Positions 1 to 32,000 of a DNA stretch of 32,000 nucleotides are shown piece after piece. Numbering within the stretch: position 1 is the stretch's first letter; each line of letters opens with the position of its first letter. The stretch lies in NCBI GenBank assembly GCA_016700375.1, contig CP065016.1, positions 630,001 through 662,000 of the forward strand, in the 5' to 3' direction. Source of the DNA: Candidatus Saccharimonadota bacterium. GTDB taxonomy: Bacteria; Patescibacteriota; Saccharimonadia; Saccharimonadales; UBA4665. The position numbers and the translations under genes were made by a program. Under the pieces are notes generated by a model. That model saw only the letters and a list, made by a program, of their open reading frames with translations. It was not told the origin of the DNA and made no database searches.

Positions 1-1343
1 CGGCTAGAATTAACCTTATACACATCTGGGTATGTCACTGAACCACTTTGAGCGAGTGCTGCAGCGTCGATTTCAAATGTAAATGCCCCAGTTCTTGGAA
101 TTGCATAGGGAGCAATCAATACGTCATTTTCAGCAACAAAACCGATAGCGTCTGTTCCGTTCTTGGCGCCGTAACGAACTTCACCGGCAATGTTAATGTC
201 GGCAGCATTGGTGTCATTTCCAAGCCGTCCGGCAGCTATAGTCACACGGCCCGTGAAGGTTGATGCAGTTCGAACCCAGACGTTATCCTCAACAAATATC
301 ACTCCTGAAGTCGGTAATGCAATTCCCGTTTCTACAACAGTGCGTGTCAGTGCGGTTGTGTAATCGGTCTGCGTATCGTCTTCATTGCTGACACGATATA
401 GGTCATAGGTATTATTAGCATTCAACTGTATGTAGTAACCCCGACGAGTACTGAATGAACTTGAGCTATAGCGTGGTATGTATGCAGAAGTTCGGGCCGC
501 TGGCGCAAGATTGCAAGGGTTATTTTGGTTTGCATATCCAGCAGTTGAGGTATCGTTCGCAAAAGCAACTTTTTTCATAGTACATAATGCCCCTGTGACC
601 TGGTTAAAGTCTATTGTTGGTCGAGGGTAGAGCCAGTTTGATTTGTCGCGAGTTACACAATTTGGGTTAATGACACTCGCACTACACCATACACCGTTTT
701 TCGTAGAGCCATCACCCCCATAACTTACCTTGGGAACATAGTCATCATTGGCGCTACCAACAGTGTCTGTATTTGGTCCGTCCATATGAACTCCCTGATT
801 CGAGAATACCGGACCGTTCGCTGTCTCTGAGTCACCAAACCAAAACTCTACATCAGCCAATAGCCCGTAACTCGCAAATGACGCTGCTCCTATCCGAGCT
901 TCAAGCGTTCTCGTTACCCCATCGTTCGTTTTACCCATTGAGCGTATGGTAGCAACGGTAGAGCCAAAACTGCTTGGTTTAATCCATATCGTAAACGTGC
1001 CTTTTTTCTGAGTATTTGCATCGACGTAATCATGTACGTATGGCCCATAGCCTAGGTTTGCGTCCGGAGTCGCTGGGGTCGTGTTACCGTCCCTATAATC
1101 ACTAGAGTTATGTGCCATATGCCATAGATAATAATTAACTCCGGCTTCGGCGATGTGGAGCGCTTGTTGACGGCCAATGATAATCCCGCTCGAAGTAAGA
1201 TTGTTCATCACCACCATCATGGCCGTAGACGTAATGATTGACATTGCGATAATGAATGACAATACGGTTGGTAGGGTAAAGCCAGCTTCATTATGTGGTA
1301 AAAATTTCGTGCAGTAACCTTGTTTTCTCACCAGCGTCTTCAT
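1..1343 (-). CDS. PilX-like type IV pilus minor pilin (partial; C-terminal end lies beyond window start)
   Basis: Own translation shows no stop from the ATG at 1343 down to base 3. It is absent from the ORF track because there is no stop in the window. The N-terminus MKTLVRKQGYCTKFLPHNEAGFTLPTVLSFIIAMSIITS has a pilin-like G/FTL motif plus a hydrophobic helix. An ATGA start/stop overlap (1340-1343) links it to the upstream pilin gene. Confidence 0.75.
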   Translation of the reverse strand, partial: MKTLVRKQGYCTKFLPHNEAGFTLPTVLSFIIAMSIITSTAMMVVMNNLTSSGIIIGRQQALHIAEAGVNYYLWHMAHNSSDYRDGNTTPATPDANLGYGPYVHDYVDANTQKKGTFTIWIKPSSFGSTVATIRSMGKTNDGVTRTLEARIGAASFASYGLLADVEFWFGDSETANGPVFSNQGVHMDGPNTDTVGSANDDYVPKVSYGGDGSTKNGVWCSASVINPNCVTRDKSNWLYPRPTIDFNQVTGALCTMKKVAFANDTSTAGYANQNNPCNLAPAARTSAYIPRYSSSSFSTRRGYYIQLNANNTYDLYRVSNEDDTQTDYTTALTRTVVETGIALPTSGVIFVEDNVWVRTASTFTGRVTIAAGRLGNDTNAADINIAGEVRYGAKNGTDAIGFVAENDVLIAPYAIPRTGAFTFEIDAAALAQSGSVTYPDVYKVNSS

Positions 1344-1939
1344 AGGTTATTCTTCTTGTTCCGCAGGAGCACCTGCACATTTATATCTTGTGAACGCGCG
1401 TTTTCAAGCTGCGTAGCAAGATTTATTTGTATGGTTTTGACCACGCTTAAATCAGTAACTGGAGTGGCAAGAGCTGCGCCAACTGCATTCGTATAGCGAA
1501 ACAGCTTGCCGCCACTCGCTTGATAGAAGTTGTCAATAATAACGAAGCTTTTCTTCTTATCTGTTTGCAGCGTGCCAAGTGGGGGGTTTGCACTCATCGG
1601 GGTTAAGTCGGCGTACAAACGCTTGGTCGCACCGTTAACAACATAGTATCTCACTTGCGAAACATAGACGTCAGACGGGTAGAAGTATGTGTAGACCGTG
1701 AGGTCATTATCGCCAGCGCTACTAATACTCGTGGTCCCTCGTAGAACATTTGCGATTCTATCGGCCTGGCTACTCAGCTGACCAAAGCTTGTTGCTTGTT
1801 TTTGCAAGTCAAGATAGCTAACAAGAGTGGTTTTAAAAACGACAAAGAATATGACTGAAAGCGCACCAATGAGTGCTATGACGACCACCATTTCAAGAAT
1901 GGTGAAACCCTGCTCTTCCCGCTGCTTAGGGCTTAACAC
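1340..1939 (-). CDS. type IV pilin-like protein (prepilin-type N-terminal cleavage/methylation domain)
   Basis: The ORF track gives 1340..2008; the motif is QGFTILEMVVVIALIG. I prefer the GTG at 1939 (VLSPKQREEQ/GFTILE). GGAGG (1945-1949, minus sense) lies 5 nt upstream of it and the leader length becomes pilin-like. The long form would overlap the upstream gene by 83 nt. Confidence 0.8.
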   Translation of the reverse strand: MLSPKQREEQGFTILEMVVVIALIGALSVIFFVVFKTTLVSYLDLQKQATSFGQLSSQADRIANVLRGTTSISSAGDNDLTVYTYFYPSDVYVSQVRYYVVNGATKRLYADLTPMSANPPLGTLQTDKKKSFVIIDNFYQASGGKLFRYTNAVGAALATPVTDLSVVKTIQINLATQLENARSQDINVQVLLRNKKNNL

Positions 1940-3473
1940 GAAAACCTCCAAGCGGTATGGTTGGCAAGACGAGCGTACCATTTGCATTCTGTATCGTAAC
2001 CTGAACATCGCCCGCCGTCACACCATTTAAGTCGTAGTTACACGTTAACTGGGTAGCGCTACCAACGCACGAATTGTCACTATACGTTGTTCCGTTTTGT
2101 GTCAGCGTCGCGTTTGCGTTCGTGAGGTTCGCACCGGTAAATACTACTTTTACATTTTGGAGATTATCACTCAGGTTAATCGTATCTGGATTCATACTAA
2201 ACACACGCGGGAAAGAACTACTGTTCGTAAGGATAAGCCTTACCTTCTGGATGTATTCAGACCCATCATAAGGAAACGTGACCGGATTTGGTTGGTCGCC
2301 CAATGGGACGGTAATAGGAGAAAGGCTGTTCGTGCCTCCATAGGGCACGGCTGCAGCAAGATAATACGCCGTACCGCCTACCGCACAACCGCCAGTGCCA
2401 TTGGTCCCGCAGAAAAAGTAGCTGTTTATGGGAGGAAGACTTGTCAGGCTCGCCATACCGTTTGCATCAGTAAGAATACGGCTATCCACGGGCAAATAAT
2501 TATCAAAGTAGTACGAGGTATCGCTTAACGTTGTGTATTTTTTGTAGCCACCCTTTACCTGAACCTTAACATTACCGAGTGGCGCACCTGACGTATTGGT
2601 CGTTTCAATGATAAGGCTGTTGGTATCCGTAGGCGCTATAACAAGAGCAAGATACGATGACTGCTGAGAAAGAATCTTTTGGCTTGAATACGTCGGCTGA
2701 AGCGATCCGGATGGACGAATGGATTGAATACTAGAGTAGCCAGTTTTTTGAGCTTCTATCATATAGTCGAGCCCACTATCTGGTGGTAAACCATAAAAAA
2801 TAGCTATACCGTTTGCGTCAGTGGAATCTGAAACGCTTACCGCTGGAGTAATTGTTGTGTTTGTAACTTTAACAGTCGCTTCCGAAACTCCGTTGCCAGC
2901 CGAATCGGTTACCGTAATGAATAATGCGCCAGTTGTACTAGCCGTTTCTGCTACACGAGCAGCTATATGCGTATCCATAACTGCTAAACGAGTGTCTCCT
3001 AAGTTCTTCACAACTACGTGAGCAAGTTTGTAGTCTCCCGGATTAGTGTCATTCAACTGGTTGTTACCTGCACTATTTCCTGGGGATGAGAAATTACGAC
3101 AATATTTCTTCTTTAAGTCGAGGTTTGGATATGGGCCACAGCCATCATATGCATCATCGACATAACTTATGCTCGTTGTTATGGTGTAATTTATGCCATT
3201 TATCTTCTTCGTCGTTGTAGCTGGTATATATGAGCTCGAAATAATACTACCCCCACTTACCGCAAGACTATCGTATGGCAATGATCGTAGATATTCCATC
3301 TGATTGTTTGCAAGCGTGCTGCCAACTGAACGTTGTTTTGCCAATGTGCTACTGCTGACAAGGGCAGTAAAAAGACTAAAAAACCCTATGCTCATGACTC
3401 CTATGACTGTCATAGATACAAGGAGTTCAAGCAAGGTAAAGCCATTCTCCGCAGGAATTTCTCTCTTACGCAT
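1926..3473 (-). CDS. large type IV pilin-like protein, putative tip/adhesin minor pilin
   Basis: 515 aa. The N-terminus MRKREIPAENGFTLLELLVSMTVIG is a classic G/FTLxE prepilin site. The body has carboxypeptidase-regulatory-like beta-sandwich motifs (ITVTDSAGNGVSEATVKV, TDANGIAIFYGLP, ILTDANGMASLTSLP). Confidence 0.85.
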   Translation of the reverse strand: MRKREIPAENGFTLLELLVSMTVIGVMSIGFFSLFTALVSSSTLAKQRSVGSTLANNQMEYLRSLPYDSLAVSGGSIISSSYIPATTTKKINGINYTITTSISYVDDAYDGCGPYPNLDLKKKYCRNFSSPGNSAGNNQLNDTNPGDYKLAHVVVKNLGDTRLAVMDTHIAARVAETASTTGALFITVTDSAGNGVSEATVKVTNTTITPAVSVSDSTDANGIAIFYGLPPDSGLDYMIEAQKTGYSSIQSIRPSGSLQPTYSSQKILSQQSSYLALVIAPTDTNSLIIETTNTSGAPLGNVKVQVKGGYKKYTTLSDTSYYFDNYLPVDSRILTDANGMASLTSLPPINSYFFCGTNGTGGCAVGGTAYYLAAAVPYGGTNSLSPITVPLGDQPNPVTFPYDGSEYIQKVRLILTNSSSFPRVFSMNPDTINLSDNLQNVKVVFTGANLTNANATLTQNGTTYSDNSCVGSATQLTCNYDLNGVTAGDVQVTIQNANGTLVLPTIPLGGFRVKP

Positions 3474-3629
3474 ACTGTCATAAGCATAACACTTTTACGC
3501 GTTGCAAGAAATGTCCTGCTTCGTTATGTCGGCAAAGTAGCACGGCTGAAACAAAAAGCTCTTTTTCTAATATTTTTTACTAAATGGCTCAAGCAAAAGT
3601 ACTGCTGTAGCTATTTTGAATATTCATTT

Positions 3630-3652
3630 TCCTGGGAAAATAGCACGGTGCC
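3630..3652 (+). repeat. inverted exact copy of the 3' end of 5S rRNA
   Basis: tcctgggaaaatagcacggtgcc on the plus strand is the exact reverse complement of 3854-3876, which lies inside the minus-strand 5S gene. Confidence 0.9.
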
Positions 3653-3707
3653 TCGCCCGATTAGAGTACACACTCTACTAAAGGGCTTTTGCAAAATGGT
3701 GTAGTCT

Positions 3708-3780
3708 GGGATGAAAAACGAGCACCACAGCGTAGTCGTACTAGCAGTACGACGGAGCGAGGAGTCAGAGTTTTTCGCCC
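3708..3780. repeat. bipartite hairpin motif, copy A (related copy at 23116-23190)
   Basis: Outer stem GAAAAAC (3713-3719) pairs with GTTTTTC (3770-3776). Inner stem GTCGTACT (3735-3742) pairs with AGTACGAC (3746-3753). Two purine-rich internal loops share GCAC..CAG and GAGyGAGkAsT with copy B. Confidence 0.5.
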
Positions 3781-3810
3781 ATAATGTGCCGTTTTGCAAG
3801 AGTCCTGGAT

Positions 3811-3841
3811 AAAGAAAAAGCCCTCCACGAATGGAGGGCTT
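3811..3841 (-). terminator. intrinsic terminator after 5S rRNA
   Basis: AGCCCTCCA-cgaa-TGGAGGGCT hairpin followed on the minus strand by TTTTCTTT. Confidence 0.8.
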
Positions 3842-3851
3842 AATCATAAAA

Positions 3852-3965
3852 CGGCACCGTGCTATTTTCCCAGGGCTAGAAGACCCAAGTATTGTAACCG
3901 CTGAGAGGCTTGACTGCTGTGTTCGGTATGGGAACAGGTATCTCCCTCTCGCTATGGGCACCGAC
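3852..3965 (-). rRNA. rrf: 5S ribosomal RNA
   Basis: Minus-sense GTCGGTGCCCATAGCGAGAGGGAGATACCTGTTCCCATACCGAACACAGCAGTCAAGCC...GCACGGTGCCG matches the conserved 5S loop/helix pattern (CCCATnCCGAAC..AGTnAAGC). The ends pair with each other. Confidence 0.9.
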
Positions 3966-3971
3966 ATAACA

Positions 3972-4045
3972 GAGACAAACCTACGGTTTTTCTCGTCGCG
4001 CGGGGTCGCGGAATAAATCCGCCGACTCCGGCTGCTCTTTTCCCT
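3972..4045 (-). repeat. two-hairpin leader cassette, copy 1 (23S-5S spacer, ends 6 nt before the 5S 5' end)
   Basis: Plus strand GAGACAAACCTACGGTTTTTCTC-gTCGC-...GCGGAATAAATCCGC...GGCTGCTCTTTTCCCT. It is homologous to 5552-5626, 8098-8183 and 9215-9285. Confidence 0.8.
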
Positions 4046-4154
4046 CAGTCCGAGGTGATGTCACAGTCGGTGTCGATGTCCATTACAAGTAGACGGATGT
4101 TAGAAAAGAGCTAGCAATGTTGAACAAACGTTGCTACCGGTATGGTAAAACCAC

Positions 4155-4170
4155 ACCAATAACTAGTCAA
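4155..4170 (-). other. 23S precursor processing stem, 3' strand
   Basis: accaataactagtcaa is the perfect reverse complement of ttgactagttattggt at 8302-8317. The 16-bp helix encloses the whole 23S, a typical RNase III-type stem. Confidence 0.75.
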
Positions 4171-4500
4171 TGCACTTTTTGCCTATGAACCATGCACAAA
4201 AATGCACGATTCATAGGTCGTAAAAAGTCAATGTCCCTATTAGTACGCTTCGGCTACACATGTTGCCATGCTTACACCTTGCGCCTATCAACCAGATAGT
4301 CTTTCTGGGGGATCATGGGGAAATCTAATCTTGAGGCTAGTTTCGCGCTTAATATGCTTTCAGCGCTTATCTATTCCGCACGATAGCTACTCAGCAATGC
4401 CCTTGGTAGAACAACTGATACACCAGCGGTGCGTCCGCCCCGGTCCTCTCGTACTAGGGGTAGATCCTCTCAAATTTCCTTGCGTCCACAGCGGATATAA

Positions 4501-4534
<34 letters not shown>

Positions 4535-4562
4535 ACGTACCTCTTTAACCGGCGAACAGCCG

Positions 4563-4593
<31 letters not shown>

Positions 4594-4904
4594 AGATGAG
4601 CCGACATCGAGGTGCCAAACAGCATCGTCTATGTGAACTATTGGATGCTATAAGCCTGTTATCCCCGGCGTAACTTTTATCCGAAAGCGCTGCCGATACC
4701 ACACTCTTGTACAAATGTACTGACAGCGGAAAACTTACTCCGACTTTCGTCCCTGCTCGGCTTGTAGGCCTCACAGTCAAGCTAGCTTATGCGTATACAC
4801 TATCACTACGATTTCCATCCGTAGTTAGCTAACCTTTGAACGCCTCCGATACTCTTTAGGAGGCAACCGCCCCAGTTAAACTACCCACCAGACACGGTCC
4901 GGAA

Positions 4905-5082
4905 GCCGGAAATTGCATGCAATTTCTTCGGCTTGTGTACCAATTATCCTGTCACCTGTCACGCATGAATTAACAATTACCATGTAACAATTGAGTTCCA
5001 ATCGTTACAGGTTACATGGTCATCCAATGTGACACGTTACAGGTTACATGTGACACAACCCAAATTGTATACAATTTGCGGC
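4905..5082 (-). repeat. 23S insertion in about helix 79: GTTACA/TGTCAC module copy 1 with flanking palindromes
   Basis: The core at about 4935-5056 is homologous to 6306-6426 and 7078-7198. It is flanked by GAAATTGCATGCAATTTC (4909-4926) and CAAATTGTATACAATTTG (5061-5078). Confidence 0.85.
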
Positions 5083-5527
5083 TCCCGTAAGAACAAGATC
5101 ATAACAAGGGTGATATTTCACTGGTGGCTCCACCAAGACTAGCGTCTCAGCTTCAAAGCCTCTCACCTATACTACACATGTTATAACCCGGCTCAATGCC
5201 AAGCTGTAGTGAAGCTGCACGGGGTCTTTTCGTCCTGCTGCGGACAGACGGCATCTTTACCGTCAATGCACTTTCACCGAGCTCTTCGTTGAGACAGTAC
5301 CCATATCATTACGCCATTCGTGCGGGTCAGAACTTACCTGACAAGGAATTTCGCTACCTTAGGACGGTTATAGTTACCGCCGCCGTTCACTGGGGCTTCA
5401 GTTCGCTGCATACACAACTCCCCTTAACCTTCCAGCACTGGGCAGGCGTCAGCCCGTATACATCCACTTTCGTGTTAGCACAGACCTATGTTTTTGGTAA
5501 ACAGTTGCATGGGTTCTTTAGCTGCGG

Positions 5528-5800
5528 CCCCCTCACTCTAGCTACGCTAATGAGACAAAACCTACGGTTTTTTCTCATCGCTCCGGGCAAATGGAATACA
5601 TTTGCTCGGGCTGCTCTTTTTCCCTTCTGGGCTATAAGAACAGTTTTCGCATAGTGAGCTTTAGAGGTCAGCTTTCTAATTGATATGTCTCTAAAAATTG
5701 TTCGATTTGTCTCACTGTAAGAAGTTATAAACTTACATGCTGAGACAGGTTTTCAAAAAGAAAACTGGCTAACTCACCTGTCGTAGACAGAGTGAGGGGG
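5528..5800 (-). repeat. 23S insertion in helix 63 region (about 270 nt) containing leader cassette copy 2 (5552-5626)
   Basis: Closed by the 12-bp stem ccccctcactct (5528-5539) with agagtgaggggg (5789-5800). The interior has GAGACAAAACCTACGGTTTTTTCTCATCGC...CAAATGGAATACATTTG...GGGCTGCTCTTTTTCCCTT plus further hairpins. Confidence 0.8.
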
Positions 5801-6288
5801 CAGACCTTATCCCGAAGTTACGGTCGCTTGTTTGCCGAGTTCCTTAACGAAGAATCACTCGTACACCTTGGTCTTCTCGACCTGAGCACCTGTGTCGGTT
5901 TGCGGTACGGATGGCATGTACCACGCGTTATATTGCTTTTCTAGTCAGCACTTTCATAAGAATTCAACCTGATGGTCGTTTCATTCGTACGCATTTCTCG
6001 TACTTAGACGGATATAACCATGAATCCGCTCCTACTACTATGCCGCGCACATATAACAAATACATGCCAGTACGGGAATATTAACCCGTTGTCCATCGCC
6101 TACGCTACGCGCCTCGGCTTAGGACCGACTAACCCTGGGACGATTACCGTGGCCCAGGAAACCTTGCTCTTTCGGTGGGCAGGATTCTCACCTGCCTTAT
6201 GGTTACTCATTCCAACATTCTCACTTCCTCACGCTCCACCAAACCTCACGGTTCAACTTCAACGCTGAGAGGAACGCTCCTCTACCGA

Positions 6289-6443
6289 GCAATGCACAGC
6301 ATTGCAATTATCATGTCACAATTATCATGTCACAATGAATTACCGATTGGCGTGTAACGATTGAAGCTCAATGGTTACATGTTACAGGGTAATCCTAGGT
6401 GACATGTTACAAGTTACATGGTAATCGCGATGCCATGCATCGC
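6289..6443 (-). repeat. 23S insertion in helix 45: GTTACA/TGTCAC module copy 2 with flanking hairpins
   Basis: Core 6306-6426. Flanks are GCAATGCacaGCATTGC (6289-6305) and GCGATGCcatGCATCGC (6427-6443). Confidence 0.85.
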
Positions 6444-7057
6444 TCTCACATCTTCGGTGCTATGCTTAGCCCCGTTACATTTTCCGCGCAGGGTCTCTTG
6501 ACTAGTGAGCTGTTACGCACTCTTTAAATGAATGGCTGCTTCTAAGCCAACATCCTAGTTGTTTAAGAAACCCCACCTCGTTTCCCACTTAGCATAGACT
6601 GAGGGACCTTAGATGGTGATCTGGGCTGTTTCCCTTTTGAGCGACGAGCTTAGCCCCGCCGTTCTAACTGCTGTAGTTCCACTGATAGTATTCGTAGTTT
6701 GTCAAGGGTGGGTAATCTTGCGACCCCCAGTCCGAAACAGAGCTCTACCCCTACCAGCTACCGTACAACGCTAGCCCTAAAGCTATTTCGAGGAGAACCA
6801 GCTATCTCCAGGTTCGATTGGCATTTCACCGCTAACCACAGGTCATCCGGGCGTGTTGCAACTCGCTACGGTTCGGTCCTCCACGTCGTTTTACCGACGC
6901 TTCAACCTGCCCATGGTTAGGTCACCTGGTTTCGGGTCTATTTACTACGACTGAATGCCCTATTCAGACTCGCTTTCGCTTGGCTTACGTCATATGACTT
7001 AAGCTTGCCGTAGCAAATAACTCGTTGGATCGTTCTACAAAAAGCACGCCGTCACGA

Positions 7058-7219
7058 GCTCATCACTAATGATGAGCAATTAGCCTTTATCCTGTCACCT
7101 GTCACAATGGATTACCCATTACTGTGTAACGATTAAGGTTCAAACGTTACAAGTTACATGGTAATTCTATGTGACATGTTACAGGTCAATGGTTACATGC
7201 TCTTCACGCAGTGAAGAGC
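7058..7219 (-). repeat. 23S insertion in helix 25: GTTACA/TGTCAC module copy 3 with flanking hairpins
   Basis: Core 7078-7198. Flanks are GCTCATCActaaTGATGAGC (7058-7077) and GCTCTTCACgcaGTGAAGAGC (7199-7219). Confidence 0.85.
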
Positions 7220-7397
7220 CCGCTCCGACTCCTTGTACGCACACAATTTCAGGTTCTATTTCACTCCCCTCCCGGGGTTCTTTTAACCTTTCCCTCGCGG
7301 TACTTGTTCTCTATCGATCATGTAATATATTTAGCCTTGGAGGGTGGACCCCCCAGATTCAGTCAGGATTTCACGTGCCCCGACCTACTCGACAACC

Positions 7398-7560
7398 GTG
7401 TCTCGCAAGCGAGGCACAGAGTCATGAGTTAAGAGTCACGAGTTAAGAGTAGCTTGCCTCGGCTCTGCCGAGTTTATAAAACAGCAGCTACGCTGCTGGC
7501 ATTTTCCACTCTTGTCTCTTGTCTCTTGTCTCTTTCGTCTGTGTCTTGCTCGCAAGACAC
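7398..7560 (-). repeat. 23S domain I insertion built on GAGTTAAGAG / CTCTTGTCTC repeats
   Basis: The plus strand has ATGAGTTAAGAGTCACGAGTTAAGAG ... CTCTTGTCTCTTGTCTCTTGTCTC. It is bracketed by GTGTCTCGCaaGCGAGGCAC (7398-7417) and GTGTCTTGCtcGCAAGACAC (7541-7560). A related copy sits in the 23S leader at 8335-8395. Confidence 0.75.
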
Positions 7561-7644
7561 TTTGCAAATATAAGGTTGATGAAACTTGGCGTACCGGGCT
7601 ATCACCGTCTATGGCGCAGCTTTCCAACTGCTTCTGCTCGCCTC

Positions 7645-7810
7645 ATCAATTTCTAACCTTATGCTAGACACTGGTAGATCTAGCTGCCTCGTGTGGACTC
7701 CCGCAGAAGCGGACTCCCACACAAGGATGTTTGCAATGTCACAACCCCTAATTTACATTCGTCTACCAACTTATTTGCCAGTAATAAATTACCAGGCAAA
7801 AGCAAAATAG
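7645..7810 (-). other. 23S domain I expansion (about 150 nt extra relative to E. coli about 270-290)
   Basis: The segment between the conserved blocks GGAACAGCCCAAACC and GCAGAAGCAGTTGGAAAG is about 165 nt here, against about 25 nt in E. coli as recalled. It contains hairpins such as GTGTGGGAGTCCGCttctGCGGGAGTCCACAC. Boundaries are approximate. Confidence 0.55.
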
Positions 7811-8097
7811 GTTTGGGCTGTTCCGGATTCGCTCGCCACTACTACCGGAATCGTTGTTTACTTTCTCTTCCTCGCCCTACTAAGATGTTTCAGTTCAGGC
7901 GGTTACCTACTCACTATCCTATATATTCAGATAGCGGTGACTAGACATTACTCTAGCCGGGTTTCCCCATTCGGACATCTCCGGATCAAAACATATTTGG
8001 CTGTTCCCCGGAGCTTTTCGCAGCTCATCACGTCCTTCTTCGGTATTACATGTCAAGGCATCCGTTGTGTGCGCTTGAGTAACTTTTTACGAATAAC

Positions 8098-8183
8098 GGG
8101 ACAAAACTACGTTTTTTCCCGTCGCTTCGCTGCTCTTTTTCCTTAGTGGACAGACTTTTGCCGGAATAAATCCGTCAAAAGTC
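8098..8183 (-). repeat. two-hairpin leader cassette, copy 3 (ends about 5 nt before 23S helix 1)
   Basis: Plus strand GGGACAAAACTACGTTTTTTCCC-gTCGC-ttcGCTGCTCTTTTTCCTT, then GACTTTTG-CCGGAATAAATCCG-tCAAAAGTC. Confidence 0.75.
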
Positions 8184-8301
8184 AGAGTTTGATTTGACGA
8201 GAACAAACTTCGTTTGTTCCGTTTTTGTGCAATTGTCCGATGGTTCTTAAAGAACTATCGGACGAATCACGAACATTTACTCGTAAAAATAAACGCTCGT
8301 G

Positions 8302-8317
8302 TTGACTAGTTATTGGT
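8302..8317 (-). other. 23S precursor processing stem, 5' strand
   Basis: Perfect 16-nt complement of 4155-4170. Confidence 0.75.
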
Positions 8318-8334
8318 ATGTACAAATCAGGGTT

Positions 8335-8395
8335 ATGAGTTAAGACGTAAGAGTTAAGGAATCTTATCTCTTAAATCATGCCTCTTATCTCTAAT
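8335..8395 (-). repeat. GAGTTAAGA / CTCTTATCTC repeat element in the 23S leader (relative of 7398-7560)
   Basis: The plus strand ATGAGTTAAGACGTAAGAGTTAAGGAATCTTATCTCTTAAATCATGCCTCTTATCTCT has the same arm motifs as the domain I insertion, but with a minimal loop. Confidence 0.6.
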
Positions 8396-8695
8396 TTATT
8401 CCAATAGCCGTTTGTCTACTGTGACTATTTGTTCGTAAAAACAAATAGTCTTGCTTTCTTGTTCGCTGTAACTCTCGAGGGGGTACCCCGAGCGATGTCG
8501 AGCGAACAAATTCTCTTCTCTAACATTTCAACTTGTTAAGTTGCGACTCAAGACACTTCACCGTTGTCCGTATCTTTCGAAAAAGAAAAGATGACGATGC
8601 GTTTTTAGCTTGAGTTTAAGCTTAAAGCTTGGCGGTTTATTTCCGTTTGGTCGGTCTTACCGAAGCCTCACTGTCTAAACTCAAGCATCCGTACA

Positions 8696-8724
8696 ATTCT
8701 ACTCTCTTTTACAGAGGCGGTCAA
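8696..8724 (-). promoter_or_regulatory. sigma70-type promoter for the 23S-5S unit
   Basis: Minus sense TTGACC (8724-8719), 17 nt, TAGAAT (8701-8696). It lies just downstream of the tRNA-unit terminator. Confidence 0.6.
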
Positions 8725-8793
8725 GCCAACCGCGTAGTCATTTTTGCAACACCTTCGCCTCTGATACTGCTTGACGATTGTGTAATATATATC

Positions 8794-8825
8794 ACAAAAA
8801 AATCCGCATACGCGGATTTTTGATT
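8794..8825 (-). terminator. intrinsic terminator after the tRNA-Ala/tRNA-Ile unit (bidirectional shape)
   Basis: ATCCGC-atac-GCGGAT stem flanked by an A-run and a T-run. The minus sense ends in TTTTTTT. Confidence 0.7.
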
Positions 8826-8827
8826 CT

Positions 8828-8870
8828 TGGTGGGCGATGAGGGACTCGAACCTCCGACCTCGTCATTATC
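8828..8870 (-). pseudogene. orphan exact copy of the 3' half of tRNA-Ile (anticodon G34 to CCA)
   Basis: 43/43 nt identical to 8907-8949. Identity stops exactly at the first anticodon base. Confidence 0.9.
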
Positions 8871-8906
8871 TCCTCGGGAGAAAATGATTTGTAAATCAGT
8901 TCTAGC

Positions 8907-8983
8907 TGGTGGGCGATGAGGGACTCGAACCTCCGACCTCGTCATTATCAGTGACGCGCTCTAACCAGCTGAGCTAATCGCCC
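8907..8983 (-). tRNA. tRNA-Ile (anticodon GAU), CCA encoded
   Basis: Minus sense GGGCGAT-TA-GCTC-AGCTGGTTA-GAGC-G-CGTCA-CTGATAA-TGACG-AGGTC-GGAGG-TTCGAGT-CCCTC-ATCGCCC-A-CCA folds as a canonical cloverleaf. Confidence 0.95.
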
Positions 8984-9032
8984 ATCAGCTAGAATTGATT
9001 GAATTTGTAAATTTGCTTCGCTAACGCTCAGC

Positions 9033-9071
9033 TGTCATTTGCAGTGACGCGCTCTAACCAGCTGAGCTAAT
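9033..9071 (-). pseudogene. orphan copy of the tRNA-Ile D-arm and anticodon arm (5' part), anticodon mutated to GCA
   Basis: 30/30 nt identical to 8949-8978 (9042-9071). Homology continues through the anticodon stem (CTGCAAATGACA versus CTGATAATGACG). The acceptor 5' strand has diverged and there is no T-arm. Confidence 0.85.
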
Positions 9072-9168
9072 ATTACCTCACGCCATATCGCTTTTATTTT
9101 AGTTATTCCGCGATTTGGGTTCAGTATATATTTTAGCTAACCGCTAAAATATCGCCCTAGGTTATAAA

Positions 9169-9203
9169 TGGTGGAGACGCTGTGCTTGAGGCACTGCGCC
9201 CCC
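9169..9203 (-). other. tRNA-like minihelix ending in ...TCTCCACCA
   Basis: Minus sense is GGGGGCG-CAGTGCCTCAAGCACAG-CGTCTCC-A-CCA. It forms a 7-bp acceptor-like stem (2 G-U pairs), a short hairpin, a discriminator A and CCA. There is no D arm or anticodon arm. Confidence 0.3.
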
Positions 9204-9214
9204 ATGATAGTAGT

Positions 9215-9285
9215 GAGACACCTTTCATCAGGTTTTCTCATCGCACCGCGCAAATGGAATACATTTGTTCTCGGGCTTCCCTTCC
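9215..9285 (-). repeat. two-hairpin leader cassette, copy 4 (between tRNA-Ala and the minihelix/tRNA-Ile)
   Basis: Plus strand GAGACACCTTTCATCAGGTTTTCTC-aTCGC-accgcgCAAATGGAATACATTTG-ttctcGGGCTTCCCTTCC. Confidence 0.75.
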
Positions 9286-9306
9286 TGCAACCACAGAAAG
9301 CTACTT

Positions 9307-9383
9307 TGGTGGAGTGACGGGGACTCGAACCCCGGACCCCCTGCTTGCAAAGCAGGTGCTCTAGCCAACTGAGCTATCACCCC
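9307..9383 (-). tRNA. tRNA-Ala (anticodon UGC), CCA encoded
   Basis: Minus sense is GGGGTGATAGCTCAGTTGGCTAGAGCACCTGCTTTGCAAGCAGGGGGTCCGGGGTTCGAGTCCCCGTCACTCCACCA. It carries the G3:U70 identity pair and the anticodon loop TTTGCAA. Confidence 0.95.
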
Positions 9384-9402
9384 TCGTCCAAACTACCGCA
9401 GT

Positions 9403-9431
9403 ATTTTAACGGAATACACCTTTAAAAACAA
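9403..9431 (-). promoter_or_regulatory. candidate promoter for the tRNA-Ala/tRNA-Ile unit
   Basis: Minus sense TTGTTT (9431-9426), 17 nt, TAAAAT (9408-9403). It lies about 20 nt upstream of the tRNA-Ala 5' end. Confidence 0.5.
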
Positions 9432-9457
9432 GCACGGAGGCTGGAAAATTTGATATA

Positions 9458-10048
9458 GTGATACGCGTGAACATAGGAATAGCACCGGCAATCGACGAAG
9501 ACATAGAAGATATCCGAGCCATACTCGAACATGGCATACGAAGCAAAATGTATCGGGGCGACCTTGCCTGGGGCGAAGCTGCCACTGACGAAAAACAGCT
9601 AAAGGCCATTATTGCTGGCGGCAATATGTACGTAGCCTACACAGAAGAAGACATAGTAGCGGTATTTATGCTGTTCTGGGACGACCCTGGGCGTTGGGGT
9701 CAGCAACCCCCTGTCGCCGGGTACCTACATCGTTTTGTCGTTGCGCCTGGGCTGCGTGGCCAAAACGTGGGTAGCCAAATAATAGACCTCATTTGCAAGG
9801 AGGTTGCCAAAAATGGCCGTCAATTCCTTCGCCTGACCGCCCCAGCCGATAACGAAAAACTAAAGGCATACCACCTAAAAAACGGCTTCACCCGTGCCGA
9901 CCATAAGGCCAACCCGACTCACCTCTCCGAACCCATAGCCTTCTTTGAGCGTCCCGCTGCAGCAGAGAAAAAAGCATCACAAACTTCACAGAAGAAGTCA
10001 TTCGCCCAAAAACTCCGCAACATCCGCCTCAGCCAACGCTATGAATAG
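9458..10048 (+). CDS. GNAT family N-acetyltransferase
   Basis: 196 aa with acetyl-CoA motif A (HRFVVAPGLRGQNVGSQII). The ORF-track start is the GTG at 9458. An in-frame GTG at 9467 lies 7 nt after an extended -10 box TGaTATAGT (9451-9459), so the mRNA may be leaderless. Confidence 0.8.
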   Translation: MIRVNIGIAPAIDEDIEDIRAILEHGIRSKMYRGDLAWGEAATDEKQLKAIIAGGNMYVAYTEEDIVAVFMLFWDDPGRWGQQPPVAGYLHRFVVAPGLRGQNVGSQIIDLICKEVAKNGRQFLRLTAPADNEKLKAYHLKNGFTRADHKANPTHLSEPIAFFERPAAAEKKASQTSQKKSFAQKLRNIRLSQRYE

Positions 10049-10119
10049 CCCCAATTTATGCTGCAGAAACAGGCCTAGGTTAGCCTAGAAGACTTCTGGG
10101 CTTAGGGCGTAGCGATTCA

Positions 10120-10710
10120 TTATTTCTTGTGGAGGTTTTGTCTCATCCCACATAAAATAAACTGGCACCCAGGGCTTCCACTGCGTCTAACAAAATAGAG
10201 GTGATATCTATGCGTTGAAGGCGGCTCAGTAATGACCGCATGTGCTGAGCCCGTTTGAGTCGCTTCATATGCTTGTATTTTCTCTACCTGCGCTTTTGCA
10301 GCAGCACAGTTGTGACCAACCATTACGCACACATAGTTCACTGCGAGTTTTTCGAGCTCAATCGCTTCCGGGTCGGTCGCAGAAGGTACATATGCTGCGG
10401 CTGGGTATCTTCGAGTATTCTCATCGTATCTAGCACGGGTAATGTCTACCCTCGCCCGTGAAAGCTCAACCTGCAACCGAGTATTTTCACGCTCTAACCG
10501 TTTTTCCGGAGTGTTCGGAACATACTTTGCTATAGCTACAGACAGTAACAACAGCATTAGGACACCGAAAAACGTCAATGACGATTCGTTCGTGCGCCAT
10601 CGTTTTATAAATGAGGGCTTCACTTCTATGGGGTTTTTTGGACTAGGAAATTCTCTTGGTTGCATAATAAGTCTAGTATACCTTGGCTTCAACAAGACTG
10701 TCGACCCCAT
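10120..10710 (-). CDS. hypothetical membrane-anchored protein
   Basis: 196-aa ORF with one hydrophobic helix (LTFFGVLMLLLLSVAIA) followed by a charged coiled-coil-like stretch. No family was recognised. The start is uncertain (M1 or M16). Confidence 0.55.
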   Translation of the reverse strand: MGSTVLLKPRYTRLIMQPREFPSPKNPIEVKPSFIKRWRTNESSLTFFGVLMLLLLSVAIAKYVPNTPEKRLERENTRLQVELSRARVDITRARYDENTRRYPAAAYVPSATDPEAIELEKLAVNYVCVMVGHNCAAAKAQVEKIQAYEATQTGSAHAVITEPPSTHRYHLYFVRRSGSPGCQFILCGMRQNLHKK

Positions 10711-10824
10711 GAAACGGCACTCTCATTAGCTTCACATGATCGTAATTTTGAGCTATTACTCTCGATTGCATTTTATTTTAAACATCACAATACTTCATAA
10801 AGAAGTTGCCATATGCTTAGTAGT

Positions 10825-11883
10825 TCACATTGCAGCGATGTTGTAGTGTGTGGCGGAATAGATGTACTGATCTATAAAAAGTTGCTTGAAGGGGACAATG
10901 GAGTTTTGTTCGTAGAAAATGAGTGTGGCTTCTTTGTAAGCCGTTTCGTCTACCGCACGGTACGATATGGGAGCATAGCCGTTTGCAAGCAAAACGCCAT
11001 TTGCGAGCAAACGAGCTGTCCTTTTGTTGCCGTCGGCAAAGGGCTGTATGTAGCTCATACCCAATACAACCATCAGCGCTTTTTCGTAAACAGAATCAAT
11101 TGCGTTGACGTAGACTAGTAGCTGCTCCAATGCCTCTCTAATCTGGAAAGCATTGCCGAGAGGAACATATTCTGTACCAGTTATGCCAACAACCGTCTGT
11201 CGCAAATTTCGGGCAACACCTAATTCTGAGACGGCAAGCTCCTGTATCTTTTCTATTGCTGAGACGCTTGGTTCGTGCCAAAGCTCAAGATTTTCATAGA
11301 CAAATGTAAAGGCAGCTTTCTGCCCGAGCAACATTTGCACCTCAAACTCAGTATTTTTTGGCGACTTTATGCCATAAAGTAGTAGCTGTTCGGTATCGAG
11401 TAGTGTGTATGTATTTCCTTCTATCCGGGCAGATTTCCATGACATCTCTACAACAAAACGCTCCAATTCACGCTTGCGAACATCGCTATTCTCATTCGCT
11501 TTGTTTCGATAACTTTCTGTCGCGCTATCAAGCTGTTCATTTTCTTGCTCACCCACCATTGTAACTGGGGGCAACTCAAATAGATGATGGTTATAGCCCG
11601 TCTGCATTATCCGGTCTTGCTGTGGTTTTCCCAAGTAGGTATCCACGTCAAACGTTCGGAGCAGTAGTCCTTTGCGCTCTAACGTATATCGTATCGACCG
11701 TCCGGCACCAATTCGCGCTAGATACCCCGCGGCCAACAGATTCGAAAGGCTACGTTTTATAGTTACCAGAGATGTTTTTCTCCCGCTACGGGCGTGTATC
11801 TCTGACGAAGAGTAGCTTTTACCCTTCTCGAAGTAGCTTAGAACTATATTATTCGTATCATTCATAGATAATAATCGTATCAT
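10825..11883 (-). CDS. Fic/Doc family protein with N-terminal winged-helix domain; active-site His replaced by Gln
   Basis: The ORF track gives 10825..11946. The Fic core motif reads QPFADGNKRTAR (11011-11046). The first 21 codons of the long form overlap the 16S terminator hairpin. I therefore prefer the ATG at 11883, 9 nt after TATAAT (11898-11893), or the ATG at 11865. Confidence 0.8.
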   Translation of the reverse strand: MIRLLSMNDTNNIVLSYFEKGKSYSSSEIHARSGRKTSLVTIKRSLSNLLAAGYLARIGAGRSIRYTLERKGLLLRTFDVDTYLGKPQQDRIMQTGYNHHLFELPPVTMVGEQENEQLDSATESYRNKANENSDVRKRELERFVVEMSWKSARIEGNTYTLLDTEQLLLYGIKSPKNTEFEVQMLLGQKAAFTFVYENLELWHEPSVSAIEKIQELAVSELGVARNLRQTVVGITGTEYVPLGNAFQIREALEQLLVYVNAIDSVYEKALMVVLGMSYIQPFADGNKRTARLLANGVLLANGYAPISYRAVDETAYKEATLIFYEQNSIVPFKQLFIDQYIYSATHYNIAAM

Positions 11884-11897
11884 AGTGATACGATTAT
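11871..11897. promoter_or_regulatory. 12-bp perfect inverted repeat (operator-like) over the Fic gene promoter/start
   Basis: ATAATCGTATCA-tag-TGATACGATTAT overlaps the TATAAT box and the preferred ATG. Confidence 0.5.
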
Positions 11898-11902
11898 AGT
11901 CA

Positions 11903-11937
11903 ACAGAAAAGAAGGCCTCTCGCAAGTGATGGCCTTC
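11903..11937 (-). terminator. intrinsic terminator after 16S rRNA
   Basis: GAAGGCC-13 nt-GGCCTTC followed on the minus strand by TTTTCTGTT. It lies downstream of the 16S processing stem. Confidence 0.6.
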
Positions 11938-11971
11938 TTTGTTCATTCAGATTGTATCAGTGCTTTCCTGA

Positions 11972-11998
11972 TTAAAAACTGAATAGTGCAATCAACGT
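11972..11998 (-). other. 16S precursor processing stem, 3' strand
   Basis: ttaaaaactgaatagtgcaatcaacgt pairs with 13711-13720 plus 13746-13762 (27 bp, 1 mismatch). An extra hairpin at 13721-13744 is inserted in the 5' strand. Confidence 0.75.
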
Positions 11999-12136
11999 TG
12001 TTATCACATAAGGTTCAGAAACTGAATGTGTCGTCCGACTTGCGCCGGAAATTGGATTGTCAGTACTGATTTACAATCCATCGACATCGACCTAACTCTG
12101 CATTGATTACTCGTTTGCAGGTTAGTTTCTCCCTAG

Positions 12137-13608
<1,472 letters not shown>

Positions 13609-13813
13609 GAATTTGTCTTAGCGCCAGATTGAATCTGACTTACTTTCATGAATCTATGATTCGAAATTTCTAAAACAATTCACTCCGGCAAAAGCCGGAA
13701 ATGTGAACTGACGTTGATTGTCCCCCTCGTAAAAAGGGGACGTTGCACTATTCAATTTTTAATGAACAAGATTGAGAGACACTAAATAGAGACCTCAAAA
13801 GCACTAGCTGCCT

Positions 13814-13842
13814 ATTGTATAGGTCGAAACTCCACAAGTCAA
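13814..13842 (-). promoter_or_regulatory. sigma70-type promoter for 16S rRNA
   Basis: Minus sense TTGACT (13842-13837), 17 nt, TACAAT (13819-13814). Confidence 0.6.
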
Positions 13843-13883
13843 GGATATATTTGCCCTATTTTGTAGTATTCACCACAACACAT

Positions 13884-14696
13884 TTATTTTGTGGTAAATT
13901 GTCGAAACATAGGATGACCCTCGTGCGCATGAAGGTCTCTAATCATCGCCGTTACAGCGTTTAGCCCCTCAGCATATACAATGGATTCCGGTAGCATATC
14001 TCTTTCGGCTTGAGAAAGGCTTCTCCTTCTCTCCTCAGGCCTATCAATCCAAAACCCCCCAATACCAGGAGCATTATTTGGCTCAGGACGTGAACTCCCG
14101 GTGCCAAATGCCTGATATTTATCTTCAACCATTATGGCATTTCGAGCTGGAGGTACTACTGCGACTGCTCCACTCCATAATATTGGGCGGGGCTGTGGAG
14201 GATATATTAGTCCACTATCCGCATGACGCCAGGAACGAACCTGCCAATCTTTAACATCAGCCCGAGGGGTGATTTCTGGATCAACTATCACATATGGTAA
14301 CCGATTCTGTATGCCCATAGTACAGATTTTTGCTTCTTGATGAAGCGTGGGCCCCATTGTCAAAAGCACCGCCACGGCAACATCAGACTCTTCAACTGCA
14401 TCCAGGAACGGCTGGAAATCTTCGTAAAGTACTTCTTCCGGAGATGTTGTATCGACAAATCGCTGAAATACATTATCTAGATGTTTTGCGGCGCCGATTT
14501 CTTTAATCCAGTCAGTAATTTGTGTCGTTTTGCCCTGGTCGCGTCTTGCATCCACCTCGCGTGATATCTCAGTCGTCGGAACGCCGACTTCTTCCTCTAC
14601 CGCCAGAAGGAACTTCAGTTTTGCAAAACCTGTTTTATAGCAAGTCCGATCTACATCAGTTACAACACACAAATCAACAGGTGAAATTTCAGCCAT
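13884..14696 (-). CDS. hypothetical protein, HAD-like hydrolase fold suspected
   Basis: 270 aa. The N-terminal hhhhDxDxT pattern (LCVVTDVDRTCY) and a late acidic motif (IMVEDK) fit HAD phosphatases. Otherwise unrecognised. Confidence 0.6.
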   Translation of the reverse strand: MAEISPVDLCVVTDVDRTCYKTGFAKLKFLLAVEEEVGVPTTEISREVDARRDQGKTTQITDWIKEIGAAKHLDNVFQRFVDTTSPEEVLYEDFQPFLDAVEESDVAVAVLLTMGPTLHQEAKICTMGIQNRLPYVIVDPEITPRADVKDWQVRSWRHADSGLIYPPQPRPILWSGAVAVVPPARNAIMVEDKYQAFGTGSSRPEPNNAPGIGGFWIDRPEERRRSLSQAERDMLPESIVYAEGLNAVTAMIRDLHAHEGHPMFRQFTTK

Positions 14697-14736
14697 ACAA
14701 TTTATATTGTATCATAATTAGTAGATTTAGTAAACT

Positions 14737-17307
14737 CTACTGTCCACCCACATCATCCAGGGCATCATCCTCATCTAGTTGTTCGGTCTTCTCTACGAGG
14801 GCCAAGGATACAACTTGGTCGCCGTCGTTGAGACGCATAATGCGAACACCCTGCGTTGCGCGGCCGAGTGCAGGAATATCTTTTAGCCCAAGACGAATGG
14901 TTTGACCGTTTTGGCTGATGATTATGACTTCCTGCTCGTCTGTGTCACTTAATGTGTTCACACCGACTAACTCACCCGTTTTACTGTTTACCACGGCAGA
15001 ACGAATGCCAACGCCCCCGCGAGCATGTGGCGTAAACTGAGCAACTTTTGTGCGCTTACCGTAACCATAGCGACTAATCACAAATATGCTACTGTGCTCA
15101 TCCACTACGTCCATGCCAATGACTCGGTCATCGGCACGTAGCCGTATACCACGCACGCCGCGGCTTACTCGACCCATGGGTCGGGAATCGCGCTCGTGGA
15201 AGCGTATAGCCTGTCCTTGGCTTGTGCTTATAATGACTTCATTGTCGCCCGTAGTCATTCGAATCCATTTCAGCTCGTCGCCTTCGTCCAGGTTAATGGC
15301 TATGAGCCCAGTTGTTCGAACGTTTTTGTACTGTTCAAACGGTGTTTTCTTTACAACGCCACGGACGGTACACATTATGAGATTTGCGCTTGTTTCCTTT
15401 TCTGTCTTCGACACGTTTATGACAGCGCTTACCGTTTCTTCTGGCTGTAATTGCAGGAGGTTAACAATGGCTATTCCCTTCGCATTTAAGGAGGCGGCGG
15501 GCACTTCATATGTCTTCAGGCGGAAGACGCGACCTTTGTTCGTGAAGAACAGTAGAAAATCATGCGTAGATGCATTTACAACGTGTTCGATAACATCTTC
15601 CTCACGTGTAGCCATGCCCCGACGACCTTTTCCACCCCTTCCTTGGCGTTTGTATTCTGCCAAAGTACTGCGTTTTACATAGTTTGCCGATGTAAGCGTT
15701 ACAACTACCTGCTCATCAGGCACAAGGTCTTCGTCGCTCAACTTGTTAAGTTCGCTCGCAACAACGCGCGTTCGACGTTCGTCTCCGTACTGTTTTTTAA
15801 GCTGTTTCATCTCATCTTTTATGATGCCCAGTATTTTCTTTTCGTCGGCAAGAATGGCCTCTAGTTCAGCAATGAGTTTCATAAGTTCGACTAGTTCGTC
15901 TTCAATTTTCTTGCGCTCAAGGCCGGCGAGCGTTCGAAGCTGCATGGCAAGGATAGCTTTGGCTTGAATTTCAGATAGTGCAAATTTTTTAATCAAATTT
16001 GCCTGAGCTTCTTCGGTGGTCTGACTGGCTCGAATAGTATTGATGACTTCGTCGATATTATCGAGTGCAATCTTGAGCCCTTCGAGCACATGGGCTCGGT
16101 CTTTCGCCTTACGGAGTTCAAACTCTGTTCTTCGGCGCACAACCTGCTGTCTGTGTTTGATATGTTCGCTTAGAATATCCTGCAGGCCAAGCACTCGAGG
16201 CTGTATGCCGTCTATAAGGGCCATCATGTTGTAGTGGAAGCTGGTCTGAAGCGGGGTGAGCTTATACAACTGATTGAGCAACTTTTTGGGGTAGGCGTCC
16301 TTTTTGAGGTCTATAACAATCCGGACGCTGCCGCGAGCACTTTCATCGCGCAAATCGCTGATACCCGATATTTTCTTTTCTTTCACAAGGTCGGCAATTT
16401 TGATAACTAAACTTTCTTTGTTTAGTGCGTACGGAATCTCACTAATAACAATTTGGTGCCTGCCCTTGACACCTTCGACTATCTCGGCAACACCGCGCAC
16501 CACCACTCCGCCGCGACCGGTTGCGTAAGCCTGGCGAATAGAGCCAGCACCATACACAATACCTCCCGTCGGGAAGTCAGGACCAGTAATGAACTCAAGC
16601 AGTTTGTCGAGTGGGGCATCGGGATGGTCTATTTTATATACCGTAGCGTCTATAACTTCGCTTAGGTTGTGGGGCGGAATGTTCGTAGCCATACCCACAG
16701 CAATACCAAGCTGTCCGTTTAGCAGTAGGTTTGGCAGTTTAGCCGGCAGCACGGTAGGTTCCTGTGTGGTGCCGTCATAGTTATCACGAAAATCTACCGT
16801 ATCTTTGTCTATATCTGCCAAAAGCTCATCGGCCAACCGATGCATTTTGGCTTCGGTATACCGCATAGCTGCGGGCGGGTCACCGTCCATACTACCGAAG
16901 TTGCCCTGCCCGTTGACGAGCAAATAGCGCGTTGACCAGGGTTGCGCCAAGCGCACCATAGAGTCATATATAGAGGCGTCACCGTGGGGGTGATATTTAC
17001 CCATTACTGCACCAACCACGTTTGCACTCTTGCGGTGCCGCGCACTGCTGCGAAGCCCCTCTTCGTTCATAGAATACATAATGCGGCGATGCACCGGCTT
17101 CATACCGTCACGCACGTCTGGGAGAGCCCTGTCGATGATAACGCTCATAGAGTAGCGCAGGTAGCTATCTTCCATGACACTCTCGACCGTGCGGCCTTCG
17201 ACCACGCGCGAATGGTCCGACTGTATAATTTCTACTTCGTTCCGATGCTCAAGTCGCTCTTCGTCCTCGACATCAAGTGGTGTGTTATCTAGTGTTTGGT
17301 CATCCAT
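14737..17307 (-). CDS. gyrA: DNA gyrase subunit A
   Basis: 856 aa. It has the active-site/QRDR region [23 protein letters not shown], the catalytic [10 protein letters not shown], and C-terminal beta-pinwheel repeats. Confidence 0.98.
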
Positions 17308-17310
17308 ATC

Positions 17311-19332
<2,022 letters not shown>

Positions 19333-19425
19333 CTAGTATATCGTGTATTTGACGTTTCTACAAGATACGACACGCCGTAAACAGCCGTTCCCGTATGTGC
19401 CTTAGCCAACAGTTAGGCGCTAAAA

Positions 19426-22359
19426 CTATTCGTCTTCAGTTGGATTTTTCATATGAATCGTGCCGTCACTATCTATCACTATGGTGTCTTCACCCGGCTG
19501 AGCCACCTCACTTTGACTTTTTGGTTGTGGGCTATTCGAAATCTCTAGAGATTTCGGTGGAGCCTGTACGTCAAGATTTCCCTCGGGCGCCTTTAGCCCC
19601 TTCTTCAGCTCTGCTGCGATATCTTTTACTTCCTGCTGGTCGAGTTCTGCGCTCGAGACATTACCGGACTCATAGCTCCCTTGTGGAGTCGTGCTATCAG
19701 TATTTTGCGAAGCCGCGGGCATTGCGGGGCTGTCGGTAACAGGATTTGCTGCTGCTTGAGGCTGGATCTGAGTTTCTACCGGAGCATTCGGCTGTGGAGT
19801 AACTGTGGGCCGTGGTGTCGCTGGCACACTTTTCTGTTTCGCAAGCCATTCATCTAGAAATGACCCTGAGCCAGCCGATGGAGAGCCCATGACAGGAGCT
19901 GGGGGTGCAGATACGCTTGCTGGGGCTCCACCGCCCGGTGCCGGAGCCGAACCAGCAAATGGGTTGGCAAATGGCTTTGGTTCAGGAGTCTTTGTTGCTA
20001 AACGTTCAAATATCTCTTTCTCGACCACAGCCCTTGGTTTGCCATACTTCGCAGCGGATAGCTGCTTGAGCGCATCAGCAAGCCCCGGATTTGGGTTGCC
20101 TAGAGGTGGAAGCGTCGCCATACTGAAAGATTGTGTCGGAACACCATTTATGAGGGTGCGGACAATAGTGTTTGCGTTTGGAACACGGAGCAAGTCGTCT
20201 CCGTCAAACTGGGGCTGAAAATAGCGACTGAGGCTTTCCACATCATTCTGGCCAATACGAAAAGATACAATTGTACCGATGTTGCCAAACACGGCATCAC
20301 GGATTTCCTCCGTTAGCTGGGTTGTAAACTGGTTTGCCACAATGAGGTTCAGGTGGTATTTGCGCGCTTCACTCATGATAGTCGCAAAGCTATCGGTAGA
20401 GAAGTTCTGAAACTCATCTACATACAGTGCAAAGTCGTTTCGTTCGCTTTCTGGGACATTTGAGCGACTCATGGCGGCGGCCTGGAACTTCATAACGAAC
20501 ACCATACCCAGGAGCTTGCTATTTAGCTCACCCGTCCTACCCTTACTCAGGTTAACAAGCAGTATTTTTTTGTTATCCATAATATCGCGCAGATCAAATG
20601 AGCTTTTTGTTTGACCTATAATATTGCGCATCATTTCATTACTAAGGAACGCTCCAAACTTGCTTACAAACCAACTCACGACCTCACCGAAATCATTACT
20701 GCGCTGACTCTGGGGCATTTCTTTCTCCCAGAACTCAATTACATTCGGGTCTTTCACATACGGTAGCTTCTGTTTAACATACTGTGGGTCACGAAATAGC
20801 TTCGGGATATCTACAAATGTACTCCCCGCAGGGTCAGCCATAACTGTTAGAGCGGCATTGCGAAACAAGCTTTCATAGCGCGGGCCCATAATACCCTGGT
20901 GCTGTGGGTCATACAGCTTGTAGAGCATGTTTAGGACTTCCTGAATAATAAAGTCCTTCTGGTCTGGTGTATGGAATTCGAATAAGTTCAGCCCCATAGG
21001 GTATGCCATGTCGGACGGGCAAAAATAGATAACGTCTTCGGTACGCTCTTTTGGCACCATCGCTAGTAGTTTTTCTGCCGTATCACCGTGTGGGTCAACA
21101 AACGCAAAGCCGTCACCGCGCAACATATCTTGTAGGGCTAGGTTCTCAAGAAACGTTGATTTACCTGTACCGGTCTGCCCAACTACATACATATGACGCT
21201 GTCTATCTGTCAGCCCAATTCGAACCGGTTTCTTGACGCCACGAAATACATTAAAGCCGAGCAGTAAGCCTTCATTCGGCATGTTTCGAGGACCGTCTAC
21301 CTGCTTCGATTCTTGCCGCTCAAGTTGTGAGGTCGGAATGCTACGCTGATCAGGAAAGTGGAATATTGTAGCAAGCTCAACCGAATTCAATATGTTCTTT
21401 TTCTTATGCTGCGGAAATGCCCTGAGAAGAAAATTCGTTACTAATTCTGAGGGGTCAGTTGCCGAATGATACTCAAACCCATTCCGTCCGGGGGAATCAA
21501 AAAGAGAGAAACTCGCTACTATATTATTTACAATTCCTTGAGAGCGTTGCGAGACGTTTGATGACGCTATTACCCGTATTGCAACCTCAAAGCCCGGGTG
21601 ACGAGTTTTATCTTCTATAGCGTCTATAACAGATTGCTCGAGCGAAGATATTTCTTTTGGCTTATCCTTTTCTTCTTTTGGCTCGGGAGGCTTTACAAAT
21701 GCGGTTACCAAATCTTTGGCTAATGCACCGGCTGACAAACCTTTGTCTGTGCCTTTCTTTTTTGCGGATGCAAAATCGGTCGCTGTTTTTCGCCACGAAG
21801 TATCTGCGGGACGAAATAGGAGCTGTATAGCCGCACCATCCTCATTTTCCATAGTAGAGAGAGCGTTCAATATTGACTGGAAGGCGTCACGCTTCAAATC
21901 TTGGTAGGTCGCAATAGGATACGCGAACTTTTCTTTTAAGTTAAACTGCCCACCTATAACCGCGTTCATACCACCCACTTGACTAAAAATATTATACTCA
22001 GGAACCATTTCAAGGCGAGCCGCAGGGTATGCGCTCACGATAGCTTGCTGCACAACATTTATGTAGTCTGCGGGCACCGCAACGTATAATCGAACGAACC
22101 CTTTTAGTCCGACGATTTCGAACGAAAAATGACGTTGGCCATGAAAGCGATTTTTAAAACTTTGCTCAATTGTGCTCGCAATAATGTTGTAAATAATTTG
22201 TGCTTTAGAAATATTTTCATCAACTAGGTCTCGAACATCTCGACCATTTACCTCTGTATCTTCGCTTGCTGGAGGCAAGTGTATAAGCATCGGGACCATA
22301 GAAAGTCCACGCTCGTATTTCAACTTTTTTGCGTTAATTCTTTGTAGACTTAATAACAT
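19426..22359 (-). CDS. VirD4/TraD-like type IV secretion coupling-protein family ATPase with long disordered C-terminal tail
   Basis: 977 aa. It has Walker A VVGQTGTGKST, FVDPHGD, and Walker B-like ALYVDEFQNF. The roughly 370-aa N-terminal part has no obvious TM helix. The last roughly 200 aa are P/A/S/Q-rich. Confidence 0.8.
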   Translation of the reverse strand: MLLSLQRINAKKLKYERGLSMVPMLIHLPPASEDTEVNGRDVRDLVDENISKAQIIYNIIASTIEQSFKNRFHGQRHFSFEIVGLKGFVRLYVAVPADYINVVQQAIVSAYPAARLEMVPEYNIFSQVGGMNAVIGGQFNLKEKFAYPIATYQDLKRDAFQSILNALSTMENEDGAAIQLLFRPADTSWRKTATDFASAKKKGTDKGLSAGALAKDLVTAFVKPPEPKEEKDKPKEISSLEQSVIDAIEDKTRHPGFEVAIRVIASSNVSQRSQGIVNNIVASFSLFDSPGRNGFEYHSATDPSELVTNFLLRAFPQHKKKNILNSVELATIFHFPDQRSIPTSQLERQESKQVDGPRNMPNEGLLLGFNVFRGVKKPVRIGLTDRQRHMYVVGQTGTGKSTFLENLALQDMLRGDGFAFVDPHGDTAEKLLAMVPKERTEDVIYFCPSDMAYPMGLNLFEFHTPDQKDFIIQEVLNMLYKLYDPQHQGIMGPRYESLFRNAALTVMADPAGSTFVDIPKLFRDPQYVKQKLPYVKDPNVIEFWEKEMPQSQRSNDFGEVVSWFVSKFGAFLSNEMMRNIIGQTKSSFDLRDIMDNKKILLVNLSKGRTGELNSKLLGMVFVMKFQAAAMSRSNVPESERNDFALYVDEFQNFSTDSFATIMSEARKYHLNLIVANQFTTQLTEEIRDAVFGNIGTIVSFRIGQNDVESLSRYFQPQFDGDDLLRVPNANTIVRTLINGVPTQSFSMATLPPLGNPNPGLADALKQLSAAKYGKPRAVVEKEIFERLATKTPEPKPFANPFAGSAPAPGGGAPASVSAPPAPVMGSPSAGSGSFLDEWLAKQKSVPATPRPTVTPQPNAPVETQIQPQAAANPVTDSPAMPAASQNTDSTTPQGSYESGNVSSAELDQQEVKDIAAELKKGLKAPEGNLDVQAPPKSLEISNSPQPKSQSEVAQPGEDTIVIDSDGTIHMKNPTEDE

Positions 22360-22405
22360 CGTTATTGTTTTCCTTGCTCACATATAATCCAGAAAATCCC
22401 CATAA

Positions 22406-22669
22406 CTACTGTGAACCGTCCTTCACTTCGACTCCATGGGCTGCCCGTAAAAATGCACTCTTAATTGAATGAATCTGCTGTGCACGTTCATATGGGTTTG
22501 ATGCCGTCTGGAGAGCAATACTGTCTATTTGTTCAGCAGCGCGTTCAAGTAGTATTTTCGGGTCAACTGCCTGTGACATACTAGCAGCACCCGACTCAAC
22601 CGGTTGAGCTTGCGAGGGCGAGGGCACATTCGAAACCTGTGGTGCCATGGGCTGTGGCAATTCGTTCAT
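22406..22669 (-). CDS. hypothetical protein
   Basis: 87-aa ORF, co-directional and tightly spaced between the membrane protein gene and the ATPase gene. No family was recognised. Confidence 0.5.
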   Translation of the reverse strand: MNELPQPMAPQVSNVPSPSQAQPVESGAASMSQAVDPKILLERAAEQIDSIALQTASNPYERAQQIHSIKSAFLRAAHGVEVKDGSQ

Positions 22670-22720
22670 TATTTCTAGTATATACCGTTAGCGGCTACCA
22701 ATGATAGTACCTCTTACCTT

Positions 22721-23074
22721 TTATGTTTCCCTGGTTGAGCGCACCATATAAAAATAAGCGACCGCGCCAAAAAGCACTATAACTAAGAAGTCCTTAGGGG
22801 TCAGTTCTCCCAGAGACTCTAGTCCAAGCGCAAACACTAGAACTGCGCTTACGATTGCTCCGAGCAGGTTTACCCGTCTGGCATCGTACTTGCCTTGTTT
22901 ATTCTTGTAGTATAACCCTGCCATTGCCCGCCAAGACATAAACAAAGCAAGGCCACTCACAACAAACGGAACAATGAGTACAGAAACAGGTAGCGTATAC
23001 GGCCTCGTCAAGCTCATAAAGGCAAGGAGAATTAGCCATAAAATCCCAGCATGTATAAATTCCATCTGTTTCAT
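22721..23074 (-). CDS. hypothetical integral membrane protein
   Basis: 117 aa with 3-4 hydrophobic helices. AGGA lies 5 nt upstream of the ATG. Confidence 0.6.
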   Translation of the reverse strand: MKQMEFIHAGILWLILLAFMSLTRPYTLPVSVLIVPFVVSGLALFMSWRAMAGLYYKNKQGKYDARRVNLLGAIVSAVLVFALGLESLGELTPKDFLVIVLFGAVAYFYMVRSTRET

Positions 23075-23115
23075 GTAATCCTAGATTAACACGAGTTTCG
23101 CACTTTGAGGTCATG

Positions 23116-23190
23116 TGCATTTTCTCCTCGAAGCACAGAAGGAGCCGTACTGAGGTACGGCGAGTGAGTACTGGAGAGGAAAAATGTGCA
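23116..23190. repeat. bipartite hairpin motif, copy B (related to 3708-3780)
   Basis: Outer stem TGCATTTT pairs with AAAA(tg)TGCA. Inner stem GCCGTAC (23144-23150) pairs with GTACGGC (23155-23161). The internal loops share motifs with copy A. Confidence 0.5.
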
Positions 23191-23495
23191 GGAGCCGAAG
23201 AAGCCAGCGGTGCGGCCAGCTTCGCTGGACGGCAGGCTGGCTGGTGCGAAACTTGTGATTAATTAAAACACGCCTTAGGCATATTACCTAGGCGTTGAAT
23301 TTACATAGGTCGAAAGGCGATAAATCCGCTCAATATAAATTAATGTATAGCGCTTATCGCCTTCGACTGACTGACCGCTCTTGTCGCCTTTAGGGCAACT
23401 CGAGCGACTATTGTTTGTTGTTTTTGTTTTGGCTTAGCCAAGTTCAATACTACTACATCATGCTTGATTTGTCAATACGCTTTTGCTCGTCCTGA

Positions 23496-24538
23496 TATAC
23501 TAAGCCCCAATCCCTCCGACACCTCGGTGTGTAGAATTGGGGCATATGTGTATGAAGAAGAACCTAACCCGACATCAAGTTATTGCCTATCGTAAACGAG
23601 TGTTAACTGAAGCCGATGCGAAAGGCGCGGCAATCGCTGCCCGAATGTTTGGGATCCATCGGGATACTATCTATGCTTGGCGGATCGAACTGTTCCCGCA
23701 GAAGCCTGGACCAAAAGGCAGGGTATCCTGGCAGACGAATGAAGACATTGAGGATTTGGTGCTACAAATCAGGCTGGGACTATCCTATGGCCCGAAGCGA
23801 ATCGTCGATGAGATGAGTGACTCTGGAATATCCATTGGCGAGAAAGCTGTCCGCGGCATTATTGAACGAGCCGACCTCGTAAAGCACCAGAAACATCCAA
23901 AGAAAAAGCCAACGAGACCGTTCTACGCGCCCTATCCAGGCTACCGAGTGCAGATTGACACTAAGGCTGCACCGGTTCGTCCGGACGAAGATAAACGACG
24001 GAGTCGGAGACAGCAGTTTACAGCGATAGACATTGTCAGCAAGATCCGGTACCTGGCGGTCAAGGATGGCTTGTCGAATAGCAACTCAATCGCCTTTGTG
24101 CGTGAAGCCCTGGCGTTCTACGAATCGATTGGTATTACGGTGGAATGTGTCCAGACAGATAACCACTCCACGTTCACCAATTTGTCTACTGGCGGTAACA
24201 AAAAGCGTGACCATGAGCTCAGACGTATCCACCCGTTCACGCAGTACCTGCTCGACCGGGGCATCGAGCACAAGCTATCCCGACCGGGTACACCCCAACA
24301 TAATGGTTTTGTCGAGCGGAGCCATCGGACAGACGAAGAAGAGTTTTACCACGTCACCAAAACGACCGAGCTTGATGTCGTCGCGTTCAACGAAGCAATG
24401 AAACTATGGCAGAACGAATACAATCGCGTGAGACGGCATAGCAGCTGCAATAACCTGCCGCCAATGGAGCACTATGAAGCGGTATGGAAAGGAACAGTAA
24501 CTCATGTCTAAGTGTCTGGACAATTGGGGCTTAGTACA
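23496..24538 (+). mobile_element. IS481-family insertion sequence, intact (1043 bp)
   Basis: Terminal inverted repeats are TATACTAAGCCCCAAT (23496-23511) and its complement TGTACTAAGCCCCAAT (24538-24523). A 6-bp direct duplication TCCTGA sits at 23490-23495 and 24539-24544. There is a single DDE transposase ORF. Confidence 0.9.
23537..24511 (+). CDS. IS481-family transposase (HTH + rve/DDE integrase core)
   Basis: The N-terminal HTH is AARMFGIHRDTIYAWR. The DDE residues lie in VQIDTK, VQTDNHSTF and NGFVERSHRT. The likely real start is the ATG at 23546 or 23552 (MKKNLTRHQ) rather than the TTG at 23537. Confidence 0.9.
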   Translation: MGHMCMKKNLTRHQVIAYRKRVLTEADAKGAAIAARMFGIHRDTIYAWRIELFPQKPGPKGRVSWQTNEDIEDLVLQIRLGLSYGPKRIVDEMSDSGISIGEKAVRGIIERADLVKHQKHPKKKPTRPFYAPYPGYRVQIDTKAAPVRPDEDKRRSRRQQFTAIDIVSKIRYLAVKDGLSNSNSIAFVREALAFYESIGITVECVQTDNHSTFTNLSTGGNKKRDHELRRIHPFTQYLLDRGIEHKLSRPGTPQHNGFVERSHRTDEEEFYHVTKTTELDVVAFNEAMKLWQNEYNRVRRHSSCNNLPPMEHYEAVWKGTVTHV

Positions 24539-24615
24539 TCCTGACTTTTGCTCGTCCTGAATAAGTCAAACAGAATTGTTATTCCTGGCCGCACAAAAGC
24601 ATAGGCATTTTGTTA

Positions 24616-24644
24616 TTGACAAGCATAAAATAGCCAGCTACTAT
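24616..24644 (+). promoter_or_regulatory. strong sigma70-type promoter with no ORF behind it
   Basis: TTGACA (24616-24621), 17 nt, TACTAT (24639-24644). Confidence 0.6.
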
Positions 24645-24767
24645 AGGGGTAGCACTGAATAAAAAAAGTGCTCAAAAACAAAAACGACTAAAAAACGACG
24701 GCCTCTCGCAAGCCGTCGTTTATAAAGAAAAACGAAACCCAAACACAGAGAAAAATTTATATTGTTA

Positions 24768-24806
24768 CGCAACCCATCCTCCTACAGATGGGTTGCGTTC
24801 TTTTTG
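24768..24806 (+). terminator. intrinsic terminator upstream of comM
   Basis: CGCAACCCATC-ctcctaca-GATGGGTTGCG followed by TTCTTTTTG. Confidence 0.75.
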
Positions 24807-24836
24807 TAGAGTTGTATAATCCAAACCTAACGAAGT

Positions 24837-26372
24837 ATGAAATCTCAGCCTATCCACGGGGTGGTGGAAAACGGTCAGCACGGGTTGGTCGTAGATATAG
24901 AGTGCCAGCTGACAAAGGGGTTGCCTGCCATTGTCATTGTAGGGTACGCCACAAAGGCCGTCGACGAGGCAAAGGAACGTATTCGAAATGCCTTTGCCAG
25001 TTCAAAACTAGAACTCCCTATTAAACGAATTACGGTAAACCTAGCGCCGGCGGATATCCCAAAAGAAAGCACCGGCTTCGACCTGGCTATCGCAGTAGCC
25101 ATACTACGTGCGTCTGGCCAATGCCGAGAGATTCCCATGAGTAGCGCCATCATCGGCGAGCTTGGCCTGGAAGGCTCGGTCCGTCCGGTCCGCGGAATCA
25201 TCGGTAAGGTACTTGCAGGCAAACACCACGGCATAGATACATTCATTATTCCTGAGGAAAATGTTGCCCAGGCTCGTTTGGTACCAAACGTTCGTCTCAT
25301 TAGCGTGTCTACGCTAACAGAGCTATATGATTACGTAAATGGACACAAGACACCGACTATCCTGAAAACGTCAGATGAGCAGTTCGCATCCGCACAACCC
25401 ATAGAGGCCGGTGAAGACCTCATCTGTCTTGAAGATGTTGTCGGCCAAATGCTTGGCAAGCGAGCGGTCGAAATCAGCGCCGCCGGCGGACACAATGTCT
25501 TACTCGGCGGCCCTCCCGGCACAGGTAAAAGCATGCTCGCAAAAATACTGCCAAGCCTACTGCCCGCCATGTCCCGCGACGAAATGCTAGAAGTAACCCA
25601 CCTACACAGCCTTGCGAGCAATGATTTCAATCGGCTCGTAACCACAAGGCCATTCCGCTCGCCGCACCACAGCGCTAGCAATGTCGCTGTCGTCGGAGGC
25701 GGCAACACAGTCCGGCCCGGCGAAATGAGCCTGGCACACCGCGGTGTCTTGCTGTTCGATGAGCTCCCAGAGTTCGGGCGCGTGACCGTGGAGGCACTCC
25801 GTCAGCCGCTTGAAACTCGCACCGTTACCATCGCCCGCGCTAAAGGAACCGCTGAATACCCAGCGCACTTCATTTTCATAGCCACAGCAAACCCCTGCCC
25901 TTGTGGCCATTATGGCACTAGCAAGCCCTGCCGCTGTCTGCCACACCAAATTGTGCAGTACAGACGGAAGCTTTCTGGCCCCATTCTTGACCGTATCGAC
26001 ATCTACGTAGACGTTCATGAAATCGACAACAGTCACTTGCTCCGCGAAGGCCGCTCGGACGGGCCTTCCTCAGAATCAATCCGCAAAAAAGTGACTGCAG
26101 CCCGGGCTCGCCAAGCAGCCCGCTTCGGTTCATGTGCGAAATTGAATGCCGACATGACTAACCGAGAGGTAAAAGCACTTGCACAACTAGAACCGGCTGC
26201 TAAAGATATGCTCGACACGGCAGCGGAAAAGTTTGGCTTGAGCGCCCGTGCCTACATGCGCTGCGTCAAACTTGCCCGCACCATTGCCGACCTCGATAGC
26301 TCAGACGCCATCCAGCCAAAACACATTGCGGAAGCCCTTCAGTACCGTCCCCACCAGTTCCACGACAATTAA
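24837..26372 (+). CDS. comM: YifB/ComM family Mg-chelatase-like AAA+ ATPase
   Basis: 511 aa. It has an N-terminal Lon-protease-like domain (VVDIECQLTKGLPAIVIVG), Walker A GPPGTGKSM, Walker B VLLFDELPEF, a C4 cluster (CPCGHYGTSKPCRC), and a C-terminal Mg-chelatase subunit ChlI-like domain. Confidence 0.95.
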   Translation: MKSQPIHGVVENGQHGLVVDIECQLTKGLPAIVIVGYATKAVDEAKERIRNAFASSKLELPIKRITVNLAPADIPKESTGFDLAIAVAILRASGQCREIPMSSAIIGELGLEGSVRPVRGIIGKVLAGKHHGIDTFIIPEENVAQARLVPNVRLISVSTLTELYDYVNGHKTPTILKTSDEQFASAQPIEAGEDLICLEDVVGQMLGKRAVEISAAGGHNVLLGGPPGTGKSMLAKILPSLLPAMSRDEMLEVTHLHSLASNDFNRLVTTRPFRSPHHSASNVAVVGGGNTVRPGEMSLAHRGVLLFDELPEFGRVTVEALRQPLETRTVTIARAKGTAEYPAHFIFIATANPCPCGHYGTSKPCRCLPHQIVQYRRKLSGPILDRIDIYVDVHEIDNSHLLREGRSDGPSSESIRKKVTAARARQAARFGSCAKLNADMTNREVKALAQLEPAAKDMLDTAAEKFGLSARAYMRCVKLARTIADLDSSDAIQPKHIAEALQYRPHQFHDN

Positions 26373-26455
26373 TCAGCGGCCAAAAGAAGCCGTTTGACCT
26401 CTGTGACTTAATCTGTTACACTTCCAAGCACGAAAGTAACCAAGGAGAAGTCGAA

Positions 26456-27022
26456 ATCAGCACGAGTACGCGCCTGAATGGACAAATTCGGGCACCAGAA
26501 GTACGGGTCATCGATGCGGATGGCAAACAGCTCGGAGTCATGAGCTCACGCGAAGCGTATATGCTCGCGCAAGAGCAGGAACTCGACTTAGTCGAGATTT
26601 CACCGGGGGCCAACCCACCTGTCTGCAAAATCGTCGACTGGGGTAAGTTTAACTACCAGAAGACAAAACAGGCACAGAAAAATCGCCTAAACAACAAGGT
26701 TCTTGACATGAAGCAAATGCGCTTCGGCCTCAAGATTGGTGACCACGACCTCGCAGTCAAAATGAAGAAAGTAACTGGCTTCCTCGAAGCCGGCCATAAG
26801 GTGAAAATCACTCTTTTCTTCCGCGGACGCGAACTCGCGCACAAAGATATTGGCTTCAAACTTGCCGACCGGGTAATTGCAAGTTTTGGCGACAGTATAG
26901 CTGTTGACCAAAATCCGCAACTCACTGGCAAACAACTTTCGTTTGTTATCAGAGGCGTCGCCGTAAAAACTCCCAAACCGGAGCCAGCAGCAGCATCACC
27001 TGATACGGTTTTATCAATTTAA
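26456..27022 (+). CDS. infC: translation initiation factor IF-3, probable non-AUG start
   Basis: The ORF track starts at the internal Met (26540). The frame is open upstream and encodes the conserved IF-3 N-terminus ...RLNGQIRAPEVRVIDADGKQLGV. AAGGAG (26442-26447) lies 8 nt before the ATC at 26456. The exact start is uncertain. Confidence 0.85.
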   Translation: MSTSTRLNGQIRAPEVRVIDADGKQLGVMSSREAYMLAQEQELDLVEISPGANPPVCKIVDWGKFNYQKTKQAQKNRLNNKVLDMKQMRFGLKIGDHDLAVKMKKVTGFLEAGHKVKITLFFRGRELAHKDIGFKLADRVIASFGDSIAVDQNPQLTGKQLSFVIRGVAVKTPKPEPAAASPDTVLSI

Positions 27023-27046
27023 ACGAGTCATTGACAAGGAGATACC

Positions 27047-27241
27047 ATGCCAAAACTCAAGTCTCATAGCGGCACCAGAGACCGCGTACGAGTCACTAAG
27101 AACGGTCGTGTTCGCACCCGTCACTCACACGCTAGCCACTTCCTACAGAAGAAAAGCGGCGCTCGCAAGCGCAAGCTGGCTGGTTTGGAGACAATGAACG
27201 CTACCAACACTAAAATAATCCGTAAGCAGTTGGGGGTCTAG
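27047..27241 (+). CDS. rpmI: 50S ribosomal protein L35
   Basis: 64 aa, [22 protein letters not shown]..., preceded by an AAGGAG RBS. Confidence 0.95.
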
Positions 27242-27245
27242 CGTC

Positions 27246-27596
27246 ATGCGAGTAAAACGAGGTGTCACCACCAGAGCAAAACACAATAAAATCCGTTCGG
27301 CAGCAAAAGGCTTTAGCCATCCGAACCAAGTTAGTATAAAGCGAGCCAAGCAAGCCACTACCCGAGCACTGCAGTTTGCCTACCGCGACCGCCGCAACCG
27401 CAAGCGCACCTTCCGCGCCCTGTGGAACACGCGCATAAATGCAGCTGCCCGTCTAAACGGCACAACCTACAGTCGCCTTATTGCTGGCCTAAAAACCGCC
27501 GGCGTCGAACTAGACCGGAAGGTCTTGGCCGAACTAGCTGTCAACGAGCCAAAAGCCTTTGAAGCAGTCGTAAAAGCCGCCAAACTCGAGAAATAG
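27246..27596 (+). CDS. rplT: 50S ribosomal protein L20
   Basis: 116 aa, [16 protein letters not shown]...[26 protein letters not shown]. It is the third gene of the conserved infC-rpmI-rplT order. Confidence 0.97.
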
Positions 27597-27612
27597 AACT
27601 CTCGCCGAAAAT

Positions 27613-27642
27613 GAAAACACCCCTAAAACTAGGGGTGTTTTC
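27613..27642 (+). terminator. terminator hairpin after rplT
   Basis: GAAAACACCCCT-aaaact-AGGGGTGTTTTC. Confidence 0.7.
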
Positions 27643-27714
27643 ATGTCCAGTCAAACAATCATACCTTGAATTGGCATTTCGGTTTCATTCCGACTAGGAA
27701 TAAGTCTATCAAAA

Positions 27715-27723
27715 TGCTATAAT
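27715..27723 (+). promoter_or_regulatory. extended -10 promoter for RNase P RNA
   Basis: TGcTATAAT ends 7 nt before the predicted rnpB 5' end. Confidence 0.55.
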
Positions 27724-27730
27724 TACCCCT

Positions 27731-28115
27731 GTTAGATTACCAGCTAATCGCTAGTCCTTTCATAGATTAGAGGAAAGTCCGGGCAGCATAGGGAGTGACA
27801 GCCGCTAACGGCGGCCGGGGGCGACCCTAGGGAAAGTGCCACAGAAACGAAACAGCCAGCTTGCTGGTTACGATGAAACGAGTGTCCGCCGTAAGGTGGA
27901 TGGGAATTCTGGCGAACTTGTTCGCGTTAAGTCCCACGGTAAGAGCGCACAACACCCTATGGTGACATAGGGAGTAGGTAAACCCTGTCTGCTGCAAGGA
28001 GTGAGCTATACACGTTCCCGCGATGCTCACGTTTGACCCCGCTCGAGCCTGCGAGCAATTGCAGGCCTAGATAGATGATTAGCCTCGACAGAACCCGGCT
28101 TACAAGTAACCTAAC
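27731..28115 (+). ncRNA. rnpB: RNase P RNA, bacterial type A
   Basis: It has the universal GAGGAAAGTCCGGGC (27770-27784), GGTAAGAGCGCAC, and ACAGAACCCGGCTTA near the 3' end. P1 is formed by GTTAGATTAC (27731-27740) with GTAACCTAAC (28106-28115). Confidence 0.9.
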
Positions 28116-28122
28116 ATAATAT

Positions 28123-28153
28123 GAAAATACGTTCGTTCTCCGAGCGTATTTTC
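28123..28153. terminator. bidirectional terminator between rnpB and the convergent CDS
   Basis: GAAAATACG (28123-28131) pairs with CGTATTTTC (28145-28153), with T-rich flanks. Confidence 0.65.
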
Positions 28154-28156
28154 TAT

Positions 28157-28867
28157 TTAGTCGACACGTTGAGCTTGCGAGCCAAGCTGGGCATCGAGAC
28201 ACTTGTTCACCTCGGCATCGGCCAGCTTATTGAGCTCGCGCGGCACGTGGTCAAATGACACTTTCTCAAACTTTGGAAGAAGCTGTTGTATAGCATCGTG
28301 AATAGGCCATAGGTCGCGGTTTTTCACTTTGAATATTTTTTTCATTTGGTTCACCACCAGCATACTGTCCATATACACGTGCACGCTCCTCGCCTGAAGC
28401 CGTAGCGCAGCCTCCAAGCCAAACTTCAAGGCCTGATACTCCGCCTGATTGTTTGTTGTAATTCCCAGAAAAACCCCCTCACTATGTACGATGTTCCCGT
28501 CCATGTCGAGCAGTACATACCCGCTTGCGGAGGGGCCAGGATTGCCCCGTGAGCCTCCATCCGCATACAATTGCACCTCTGTTATTTGCGTAGTATTTTT
28601 ATCATCACTACTTTCCGGTACTCCTTTTTCATCGCCCTCGGCAACTGCGTCAATCCTCTTTGCGAGCTCCCAGTCTCGGTCTGTAATCATCTGCTTCGGC
28701 TCGTGTGTCGACAGCCAAAATTCAACAACATTCCATTCATTCTGCCAGCGCGGATGATGGTCGAGGTCATTCACAATTGCACTCACCTTTTCCATAAATG
28801 CCCATGCATGATGAAAGTCGCTAAAGACAAATTGTTTATAAAGCCCATGTTTTGTTTCGGTCCACAT
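28157..28867 (-). CDS. fusion protein: pterin-4a-carbinolamine dehydratase (PCD/DCoH)-like domain + RNase HI-like domain
   Basis: Residues 1-75 match PCD (FVFSDFHHAWAFMEKVSAIVNDLDHHPRWQNEWNVVEFWLSTHE...ITDRDWELAKRID). Residues about 100-236 match RNase H, with the DEDD residues in YADGGSRGNPG, NNQAEYQAL, VYMDSMLVV and NKLADAEVN. Confidence 0.85.
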   Translation of the reverse strand: MWTETKHGLYKQFVFSDFHHAWAFMEKVSAIVNDLDHHPRWQNEWNVVEFWLSTHEPKQMITDRDWELAKRIDAVAEGDEKGVPESSDDKNTTQITEVQLYADGGSRGNPGPSASGYVLLDMDGNIVHSEGVFLGITTNNQAEYQALKFGLEAALRLQARSVHVYMDSMLVVNQMKKIFKVKNRDLWPIHDAIQQLLPKFEKVSFDHVPRELNKLADAEVNKCLDAQLGSQAQRVD

Positions 28868-29055
28868 AAGATTATCTTAGCAAACAATAAGCTCACCAGA
28901 AAGGTGGGCCATGGTCGGGGTGACAGGACTATCGCGTCCGGCTCCGCCGGACACTCCTTCCTGCGGTGCTCGATACAAACCAAACAAGCTTGGTTTGCAT
29001 CTGCGCTCCTCGTCCGCGACCCTGCAAACACAGGCTCTGCGCCTACCACATCGAA

Positions 29056-29100
29056 ACCACATAAAAACCATCGGCTTGAGACCGATGGTTTTTATGTGGT
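29056..29100. terminator. 19-bp perfect hairpin, bidirectional terminator shape
   Basis: ACCACATAAAAACCATCGG-cttgaga-CCGATGGTTTTTATGTGGT. Confidence 0.7.
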
Positions 29101-29228
29101 CGAGCACAAGAGACTGCCCTTGAACTCTTCCAGTATATTGTACACGACGTACCCGCTTGGCAAGGAGTTATCACAGACTTTCGCTCTATAGAGCACGTGA
29201 AGCCCAGAATATTTGCTACCCTGAGGTA

Positions 29229-29441
29229 TTAAGAAATATCTACGCCACTGCGAGATGCGGCAGTCTGCGTGTCTATCTCATGACCCTCTGCGAGTGCCTT
29301 AAGAGGCGGGTATGCTGCGCCGGTCGTAAGAACCTCGCCCCATACTTCGTCGCCGTCGGAGCTCACTCGTACAATCGTATCGTTTACGTCGTAGTAACTG
29401 GTGAATGACTCATTTTTGTTATTTTGTGTCATATCTGTCAT
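29229..29441 (-). CDS. hypothetical small protein, probably leaderless
   Basis: 70-aa ORF. The extended -10 box TGgTAAAAT (29456-29448, minus sense) ends 6 nt before the ATG. The downstream hairpin at 29056-29100 could terminate it. Confidence 0.5.
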   Translation of the reverse strand: MTDMTQNNKNESFTSYYDVNDTIVRVSSDGDEVWGEVLTTGAAYPPLKALAEGHEIDTQTAASRSGVDIS

Positions 29442-29567
29442 GGTAGTATTTTACCACATTATGAGGTGTTTGTCATACTTACGCTAGTGTTTTCTTGCCA
29501 CTACCCCTATAATGATGGGTAAGTGGAACACCCACTCGATGCCTAGAGCCACTCCATAGGAGCAGGT

Positions 29568-29681
29568 ATGGCGAAAAATCCGTATCAAACATTTAAGCTC
29601 GTCATGAGTCTACTGTTTGATACGGTCACACTGGAAACGGTGTCGGGTAGCGTAGGCTATCGCTCATGGCGAGCTTTTTAA
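29568..29681 (+). CDS. candidate 37-aa small protein
   Basis: This ORF is below the ORF-track size cut-off and encodes MAKNPYQTFKLVMSLLFDTVTLETVSGSVGYRSWRAF. TAGGAG lies 6 nt upstream. The ORF ends 22 nt before the next gene. Confidence 0.3.
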   Translation: MAKNPYQTFKLVMSLLFDTVTLETVSGSVGYRSWRAF

Positions 29682-29703
29682 TTACTCGCCTAGAAAGGAC
29701 AGT

Positions 29704-30243
29704 ATGCATAAAAATGCAATAACAAAACGGCGAGTAATAATTCTACTCATTCTAGCAATCCTAATCACTTACCCCATTGGCTACATAACTGGGAAGAATA
29801 CTGGCCGCCGACTTGAGCGTGAAGCTGCGGCGTCCACGCAGATCAAGAACCAGCCTGCCATGCCGGTCGCCAATAATACCCCTCAGGTTTCTCTGCAACA
29901 GTCAGGCGTATCAAGACCTGTAGGCGGTGCACCTACCTCCCAAACCTCAAATGTGGCTCCAAACAACGCACTTACACCTCAAGTAATATCACCTCTTCAA
30001 TACTCCTGTGATGAAACGGCAAAAGCTACCTACCAAAGTCGATACGACTCCGATTATGCATCAGAAGTGAGTAGACATCAAACTGAAGTACAACGCATAG
30101 CCGATTATTGGGCGGCGCGCAACGCGTATAACAGCAGCTGGCGTGAAAACGAAGAGACGGCCGAAAATCAAAAGTTTGCAAGCAATGTTTCACAGCTTCA
30201 ATCCACGCTTCGCTACCAGCTTGTTTCGATACATTGCGCCTAG
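29704..30243 (+). CDS. hypothetical membrane-anchored protein
   Basis: 179 aa with an N-terminal TM helix (VIILLILAILITYPIGYI) and AAGGA upstream. No family was recognised. Confidence 0.55.
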   Translation: MHKNAITKRRVIILLILAILITYPIGYITGKNTGRRLEREAAASTQIKNQPAMPVANNTPQVSLQQSGVSRPVGGAPTSQTSNVAPNNALTPQVISPLQYSCDETAKATYQSRYDSDYASEVSRHQTEVQRIADYWAARNAYNSSWRENEETAENQKFASNVSQLQSTLRYQLVSIHCA

Positions 30244-30433
30244 TACCTTTATGCAGTAGACTGTATTTGTACTTTTCCAATTGAGCCTGCACCCTGCATT
30301 TGTGGGGCTACGCTGCCCTTAGGCGGCATATAACTCTTGAAGTCATAAGAGGATAATGAAGAATTTTGCGCTGTAATGCGCTGTTTTTCGTTATCCTCTT
30401 TTTTACTTGAGATAGCGAAAAGAAAGCTATCTC

Positions 30434-30685
30434 ATGAGATATCACTGCCTGTATAAACTATCTGGGAATACCCGCTGTAACCGCTCGATACCACGCGGTT
30501 ATCTTCTCTGTAAAGAGCACAGAGGTGTGCATACCGTTTTGCCGGTGGTTGAGCCGACAATATCTCAAAACCGGCTTGCTCGAGGCGTAGAAGCAATCTG
30601 TGTAGCTCGTACATCAATGGCTGAACCTCACCCAAAGGGCAAGATATTCGTAAGAGATAAAATCGGCCGGTCGGTGCTGCTATGA
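30434..30685 (+). CDS. hypothetical small Cys/His-rich protein
   Basis: 83 aa. An ATGA stop/start overlap with the next gene (30682-30685) suggests translational coupling. It has a CxxxxxxxxxC...CxxH pattern near the N-terminus. Confidence 0.4.
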   Translation: MRYHCLYKLSGNTRCNRSIPRGYLLCKEHRGVHTVLPVVEPTISQNRLARGVEAICVARTSMAEPHPKGKIFVRDKIGRSVLL

Positions 30686-31116
30686 CAGCCTCAGGTATCG
30701 GTCGGCCGCCACAATTCTCAAATGCCGCACAGTTACAGTTATTGATAGACAATTACTTTTCTTCAGCCACAAAGTCATCACCCGCAAGACCTCTAACTAT
30801 AACCGGCCTTATGCTTCACTGCGGGTTTGAGAGTCGGCAGTCATTTTATGACTATGAGAAAAAACCCGAGTTTTCTTACACTATAAAAAGAGCCCGGCTT
30901 ATGATTGAAAACGTTTATGAGGAACTCTTGCAGAGCGGTCGAGGAGCGGGCGCAATTTTTGCTCTTAAAAACTTCGGCTGGACGGATAAAAGCGAAGTAA
31001 GTATTGAAAGGGACTCAATAGACTATTCGAGCATGACAGATGAAGAACTTGAATCACGTCTGATAGACAGCATTAAAAGAGATTACGGCGTGACGCTTCC
31101 ACGAAAGATGCTGTAG
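30682..31116 (+). CDS. phage terminase small subunit-like protein
   Basis: 144 aa. It shows the TerS-like pattern GRPPQFSNAAQLQLLIDNYF...ITGLMLHCGF...FYDYEKKPEFSYTIKRARLMIE...IFALKNFGWTDK. Confidence 0.7.
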   Translation: MTASGIGRPPQFSNAAQLQLLIDNYFSSATKSSPARPLTITGLMLHCGFESRQSFYDYEKKPEFSYTIKRARLMIENVYEELLQSGRGAGAIFALKNFGWTDKSEVSIERDSIDYSSMTDEELESRLIDSIKRDYGVTLPRKML

Positions 31117-31171
31117 TTTTGGCCTTAAGAAGATATCGCTTGAACTTTTTTCATATGAGATAATAAGAGTG

Positions 31172-32000
31172 ATGAATGAGCAAAAACTAACACCAGCTGA
31201 CTTATTTACTAATCTGAAGAATGCTTACCGGCAAGATGACATAGAAGAGCTAGATATAAAAACTTTGCGCTATGTGTTGTATGCCCGCCGCTCTACTACG
31301 AATGATGAGCGGCAAGAACGCTCAATCCCAGACCAAATAGCAGACTGCTACGATCGTGTGATAGTACCGAAAGAGCTGAATATAATCGGTGCTGTACGCG
31401 AAGAAAAAGGCTCGGCGAAAGAGCCGAACACTCGGCCGGCATTTCGAACTATGCTTGAAGATATCAAGTCTGGCAAGATAGACGGTATAGTCGCGTGGCA
31501 CCCCGATAGACTCGCAAGAAATATGATGGACGCAGGCGAGATTATAGACTTGCTAGACAAAGGTATATTGAAAGACATACAGTTTGCTACTTCTTCCTTT
31601 GAAAACAGTCCAACCGGCAAAATGCTGCTCGGCATATCTTTCGTGTTGTCAAAGCAATACTCTGAGCACCTGAGCGAAAATATCAAGCGTGGCAATCGGC
31701 GAATGACAGAGGACGGATTATTTCTAGGCAAGATGAAACATGGCTATCTAATATCAGATGACAGGCTTTTCCCCGATAACTGGTTTACGAATATTAAGAC
31801 AGCATTTCAGATGAGGCTAGAGGGTAGCACGCAAGAAGCCATTGTGCAGGCACTGAACAGGTCTGATTACCGGGTACGCAAAAGAGGTAAAGACCCCGAA
31901 AAATACAAATGGGATAAAGACAGTGTGTCTTCTATGCTTAAAGATCCGGTGTACGCAGGGGTGTTGAAATACGGTAATAACCTAGTGAAGCTAGAAGACC
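31172..32000 (+). CDS. large serine recombinase (partial; continues beyond window end)
   Basis: Own translation shows an open frame from the ATG at 31172 to the window end, so it is not in the ORF track. It has the resolvase catalytic region YARRSTTNDERQERSIPDQ (Ser nucleophile), IVAWHPDRLARN, and the start of a recombinase domain (GLFLGKMKHGYL). Confidence 0.85.
   Translation, partial: MNEQKLTPADLFTNLKNAYRQDDIEELDIKTLRYVLYARRSTTNDERQERSIPDQIADCYDRVIVPKELNIIGAVREEKGSAKEPNTRPAFRTMLEDIKSGKIDGIVAWHPDRLARNMMDAGEIIDLLDKGILKDIQFATSSFENSPTGKMLLGISFVLSKQYSEHLSENIKRGNRRMTEDGLFLGKMKHGYLISDDRLFPDNWFTNIKTAFQMRLEGSTQEAIVQALNRSDYRVRKRGKDPEKYKWDKDSVSSMLKDPVYAGVLKYGNNLVKLED

Follow-up and report, generated by a model that had tools for sequence, protein, structure and literature searches.

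The bacterial 23S rRNA gene considered here carries the same structured sequence of about 120 nt at three separate helix tips, which raises the question of what this sequence is and how it came to reside within an rRNA gene. Many short rRNA insertions have been described in CPR bacteria at sites of known intervening sequences (IVSs), and these are suspected IVSs but are uncharacterised; of the rRNA insertions in Saccharibacteria, 64 of 66 are short and without an intron or homing-endonuclease gene (PMC11270868). The first-pass annotation of the window, i.e. of the whole 32 kb stretch of Saccharimonadales DNA that was analysed, proposed a non-autonomous element that specifically colonises rRNA helix tips or, alternatively, a recruited binding platform. 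The present analysis leads us to favour another reading, to which we assign a probability of about 0.65, namely that the sequence, hereafter module-1, is a low-copy, ORF-less, MITE-like palindromic repeat of ~125 bp that lasts in rRNA only at permissive helix tips.

Inserts in the 23S rRNA gene

When mapped against E. coli rrlH, the 23S rRNA gene of the window contains ~950 nt of insertions, spread over six sites. The gene, its inserts and one related sequence in a tRNA spacer are as follows, in window coordinates.

4219-8089, minus strand: 23S rRNA gene, 3871 nt compared with a 2925-position model (Rfam LSU_rRNA_bacteria, 2473.7 bits, model positions 1-2925)
4909-5075, minus strand: H79 insert, 167 nt, with the core of module-1 copy A at 4932-5058
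5061-5078 (CAAAUUGUAUACAAUUUG) and 4909-4926 (GAAAUUGCAUGCAAUUUC): palindromes flanking the H79 insert
5511-5800, minus strand: H63-region inserts, several hairpins, from the insertion map against E. coli
6295-6432, minus strand: H45 insert, 138 nt by covariance model, with the core of module-1 copy B at 6304-6429
6427-6443 (GCGAUGCAUGGCAUCGC) and 6289-6305 (GCAAUGCUGUGCAUUGC): palindromes flanking the H45 insert
7055-7221, minus strand: H25 insert, 167 nt, with the core of module-1 copy C at 7075-7200
7199-7219 (GCUCUUCACUGCGUGAAGAGC) and 7058-7077 (GCUCAUCAUUAGUGAUGAGC): palindromes flanking the H25 insert
7392-7579, minus strand: module-2 insert, E. coli positions ~352-368
7642-7813, minus strand: further hairpin inserts in the H16/H18 region, E. 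coli positions ~270-290
9233-9283, minus strand: copy of the two-hairpin sub-motif of H63, in the tRNA-Ala/tRNA-Ile spacer

The whole module-1 inserts, of 138-167 nt, each include two small flanking palindromes, which had been overlooked in the first-pass annotation. Three more large 23S inserts (at 7642-7813, 7392-7579 and 5511-5800) had also escaped notice. A sub-motif of ~50 nt in the H63 inserts recurs in the tRNA spacer, with 88% identity over 51 nt (blastn E 2e-11).

Alignment to the Rfam covariance model places the module-1 inserts inside hairpin loops, as had been claimed: the H25 insert begins after model position ~583, the H45 insert comes after model position 1218, and the H79 hairpin loop has 167 nt compared with 2 in the consensus. 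In E. coli numbering the three sites are at about 545, 1172 and 2200-2212, respectively. H25 and H45 are indeed classical IVS helices, and all six 23S sites match insertion-tolerant, IVS and expansion-segment sites. The rRNA of E. coli tolerates insertions at H25, H45, H63, H14-18 and the tip of 16S helix 6 (PMC2441807).

The module-1 inserts are not group I or group II introns, nor are they homing-endonuclease elements; across the window, no match to an Rfam intron family scored above its gathering threshold, and an ORF of the intron or homing-endonuclease type is absent, in agreement with what has been described for Saccharibacteria (PMC11270868). There is no ORF of at least 100 aa inside any module-1 copy, and the single ORF that overlaps an insert (5196-5654, plus strand) lies mostly antisense to conserved 23S sequence and shows no sign of coding.

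Sequence and predicted fold of module-1

The earlier estimate by eye, that the three cores are homologous and roughly three quarters identical, is borne out by blastn, which gave 83% identity for copies A (H79) and C (H25) (E 5e-25), 82% for B (H45) and C (E 1e-21), and 75% for A and B (E 6e-18), over pairwise ranges of 95-117 nt; when the cores, of ~125 nt, are aligned together, mean column identity is 73%. The similarity is not confined to the short GTTACA words, but covers the full 120 nt, including the parts outside the heptads. With differences of 17-25%, the three window copies are not recent duplicates. With an nhmmer profile (E about 1e-36) these three were the only full-length matches in the window; a second nhmmer search gave E values per copy of 1.6e-33 (H79), 4.8e-32 (H45) and 6.7e-34 (H25). 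The paired half-site TGTMAC-N-TGTMAC occurs 11 times in the window, compared with 0.02 expected, and all 11 occurrences are within modules.

The ends of module-1 were delimited from copies that lie between protein genes (see below), and the same ends are present in the rRNA copies. They form imperfect terminal inverted repeats of the pattern GATTATCC-TGTCAC-N-TGTCAC ... GTGAC-N-GTGACA-GGATAATC, with the end sequence GATTATCCTGTCAC, enclosing an interior of heptad-spaced TGTAAC/GTTACA words and a central hairpin. Thus the description of an ORF-less module with terminal inverted repeats holds, as does that of a central hairpin of ~10 bp with variable loops, which is present in all copies. The proposed pairing of 15 nt in the first copy is correct on direct reading, and comprises 13 Watson-Crick pairs together with one A-G and one G-G.

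Each core is also about 70% identical to its own reverse complement and is predicted to form one long imperfect hairpin, with fold z values of -5.9 to -6.9, or, when the flanks are included, of -7.7 (H79), -7.0 (H45) and -7.3 (H25). The pairing is register-specific, 78.6% of cells being paired compared with 28-41% when the partner is slid, and is kept mostly via conserved sequence rather than covariation. The half-site words are near-invariant among copies that are otherwise 65-80% identical, a conservation beyond what pairing alone demands. Core covariation did not exceed that of shuffles, and the use of covariation as proof of selection on the core at the RNA level was dropped, although the pairing is register-specific. 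The flanking palindromes are locally perfect; where paired members or orthologues differ, direct reading shows that the change is compensated inside the same palindrome.

Copies outside the 23S gene

Full-length copies of module-1 without rRNA flanks are present at five independent intergenic loci in related Saccharimonadales (L023, L031, L032, L034 and L056). They have defined ends, are flanked by co-directional housekeeping genes, and fill short gaps between genes, including gyrB|gyrA, trmB-like|methyltransferase, HD|hydrolase and the gap after infB. The L023 copy recurs in three more assemblies (L072-74); a search for an empty site at this locus found that relatives at 93% TrmB identity are likewise filled. 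Between L023 and L072 there is 1 difference in the 125 nt of the copy compared with 11% in the wide flanks, a figure inflated by misaligned stretches; since the immediate flanks are as conserved as the copy, the idea that the intergenic copy is specially conserved was dropped.

A further rRNA copy lies in the 16S gene of L059 and L061, where helix 6 has an insert of ~180 nt with module-1 in inverted orientation and flanks that are 100% identical; the carrier is a relative with 99% GyrA identity. In the sequence examined from this species, module-1 was seen three times in the window 23S and once in the L059/L061 16S, i.e. always in rRNA, and no further copies, intergenic ones included, were found in ~150 kb of other unbiased sequence from close relatives. 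The strict module-1 pattern occurs at only 2 loci in the species-representative MAG. Overall, module-1 is dispersed in related genomes, where it occupies four sites in rRNA and five intergenic loci, with an apparently low copy number per genome. No matches were found in viral contigs. Pattern matches in Cyanobacteria, Bacteroidota and Acidobacteriota were rejected, since their similarity to the profile is limited to its heptad half and they score 20-30 bits compared with 100-120; those in Anabaena/Dolichospermum are tandem heptamer arrays.

The full-length copies between protein genes imply that module-1 is not specific to rRNA. The picture of an rRNA-tip-specific element survives in part: the module is ORF-less, located at tips and variably present among near-identical strains, and the idea of enrichment in rRNA retains some truth, since all copies seen in this species are in rRNA, but specificity is contradicted by the five loci without rRNA flanks. 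Abundance at non-rRNA loci had been named as the mark of a generic MITE; full-length copies do exist at such loci, but they are low in number rather than abundant.

The copy in the gyrB|gyrA gap of L031 is flanked by a 9-bp direct repeat, TATTTAATG, a candidate target-site duplication, and both genes are intact. A systematic search found such a duplication at one of the five intergenic copies (L031) and none at L023, L032 or L034, and the four rRNA sites show no obvious target sequence in common. The two transposase genes in the sequences examined were compared, and neither has ends like those of module-1: the rve insertion sequence of the window (23489-24545) was rejected as an autonomous parent because its inverted repeats, of 34 nt, bear no relation to the module-1 ends, and the DDE_Tnp_1 gene of L065 was rejected as the parent of any of the hairpin families because no similarity was found.

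Site occupancy and insert families in relatives

Comparison of six related 23S genes reveals a mosaic of filled and empty sites. One case is the 23S of L035, which is 98-99% identical to that of the window; its H25 site is empty, with a 12-nt tip, CGGCTTGTCCGG, where the window has its insert, and at H79 its basal stem is unchanged but bears another insert. At H45, L062 and L064 have no insert, and L043 and L065 have inserts of other families. The module-2 site is empty in L064 and L065, and inserts at the 7642-7813 site range from 186 to 324 nt among relatives. Comparisons with empty alleles show that, in the rRNA insertions, the old hairpin tip has been replaced, not interrupted. Occupancy of the sites turns over quickly, near-identical strains differing by presence, absence or cassette.

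Relatives have at least two further families of heptad-repeat hairpins, which are exchanged among the same six 23S sites. Module-2, with three GAGACAA heptads, central hairpins and flanking palindromes, has the same architecture as module-1 but a different sequence, and its window copy, near E. coli position ~340, shares 84% identity with the insert at H45 in L043. A third family is present at both H25 and H45 of L065 (91% identity). The heptad families GAGACAA, TTGATC and GATTAAC, which occupy the same sites in other genomes, are unrelated to module-1. The window, L043, L062 and L065 share homologous adapters at H25, and the cores there belong to three different families. Independent assemblies repeat the copies, i.e. 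L035 for H45, L043 for H25, L020/L046 for the H79 sequence, and L059 and L061 for 16S helix 6.

An H79 paralogue upstream of ftsA

In all of the relatives fetched, the map|ftsA spacer contains an antisense paralogue of the H79 region, which has both 23S flanks, as homology arms about 28 nt and 22 nt long, and a lineage-specific internal hairpin. In L020 and L046 the identity of this paralogue with the window 23S is 100% over 222 nt, although the two contigs differ by 4.2% elsewhere. A chimeric contig was rejected as the source, because the same junctions occur in two assemblies 4.2% apart and because a homologous antisense H79-like stretch is found in the map|ftsA spacer of all of the relatives. 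Scans for promoters and terminators around the paralogue gave nothing decisive, and ectopic paralogues of H25, H45 and 16S helix 6 were not seen. The paralogue is a lead worth following; it could be an rRNA mimic or a recombination donor.

Origin and fate of the inserts

The presence of module-1 in 23S loops, in intergenic gaps of relatives and, in a sister strain, within a 16S loop makes it look like a small mobile element. Its insertion at the DNA level occurs in either orientation, and its copies last in short operon gaps and in loops of solvent-exposed rRNA helices. It has features of MITEs, being non-coding and <300 bp, with terminal inverted repeats, dispersed copies and insertion polymorphism; with IVSs it shares an extended stem-loop in place of the H25 or H45 tip and a sporadic distribution among strains. 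The near-invariant half-site words are most simply regarded as putative binding sites for a transposase or recombinase. At H79, cassettes may also move by exchange with the ectopic paralogue upstream of ftsA.

Once in an rRNA gene, module-1 would be co-transcribed with the rRNA and would fold into a rod of ~55 bp with a mismatch at roughly each seventh pair; the rod would sit on the two small site-specific hairpins, probably as a four-way junction. Correia MITE hairpins are cleaved by RNase III (PMC10969869). We lean slightly towards RNase III trimming the insert, so leaving a fragmented 23S as in classical IVSs, and put retention of the insert, as a bacterial expansion segment, at a little under even odds.

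A possible, though unlikely, alternative to transposition is that cassettes are exchanged by gene conversion or homologous recombination, between strains or with ectopic rRNA paralogues, at conserved junction scaffolds, the intergenic copies being a side product. Given the conserved adapters, which persist at H25 despite three core families, the swapped cores and the existence of an ectopic H79 paralogue bounded on each side by a 23S flank, exchange fits at least as well as transposition. The clean replacement of old tips without target-site duplications is also in its favour, as are cassettes being the sole differences between 23S genes that are 98-99% identical, and the perfect match of the L020/L046 paralogue to the window 23S. 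By contrast, the intergenic copies at L023, L031, L032, L034 and L056 have no rRNA homology arms, so a true insertion mechanism is needed; further, one core is found at four rRNA sites with unrelated flanks, the 16S copy is inverted, and an ectopic paralogue was seen for H79 only. A broader version, which we consider rather improbable, is a ribosome-surface cassette system, in which junction scaffolds at no fewer than six helix tips take interchangeable heptad-hairpin cassettes, the ftsA-upstream paralogue acts as donor or reservoir, recombining with the single-copy 23S gene to swap cassettes, and cassettes also seed intergenic sites. Were this so, strains would vary the RNA of the ribosome surface with the ribosome core unchanged, and a bacterium would possess a natural mechanism by which expansion segments continue to arise and be replaced.

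Homing of a non-autonomous element specifically to rRNA helix tips would account for one family in four different rRNA helix loops and for the confinement to rRNA of all copies observed in this species; the presence of three copies in a single 23S gene would represent a strong enrichment, rRNA being far less than 1% of the ~1.25 Mb genome. We nonetheless regard it as very improbable, in view of the full-length copies at five independent non-rRNA loci and the lack of an evident common target sequence among the four rRNA sites; moreover, tolerance can itself produce enrichment, as E. coli takes artificial insertions at the same sites (PMC2441807). We give similarly little credence to a recruited functional platform, i.e. 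domesticated expansion segments whose UGUAAC/GUUACA words bind a protein on the rod, or act in DNA, with a lineage-specific function for the ribosome or for operon mRNAs. The near-invariance of the words, pairing held mostly by conserved sequence, compensatory changes in the flanking junction hairpins and the location of copies within core-gene operons all accord with such a role. However, near-identical strains differ in presence of the module, several relatives have empty sites, unrelated heptad families take the same sites elsewhere, rRNA holds both orientations, and conservation of the intergenic copy does not exceed that of the sequence immediately around it. That rRNA genes often break or mis-join in metagenome assemblies, and that the same heptad words form tandem arrays in unrelated cyanobacterial genomes, might suggest an assembly artefact or a chance likeness of low-complexity heptads; this is refuted by the independent assemblies that reproduce each copy, including L072-74 for the L023 locus, and by alignments over the full 120 nt with the non-heptad parts included, whereas the cyanobacterial matches are limited to the low-scoring heptad half.

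Comparison with known systems

Module-1 resembles several known systems in part. The 23S IVSs of Salmonella, Yersinia, Campylobacter, Leptospira and Coxiella are likewise extended stem-loops that replace the tips of H25 or H45, are sporadic among strains and are thought to spread horizontally. By contrast with these, a single family is found here in three 23S helices, in 16S helix 6 and between protein genes, six sites are expanded in one gene, and there is no IVS-encoded ORF (S23p or 23S_rRNA_IVP); further, RNase III excision, which defines an IVS, is a putative fate for the present inserts.

The Neisseria Correia, ERIC, RUP and Chunjie MITEs are similar in being ORF-less, ~100-150 bp in length and bounded by terminal inverted repeats, and in lying between co-transcribed genes, where they give long hairpins in the transcript. 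Module-1 differs in its very low copy number, in lacking a consistent target-site duplication (Correia elements give TA) and in that a cognate transposase was not found. A 2024 review of prokaryotic MITEs makes no mention of residence within rRNA genes, the word rRNA being absent from it. The Rickettsia palindromic elements, also palindromes of ~100-150 bp, persist inside functional genes at permissive surface positions, but they are unrelated in sequence, high-copy and mostly in protein-coding genes, whereas module-1 is low-copy and at rRNA helix tips.

Mitochondria contain hairpin elements of several types, including the GC clusters of yeast and the double-hairpin elements of Allomyces. In sponge mitochondria, RHEs are small hairpin repeats in intergenic regions and in rnl and rns at length-variable sites (PMC2800124). 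The intergenic and rRNA distribution of such elements, and the logic of tolerance that it implies, are the same as for module-1; however, they are organellar and much shorter, with stems of 8-15 bp and without heptad half-sites or junction adapters, whereas module-1 resides in a free-living bacterial chromosome.

There are practical consequences, in that length polymorphisms between strains in 16S V1 and the 23S will have an effect on primers, on qPCR targets and on the rRNA-based binning of Saccharibacteria, and module-1 could serve as a strain marker. The results also offer a concrete identity for many of the short Saccharibacteria rRNA insertions listed previously (PMC11270868).

The expansion segments of eukaryotic and archaeal rRNA occupy identical sites, i.e. 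ES7L at H25, ES15L at H45, ES27L at H63, ES31L at H79 and helix 6 of the small subunit, but they remain part of the mature rRNA and are for the most part fixed in a given lineage, whereas occupancy here is strain-polymorphic. The origin of IVSs and expansion segments is an old question, and one repeat family is here both an intergenic palindrome and an insert at four rRNA tips. The presence and absence alleles with identical flanking rRNA link IVS-type insertions in bacteria directly to MITE-like mobile DNA, and support the view that insertions survive wherever the ribosome tolerates them.

[quoted passage not shown] Every related locus belongs to this group, which makes the host organism a CPR bacterium. 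The 23S rRNA gene of the window, 3871 nt long versus 2925 model positions and thus with ~950 nt extra, holds three cores of the ~125-nt hairpin repeat module-1, as well as three additional large inserts at 7642-7813, 7392-7579 and 5511-5800.

Features of the rRNA operon and module-1 cores in the window
3849-3965, minus strand, 5S rRNA gene
4219-8089, minus strand, 23S rRNA gene
4932-5058, minus strand, module-1 core at H79
6304-6429, minus strand, module-1 core at H45
7075-7200, minus strand, module-1 core at H25
8907-8983, minus strand, tRNA-Ile
9307-9383, minus strand, tRNA-Ala
9458-10048, plus (opposite) strand, GNAT acetyltransferase
10120-10710, minus strand, uncharacterised 196-aa ORF
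10825-11946, minus strand, Fic-domain protein
12137-13607, minus strand, 16S rRNA gene

The three cores align over their full length (mean column identity 73%), with pairwise identities of 75-83% over 95-117 nt and E values of 6e-18 to 5e-25 (blastn, 32 kb database), so that the homology proposed in the first-pass annotation extends beyond short half-site words; a profile made from them has full-length matches in the window at these three places only. The paired half-site motif TGTMAC-N-TGTMAC is observed 11 times versus 0.02 expected, always within modules. Each core matches its own reverse complement at ~70% identity and each copy folds as a single long imperfect hairpin (fold z -5.9 to -7.7), the 15-nt pairing and central hairpin described earlier both being confirmed. 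Core pairing is strongly register-specific (78.6% versus 28-41%), and covariation within the core shows no excess over shuffles, since the half-site words scarcely vary; this pattern fits sequence-specific recognition no less well than structure alone.

Rfam covariance-model alignments place all three inserts within hairpin loops, i.e. at the helix tips (H25, H45, H79) to which the first-pass annotation had assigned them, with that at H45 beginning after model position 1218 and that at H79 occupying 167 nt versus 2 in the consensus; in E. coli rrlH numbering the positions are ~545, 1172 and 2200-2212. The whole inserts (138-167 nt) are longer than the cores, with one small perfect palindrome on each side; neither this nor the three additional large inserts figured in the first-pass annotation.

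Occupancy of the insertion sites among relatives

Across six 23S genes (the window and five relatives, L035, L043, L062 (= CP064993), L064 and L065), every genome has its own combination of empty and filled states at the six sites that bear insertions in the window; an empty site is close to E. coli in length, and a filled one carries 80-320 nt. Families are swapped between sites: on clustering, module-1 occupies H25, H45 and H79, module-2 occupies E. coli ~340 in the window and L035 and H45 in L043 (84% identity), and a third family occupies both H25 and H45 of L065 (91% identity), alongside several singletons. All clustered inserts are long hairpins, several with heptads of their own, e.g. 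GAGACAA in module-2, TTGATC in family 3 and GATTAAC in an ectopic copy in L068.

The palindromes flanking the H25 insert are homologous in the window, L043, L062 and L065, and enclose cores from three families. Wherever 5' and 3' members differ, or orthologues do, the change is matched by another in the same palindrome (e.g. CAC/GUG to CAU/AUG, or A-U to G-C), so the local hairpins stay perfect, and pairing from flank to flank would have mismatches. From this we infer a conserved junction scaffold, which would comprise two small hairpins and a variable long arm; the minimum-free-energy fold favours a single rod over it.

Polymorphism extends to strain level. A 23S fragment from L035, 98-99% identical to that of the window, keeps the H45 copy (98% identical), has at H25 a plain 12-nt tip (CGGCTTGTCCGG) versus 167 nt in the window, and at H79 shares the basal stem with the window and carries on it a 121-nt insert of unrelated sequence. 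In one relative with 99% GyrA identity, represented by two assemblies (L059 and L061), ~180 nt with module-1 stands in place of the 22-nt tip of 16S helix 6 (V1), between flanks 100% identical to the window 16S (L059 13567-13745; L061 ~11871-12050); the covariance model gives this first variable hairpin 167 nt versus 16. This 16S copy has the opposite orientation to those in 23S, as is to be expected when a palindrome inserts as DNA, and it would alter V1-based primers and 16S length.

Several other observations concern the operon. Protein-coding genes occupy 9458-11946 in the window, inside the operon between 16S and tRNA-Ala, and the content of this interval differs in relatives (HTH_38, PadR-like, Fic). 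A ~50-nt two-hairpin motif (GCCCGAG..AAATGTATTCCATTTGC..GCGATGAGAAAA) is common to the H63 insert (5560-5610) and the tRNA-Ala/tRNA-Ile spacer (9233-9283), with 88% identity, and the L043 insert at E. coli ~340 resembles 8126-8180, a stretch shortly before the 23S gene begins. Immediately 3' of tRNA-Ile, at ~8827-8906, is a tRNA-like 3' half with a T-arm (GGTTCGAGTCC) and an acceptor strand with a CCA end (GGTCGGAGGTTCGAGTCCCTCATCGCCCACCA), kept in L043 and called by neither ARAGORN nor Rfam. In L059 a separate hairpin-rich insertion of 109 nt (~13385-13493), missing in the window and L062, directly adjoins the 5' end of mature 16S on its upstream side; GACAAATTC and TTTTTTGAAGAGTTTGATCC border it.

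Copies outside rRNA

Species-representative genomes and JGI metagenome contigs were searched with patterns from the conserved core, followed by nhmmer scoring. Full-length module-1 was found in the 23S fragments of L035 and L043 and also at loci without any rRNA (Rfam check), where it almost exactly spans the short gap between co-directional housekeeping genes.

Module-1 copies at non-rRNA loci
L023, between a TrmB-like regulator and a methyltransferase (recovered in three more independent assemblies)
L031, between gyrB and gyrA of a relative ~72% identical
L032, between an HD hydrolase and an alpha/beta hydrolase
L034, between two ORFs of no known function
L056, downstream of infB

These copies set the element ends, GATTATCC-TGTCAC... 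and ...GTGACA-GGATAATC. The earlier interpretation is supported in part: that of a mobile, non-autonomous element of helix tips stands, and its proposed specificity for rRNA falls with the intergenic copies. No module-1 was present in relatives at 91-93% GyrA identity, and viral contigs gave no matches.

Hits in Bacteroidota and Acidobacteriota match half of the profile only and were rejected, as were those in Anabaena/Dolichospermum contigs (L003-L028; e.g. L022 4403-4814), which likewise match half. In these cyanobacteria the heptad words of module-1 (TGTAAC-N / TGTCAC-N) are repeated in tandem over long arrays, which contain no full module-1 and are probably convergent STRR-like repeats. 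At the gyrB-gyrA junction filled by module-1 in L031, another contig, L063, has a different 110-nt insertion (9891-10000) with AGAGCAG-type repeats, ending in the Shine-Dalgarno-like AAAGGAAA ahead of gyrA; this junction seems to be a place where insertions land repeatedly.

A further class of copy includes true 23S sequence. Two assemblies 4.2% apart, L020 and L046, each hold 222 nt 100% identical to window 4886-5107, i.e. the H79 insert with ~25 nt of 23S sequence per side, antisense between map and ftsA. A chimera is ruled out, since every Saccharimonadales relative fetched has an antisense homologue (...CAATTTGYGGCTCCCGTAAGAACAAGATCATAACAA...) closely preceding ftsA, with 23S flanks (UUGUUAUGAUCUUGUUCUUACGGGAGCC ... 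GGCUUCCGGACCGU) and an internal hairpin that varies by lineage, indicating that the paralogue is old.

H79 paralogue, antisense, upstream of ftsA
L046 805-1026
L020 4055-4276
L068 4290-4540
L067 3287-3600
L066 3247-3480

In L068 and L071, probably of the window's own species, the paralogue is complete, with both 23S flanks and a different hairpin between; in CP064992 it has one full and one partial module-1 copy, diverged, and in CP064993 it is reduced to a 20-nt flank and an unrelated hairpin.

Mode of spread

The paralogue cassette turns over as the 23S cassettes do, and was exchanged with a window-type 23S very recently at least once; the paralogue may act as a recombination donor of cassettes or as an rRNA mimic, or be a relic. 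Recombinational cassette exchange is a serious partial rival, although an unlikely one overall. In the preferred reading, of mobilisation at the DNA level, a putative enzyme would recognise the half-site words, and module-1 would survive only at permissive sites and be co-transcribed as a long hairpin. In the rRNA copies the old tip is replaced, not interrupted. A 9-bp flanking repeat occurs at L031 only, where it duplicates the gyrB-stop/gyrA-start overlap and puts AAGGAG just upstream of the gyrA ATG. As for the RNA, excision of the inserts by RNase III is predicted with a slight preference, retention being nearly as probable.

Two candidate parent transposases, that of the rve-family insertion sequence in the window and a DDE gene in L065, are unrelated to module-1. 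The gap at the rve locus is ~1 kb shorter in the 99% relatives L059-L061, where the insertion sequence thus appears to be absent.

Other features of the window
14737-17307, GyrA, 100% identical to an NCBI 'Candidatus Saccharibacteria bacterium' protein
23489-24545, insertion sequence with rve-family integrase/transposase (gene 23537-24511), 34-nt inverted repeats and flanking direct repeat CTTTTGCTCGTCCTGA
27732-28118, RNase P RNA class A
28157-28867, RNase H/RVT_3 domain fused to a pterin-4a-carbinolamine dehydratase domain
29540-29661, LOOT RNA motif (Rfam, 67 bits)
30682-31116, ORF similar to phage DNA-packaging gp3, a hint of a prophage remnant

Comparison with known systems

H25 and H45 are the classical sites of intervening sequences (IVS). 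The positions occupied here include H25, H45, H63, the H16-H18 region and 16S helix 6, at all of which E. coli rRNA tolerates functional Tn5-derived insertions; the tolerated positions coincide with sites of eukaryotic expansion segments, and their list includes H78 and not the adjacent H79 (PMC2441807). In a CPR survey, 64/66 Saccharibacteria rRNA insertions were short, without an intron or homing-endonuclease gene (PMC11270868), and rRNA is nowhere mentioned in a 2024 review of prokaryotic MITEs (PMC10969869). The module-1 family is akin to two known kinds of element, IVS and MITE. Among documented elements its nearest analogues are the hairpin elements of sponge mitochondria, which are intergenic and also lie in rnl/rns at length-variable sites (PMC2800124), the Rickettsia palindromic elements, one of which sits in the tmRNA gene (PMC1458961), and the Correia elements, the transcribed hairpins of which are cut by RNase III (PMC10969869).

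Follow-up and report, generated by a model that had tools for sequence, protein, structure and literature searches.

The window analysed here, a 32,000-nt stretch of DNA, carries a Candidatus Saccharibacteria 23S rRNA gene on its minus strand (4219-8089, 3871 nt). The gene matches the Rfam model LSU_rRNA_bacteria over model positions 1-2925 with 2473.7 bits, and inserts of ~950 nt account for its excess length over the model. The rRNA operon is apparently single-copy in this module-bearing genome, and an rve-family integrase gene is present elsewhere in the window. A pilin-like ORF adjoins the 23S gene, and the taxon was assigned from its homologues; a search of genome contigs for the pilin-like protein returned 80 loci, with a 23S gene adjoining in only 2. 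Nostoc-type small dispersed repeats or STRR were rejected as an identification of the inserts, since the neighbouring proteins are those of Saccharibacteria. Related 23S loci were collected by a DNA pattern scan of metagenomes, and the same layout recurs among 120 related loci. Alignment to E. coli rrlH and to these relatives places four bracketed inserts at helices H79, H45 and H25 and in domain I (E. coli equivalents ~2200-2212, ~1172, ~545 and ~355-368, respectively).

Each bracketed insert is a module with a fixed order of parts. The host stem is followed by a hairpin, a long repeat-rich core hairpin of ~120 nt and a second hairpin that resembles the first. The two flanking hairpins are called L (5′ in the RNA sense) and R (3′); all four modules lie on the minus strand, as the gene does. 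The H79 module (4909-5078) consists of R at 4909-4926, a core at 4927-5060 and L at 5061-5078. In the H45 module (6289-6443) these parts are located at 6289-6305, 6306-6426 and 6427-6443, in the H25 module (7058-7219) at 7058-7077, 7078-7198 and 7199-7219, and in the domain I module (7398-7560) at 7398-7417, 7418-7540 and 7541-7560. All eight hairpin sequences were found where the initial annotation had placed them. Its division of the cores into two families is also borne out: a GTTACA-rich core, itself an imperfect palindrome, is present in three copies with 75-83% identity (H79, H45 and H25), and a GAGACAAG/CTCTTAAC core occupies domain I, the one bracketed copy of this family among the four window modules. 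The inserts are 120-170 nt long, with whole bracketed inserts reaching ~170 bases, and the short repeats that make up the cores are lineage-specific. The stem is a perfect palindrome in seven of the eight flanking hairpins; the hairpin at 7398-7417 has a single T.G on the plus strand, which is C.A in the RNA. The core hairpins of the window modules fold with z scores of -4.2 to -5.6 (-51.3 kcal/mol and z -4.9 for the H79 core; z -5.6 for the H45 core). At H25, 3-4 bp of the host stem are retained. The junction, thought at first to be three-way, is four-way, formed by the host stem, L, the core and R.

It had been proposed that every insertion is bracketed in this way. That is the case for the four modules; the H63 insert (5511-5800, minus strand) has a looser version of the arrangement, and the insert at 7642-7813 has no twin-hairpin pair. 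The looser twin of the H63 insert (5532-5554 and 5773-5796) provides a local complement for each host arm, and a recurring ‘class 2’ motif is located at 5550-5630 within the insert. The 23S leader (8268-8450, minus strand) also contains look-alike hairpins, at 8423-8450 and 8268-8301, which share the loop UUUUUACGA; between them, at 8325-8395, lies a hairpin that belongs to the second core family. Both leader hairpins are kept with compensatory changes in the related locus L006, which has no core-type hairpin there. No relevant Rfam match to the leader was found at a permissive threshold.

The twin arrangement is concentrated in the 23S gene. We scanned for perfect hairpins of at least 7 bp and for strict twin pairs. 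The 3.9-kb 23S gene has nine such hairpins and three strict twin pairs, while no strict twin pair was found in the 4-kb 16S-23S spacer of the window (6 hairpins) or in the 22.3 kb of the window outside the rRNA operon (11 hairpins). Other non-rRNA Saccharibacteria DNA, 1.37 Mb in total, yielded 475 hairpins and four strict twin pairs, two of which are plain tandem duplications. The twin pairs in the 23S gene are thus more than chance would give. Core copies were found neither elsewhere in the window nor in the 1.37 Mb of non-rRNA DNA, which comes from other species. Several known kinds of element were considered for the inserts. [quoted passage not shown] A tRNA-like cloverleaf, with cleavage by RNases P and Z, was rejected because ARAGORN reports the two real tRNAs alone and T- and D-loop features are missing from the hairpins. 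Sites of site-specific inversion or integration, of the hix, dif or attC type, were rejected as well: one genome can have several unrelated hairpin families, and no matching recombinase was found.

Comparison among relatives supports the view that the twin hairpins are maintained as local stems. In 26 curated units from the window and its relatives, 398 of 414 local L and R stem pairs are canonical (96%), and at 42 of the 63 pair positions that differ between L and R both sides are altered with both hairpins still paired; these counts overstate the number of independent events because many of the units are phylogenetically related. The window H25 hairpins belong to the GCTCTTCA / GCTCRTCG family. 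In an alignment of ten sequences of this family the local structure is 97.5% paired, five pairs are changed on both sides, and none of 500 shuffles reaches the covariation score. G.U intermediates in the RNA sense are seen, for example in the R hairpin of locus L114 (CTCGTCG/CGATGAG), and CUUG and GNRA tetraloops occur among the hairpin loops. These data uphold the earlier statement that differences between L and R are compensatory and that both copies are kept able to fold. Such covariation and tetraloops would suit a stable branched fold, and one reading of the modules is that they are retained expansion segments, never cut out, which branch from the surface of the mature 50S subunit with the twin hairpins as arms of a stable four-way junction. 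We consider it unlikely. In its favour, the inserts are found at H25, H45, H63 and H79, all of them universal variable regions, and the modules are tolerated in an apparently single-copy operon. Against it, the long, nearly perfect AU-rich duplexes would be substrates of RNase III, a homologue of which exists in the phylum (Saccharibacteria locus L075, E 3e-31).

How the local palindromes were generated bears on how much of this pairing reflects selection. Each inner arm is the exact complement of the outer arm next to it and does not copy the opposite native arm. In the H45 and domain I modules the outer arms carry G.U and the inner arms A.C at every transition difference, and the window H79 module follows the same rule at its single transition difference. 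The rule speaks for a native origin, but it is reversed in three H25 units, and with too few independent events the asymmetry was rejected as proof of origin. Fold-back or P-nucleotide-type DNA models were also rejected, as the loop-less or flank-derived palindromes that they predict were not seen. Local complementarity could be in part a by-product of arm generation rather than of selection. Selection by RNase III for dyad symmetry was rejected as the sole cause of the palindromy: it predicts that differences between L and R break local pairing as often as cross pairing, which is not so. The sense strand out-folds the antisense strand in 72 of 89 unique rRNA inserts (the antisense strand is better in 16). 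This speaks for RNA-level selection on rRNA inserts in general and is not specific to the twin modules; for the H25 modules the asymmetry is absent (6 vs 5).

A different kind of evidence points to pairing between L and R. The minimum-energy fold of all four window modules is a single long hairpin in which L pairs with R, and it is 5.5-12.3 kcal/mol better than forced local folding of L and R. Compared with the reverse complement of the R loops, the L loops give 48 matches, against 16 for direct identity, and none of 2000 permutations reaches 48. In the GCTCTTCA / GCTCRTCG family alignment the loop-loop columns pair in 34 of 40 cases and one column shows an AU/UA swap, and the H79 loops covary (GGA/TCC, AGA/TCT, GAA/TTC). 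Loops of three nucleotides are too small for kissing interactions, and therefore the loop complementarity fits an extended duplex better. It would have no role in the fixed four-way junction of a retained expansion segment. The earlier expectation that the flanks fold locally rather than pairing with each other thus stands in part: the local stems covary, but the energy models and loop complementarity favour L:R pairing. The local-stem and L:R evidence together suggest that both folds carry comparative signal, like an RNA cruciform. The evidence for one fold differs in kind from that for the other, and the two may not both be functional.

If the extended fold alone matters, the modules would be ordinary intervening sequences (IVSs) that provide a long RNase III stem, with the local palindromy an unselected footprint of their origin, for example by templated copying of arms or quasi-palindrome correction in DNA. 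The minimum-energy fold and the complementary loops agree with this, as do the exact complementarity of inner and outer arms, which a templated process would give, and the form of the whole module as one large imperfect palindrome. Still, we regard this explanation as quite doubtful. In the extended fold of the H25 family, one column pair is mismatched in all 10 sequences and another in 8 of 10, and mismatches that recur in this way are not expected of a simple RNase III stem. Correction of palindromes in DNA should also have perfected the cores, which are only ~70% self-complementary. Finally, hairpin pairs that belong to one family are kept in different lineages, with both sides altered in five base pairs via G.U intermediates in the RNA sense, which points to continuing maintenance of the local stems at the RNA level.

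The modules are sporadic and change quickly. Inserts occupy H25 in 13 of 123 loci (110 empty) and H45 in 14 of 76 (62 empty), and most filled sites carry twin hairpins; long inserts are present in domain I in 6 of 79 loci, four of them twin-hairpin modules. Hairpin pairs at different sites had been described as unrelated. This is true within the window; in other genomes the same hairpin families are found at other helices. The hairpin pair GCTCTTCA.. / GCTCRTCG.. of the window H25 module is shared with loci L176, L108, L096, L114, L155 and L088, whose cores are unrelated to the window core. This pair is found at H25 and also at H63, and H45 has a diverged and imperfect relative of it. The domain I module of L006 is a paralogue of the H45 module of the same locus, and its hairpins are homologous to the window domain I hairpins. 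Therefore, the hairpins travel with the modules. The GAGACAAG/CTCTTAAC core family is also found at H45 of L176, between different hairpins. As judged by sequence comparison, cores and hairpins reassort, and core turnover would be the faster of the two. Locus L135 carries the window H45 module with a core 98% identical. Its conserved 23S sequence is 100% identical to that of the window over 600 nt, and yet its H25 is empty and its H79 insert is different. Presence and absence between rRNAs this similar argue that the modules are dispensable, and speak against retained expansion segments. Filled and empty alleles have different basal stems, and the modules are therefore replacements rather than clean insertions.

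Empty sites in relatives provide insights into the origin of the hairpins. In L006, L108, L160 and L149, both hairpins that flank the H45 core look like the H45 tips of empty relatives, for example GCTCGTGCtttGCACGAGC and ACTTGTGCtatGCATGAGT. The H79 outer arms, CAAATTG..CAATTTC, agree with the basal stem of pre-existing H79 extensions in relatives. At both helices, the native helix supplies the outer arms. The 110 empty H25 sites have short tips, such as CCCTTCGGGG, that are unrelated to the flanking hairpins, and the empty domain I site has no hairpin at all. The initial annotation had suggested a hairpin-sized target-site duplication of the helix tip and had proposed comparison with empty sites. 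Its idea of descent from the native tip is partly supported, at H45 and H79, with the H45 tips similar to the flanks; a direct hairpin-sized duplication at each site is not supported by the H25 and domain I sites, and the unrelated H25 tips are the outcome that the annotation itself had named as refuting. A direct repeat also predicts identical loops, whereas the loops are reverse-complementary (48 vs 16) and the inner arms do not copy the opposite native arm, which argues against it. The recurrence of hairpin pairs at other helices, together with their modules, is a further argument against it.

Another possible origin is a DNA transposon or miniature inverted-repeat element (MITE) duplicating a palindromic target of 17-21 bp, or a cassette swapped by a hairpin-recognising recombinase. 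In size the cores resemble MITEs, each genome has several of these imperfect palindromes, site occupancy changes fast, both H45 flanks resemble the native tip, and the window holds the rve-family integrase gene. Nonetheless, this origin is very improbable. The loops are inverted-complementary rather than direct copies, native tips are unrelated at H25 and absent in domain I, basal stems differ between filled and empty alleles, and no copies lie outside the rRNA operon in the window or in the 1.37 Mb from other species. The hairpins also vary among copies of one core family, unlike the ends of IS200/IS605 or REP elements. IS200/IS605 and REP/RAYT elements were rejected on this ground and because a Pfam scan of 17 of the 27 window ORFs of at least 120 aa found the rve integrase but no Y1/HUH transposase. 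To our knowledge, no transposase makes a target duplication of 17-21 bp.

H25, H45, H63, H79 and domain I, where the modules sit, all offer helix tips that are universally permissive. We take the corresponding eukaryotic expansion segments to be ES7 for H25, ES15 for H45, ES27 for H63 and ES31 for H79. Eukaryotic and archaeal expansion segments use the same permissive helices and grow by new helices on a trunk that is kept, so that their junctions are branched. They are retained, GC-rich and slow-evolving, in contrast to the modules, which are AU-rich, repeat-built and variable between near-identical rRNAs.

Bacterial 23S IVSs are known from H25 and H45 in Salmonella, Campylobacter, Coxiella, Leptospira and others, and are removed by RNase III without religation. 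That H25 and H45 are classical sites of excised IVSs (PMC11270868) is a further point against retained expansion segments. The modules show three features of such an IVS: they replace the loop at the tips of H25 and H45, have a predicted extended stem-loop and are sporadic among close relatives. Like classical IVSs, they use the same two helices, substitute an extended stem-loop of ~100-200 nt for the loop, occur sporadically, and are tolerated in reduced genomes (PMC11270868; PMC2801512; PMC4990558). Unlike them, their stem base is dyad-symmetric and foldable as two look-alike hairpins, they also occur at H63, H79, domain I and the leader, and their hairpins and cores reassort. Excision of classical IVSs by RNase III leaves the 23S rRNA in fragments; for the modules such excision is putative. 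In a recent survey of CPR bacteria, 64 of 66 Saccharibacteria rRNA insertions are reported to be at most 250 bp, without introns or homing endonucleases, and many of these short, uncharacterised insertions are at the classical IVS sites H25 and H45 (Tsurumaki et al., 2024; PMC11270868). They are almost certainly the same objects as our modules; in the passages of the survey that were searched, we found no account of how they are built inside, of twin hairpins, or of covariation and reassortment.

Our favoured explanation, to which we give a little less than even credence, is that the modules are intervening-sequence or expansion-type elements with two competing folds that spread as modules and are putatively excised by RNase III. 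In the twin-hairpin (cruciform) fold, L, the core and R would fold locally on the host stem to form a four-way junction. In the extended fold, L would pair with R and loop with loop, and the host stem, the L:R duplex and the core would stack as one long helix. As the changes are compensatory, every difference between L and R costs this extended fold two non-Watson-Crick pairs, at no loss to the local hairpins. During transcription, the neighbouring complement may capture each host arm and insulate it until its distant partner is made. Once finished, the module could shift into the extended duplex or leave its long core exposed. By analogy with classical H25 and H45 IVSs, RNase III would probably cleave and remove the module. 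Afterwards the outer arms may re-form a helix like the native one, or the new ends may be capped by the hairpins that are left. The hairpin pair may have come from a native helix tip, most clearly at H45, and whole modules including the hairpins may then have spread to other helix tips. Strains, too, may exchange modules, with recombination in the conserved rRNA flanks as the probable route. Natural competence is described for Saccharibacteria (PMC10187176). Rather unlikely, in our estimate, is an RNA ‘cruciform switch’, a kind of rRNA cassette not recognised before, with the twin hairpins as its working part, in which arm capture would be followed by branch migration to a dyad-symmetric duplex and a central cut that restores the native helix; such a cassette would descend from the H45 tip, copy itself between rRNA helix tips by a route other than classical transposition, and swap its core independently of its hairpins.

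Other systems share some of these features. Correia elements of Neisseria and Rickettsia palindromic elements are imperfect palindromes of ~100-150 nt with several copies per genome, form long RNA hairpins as MITE-like RNase III substrates, and can sit inside RNA genes. Their terminal inverted repeats are fixed, their direct target duplications are short and their copies are scattered over the genome, unlike the cores described here, which were found in the rRNA operon alone, between site- or module-specific hairpins. Mutually exclusive folds proposed to act sequentially in processing, both with comparative support, are represented by the ‘ring’ and ‘hairpin’ models of yeast ITS2 and by the transient leader-16S pairing in E. 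coli. These are analogies of mechanism only, as the molecules are different and have no sequence relation to the modules.

Short rRNA inserts of Saccharibacteria had previously been counted; we found no description of their anatomy, and our study provides a defined architecture for them. The modules may be a natural case of competing folds, with relevance to the protection of long-range rRNA helices while they are transcribed and to the recognition of IVSs for removal. Some Saccharibacteria are now culturable and transformable. There are consequences for rRNA-based assembly, binning and phylogeny of CPR bacteria, and the modules could serve as strain-level markers. More broadly, the helix tips of rRNA in these reduced genomes appear to be remodelled on very short time scales.

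The 23S rRNA gene of the window lies at 4219-8089 on the minus strand (Rfam, 2473.7 bits over the full model) and, at 3871 nt, is ~950 nt longer than usual. Genes for 5S rRNA, 16S rRNA, two tRNAs and RNase P RNA are also present. The pilin-like ORF adjoining the 23S gene has homologues annotated as Candidatus Saccharibacteria or Saccharimonadales, and the window therefore belongs to a CPR (Patescibacteria) genome. Alignment to E. coli rrlH placed the inserts, all on the minus strand, at two sites in domain I (extra sequence at 7642-7813, ~E. coli 270-290; the module of the initial annotation at 7398-7560, ~355-368), helix 25 (7058-7219, ~545), helix 45 (6289-6443, ~1172), helix 63 (5511-5800, ~1708-1767) and helix 79 (4909-5078, ~2200-2212). 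One 23S gene of E. coli Nissle 1917 (L002, NZ_CP007799.1 4464057-4467326) has an annotated length of 3270 nt, exceeding rrlH by ~366 nt.

Several features of the surrounding DNA were also observed. The 16S-23S gap is unusual at 4 kb and carries, at 9458-11946, a Fic-domain gene, an unknown 196-aa ORF and a GNAT acetyltransferase; the same interval in the related locus L004 contains a GNAT gene and rve-integrase fragments. Downstream of the tRNA-Ile gene (8907-8983, minus) its 3′ half, CCA included, is repeated exactly over 43 nt, and upstream there is a degenerate version of its 5′ half in which the anticodon loop is altered (repeats at 8828-8870 and 9034-9071). Further downstream, an rve-family integrase ORF (23537-24511), a single ORF with both pterin-4a-dehydratase and RNase H-like domains (28157-28867) and a phage gp3-like packaging protein (30682-31116) suggest that mobile or prophage DNA lies close to the RNase P and LOOT RNAs.

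The initial annotation described four pairs of look-alike hairpins, here called L (5′ in the RNA) and R, each bracketing a long core. All eight hairpins were found in their places; seven have perfect palindromic stems and 7398-7417 has a single C.A in RNA sense. The cores at 4927-5060, 6306-6426 and 7078-7198 form one GTTACA-rich family (75-83% identical), and each resembles its own reverse complement and is therefore an imperfect palindrome. The core at 7418-7540 represents a separate GAGACAAG/CTCTTAAC family. Folded by itself, every core forms a long hairpin (z-scores -4.2 to -5.6). By strict criteria, the 3.9-kb 23S gene holds nine perfect hairpins of at least 7 bp and three twin pairs. Strict twin pairs were absent both from the 4-kb 16S-23S spacer and from the window's 22.3 kb beyond the rRNA operon; four turned up in 1.37 Mb of non-rRNA DNA from other Saccharibacteria, two of them ordinary tandem duplications. 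The twin-hairpin pattern is real and beyond chance. That every insertion is so bracketed was an overstatement, since no pair brackets 7642-7813 and the one at helix 63 is looser. This looser twin (5532-5554 / 5773-5796) consists of two hairpins whose RNA starts CTCAC.. and CTCAT..; the host-stem arms CCCCCTCACTC and GAGTGAGGGGG each have a nearby local complement.

The pattern is general within this lineage. The 23S gene adjoins the same pilin-like gene in CP064992 (L004/L006), a complete Saccharibacteria genome, and in L010, a dolphin-oral MAG. Searching metagenomes for a 30-nt 23S pattern that is specific to Saccharibacteria and lies immediately 5′ of helix 25 added 120 loci. Occupancy was read at each site from the sequence between conserved anchors. 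Helix 25 is empty or of native length in 110 of the 123 loci covered (tips such as CCCTTCGGGG) and longer (121-179 nt) in 13. The corresponding numbers are 62 and 14 of 76 loci at helix 45, and 17 and 29 of 46 at helix 79. The domain I site, covered in 79 loci, is empty or native in 43, carries intermediate single hairpins in 30 and long inserts in six, four of which are twin-hairpin modules. Most filled sites show the same order of host stem, L hairpin, long core hairpin, R hairpin and host stem. We found no earlier description of this pattern in the accessible literature. The module is a structural variant within the class of 23S intervening sequences and CPR short inserts rather than a separate category; the class is already known, whereas the twin-hairpin structure is new here.

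Both hairpins had been proposed to stay able to fold. In 26 curated units, 388 of 414 local stem pairs are Watson-Crick and 10 are G.U. Among the 63 pair positions that differ between L and R, 42 have two-sided changes with both hairpins paired, 5 differ by a wobble on one side only and 16 lose a pair; these units are phylogenetically related, and the counts do not represent independent events. In an alignment of ten helix-25 family sequences the local structure is 97.5% paired, with two-sided changes in 5 of 16 pairs and a covariation score of 0.264 (0.148 for shuffles, none of 500 reaching 0.264), and sliding the partner collapses the pairing. G.U intermediates occur in the RNA sense (one pair of this family is AU in five sequences, GU in three and GC in two), and many hairpin loops are CUUG or GNRA tetraloops. 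Judged from these sequence features, the covariation, G.U intermediates and tetraloops support maintenance of both hairpins at the RNA level.

The further proposal that L and R fold locally rather than with each other agrees with the stem covariation but not with the minimum-energy folds and loop complementarity, which favour L:R pairing. All four window modules have a minimum-energy fold of one long hairpin with L paired to R, and restricting L and R to local folding costs 5.5-12.3 kcal/mol even in the best such fold. The L and R loops show 48 reverse-complement matches versus 16 direct-identity matches; permutation gives a mean of 29.8 reverse-complement matches (sd 3.4), with 0 of 2000 reaching 48. 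Helix 79 loops covary (GGA/TCC, AGA/TCT, GAA/TTC), and four loop-loop columns of the helix-25 family are paired in 34 of 40 cases, with an AU/UA swap. The cross structure of that family is only 84% paired overall; one stem column pair is mismatched in all ten sequences and another in eight, which counts against L:R pairing. The support is split, with stems pointing to the local fold and loops and energy to the extended one. Each L/R difference costs the extended duplex and spares the hairpins. In the simplest reading of sequences and predicted folds, the element would be bistable and cruciform-like.

The pairs were originally explained as a palindromic target-site duplication of 17-21 nt. A duplicated helix tip is partly supported at helix 45, where native tips (e.g. 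GCTCGTGCtttGCACGAGC in L010 and ACTTGTGCtatGCATGAGT in the related locus L096) resemble both L and R of loci L006, L108, L160 and L149. There, the 5′ arm of L and the 3′ arm of R, which are the outer arms, are the same as the native ones and pair together through G.U. The inner arms exactly complement the outer arms next to them and therefore pair with one another through A.C. This rule holds in the window's helix-79 module at its one transition difference, and helix-79 outer arms generally match the stem at the base of an already existing extension. Helix-25 family stems have 6 of 8 base pairs in common with the helix-45 tip; a common origin of this family and the helix-45 hairpins at helix 45 is suggested. 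Direct target-site duplication at each site is not supported, because the loops are inverted and the inner arms are complements rather than copies. The empty homologues, which under duplication should show a single ancestral hairpin, also argue against it, as the 110 empty helix-25 tips are unrelated to the flanking hairpins and the empty domain-I site is hairpin-free. We identified no DNA mechanism yielding arm-by-arm complements. Duplication followed by compensation limited to the inner arms, the outer arms being held by the mature helix, is possible.

In where they lie, how large they are, their sporadic distribution and their long duplexes, the modules fit the helix-25 and helix-45 intervening sequences that RNase III removes. 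Short uncharacterised inserts at these two sites have already been reported in Saccharibacteria (PMC11270868). An RNase III homologue was detected in one Saccharibacteria locus, the query being an E. coli sequence. The main rival to removal is that the modules are retained as a branched expansion segment. In the favoured account, each host arm would be captured locally during transcription, the local state would then convert to the extended duplex or present the core, RNase III would cut the module, and the outer arms would re-form a native-like helix. Sense folds better than antisense in 72 of 89 unique inserts and antisense in 16; helix-25 modules show no such asymmetry. No core copies were found outside the rRNA operon, in the rest of the window or in the 1.37 Mb of other Saccharibacteria DNA.

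The 23S leader region is ordinarily removed in maturation. Here (8268-8450, minus) it contains a core-family hairpin between two conserved look-alike hairpins. These (8423-8450 and 8268-8301, minus) have the same loop, UUUUUACGA, are both kept in L006 with compensatory changes, and gave no match in an Rfam search; the loop motif occurs a third time, at 10905-10918. A second recurring module, ~GGGAAAAAGAGCAGCC..GAGCAAATGTATTCCATTTGC..GCGATGAGAAAAAACCGTAGGTTTTGTCTCAT in RNA sense, occurs at 3977-4044, 5550-5630, 8103-8149 and 9225-9270 (minus), flanking the 23S and 5S genes, preceding tRNA-Ala and within the helix-63 insert. In other Saccharibacteria it fills domain I, helix 25, helix 45 and helix 79 inserts as well (loci L119, L176, L101, L170, L097, L099 and L202). 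It looks like a shared processing signal.

Pairs at different sites were reported to be unrelated, which is true inside the window; across genomes, the same hairpin families occur at different helices. The helix-25 hairpins (L, GCTCTTCR..YGAAGAGC; R, GCTCRTCR..YGAYGAGC) are common to at least seven lineages, with cores from unrelated repeat families (GTTACA, GTTAACGG, CATTGA, TAACAGA and others). Conversely, the GAGACAAG core is in domain I in the window and at helix 45 in L176, with different bracketing hairpins. The helix-25 hairpin family is also found at helix 63 (L138, L108), a diverged, imperfectly paired relative is at helix 45 (L132), and the domain-I module of L006 is paralogous to its own helix-45 module (both AACTTG..CAAGATTTAGCAG). 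Hairpins are therefore separable from cores, and modules also move as wholes among helix tips.

Over a conserved 23S stretch of 600 nt, the metagenome contig L135 matches the window at 100% identity. The two have in common the domain-I module, with cores ~90% identical, and the helix-45 module, with cores 98% identical. Helix 25 of L135 is empty (CCGGCTTGTCCGG), unlike 7058-7219 in the window, and its helix 79 carries a different, non-twin insert in place of 4909-5078. The rRNA alleles therefore differ by whole modules, in what look like strain-level differences. The conserved rRNA of L176 is only 95% identical to that of the window, yet it has the same helix-25 module and basal stem. Basal stems differ between filled and empty alleles, so the event looks like helix-tip replacement rather than clean insertion. 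Since Saccharibacteria are reported to be naturally competent (PMC10187176), it is plausible that modules are transferred by recombination in conserved flanks after DNA uptake.

What the first reader, a model, noticed from the sequence alone, without database searches (positions are those of the whole stretch)
8828..9071. tRNA-Ile flanked by exact copies of its own 3' half and 5' part, with breakpoints at the anticodon
**Order in transcript direction.** First comes a 5' fragment (9071-9033). Its D-arm and anticodon stem are 30/30 identical to the gene, the anticodon loop is changed from CTGATAA to CTGCAAA, and there is no T-arm. A 49-nt spacer follows, then the intact tRNA-Ile (8983-8907), a 36-nt spacer, and a 3' fragment (8870-8828). 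The 3' fragment is 43/43 identical, from G34 of the anticodon through CCA.

**Junctions and flanks.** Both junctions fall at anticodon position 34-35. The intact gene is also enclosed by a 13-bp inverted repeat (8894-8906 with 8988-9000, 1 mismatch). Outside that lies a 10-nt direct repeat ATTTGTAAAT (8887-8896 and 9003-9012).

**Interpretation.** A displaced tRNA 3' half is the usual footprint of integrase-mediated insertion into a tRNA gene. Here the intervening DNA is only 36 nt, and a 5' part is duplicated as well. Possibilities include decayed tandem copies, repeated integration and excision scars at an anticodon-loop att site, or a small cassette carrying a whole tRNA inserted into the anticodon loop of an older copy. 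The perfect identity of the halves argues for a recent event or for gene conversion.
Basis: partly seen in the sequence, partly recalled or inferred. Interest (0 to 1): 0.65.

Follow-up and report, generated by a model that had tools for sequence, protein, structure and literature searches.

The report
tRNA-Ile gene nested inside itself
In this Saccharibacteria (TM7) genome a complete tRNA-Ile gene sits inside the anticodon loop of an older, broken copy of the same gene; the layout is inherited across many related species and the broken halves stay almost identical to the working gene, which is unusual for a bacterial tRNA locus but has no proven function.

Summary
The intact tRNA-Ile(GAU) at 8983-8907 (minus strand) is followed by a 43/43 copy of its 3' part (8870-8828). 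It is preceded by a 36/38 copy of positions 6-43 (9071-9034).

It is not a fresh integrase scar. The organism is a Saccharibacteria (CPR) bacterium. The same layout occurs in 7 of 112 related species genomes and in about 15 distinct metagenome contigs, one of them a near relative of the window. In each case the order is: 5' part ending in the anticodon loop, spacer, whole tRNA enclosed by a covarying helix, spacer, 3' part starting in the anticodon loop.

- **The outer halves are the ancestral gene.** In L118 they carry the same flanking helix as the intact gene of the non-nested species L065.
- **In the window the outer 5' acceptor strand survives.** It lies at 9157-9151, split off by a 79-nt insert.
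- **The halves follow the inner gene's sequence variants.** Between the window and L021 they differ at 2 of 81 positions, while the flanks differ at 47%.

Best reading: a copy of the native tRNA unit was inserted into the anticodon loop of the resident gene. The result was inherited and kept similar by gene conversion and/or selection. Only the inner gene makes tRNA. A function for the halves is unproven.

The parts
9151..9157 (-). Displaced 5' acceptor strand (GGGCGAT) of the outer, disrupted tRNA-Ile copy
   Evidence: It lies 11 nt after the Ala-like minihelix; the complete outer 5' part of L057 starts 13 nt after its minihelix. In the minimum-free-energy fold of 9160-8825 its first 5 nt (GGGCG) pair with CGCCC of 8832-8838 and close the whole unit (z = -6.0). 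It is also present in L122.
9072..9150 (-). 79-nt insert splitting the outer copy between tRNA positions 7 and 8; it begins with the hairpin attttagc-ggt-tagctaaaat
   Evidence: Read directly from the sequence. The hairpin appears in the fold. The same insert is in L122 and is absent from L057 and L021.
9034..9071 (-). Outer 5' fragment: tRNA-Ile positions 6-43 (D-arm and anticodon arm), with the loop changed from CTGATAA to CTGCAAA
   Evidence: 36/38 identical to 8941-8978. Sub-threshold tRNA hit of 24.4 bits. The same CTGCAAATG junction occurs in L021, L057, L076, L122, L125 and L129, and with one further substitution in L123 and L124.
8984..9033 (-). Spacer s1: a small GCU..GA/GA..AGC hairpin (9032-9015), a boxA-like AAATTTACAAAT (9014-9003), the 5' strand of the enclosing helix (9000-8988), and 4 unpaired nt (TGAT)
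   Evidence: The motif CCRGCYGAR..GARGCAAATTAACAA is conserved in about 12 nested loci. Helix covariation is shown. The boxA resemblance is recalled from memory and was not tested.
8907..8983 (-). Inner, intact tRNA-Ile(GAU) with encoded CCA: the functional gene
   Evidence: ARAGORN. Rfam tRNA 67.1 bits. The 43-nt 3' part was the search pattern that found the 112 species genomes; the whole 77 nt are identical in most of them and differ at one position in about ten.
8894..8906 (-). 3' strand of the helix enclosing the inner tRNA
   Evidence: 27-nt, 89% complementary inverted repeat 8894-8920 / 8974-9000. Across 15 nested loci 82% of cells pair, 14 of 14 pairs show changes on both sides, and the covariation score is 0.656 against 0.25 in shuffles (0 of 500 reach it) and at most 0.19 when slid. 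The same kind of helix flanks tRNA-Ile in many non-nested species.
8863..8887 (-). s2 hairpin: TCATTTTCTCC-cga-GGAGATAATGA, which pairs the start of the outer 3' fragment with the spacer
   Evidence: Minimum-free-energy hairpin in the window and, pairing TCATT (or a one-base variant) with AATGA, in 13 of the 24 nested loci; the apical part varies (CTCC/GGAG, ATCC/GGAT).
8828..8870 (-). Outer 3' fragment: tRNA-Ile positions G34 to CCA
   Evidence: 43/43 identical to 8907-8949. One T-loop substitution in L122. Homologous fragments occur in 24 distinct loci, many of them with an insert of about 85 nt in the T-loop.
8798..8821 (-). Intrinsic-terminator-like hairpin with a T run, directly after the outer 3' fragment
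   Evidence: aaaaatccgcgtatgcggattttttt read on the minus strand. The scan listed the hairpin for the + strand; it is symmetric. Equivalent hairpins follow the outer 3' piece in L021, L057 and L122, and in the remnant loci L026, L029, L070 and L101.

Best explanation
**What it is.** A 'tRNA within a tRNA'. The resident tRNA-Ile(GAU) gene of an ancestral Saccharibacterium was interrupted in its anticodon loop. The inserted DNA was a second copy of the native tRNA-Ile unit: boxA-like leader, 5' helix strand, tRNA, 3' helix strand. About 8-10 nt of the loop (GATAATGA) were left on both sides of the insertion.

**How it persists.** The arrangement has been inherited by a clade of species. The two halves of the interrupted (outer) gene are not free-running pseudogene debris. 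They stay nearly identical to the live inner gene by gene conversion and/or selection. That explains the 43/43 and 30/30 identity seen in the window.

**State in the window.** The outer copy has been split further by a 79-nt insert after position 7, and its anticodon loop is mutated. It therefore cannot give a tRNA.

**How it works (inferred).** The whole ~330-nt unit is transcribed as one structured precursor that ends at the terminator 8821-8798.
- The inner tRNA is released through its enclosing processing helix, RNase P and 3' trimming.
- The outer halves fold locally: a D-arm/CAGCUGAGC hairpin, the s2 hairpin, a T-arm, and the outer acceptor closing helix.
- The halves are by-products or at most structural parts of the precursor.

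**What is shown and what is inferred.** The anatomy, the inheritance across species, the direction (outer = ancestral gene), the covarying helix and the concerted evolution are shown. The insertion enzymology, the transcription and the processing steps are inferred.
For: **Anatomy.** Established.

**Recurrence.** The same layout is found in L021, L028, L043, L057, L076, L087 and L098, out of 112 species genomes that share this tRNA. It is also in 20 metagenome contigs, about 15 of them distinct.

**Vertical inheritance.** L021 shares the window's synteny of 16S, Fic gene, GNAT gene, tRNA-Ala and tRNA-Ile. L122 is a near relative with the same structure.

**Direction (outer = ancestral).**
- The outer copy in L118 is flanked by aaataccctacgaa-ttgg...ttcgtagggtattttt. 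The intact tRNA-Ile of non-nested L065 has the homologous aaaaacaccctacgaattgg...ttcgtagggtgtttttt.
- The outer copy of L098 has its own flanking helix.
- In non-nested L062 and L027 the tRNA-Ile sits directly after the Ala minihelix, which is the position of the outer copy.

**The two outer halves come from one gene.** The outer acceptor is compensated in L118 (C7:G66) and in L120 (GGGGCTA/TAGCCCC).

**The enclosing helix is native and under selection.**

**Concerted evolution.**
- In L131 the inner T-stem variant GGTGG/CCACC is copied in the outer 3' half.
- In L113 the D-loop variant CAGTTGG is present in both copies.
- L119 has an outer 3' half of inner type, while its close relative L120 keeps a different one.

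**Slow change of the halves.** The window and L021 differ at 2 of 81 positions in the halves, against 47% in the flanks (P about 1e-14). The window and L057 differ at 7 of 81, against 43%.

**Loss products exist.** L075 lacks the 3' duplication. L062 has a simple gene at the outer position.
Against: - **No mechanism for the founding insertion was identified.** No recombinase lies nearby, and no terminal inverted repeats are conserved. Two separate tandem duplications, each ending in the anticodon loop, would give the same map.
- **Neutral relic plus conversion is hard to reconcile with other loci.** There, 20-22-nt tRNA-derived blocks flanking an 85-nt insert stay about 98% identical to the inner gene, and such blocks are short for RecA-type conversion.
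- **Deletion between the 43-nt direct repeats should be easy and harmless** in a roughly 1-Mb genome, yet the layout persists. This hints at selection for a function that the explanation does not name.
- **No cloverleaf signature in the halves.** Substitutions in the outer halves show no stem-versus-loop bias (46 of 918 stem positions, 51 of 826 loop positions). Cloverleaf-type selection is therefore not shown either.
- **No expression data were available.**
Confidence: 0.55

Rival explanations
1. The outer shell is functional RNA. The acceptor helix, T-arm and CCA of the old gene, together with the spacer hairpins, are retained as a processing and termination scaffold for the single essential tRNA-Ile. 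On this view it acts as a tRNA-like 'punctuation' signal for RNase P and 3' processing.
For: - The halves are conserved far more than their flanks.
- Non-tRNA parts are also conserved or covary: the s1 motif, the s2 hairpin and the enclosing helix.
- The outer acceptor is compensated in L118 and L120.
- Short blocks around the T-loop insert stay near-identical.
- The layout persists although deletion between the repeats should be easy.
- A neighbouring Ala-like minihelix covaries across species while keeping G3:U70. This shows that tRNA-like mini-structures are under selection in this spacer.
- The whole unit folds with z = -6.0 and is closed by the outer acceptor.
Against: - The outer acceptor is broken or lost in many loci: L119, L057, L116, L115, L131, L132.
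- Substitutions show no stem/loop bias.
- Most related species lack the shell entirely.
- The exact sequence tracking of inner variants (L131, L113) is what gene conversion predicts, not structural selection.
Confidence: 0.25
2. These are scars of tyrosine-integrase elements that used the tRNA-Ile anticodon loop as attB, once from the 3' side and once from the 5' side. The elements were later deleted down to 36 and 49 nt.
For: - The 3' fragment runs from the anticodon loop to CCA, and both halves keep the loop core, as attL and attR would.
- L094 has about 750 nt with two small ORFs between tRNA-Ile and a 15-nt repeat of its 3' end (CCTCATCGCCCACCA).
Against: - There is no integrase, and no tyrosine recombinase among the 19 larger ORFs of the window that were scanned (5 of them also).
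- No attP-like copy of the tRNA-Ile 3' half occurs in 2.9 million viral contigs.
- Integrative elements duplicate the 3' part only.
- The two spacer remnants pair with each other in a covarying helix that is also native to non-nested genes.
- The layout is conserved across deep divergence rather than being polymorphic.
Confidence: 0.1
3. The cassette (s1, tRNA, s2) is a still-active small mobile unit that moves in and out of the anticodon loop through the 8-10-nt repeated core, mobilised in trans.
For: The core is duplicated on both sides. Both nested and simple states occur among related species. L123 carries a second partial 5' layer.
Against: - Cassette spacers diverge in step with the flanks (WIN, L122, L057, L021).
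- The simple states are explained equally well by recombination between the long repeats.
Confidence: 0.05
4. Assembly artefact caused by repeated k-mers.
For: The locus contains short exact repeats, and many related records are metagenome-assembled genomes.
Against: An independent contig (L122) has the same structure with its own SNPs. More than 20 other assemblies share the layout, among them the complete chromosome OY970318.1 (L043).
Confidence: 0.02

Closest known systems
Direct repeats of tRNA 3' segments at attL/attR of integrase-borne islands and prophages, with the anticodon-loop sublocation (Williams 2002 classification; recalled from memory)
   Same: The displaced copy runs exactly from the anticodon loop to the CCA end, and the loop core is present at both junctions.
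   Different: Only 36 nt lie between the repeats. There is no integrase and no attP partner in phage contigs. A 5' part is duplicated as well. The layout is fixed across a clade and contains a whole second tRNA with its own processing helix.
Interrupted tRNA genes of archaea and algae: multi-intron, split and permuted tRNAs with bulge-helix-bulge introns (recalled from memory; reviewed in PMC4090602, which appeared but was not read)
   Same: The interruptions lie in or near the D-loop, anticodon loop and T-loop of one tRNA. In relatives the inserted modules recur at fixed positions (22|23, 55|56).
   Different: This is a bacterium. No splicing motif or splicing enzyme was identified. The halves overlap and carry mutations, so they cannot simply be rejoined. 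The 'intron' is itself the functional tRNA.
Group I introns in bacterial tRNA anticodon loops (cyanobacterial tRNA-Leu, Azoarcus tRNA-Ile; recalled from memory)
   Same: An insertion in the anticodon loop of a tRNA gene, tRNA-Ile among them.
   Different: No group I core was detected at E up to 10. The insert is about 170 nt and consists of a tRNA plus its flanks.
rRNA-operon processing stems and boxB/boxA leaders
   Same: A mature RNA is enclosed by a long covarying helix, which is preceded by a small hairpin and a boxA-like AAATT(A/T)ACAA motif.
   Different: The enclosed RNA is a tRNA, not 16S or 23S. RNase III cleavage and Nus-factor binding were not tested.

Membership tests
tRNA (Rfam RF00005) | Score at or above the 29-bit gathering threshold with a full cloverleaf | tested here: met
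   The inner gene 8983-8907 scores 67.1 bits. The 5' fragment scores 24.4 bits, below threshold. The 3' fragment gives no tRNA hit. Only the inner copy is a member.
Integrase att-site duplication at a tRNA gene | A direct repeat of the tRNA segment from the crossover point to the 3' end | tested here: met
   43/43 repeat from G34 to CCA.
Integrase att-site duplication at a tRNA gene | An integrated element with a tyrosine or serine recombinase gene between or beside the repeats | tested here: not met
   The spacer is 36 nt with no ORF. The neighbouring ORFs are a GNAT, an unknown protein and a Fic protein. The only recombinase-like gene found in the window is an IS3-type rve transposase at 23537-24511.
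Integrase att-site duplication at a tRNA gene | A matching attP in phages or other mobile elements | tested here: not met
   No viral contig contains the 41-nt 3' half. The five hits to the last 18 nt are four unrelated tRNA-Val or tRNA-Leu genes and one non-tRNA site. Plasmids were not searched.
Integrase att-site duplication at a tRNA gene | Presence/absence polymorphism among close relatives, indicating a recent event | tested here: not met
   The layout is present in L122, L057 and L021, whose flanks differ from the window by 5%, 43% and 47%.
Intron-containing tRNA gene (group I or bulge-helix-bulge type) | A recognisable intron core or splicing motif at the junctions | tested here: not met
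   No Intron_gpI or other intron family was found at E up to 10 in 8100-9500. A bulge-helix-bulge motif was not searched for formally.
Intron-containing tRNA gene (group I or bulge-helix-bulge type) | The exons join to give one intact tRNA | tested here: not met
   The halves overlap by 9-10 nt. The loop of the 5' half is mutated to CTGCAAA, and a 79-nt insert follows position 7.
Decaying tandem tRNA duplicates | Partial copies that diverge at the neutral rate of their surroundings | tested here: not met
   2 of 81 differences in the halves against 47% in the flanks, for the window compared with L021.
Processing-stem-enclosed RNA (rRNA-operon type) | Flanking complementary strands with compensatory changes across species | tested here: met
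   14 of 14 pairs have changes on both sides and 82% of cells pair; both controls are far lower.
Processing-stem-enclosed RNA (rRNA-operon type) | Cleavage of the stem by RNase III | not testable with these tools
   This needs RNA end mapping or an in vitro assay.

The most novel reading that the evidence does not exclude
Saccharibacteria maintain a selected 'tRNA-in-tRNA' RNA architecture. The shell of an ancestral tRNA-Ile serves as a processing scaffold around the live gene. A family of small structured modules colonises the loops of such disrupted tRNA-Ile, tRNA-Ala and tRNA-Val copies: the ~85-nt three-hairpin T-loop module, and the 36-nt D-loop module found in both orientations. This would be a bacterial counterpart of mobile tRNA introns.
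Probability: 0.22. Interest if true: 0.85.

Novelty: new variant of a known kind. Interest (0 to 1): 0.62.

Why it matters
Partial tRNA copies beside a tRNA gene are normally read as integration scars and used to mark island borders. Here that reading fails. The fragments are the two halves of the original gene, split by a full replacement copy, and the layout has been kept through deep divergence in genomes known for extreme streamlining.

If the halves persist only through gene conversion, this is a clean natural example of concerted evolution acting on repeats of 40 nt. If they are selected, it points to an undescribed way of building tRNA precursors in CPR bacteria. In that case RNA end mapping in cultivable TM7 strains becomes a direct test.

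There is also a practical point. tRNA finders and island predictors will mis-annotate such loci.

Tried and rejected
- **ARAGORN intron mode** returned only chimeric Ala/Ile predictions and was uninformative.
- **Exact-protein look-ups** of three window ORFs found nothing, probably because the ORF starts used were too long.
- **Rfam at permissive thresholds** found no known family for the spacers or for the inserts in relatives.
- **A stem-versus-loop substitution test** on the outer halves showed no bias. I therefore dropped the claim that the outer cloverleaf is under structural selection.
- **The complementarity of s1 CAGCTGAGC to the D-arm GCTCAGCTG** was considered as a regulatory antisense pairing. 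I left it as a fold prediction only, because CAGCTG is a palindrome and the motif also forms its own small hairpin.
- **Terminal inverted repeats** at the cassette ends, which would indicate a MITE or transposon, were looked for by eye. They are seen weakly in L098 and not in the window.
- **The neighbouring GNAT gene** was considered as an ItaT-like toxin acting on Ile-tRNA. It gives only generic acetyltransferase hits.
- **Three literature searches** found no description of nested tRNA genes in CPR bacteria. Absence from that library does not prove novelty.

Full report
**1. The observation**

Read on the minus strand, the window has the following order:
- tRNA-Ala(UGC) at 9383-9307;
- a 5' fragment of tRNA-Ile at 9071-9034;
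- 49-50 nt of spacer;
- the intact tRNA-Ile(GAU) at 8983-8907;
- 36 nt of spacer;
- a 3' fragment at 8870-8828.

The 3' fragment is 43/43 identical to the gene, from G34 to CCA. The 5' fragment is 30/30 identical over positions 6-35. It then continues caAATGAC, so it covers positions 6-43 at 36/38 and overlaps the 3' fragment by 9-10 nt. The inverted repeat around the gene is part of a 27-nt, 89% complementary helix that prolongs the acceptor stem.

**2. Context**

The locus lies in a split rRNA region on the minus strand:
- 16S at 13607-12137;
- about 2.7 kb holding a Fic-domain gene, an unknown ORF and a GNAT gene;
- tRNA-Ala and the tRNA-Ile cluster;
- a terminator-like hairpin at 8821-8798;
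- a promoter-like TTGACC-17-TAGAAT at 8724-8696;
- 23S at 8089-4219 and 5S at 3965-3849.

An exact search with the 43-mer in one genome per species returned 112 stretches, nearly all from Candidatus Saccharibacteria/Saccharimonadales metagenome-assembled genomes. The window therefore comes from a TM7/CPR bacterium.

**3. The pattern recurs**

BLAST of the tRNA against the 112 loci showed the same nested layout in L021, L028, L043, L057, L076, L087 and L098. Partial remnants occur in at least a dozen others. These are positions 1-19 about 120 nt upstream, or positions 57/61-77 about 160 nt downstream.

A gapped pattern (tRNA end, 25-55 nt, TAATGACGAGGTC) found 20 more contigs in metagenomes, about 15 of them distinct. 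Local alignment places the outer 3' part at positions 35-37 onward, 36-53 nt after the gene, in all 24 distinct loci. Most of them also have a 5' part ending in or near the anticodon loop.

L122 is a near relative of the window. Its 16S end is 99.7% identical and its spacer about 91%. It has the same layout with its own substitutions, which rules out an assembly artefact.

**4. Which copy is the original**

A helix that starts about 4 nt before the tRNA and resumes right after CCA flanks tRNA-Ile in many non-nested species too. It is a native feature of the gene. Across 15 nested loci it covaries strongly. 82% of cells pair, and 14 of 14 pairs show changes on both sides. The covariation score is 0.656, against 0.25 in shuffles (0 of 500 reach it) and at most 0.19 when the partners are slid.

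In L118 the outer copy carries its own such helix plus a T run (aaataccctacgaa-ttgg ... ttcgtagggtattttt). This is homologous to the flanks of the intact gene in non-nested L065. The outer copy of L098 also has its own helix. In non-nested L062 and L027 the tRNA sits directly after the Ala-like minihelix, which is where the outer copy begins in nested species.

The outer halves are therefore the ancestral resident gene. The unit consisting of s1, the inner tRNA with its helix, and s2 is what lies inside its anticodon loop.

That the two halves derive from one gene is also shown by compensated outer acceptor stems: C7:G66 in L118 and GGGGCTA/TAGCCCC in L120.

In the window the outer 5' acceptor strand GGGCGAT is still present at 9157-9151. 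It lies 11 nt after the minihelix; the outer copy of L057 starts 13 nt after its minihelix. A 79-nt insert separates it from 9071. The 336-nt unit folds with the outer acceptor closing it, at -122 kcal/mol and z = -6.0.

**5. How the halves evolve**

They follow the inner gene:
- L131 has a T-stem variant (GGTGG/CCACC) in both the gene and the outer 3' half.
- L113 has the D-loop variant CAGTTGG in both.
- L119 has an outer 3' half of inner type, while its close relative L120 keeps a divergent one.

Between the window and L021 the non-tRNA flanks differ at 47% of positions, but the 81 nt of the halves differ at 2 (Poisson P about 1e-14). Against L057 the figures are 43% and 7 of 81.

Substitutions relative to each locus's own inner gene are spread evenly over stems (46 of 918) and loops (51 of 826). 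There is thus no signature of cloverleaf-type selection. Gene conversion explains the tracking of inner-gene variants.

One observation speaks for some selection. In several relatives, blocks of only 20-22 nt around a T-loop insert of about 85 nt stay about 98% identical to the inner gene. Such blocks are short for conversion, unless the insert arrived recently in each lineage.

Expected loss products are seen. L075 has the gene followed directly by the terminator and the 23S promoter region. L062 has a simple gene at the outer position.

**6. Tests of the integrase reading**

- No ORF lies between the repeats.
- The 19 larger ORFs of the window that were scanned include no tyrosine or serine recombinase. 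The only one resembling a recombinase is an IS3-type rve transposase 14 kb away.
- No viral contig contains the tRNA-Ile 3' half. The five hits to its last 18 nt are four unrelated tRNA-Val or tRNA-Leu genes and one non-tRNA site.
- One relative (L094) does have about 750 nt with two small ORFs between the gene and a 15-nt 3'-end repeat. Integration events at this tRNA are therefore not excluded in the clade.
- They do not explain the window: both spacers pair with each other in a native, covarying helix, a 5' part is duplicated, and the layout is old.

**7. Most likely mechanism**

*Shown.* The live gene is nested in the anticodon loop of the ancestral gene with the loop core on both sides. 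The layout is inherited across a clade. The halves undergo concerted evolution. The enclosing helix is under selection.

*Inferred.*
- A single duplicative insertion, either site-specific or illegitimate, at the anticodon loop founded the layout. Two tandem duplications that each end in the loop would give the same map and cannot be excluded.
- The unit is transcribed as one precursor ending at 8821-8798.
- The inner tRNA is freed via the helix, RNase P and 3' trimming.
- The halves fold into local hairpins and are by-products or structural parts of the precursor.

I put 0.55 on this account and 0.25 on the stronger version in which the shell is a selected scaffold. I put 0.10 on integrase scars, 0.05 on an active cassette and 0.02 on artefact.

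**8. Comparison with what is known**

The 3' fragment looks like an anticodon-loop attR. However, the defining features of an integrated element were tested and not met.

The layout resembles archaeal interrupted tRNAs in where the interruptions fall. It lacks any intron core, and the halves cannot be rejoined.

The enclosing helix behaves like an rRNA processing stem.

I found no description of a tRNA gene nested in its own anticodon loop, or of the associated insert modules, in three full-text searches. That is weak evidence of novelty.

I class this as a new variant of a known kind (tRNA gene duplication and disruption with concerted evolution), with a minority chance of being a new RNA architecture.

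Noticed in passing
window 9169-9203 (minus strand): An Ala-like minihelix, GGGGGCGC-hairpin-GCGTCTCCACCA: an acceptor stem with G3:U70 and CCA but no D-arm or anticodon arm. Homologues lie at the same place in L057, L061, L062, L087, L114 and L118-L121. Their acceptor stems covary (GGGGCAG/CTGCTCC, GGGGTAG/CTACTCC, GGGTGAG/CTCACTCC, GGGGGTGC/GCATCTCC), which suggests a selected tRNA-like element. It gives a weak end-to-end tmRNA hit (E = 0.0024).
   Followed up: partly
L087, L115, L116, L118, L121, L028, L030, L101 (tRNA-Ile copies); L021, L003, L098, L011 (tRNA-Ala); L014 (tRNA-Val): A conserved three-hairpin module of about 85-90 nt (GAGAAnUGCC-AGU-GGCA..GCAAGG..GGGGUCGC-GGAA-CGUGACC) is inserted at the same T-loop position (55|56) of disrupted or partial tRNA copies of three different identities. 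RNAalifold finds 22 of 34 pairs with compensatory changes. It has no Rfam match and is absent from the window.
   Followed up: partly
L118, L028 versus L115 (also L120, L124): A 36-nt two-hairpin insert sits at D-loop position 22|23 of the outer 5' half. The L115 copy is the reverse complement of the L118 copy with one mismatch. The same site therefore holds the insert in both orientations, which points to a DNA-level mobile or invertible mini-element.
   Followed up: partly
window 8696-8821 and 4219-8089: A terminator-like hairpin directly after the tRNA-Ile cluster is followed by a near-consensus promoter (TTGACC-17-TAGAAT) and a leader conserved in L021, L057, L122 and L075. The 23S-5S genes therefore appear to form a transcription unit separate from the 16S and tRNA genes.
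   Followed up: partly
window 9458-11946: Three protein genes lie between 16S and the spacer tRNAs: a Fic/DOC-domain protein (373 aa), an unknown protein (196 aa) and a GNAT acetyltransferase (196 aa, opposite strand). L021 shows DNA similarity to the window over the Fic and GNAT genes at the same place.
   Followed up: partly
window 4219-8089: The 23S rRNA gene spans 3871 nt against a 2925-position model, so it holds about 950 nt of insertions. These were not located or characterised.
   Followed up: no
window about 9212-9247 (minus strand): A hairpin, GCGATGAGAAAACC-TGATGAA-AGGTGTCTCAC, lies between tRNA-Ala and the minihelix. Its first 8 nt, GCGATGAG, are complementary to CTCATCGC of the tRNA-Ile 3' end. 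Similar elements occur in L011, L101, L104 and L108.
   Followed up: no
loci L001-L112: Gene order and orientation around tRNA-Ile vary widely among Saccharibacteria. Both Ala-Ile and Ile-Ala orders occur, the tRNAs can lie on the strand opposite to 16S, and some species have an extra tRNA-Val.
   Followed up: partly
L094 82-930 (oriented with tRNA-Ile on the + strand): tRNA-Ile is followed by about 750 nt with two small membrane-like ORFs, then CCTCATCGCCCACCA and a terminator. This is a classic island-like layout with a 15-nt 3'-end repeat.
   Followed up: no
window 19426-22359, 23537-24511, 28157-28867, 30682-31116, 29540-29661: Other features in the window: a VirD4/TraD-like coupling ATPase, an IS3-type (rve) transposase, a fusion of pterin-4a-carbinolamine dehydratase with RNase H/RVT_3, a gp3-like small-terminase domain, and a LOOT RNA next to RNase P RNA.
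   Followed up: no
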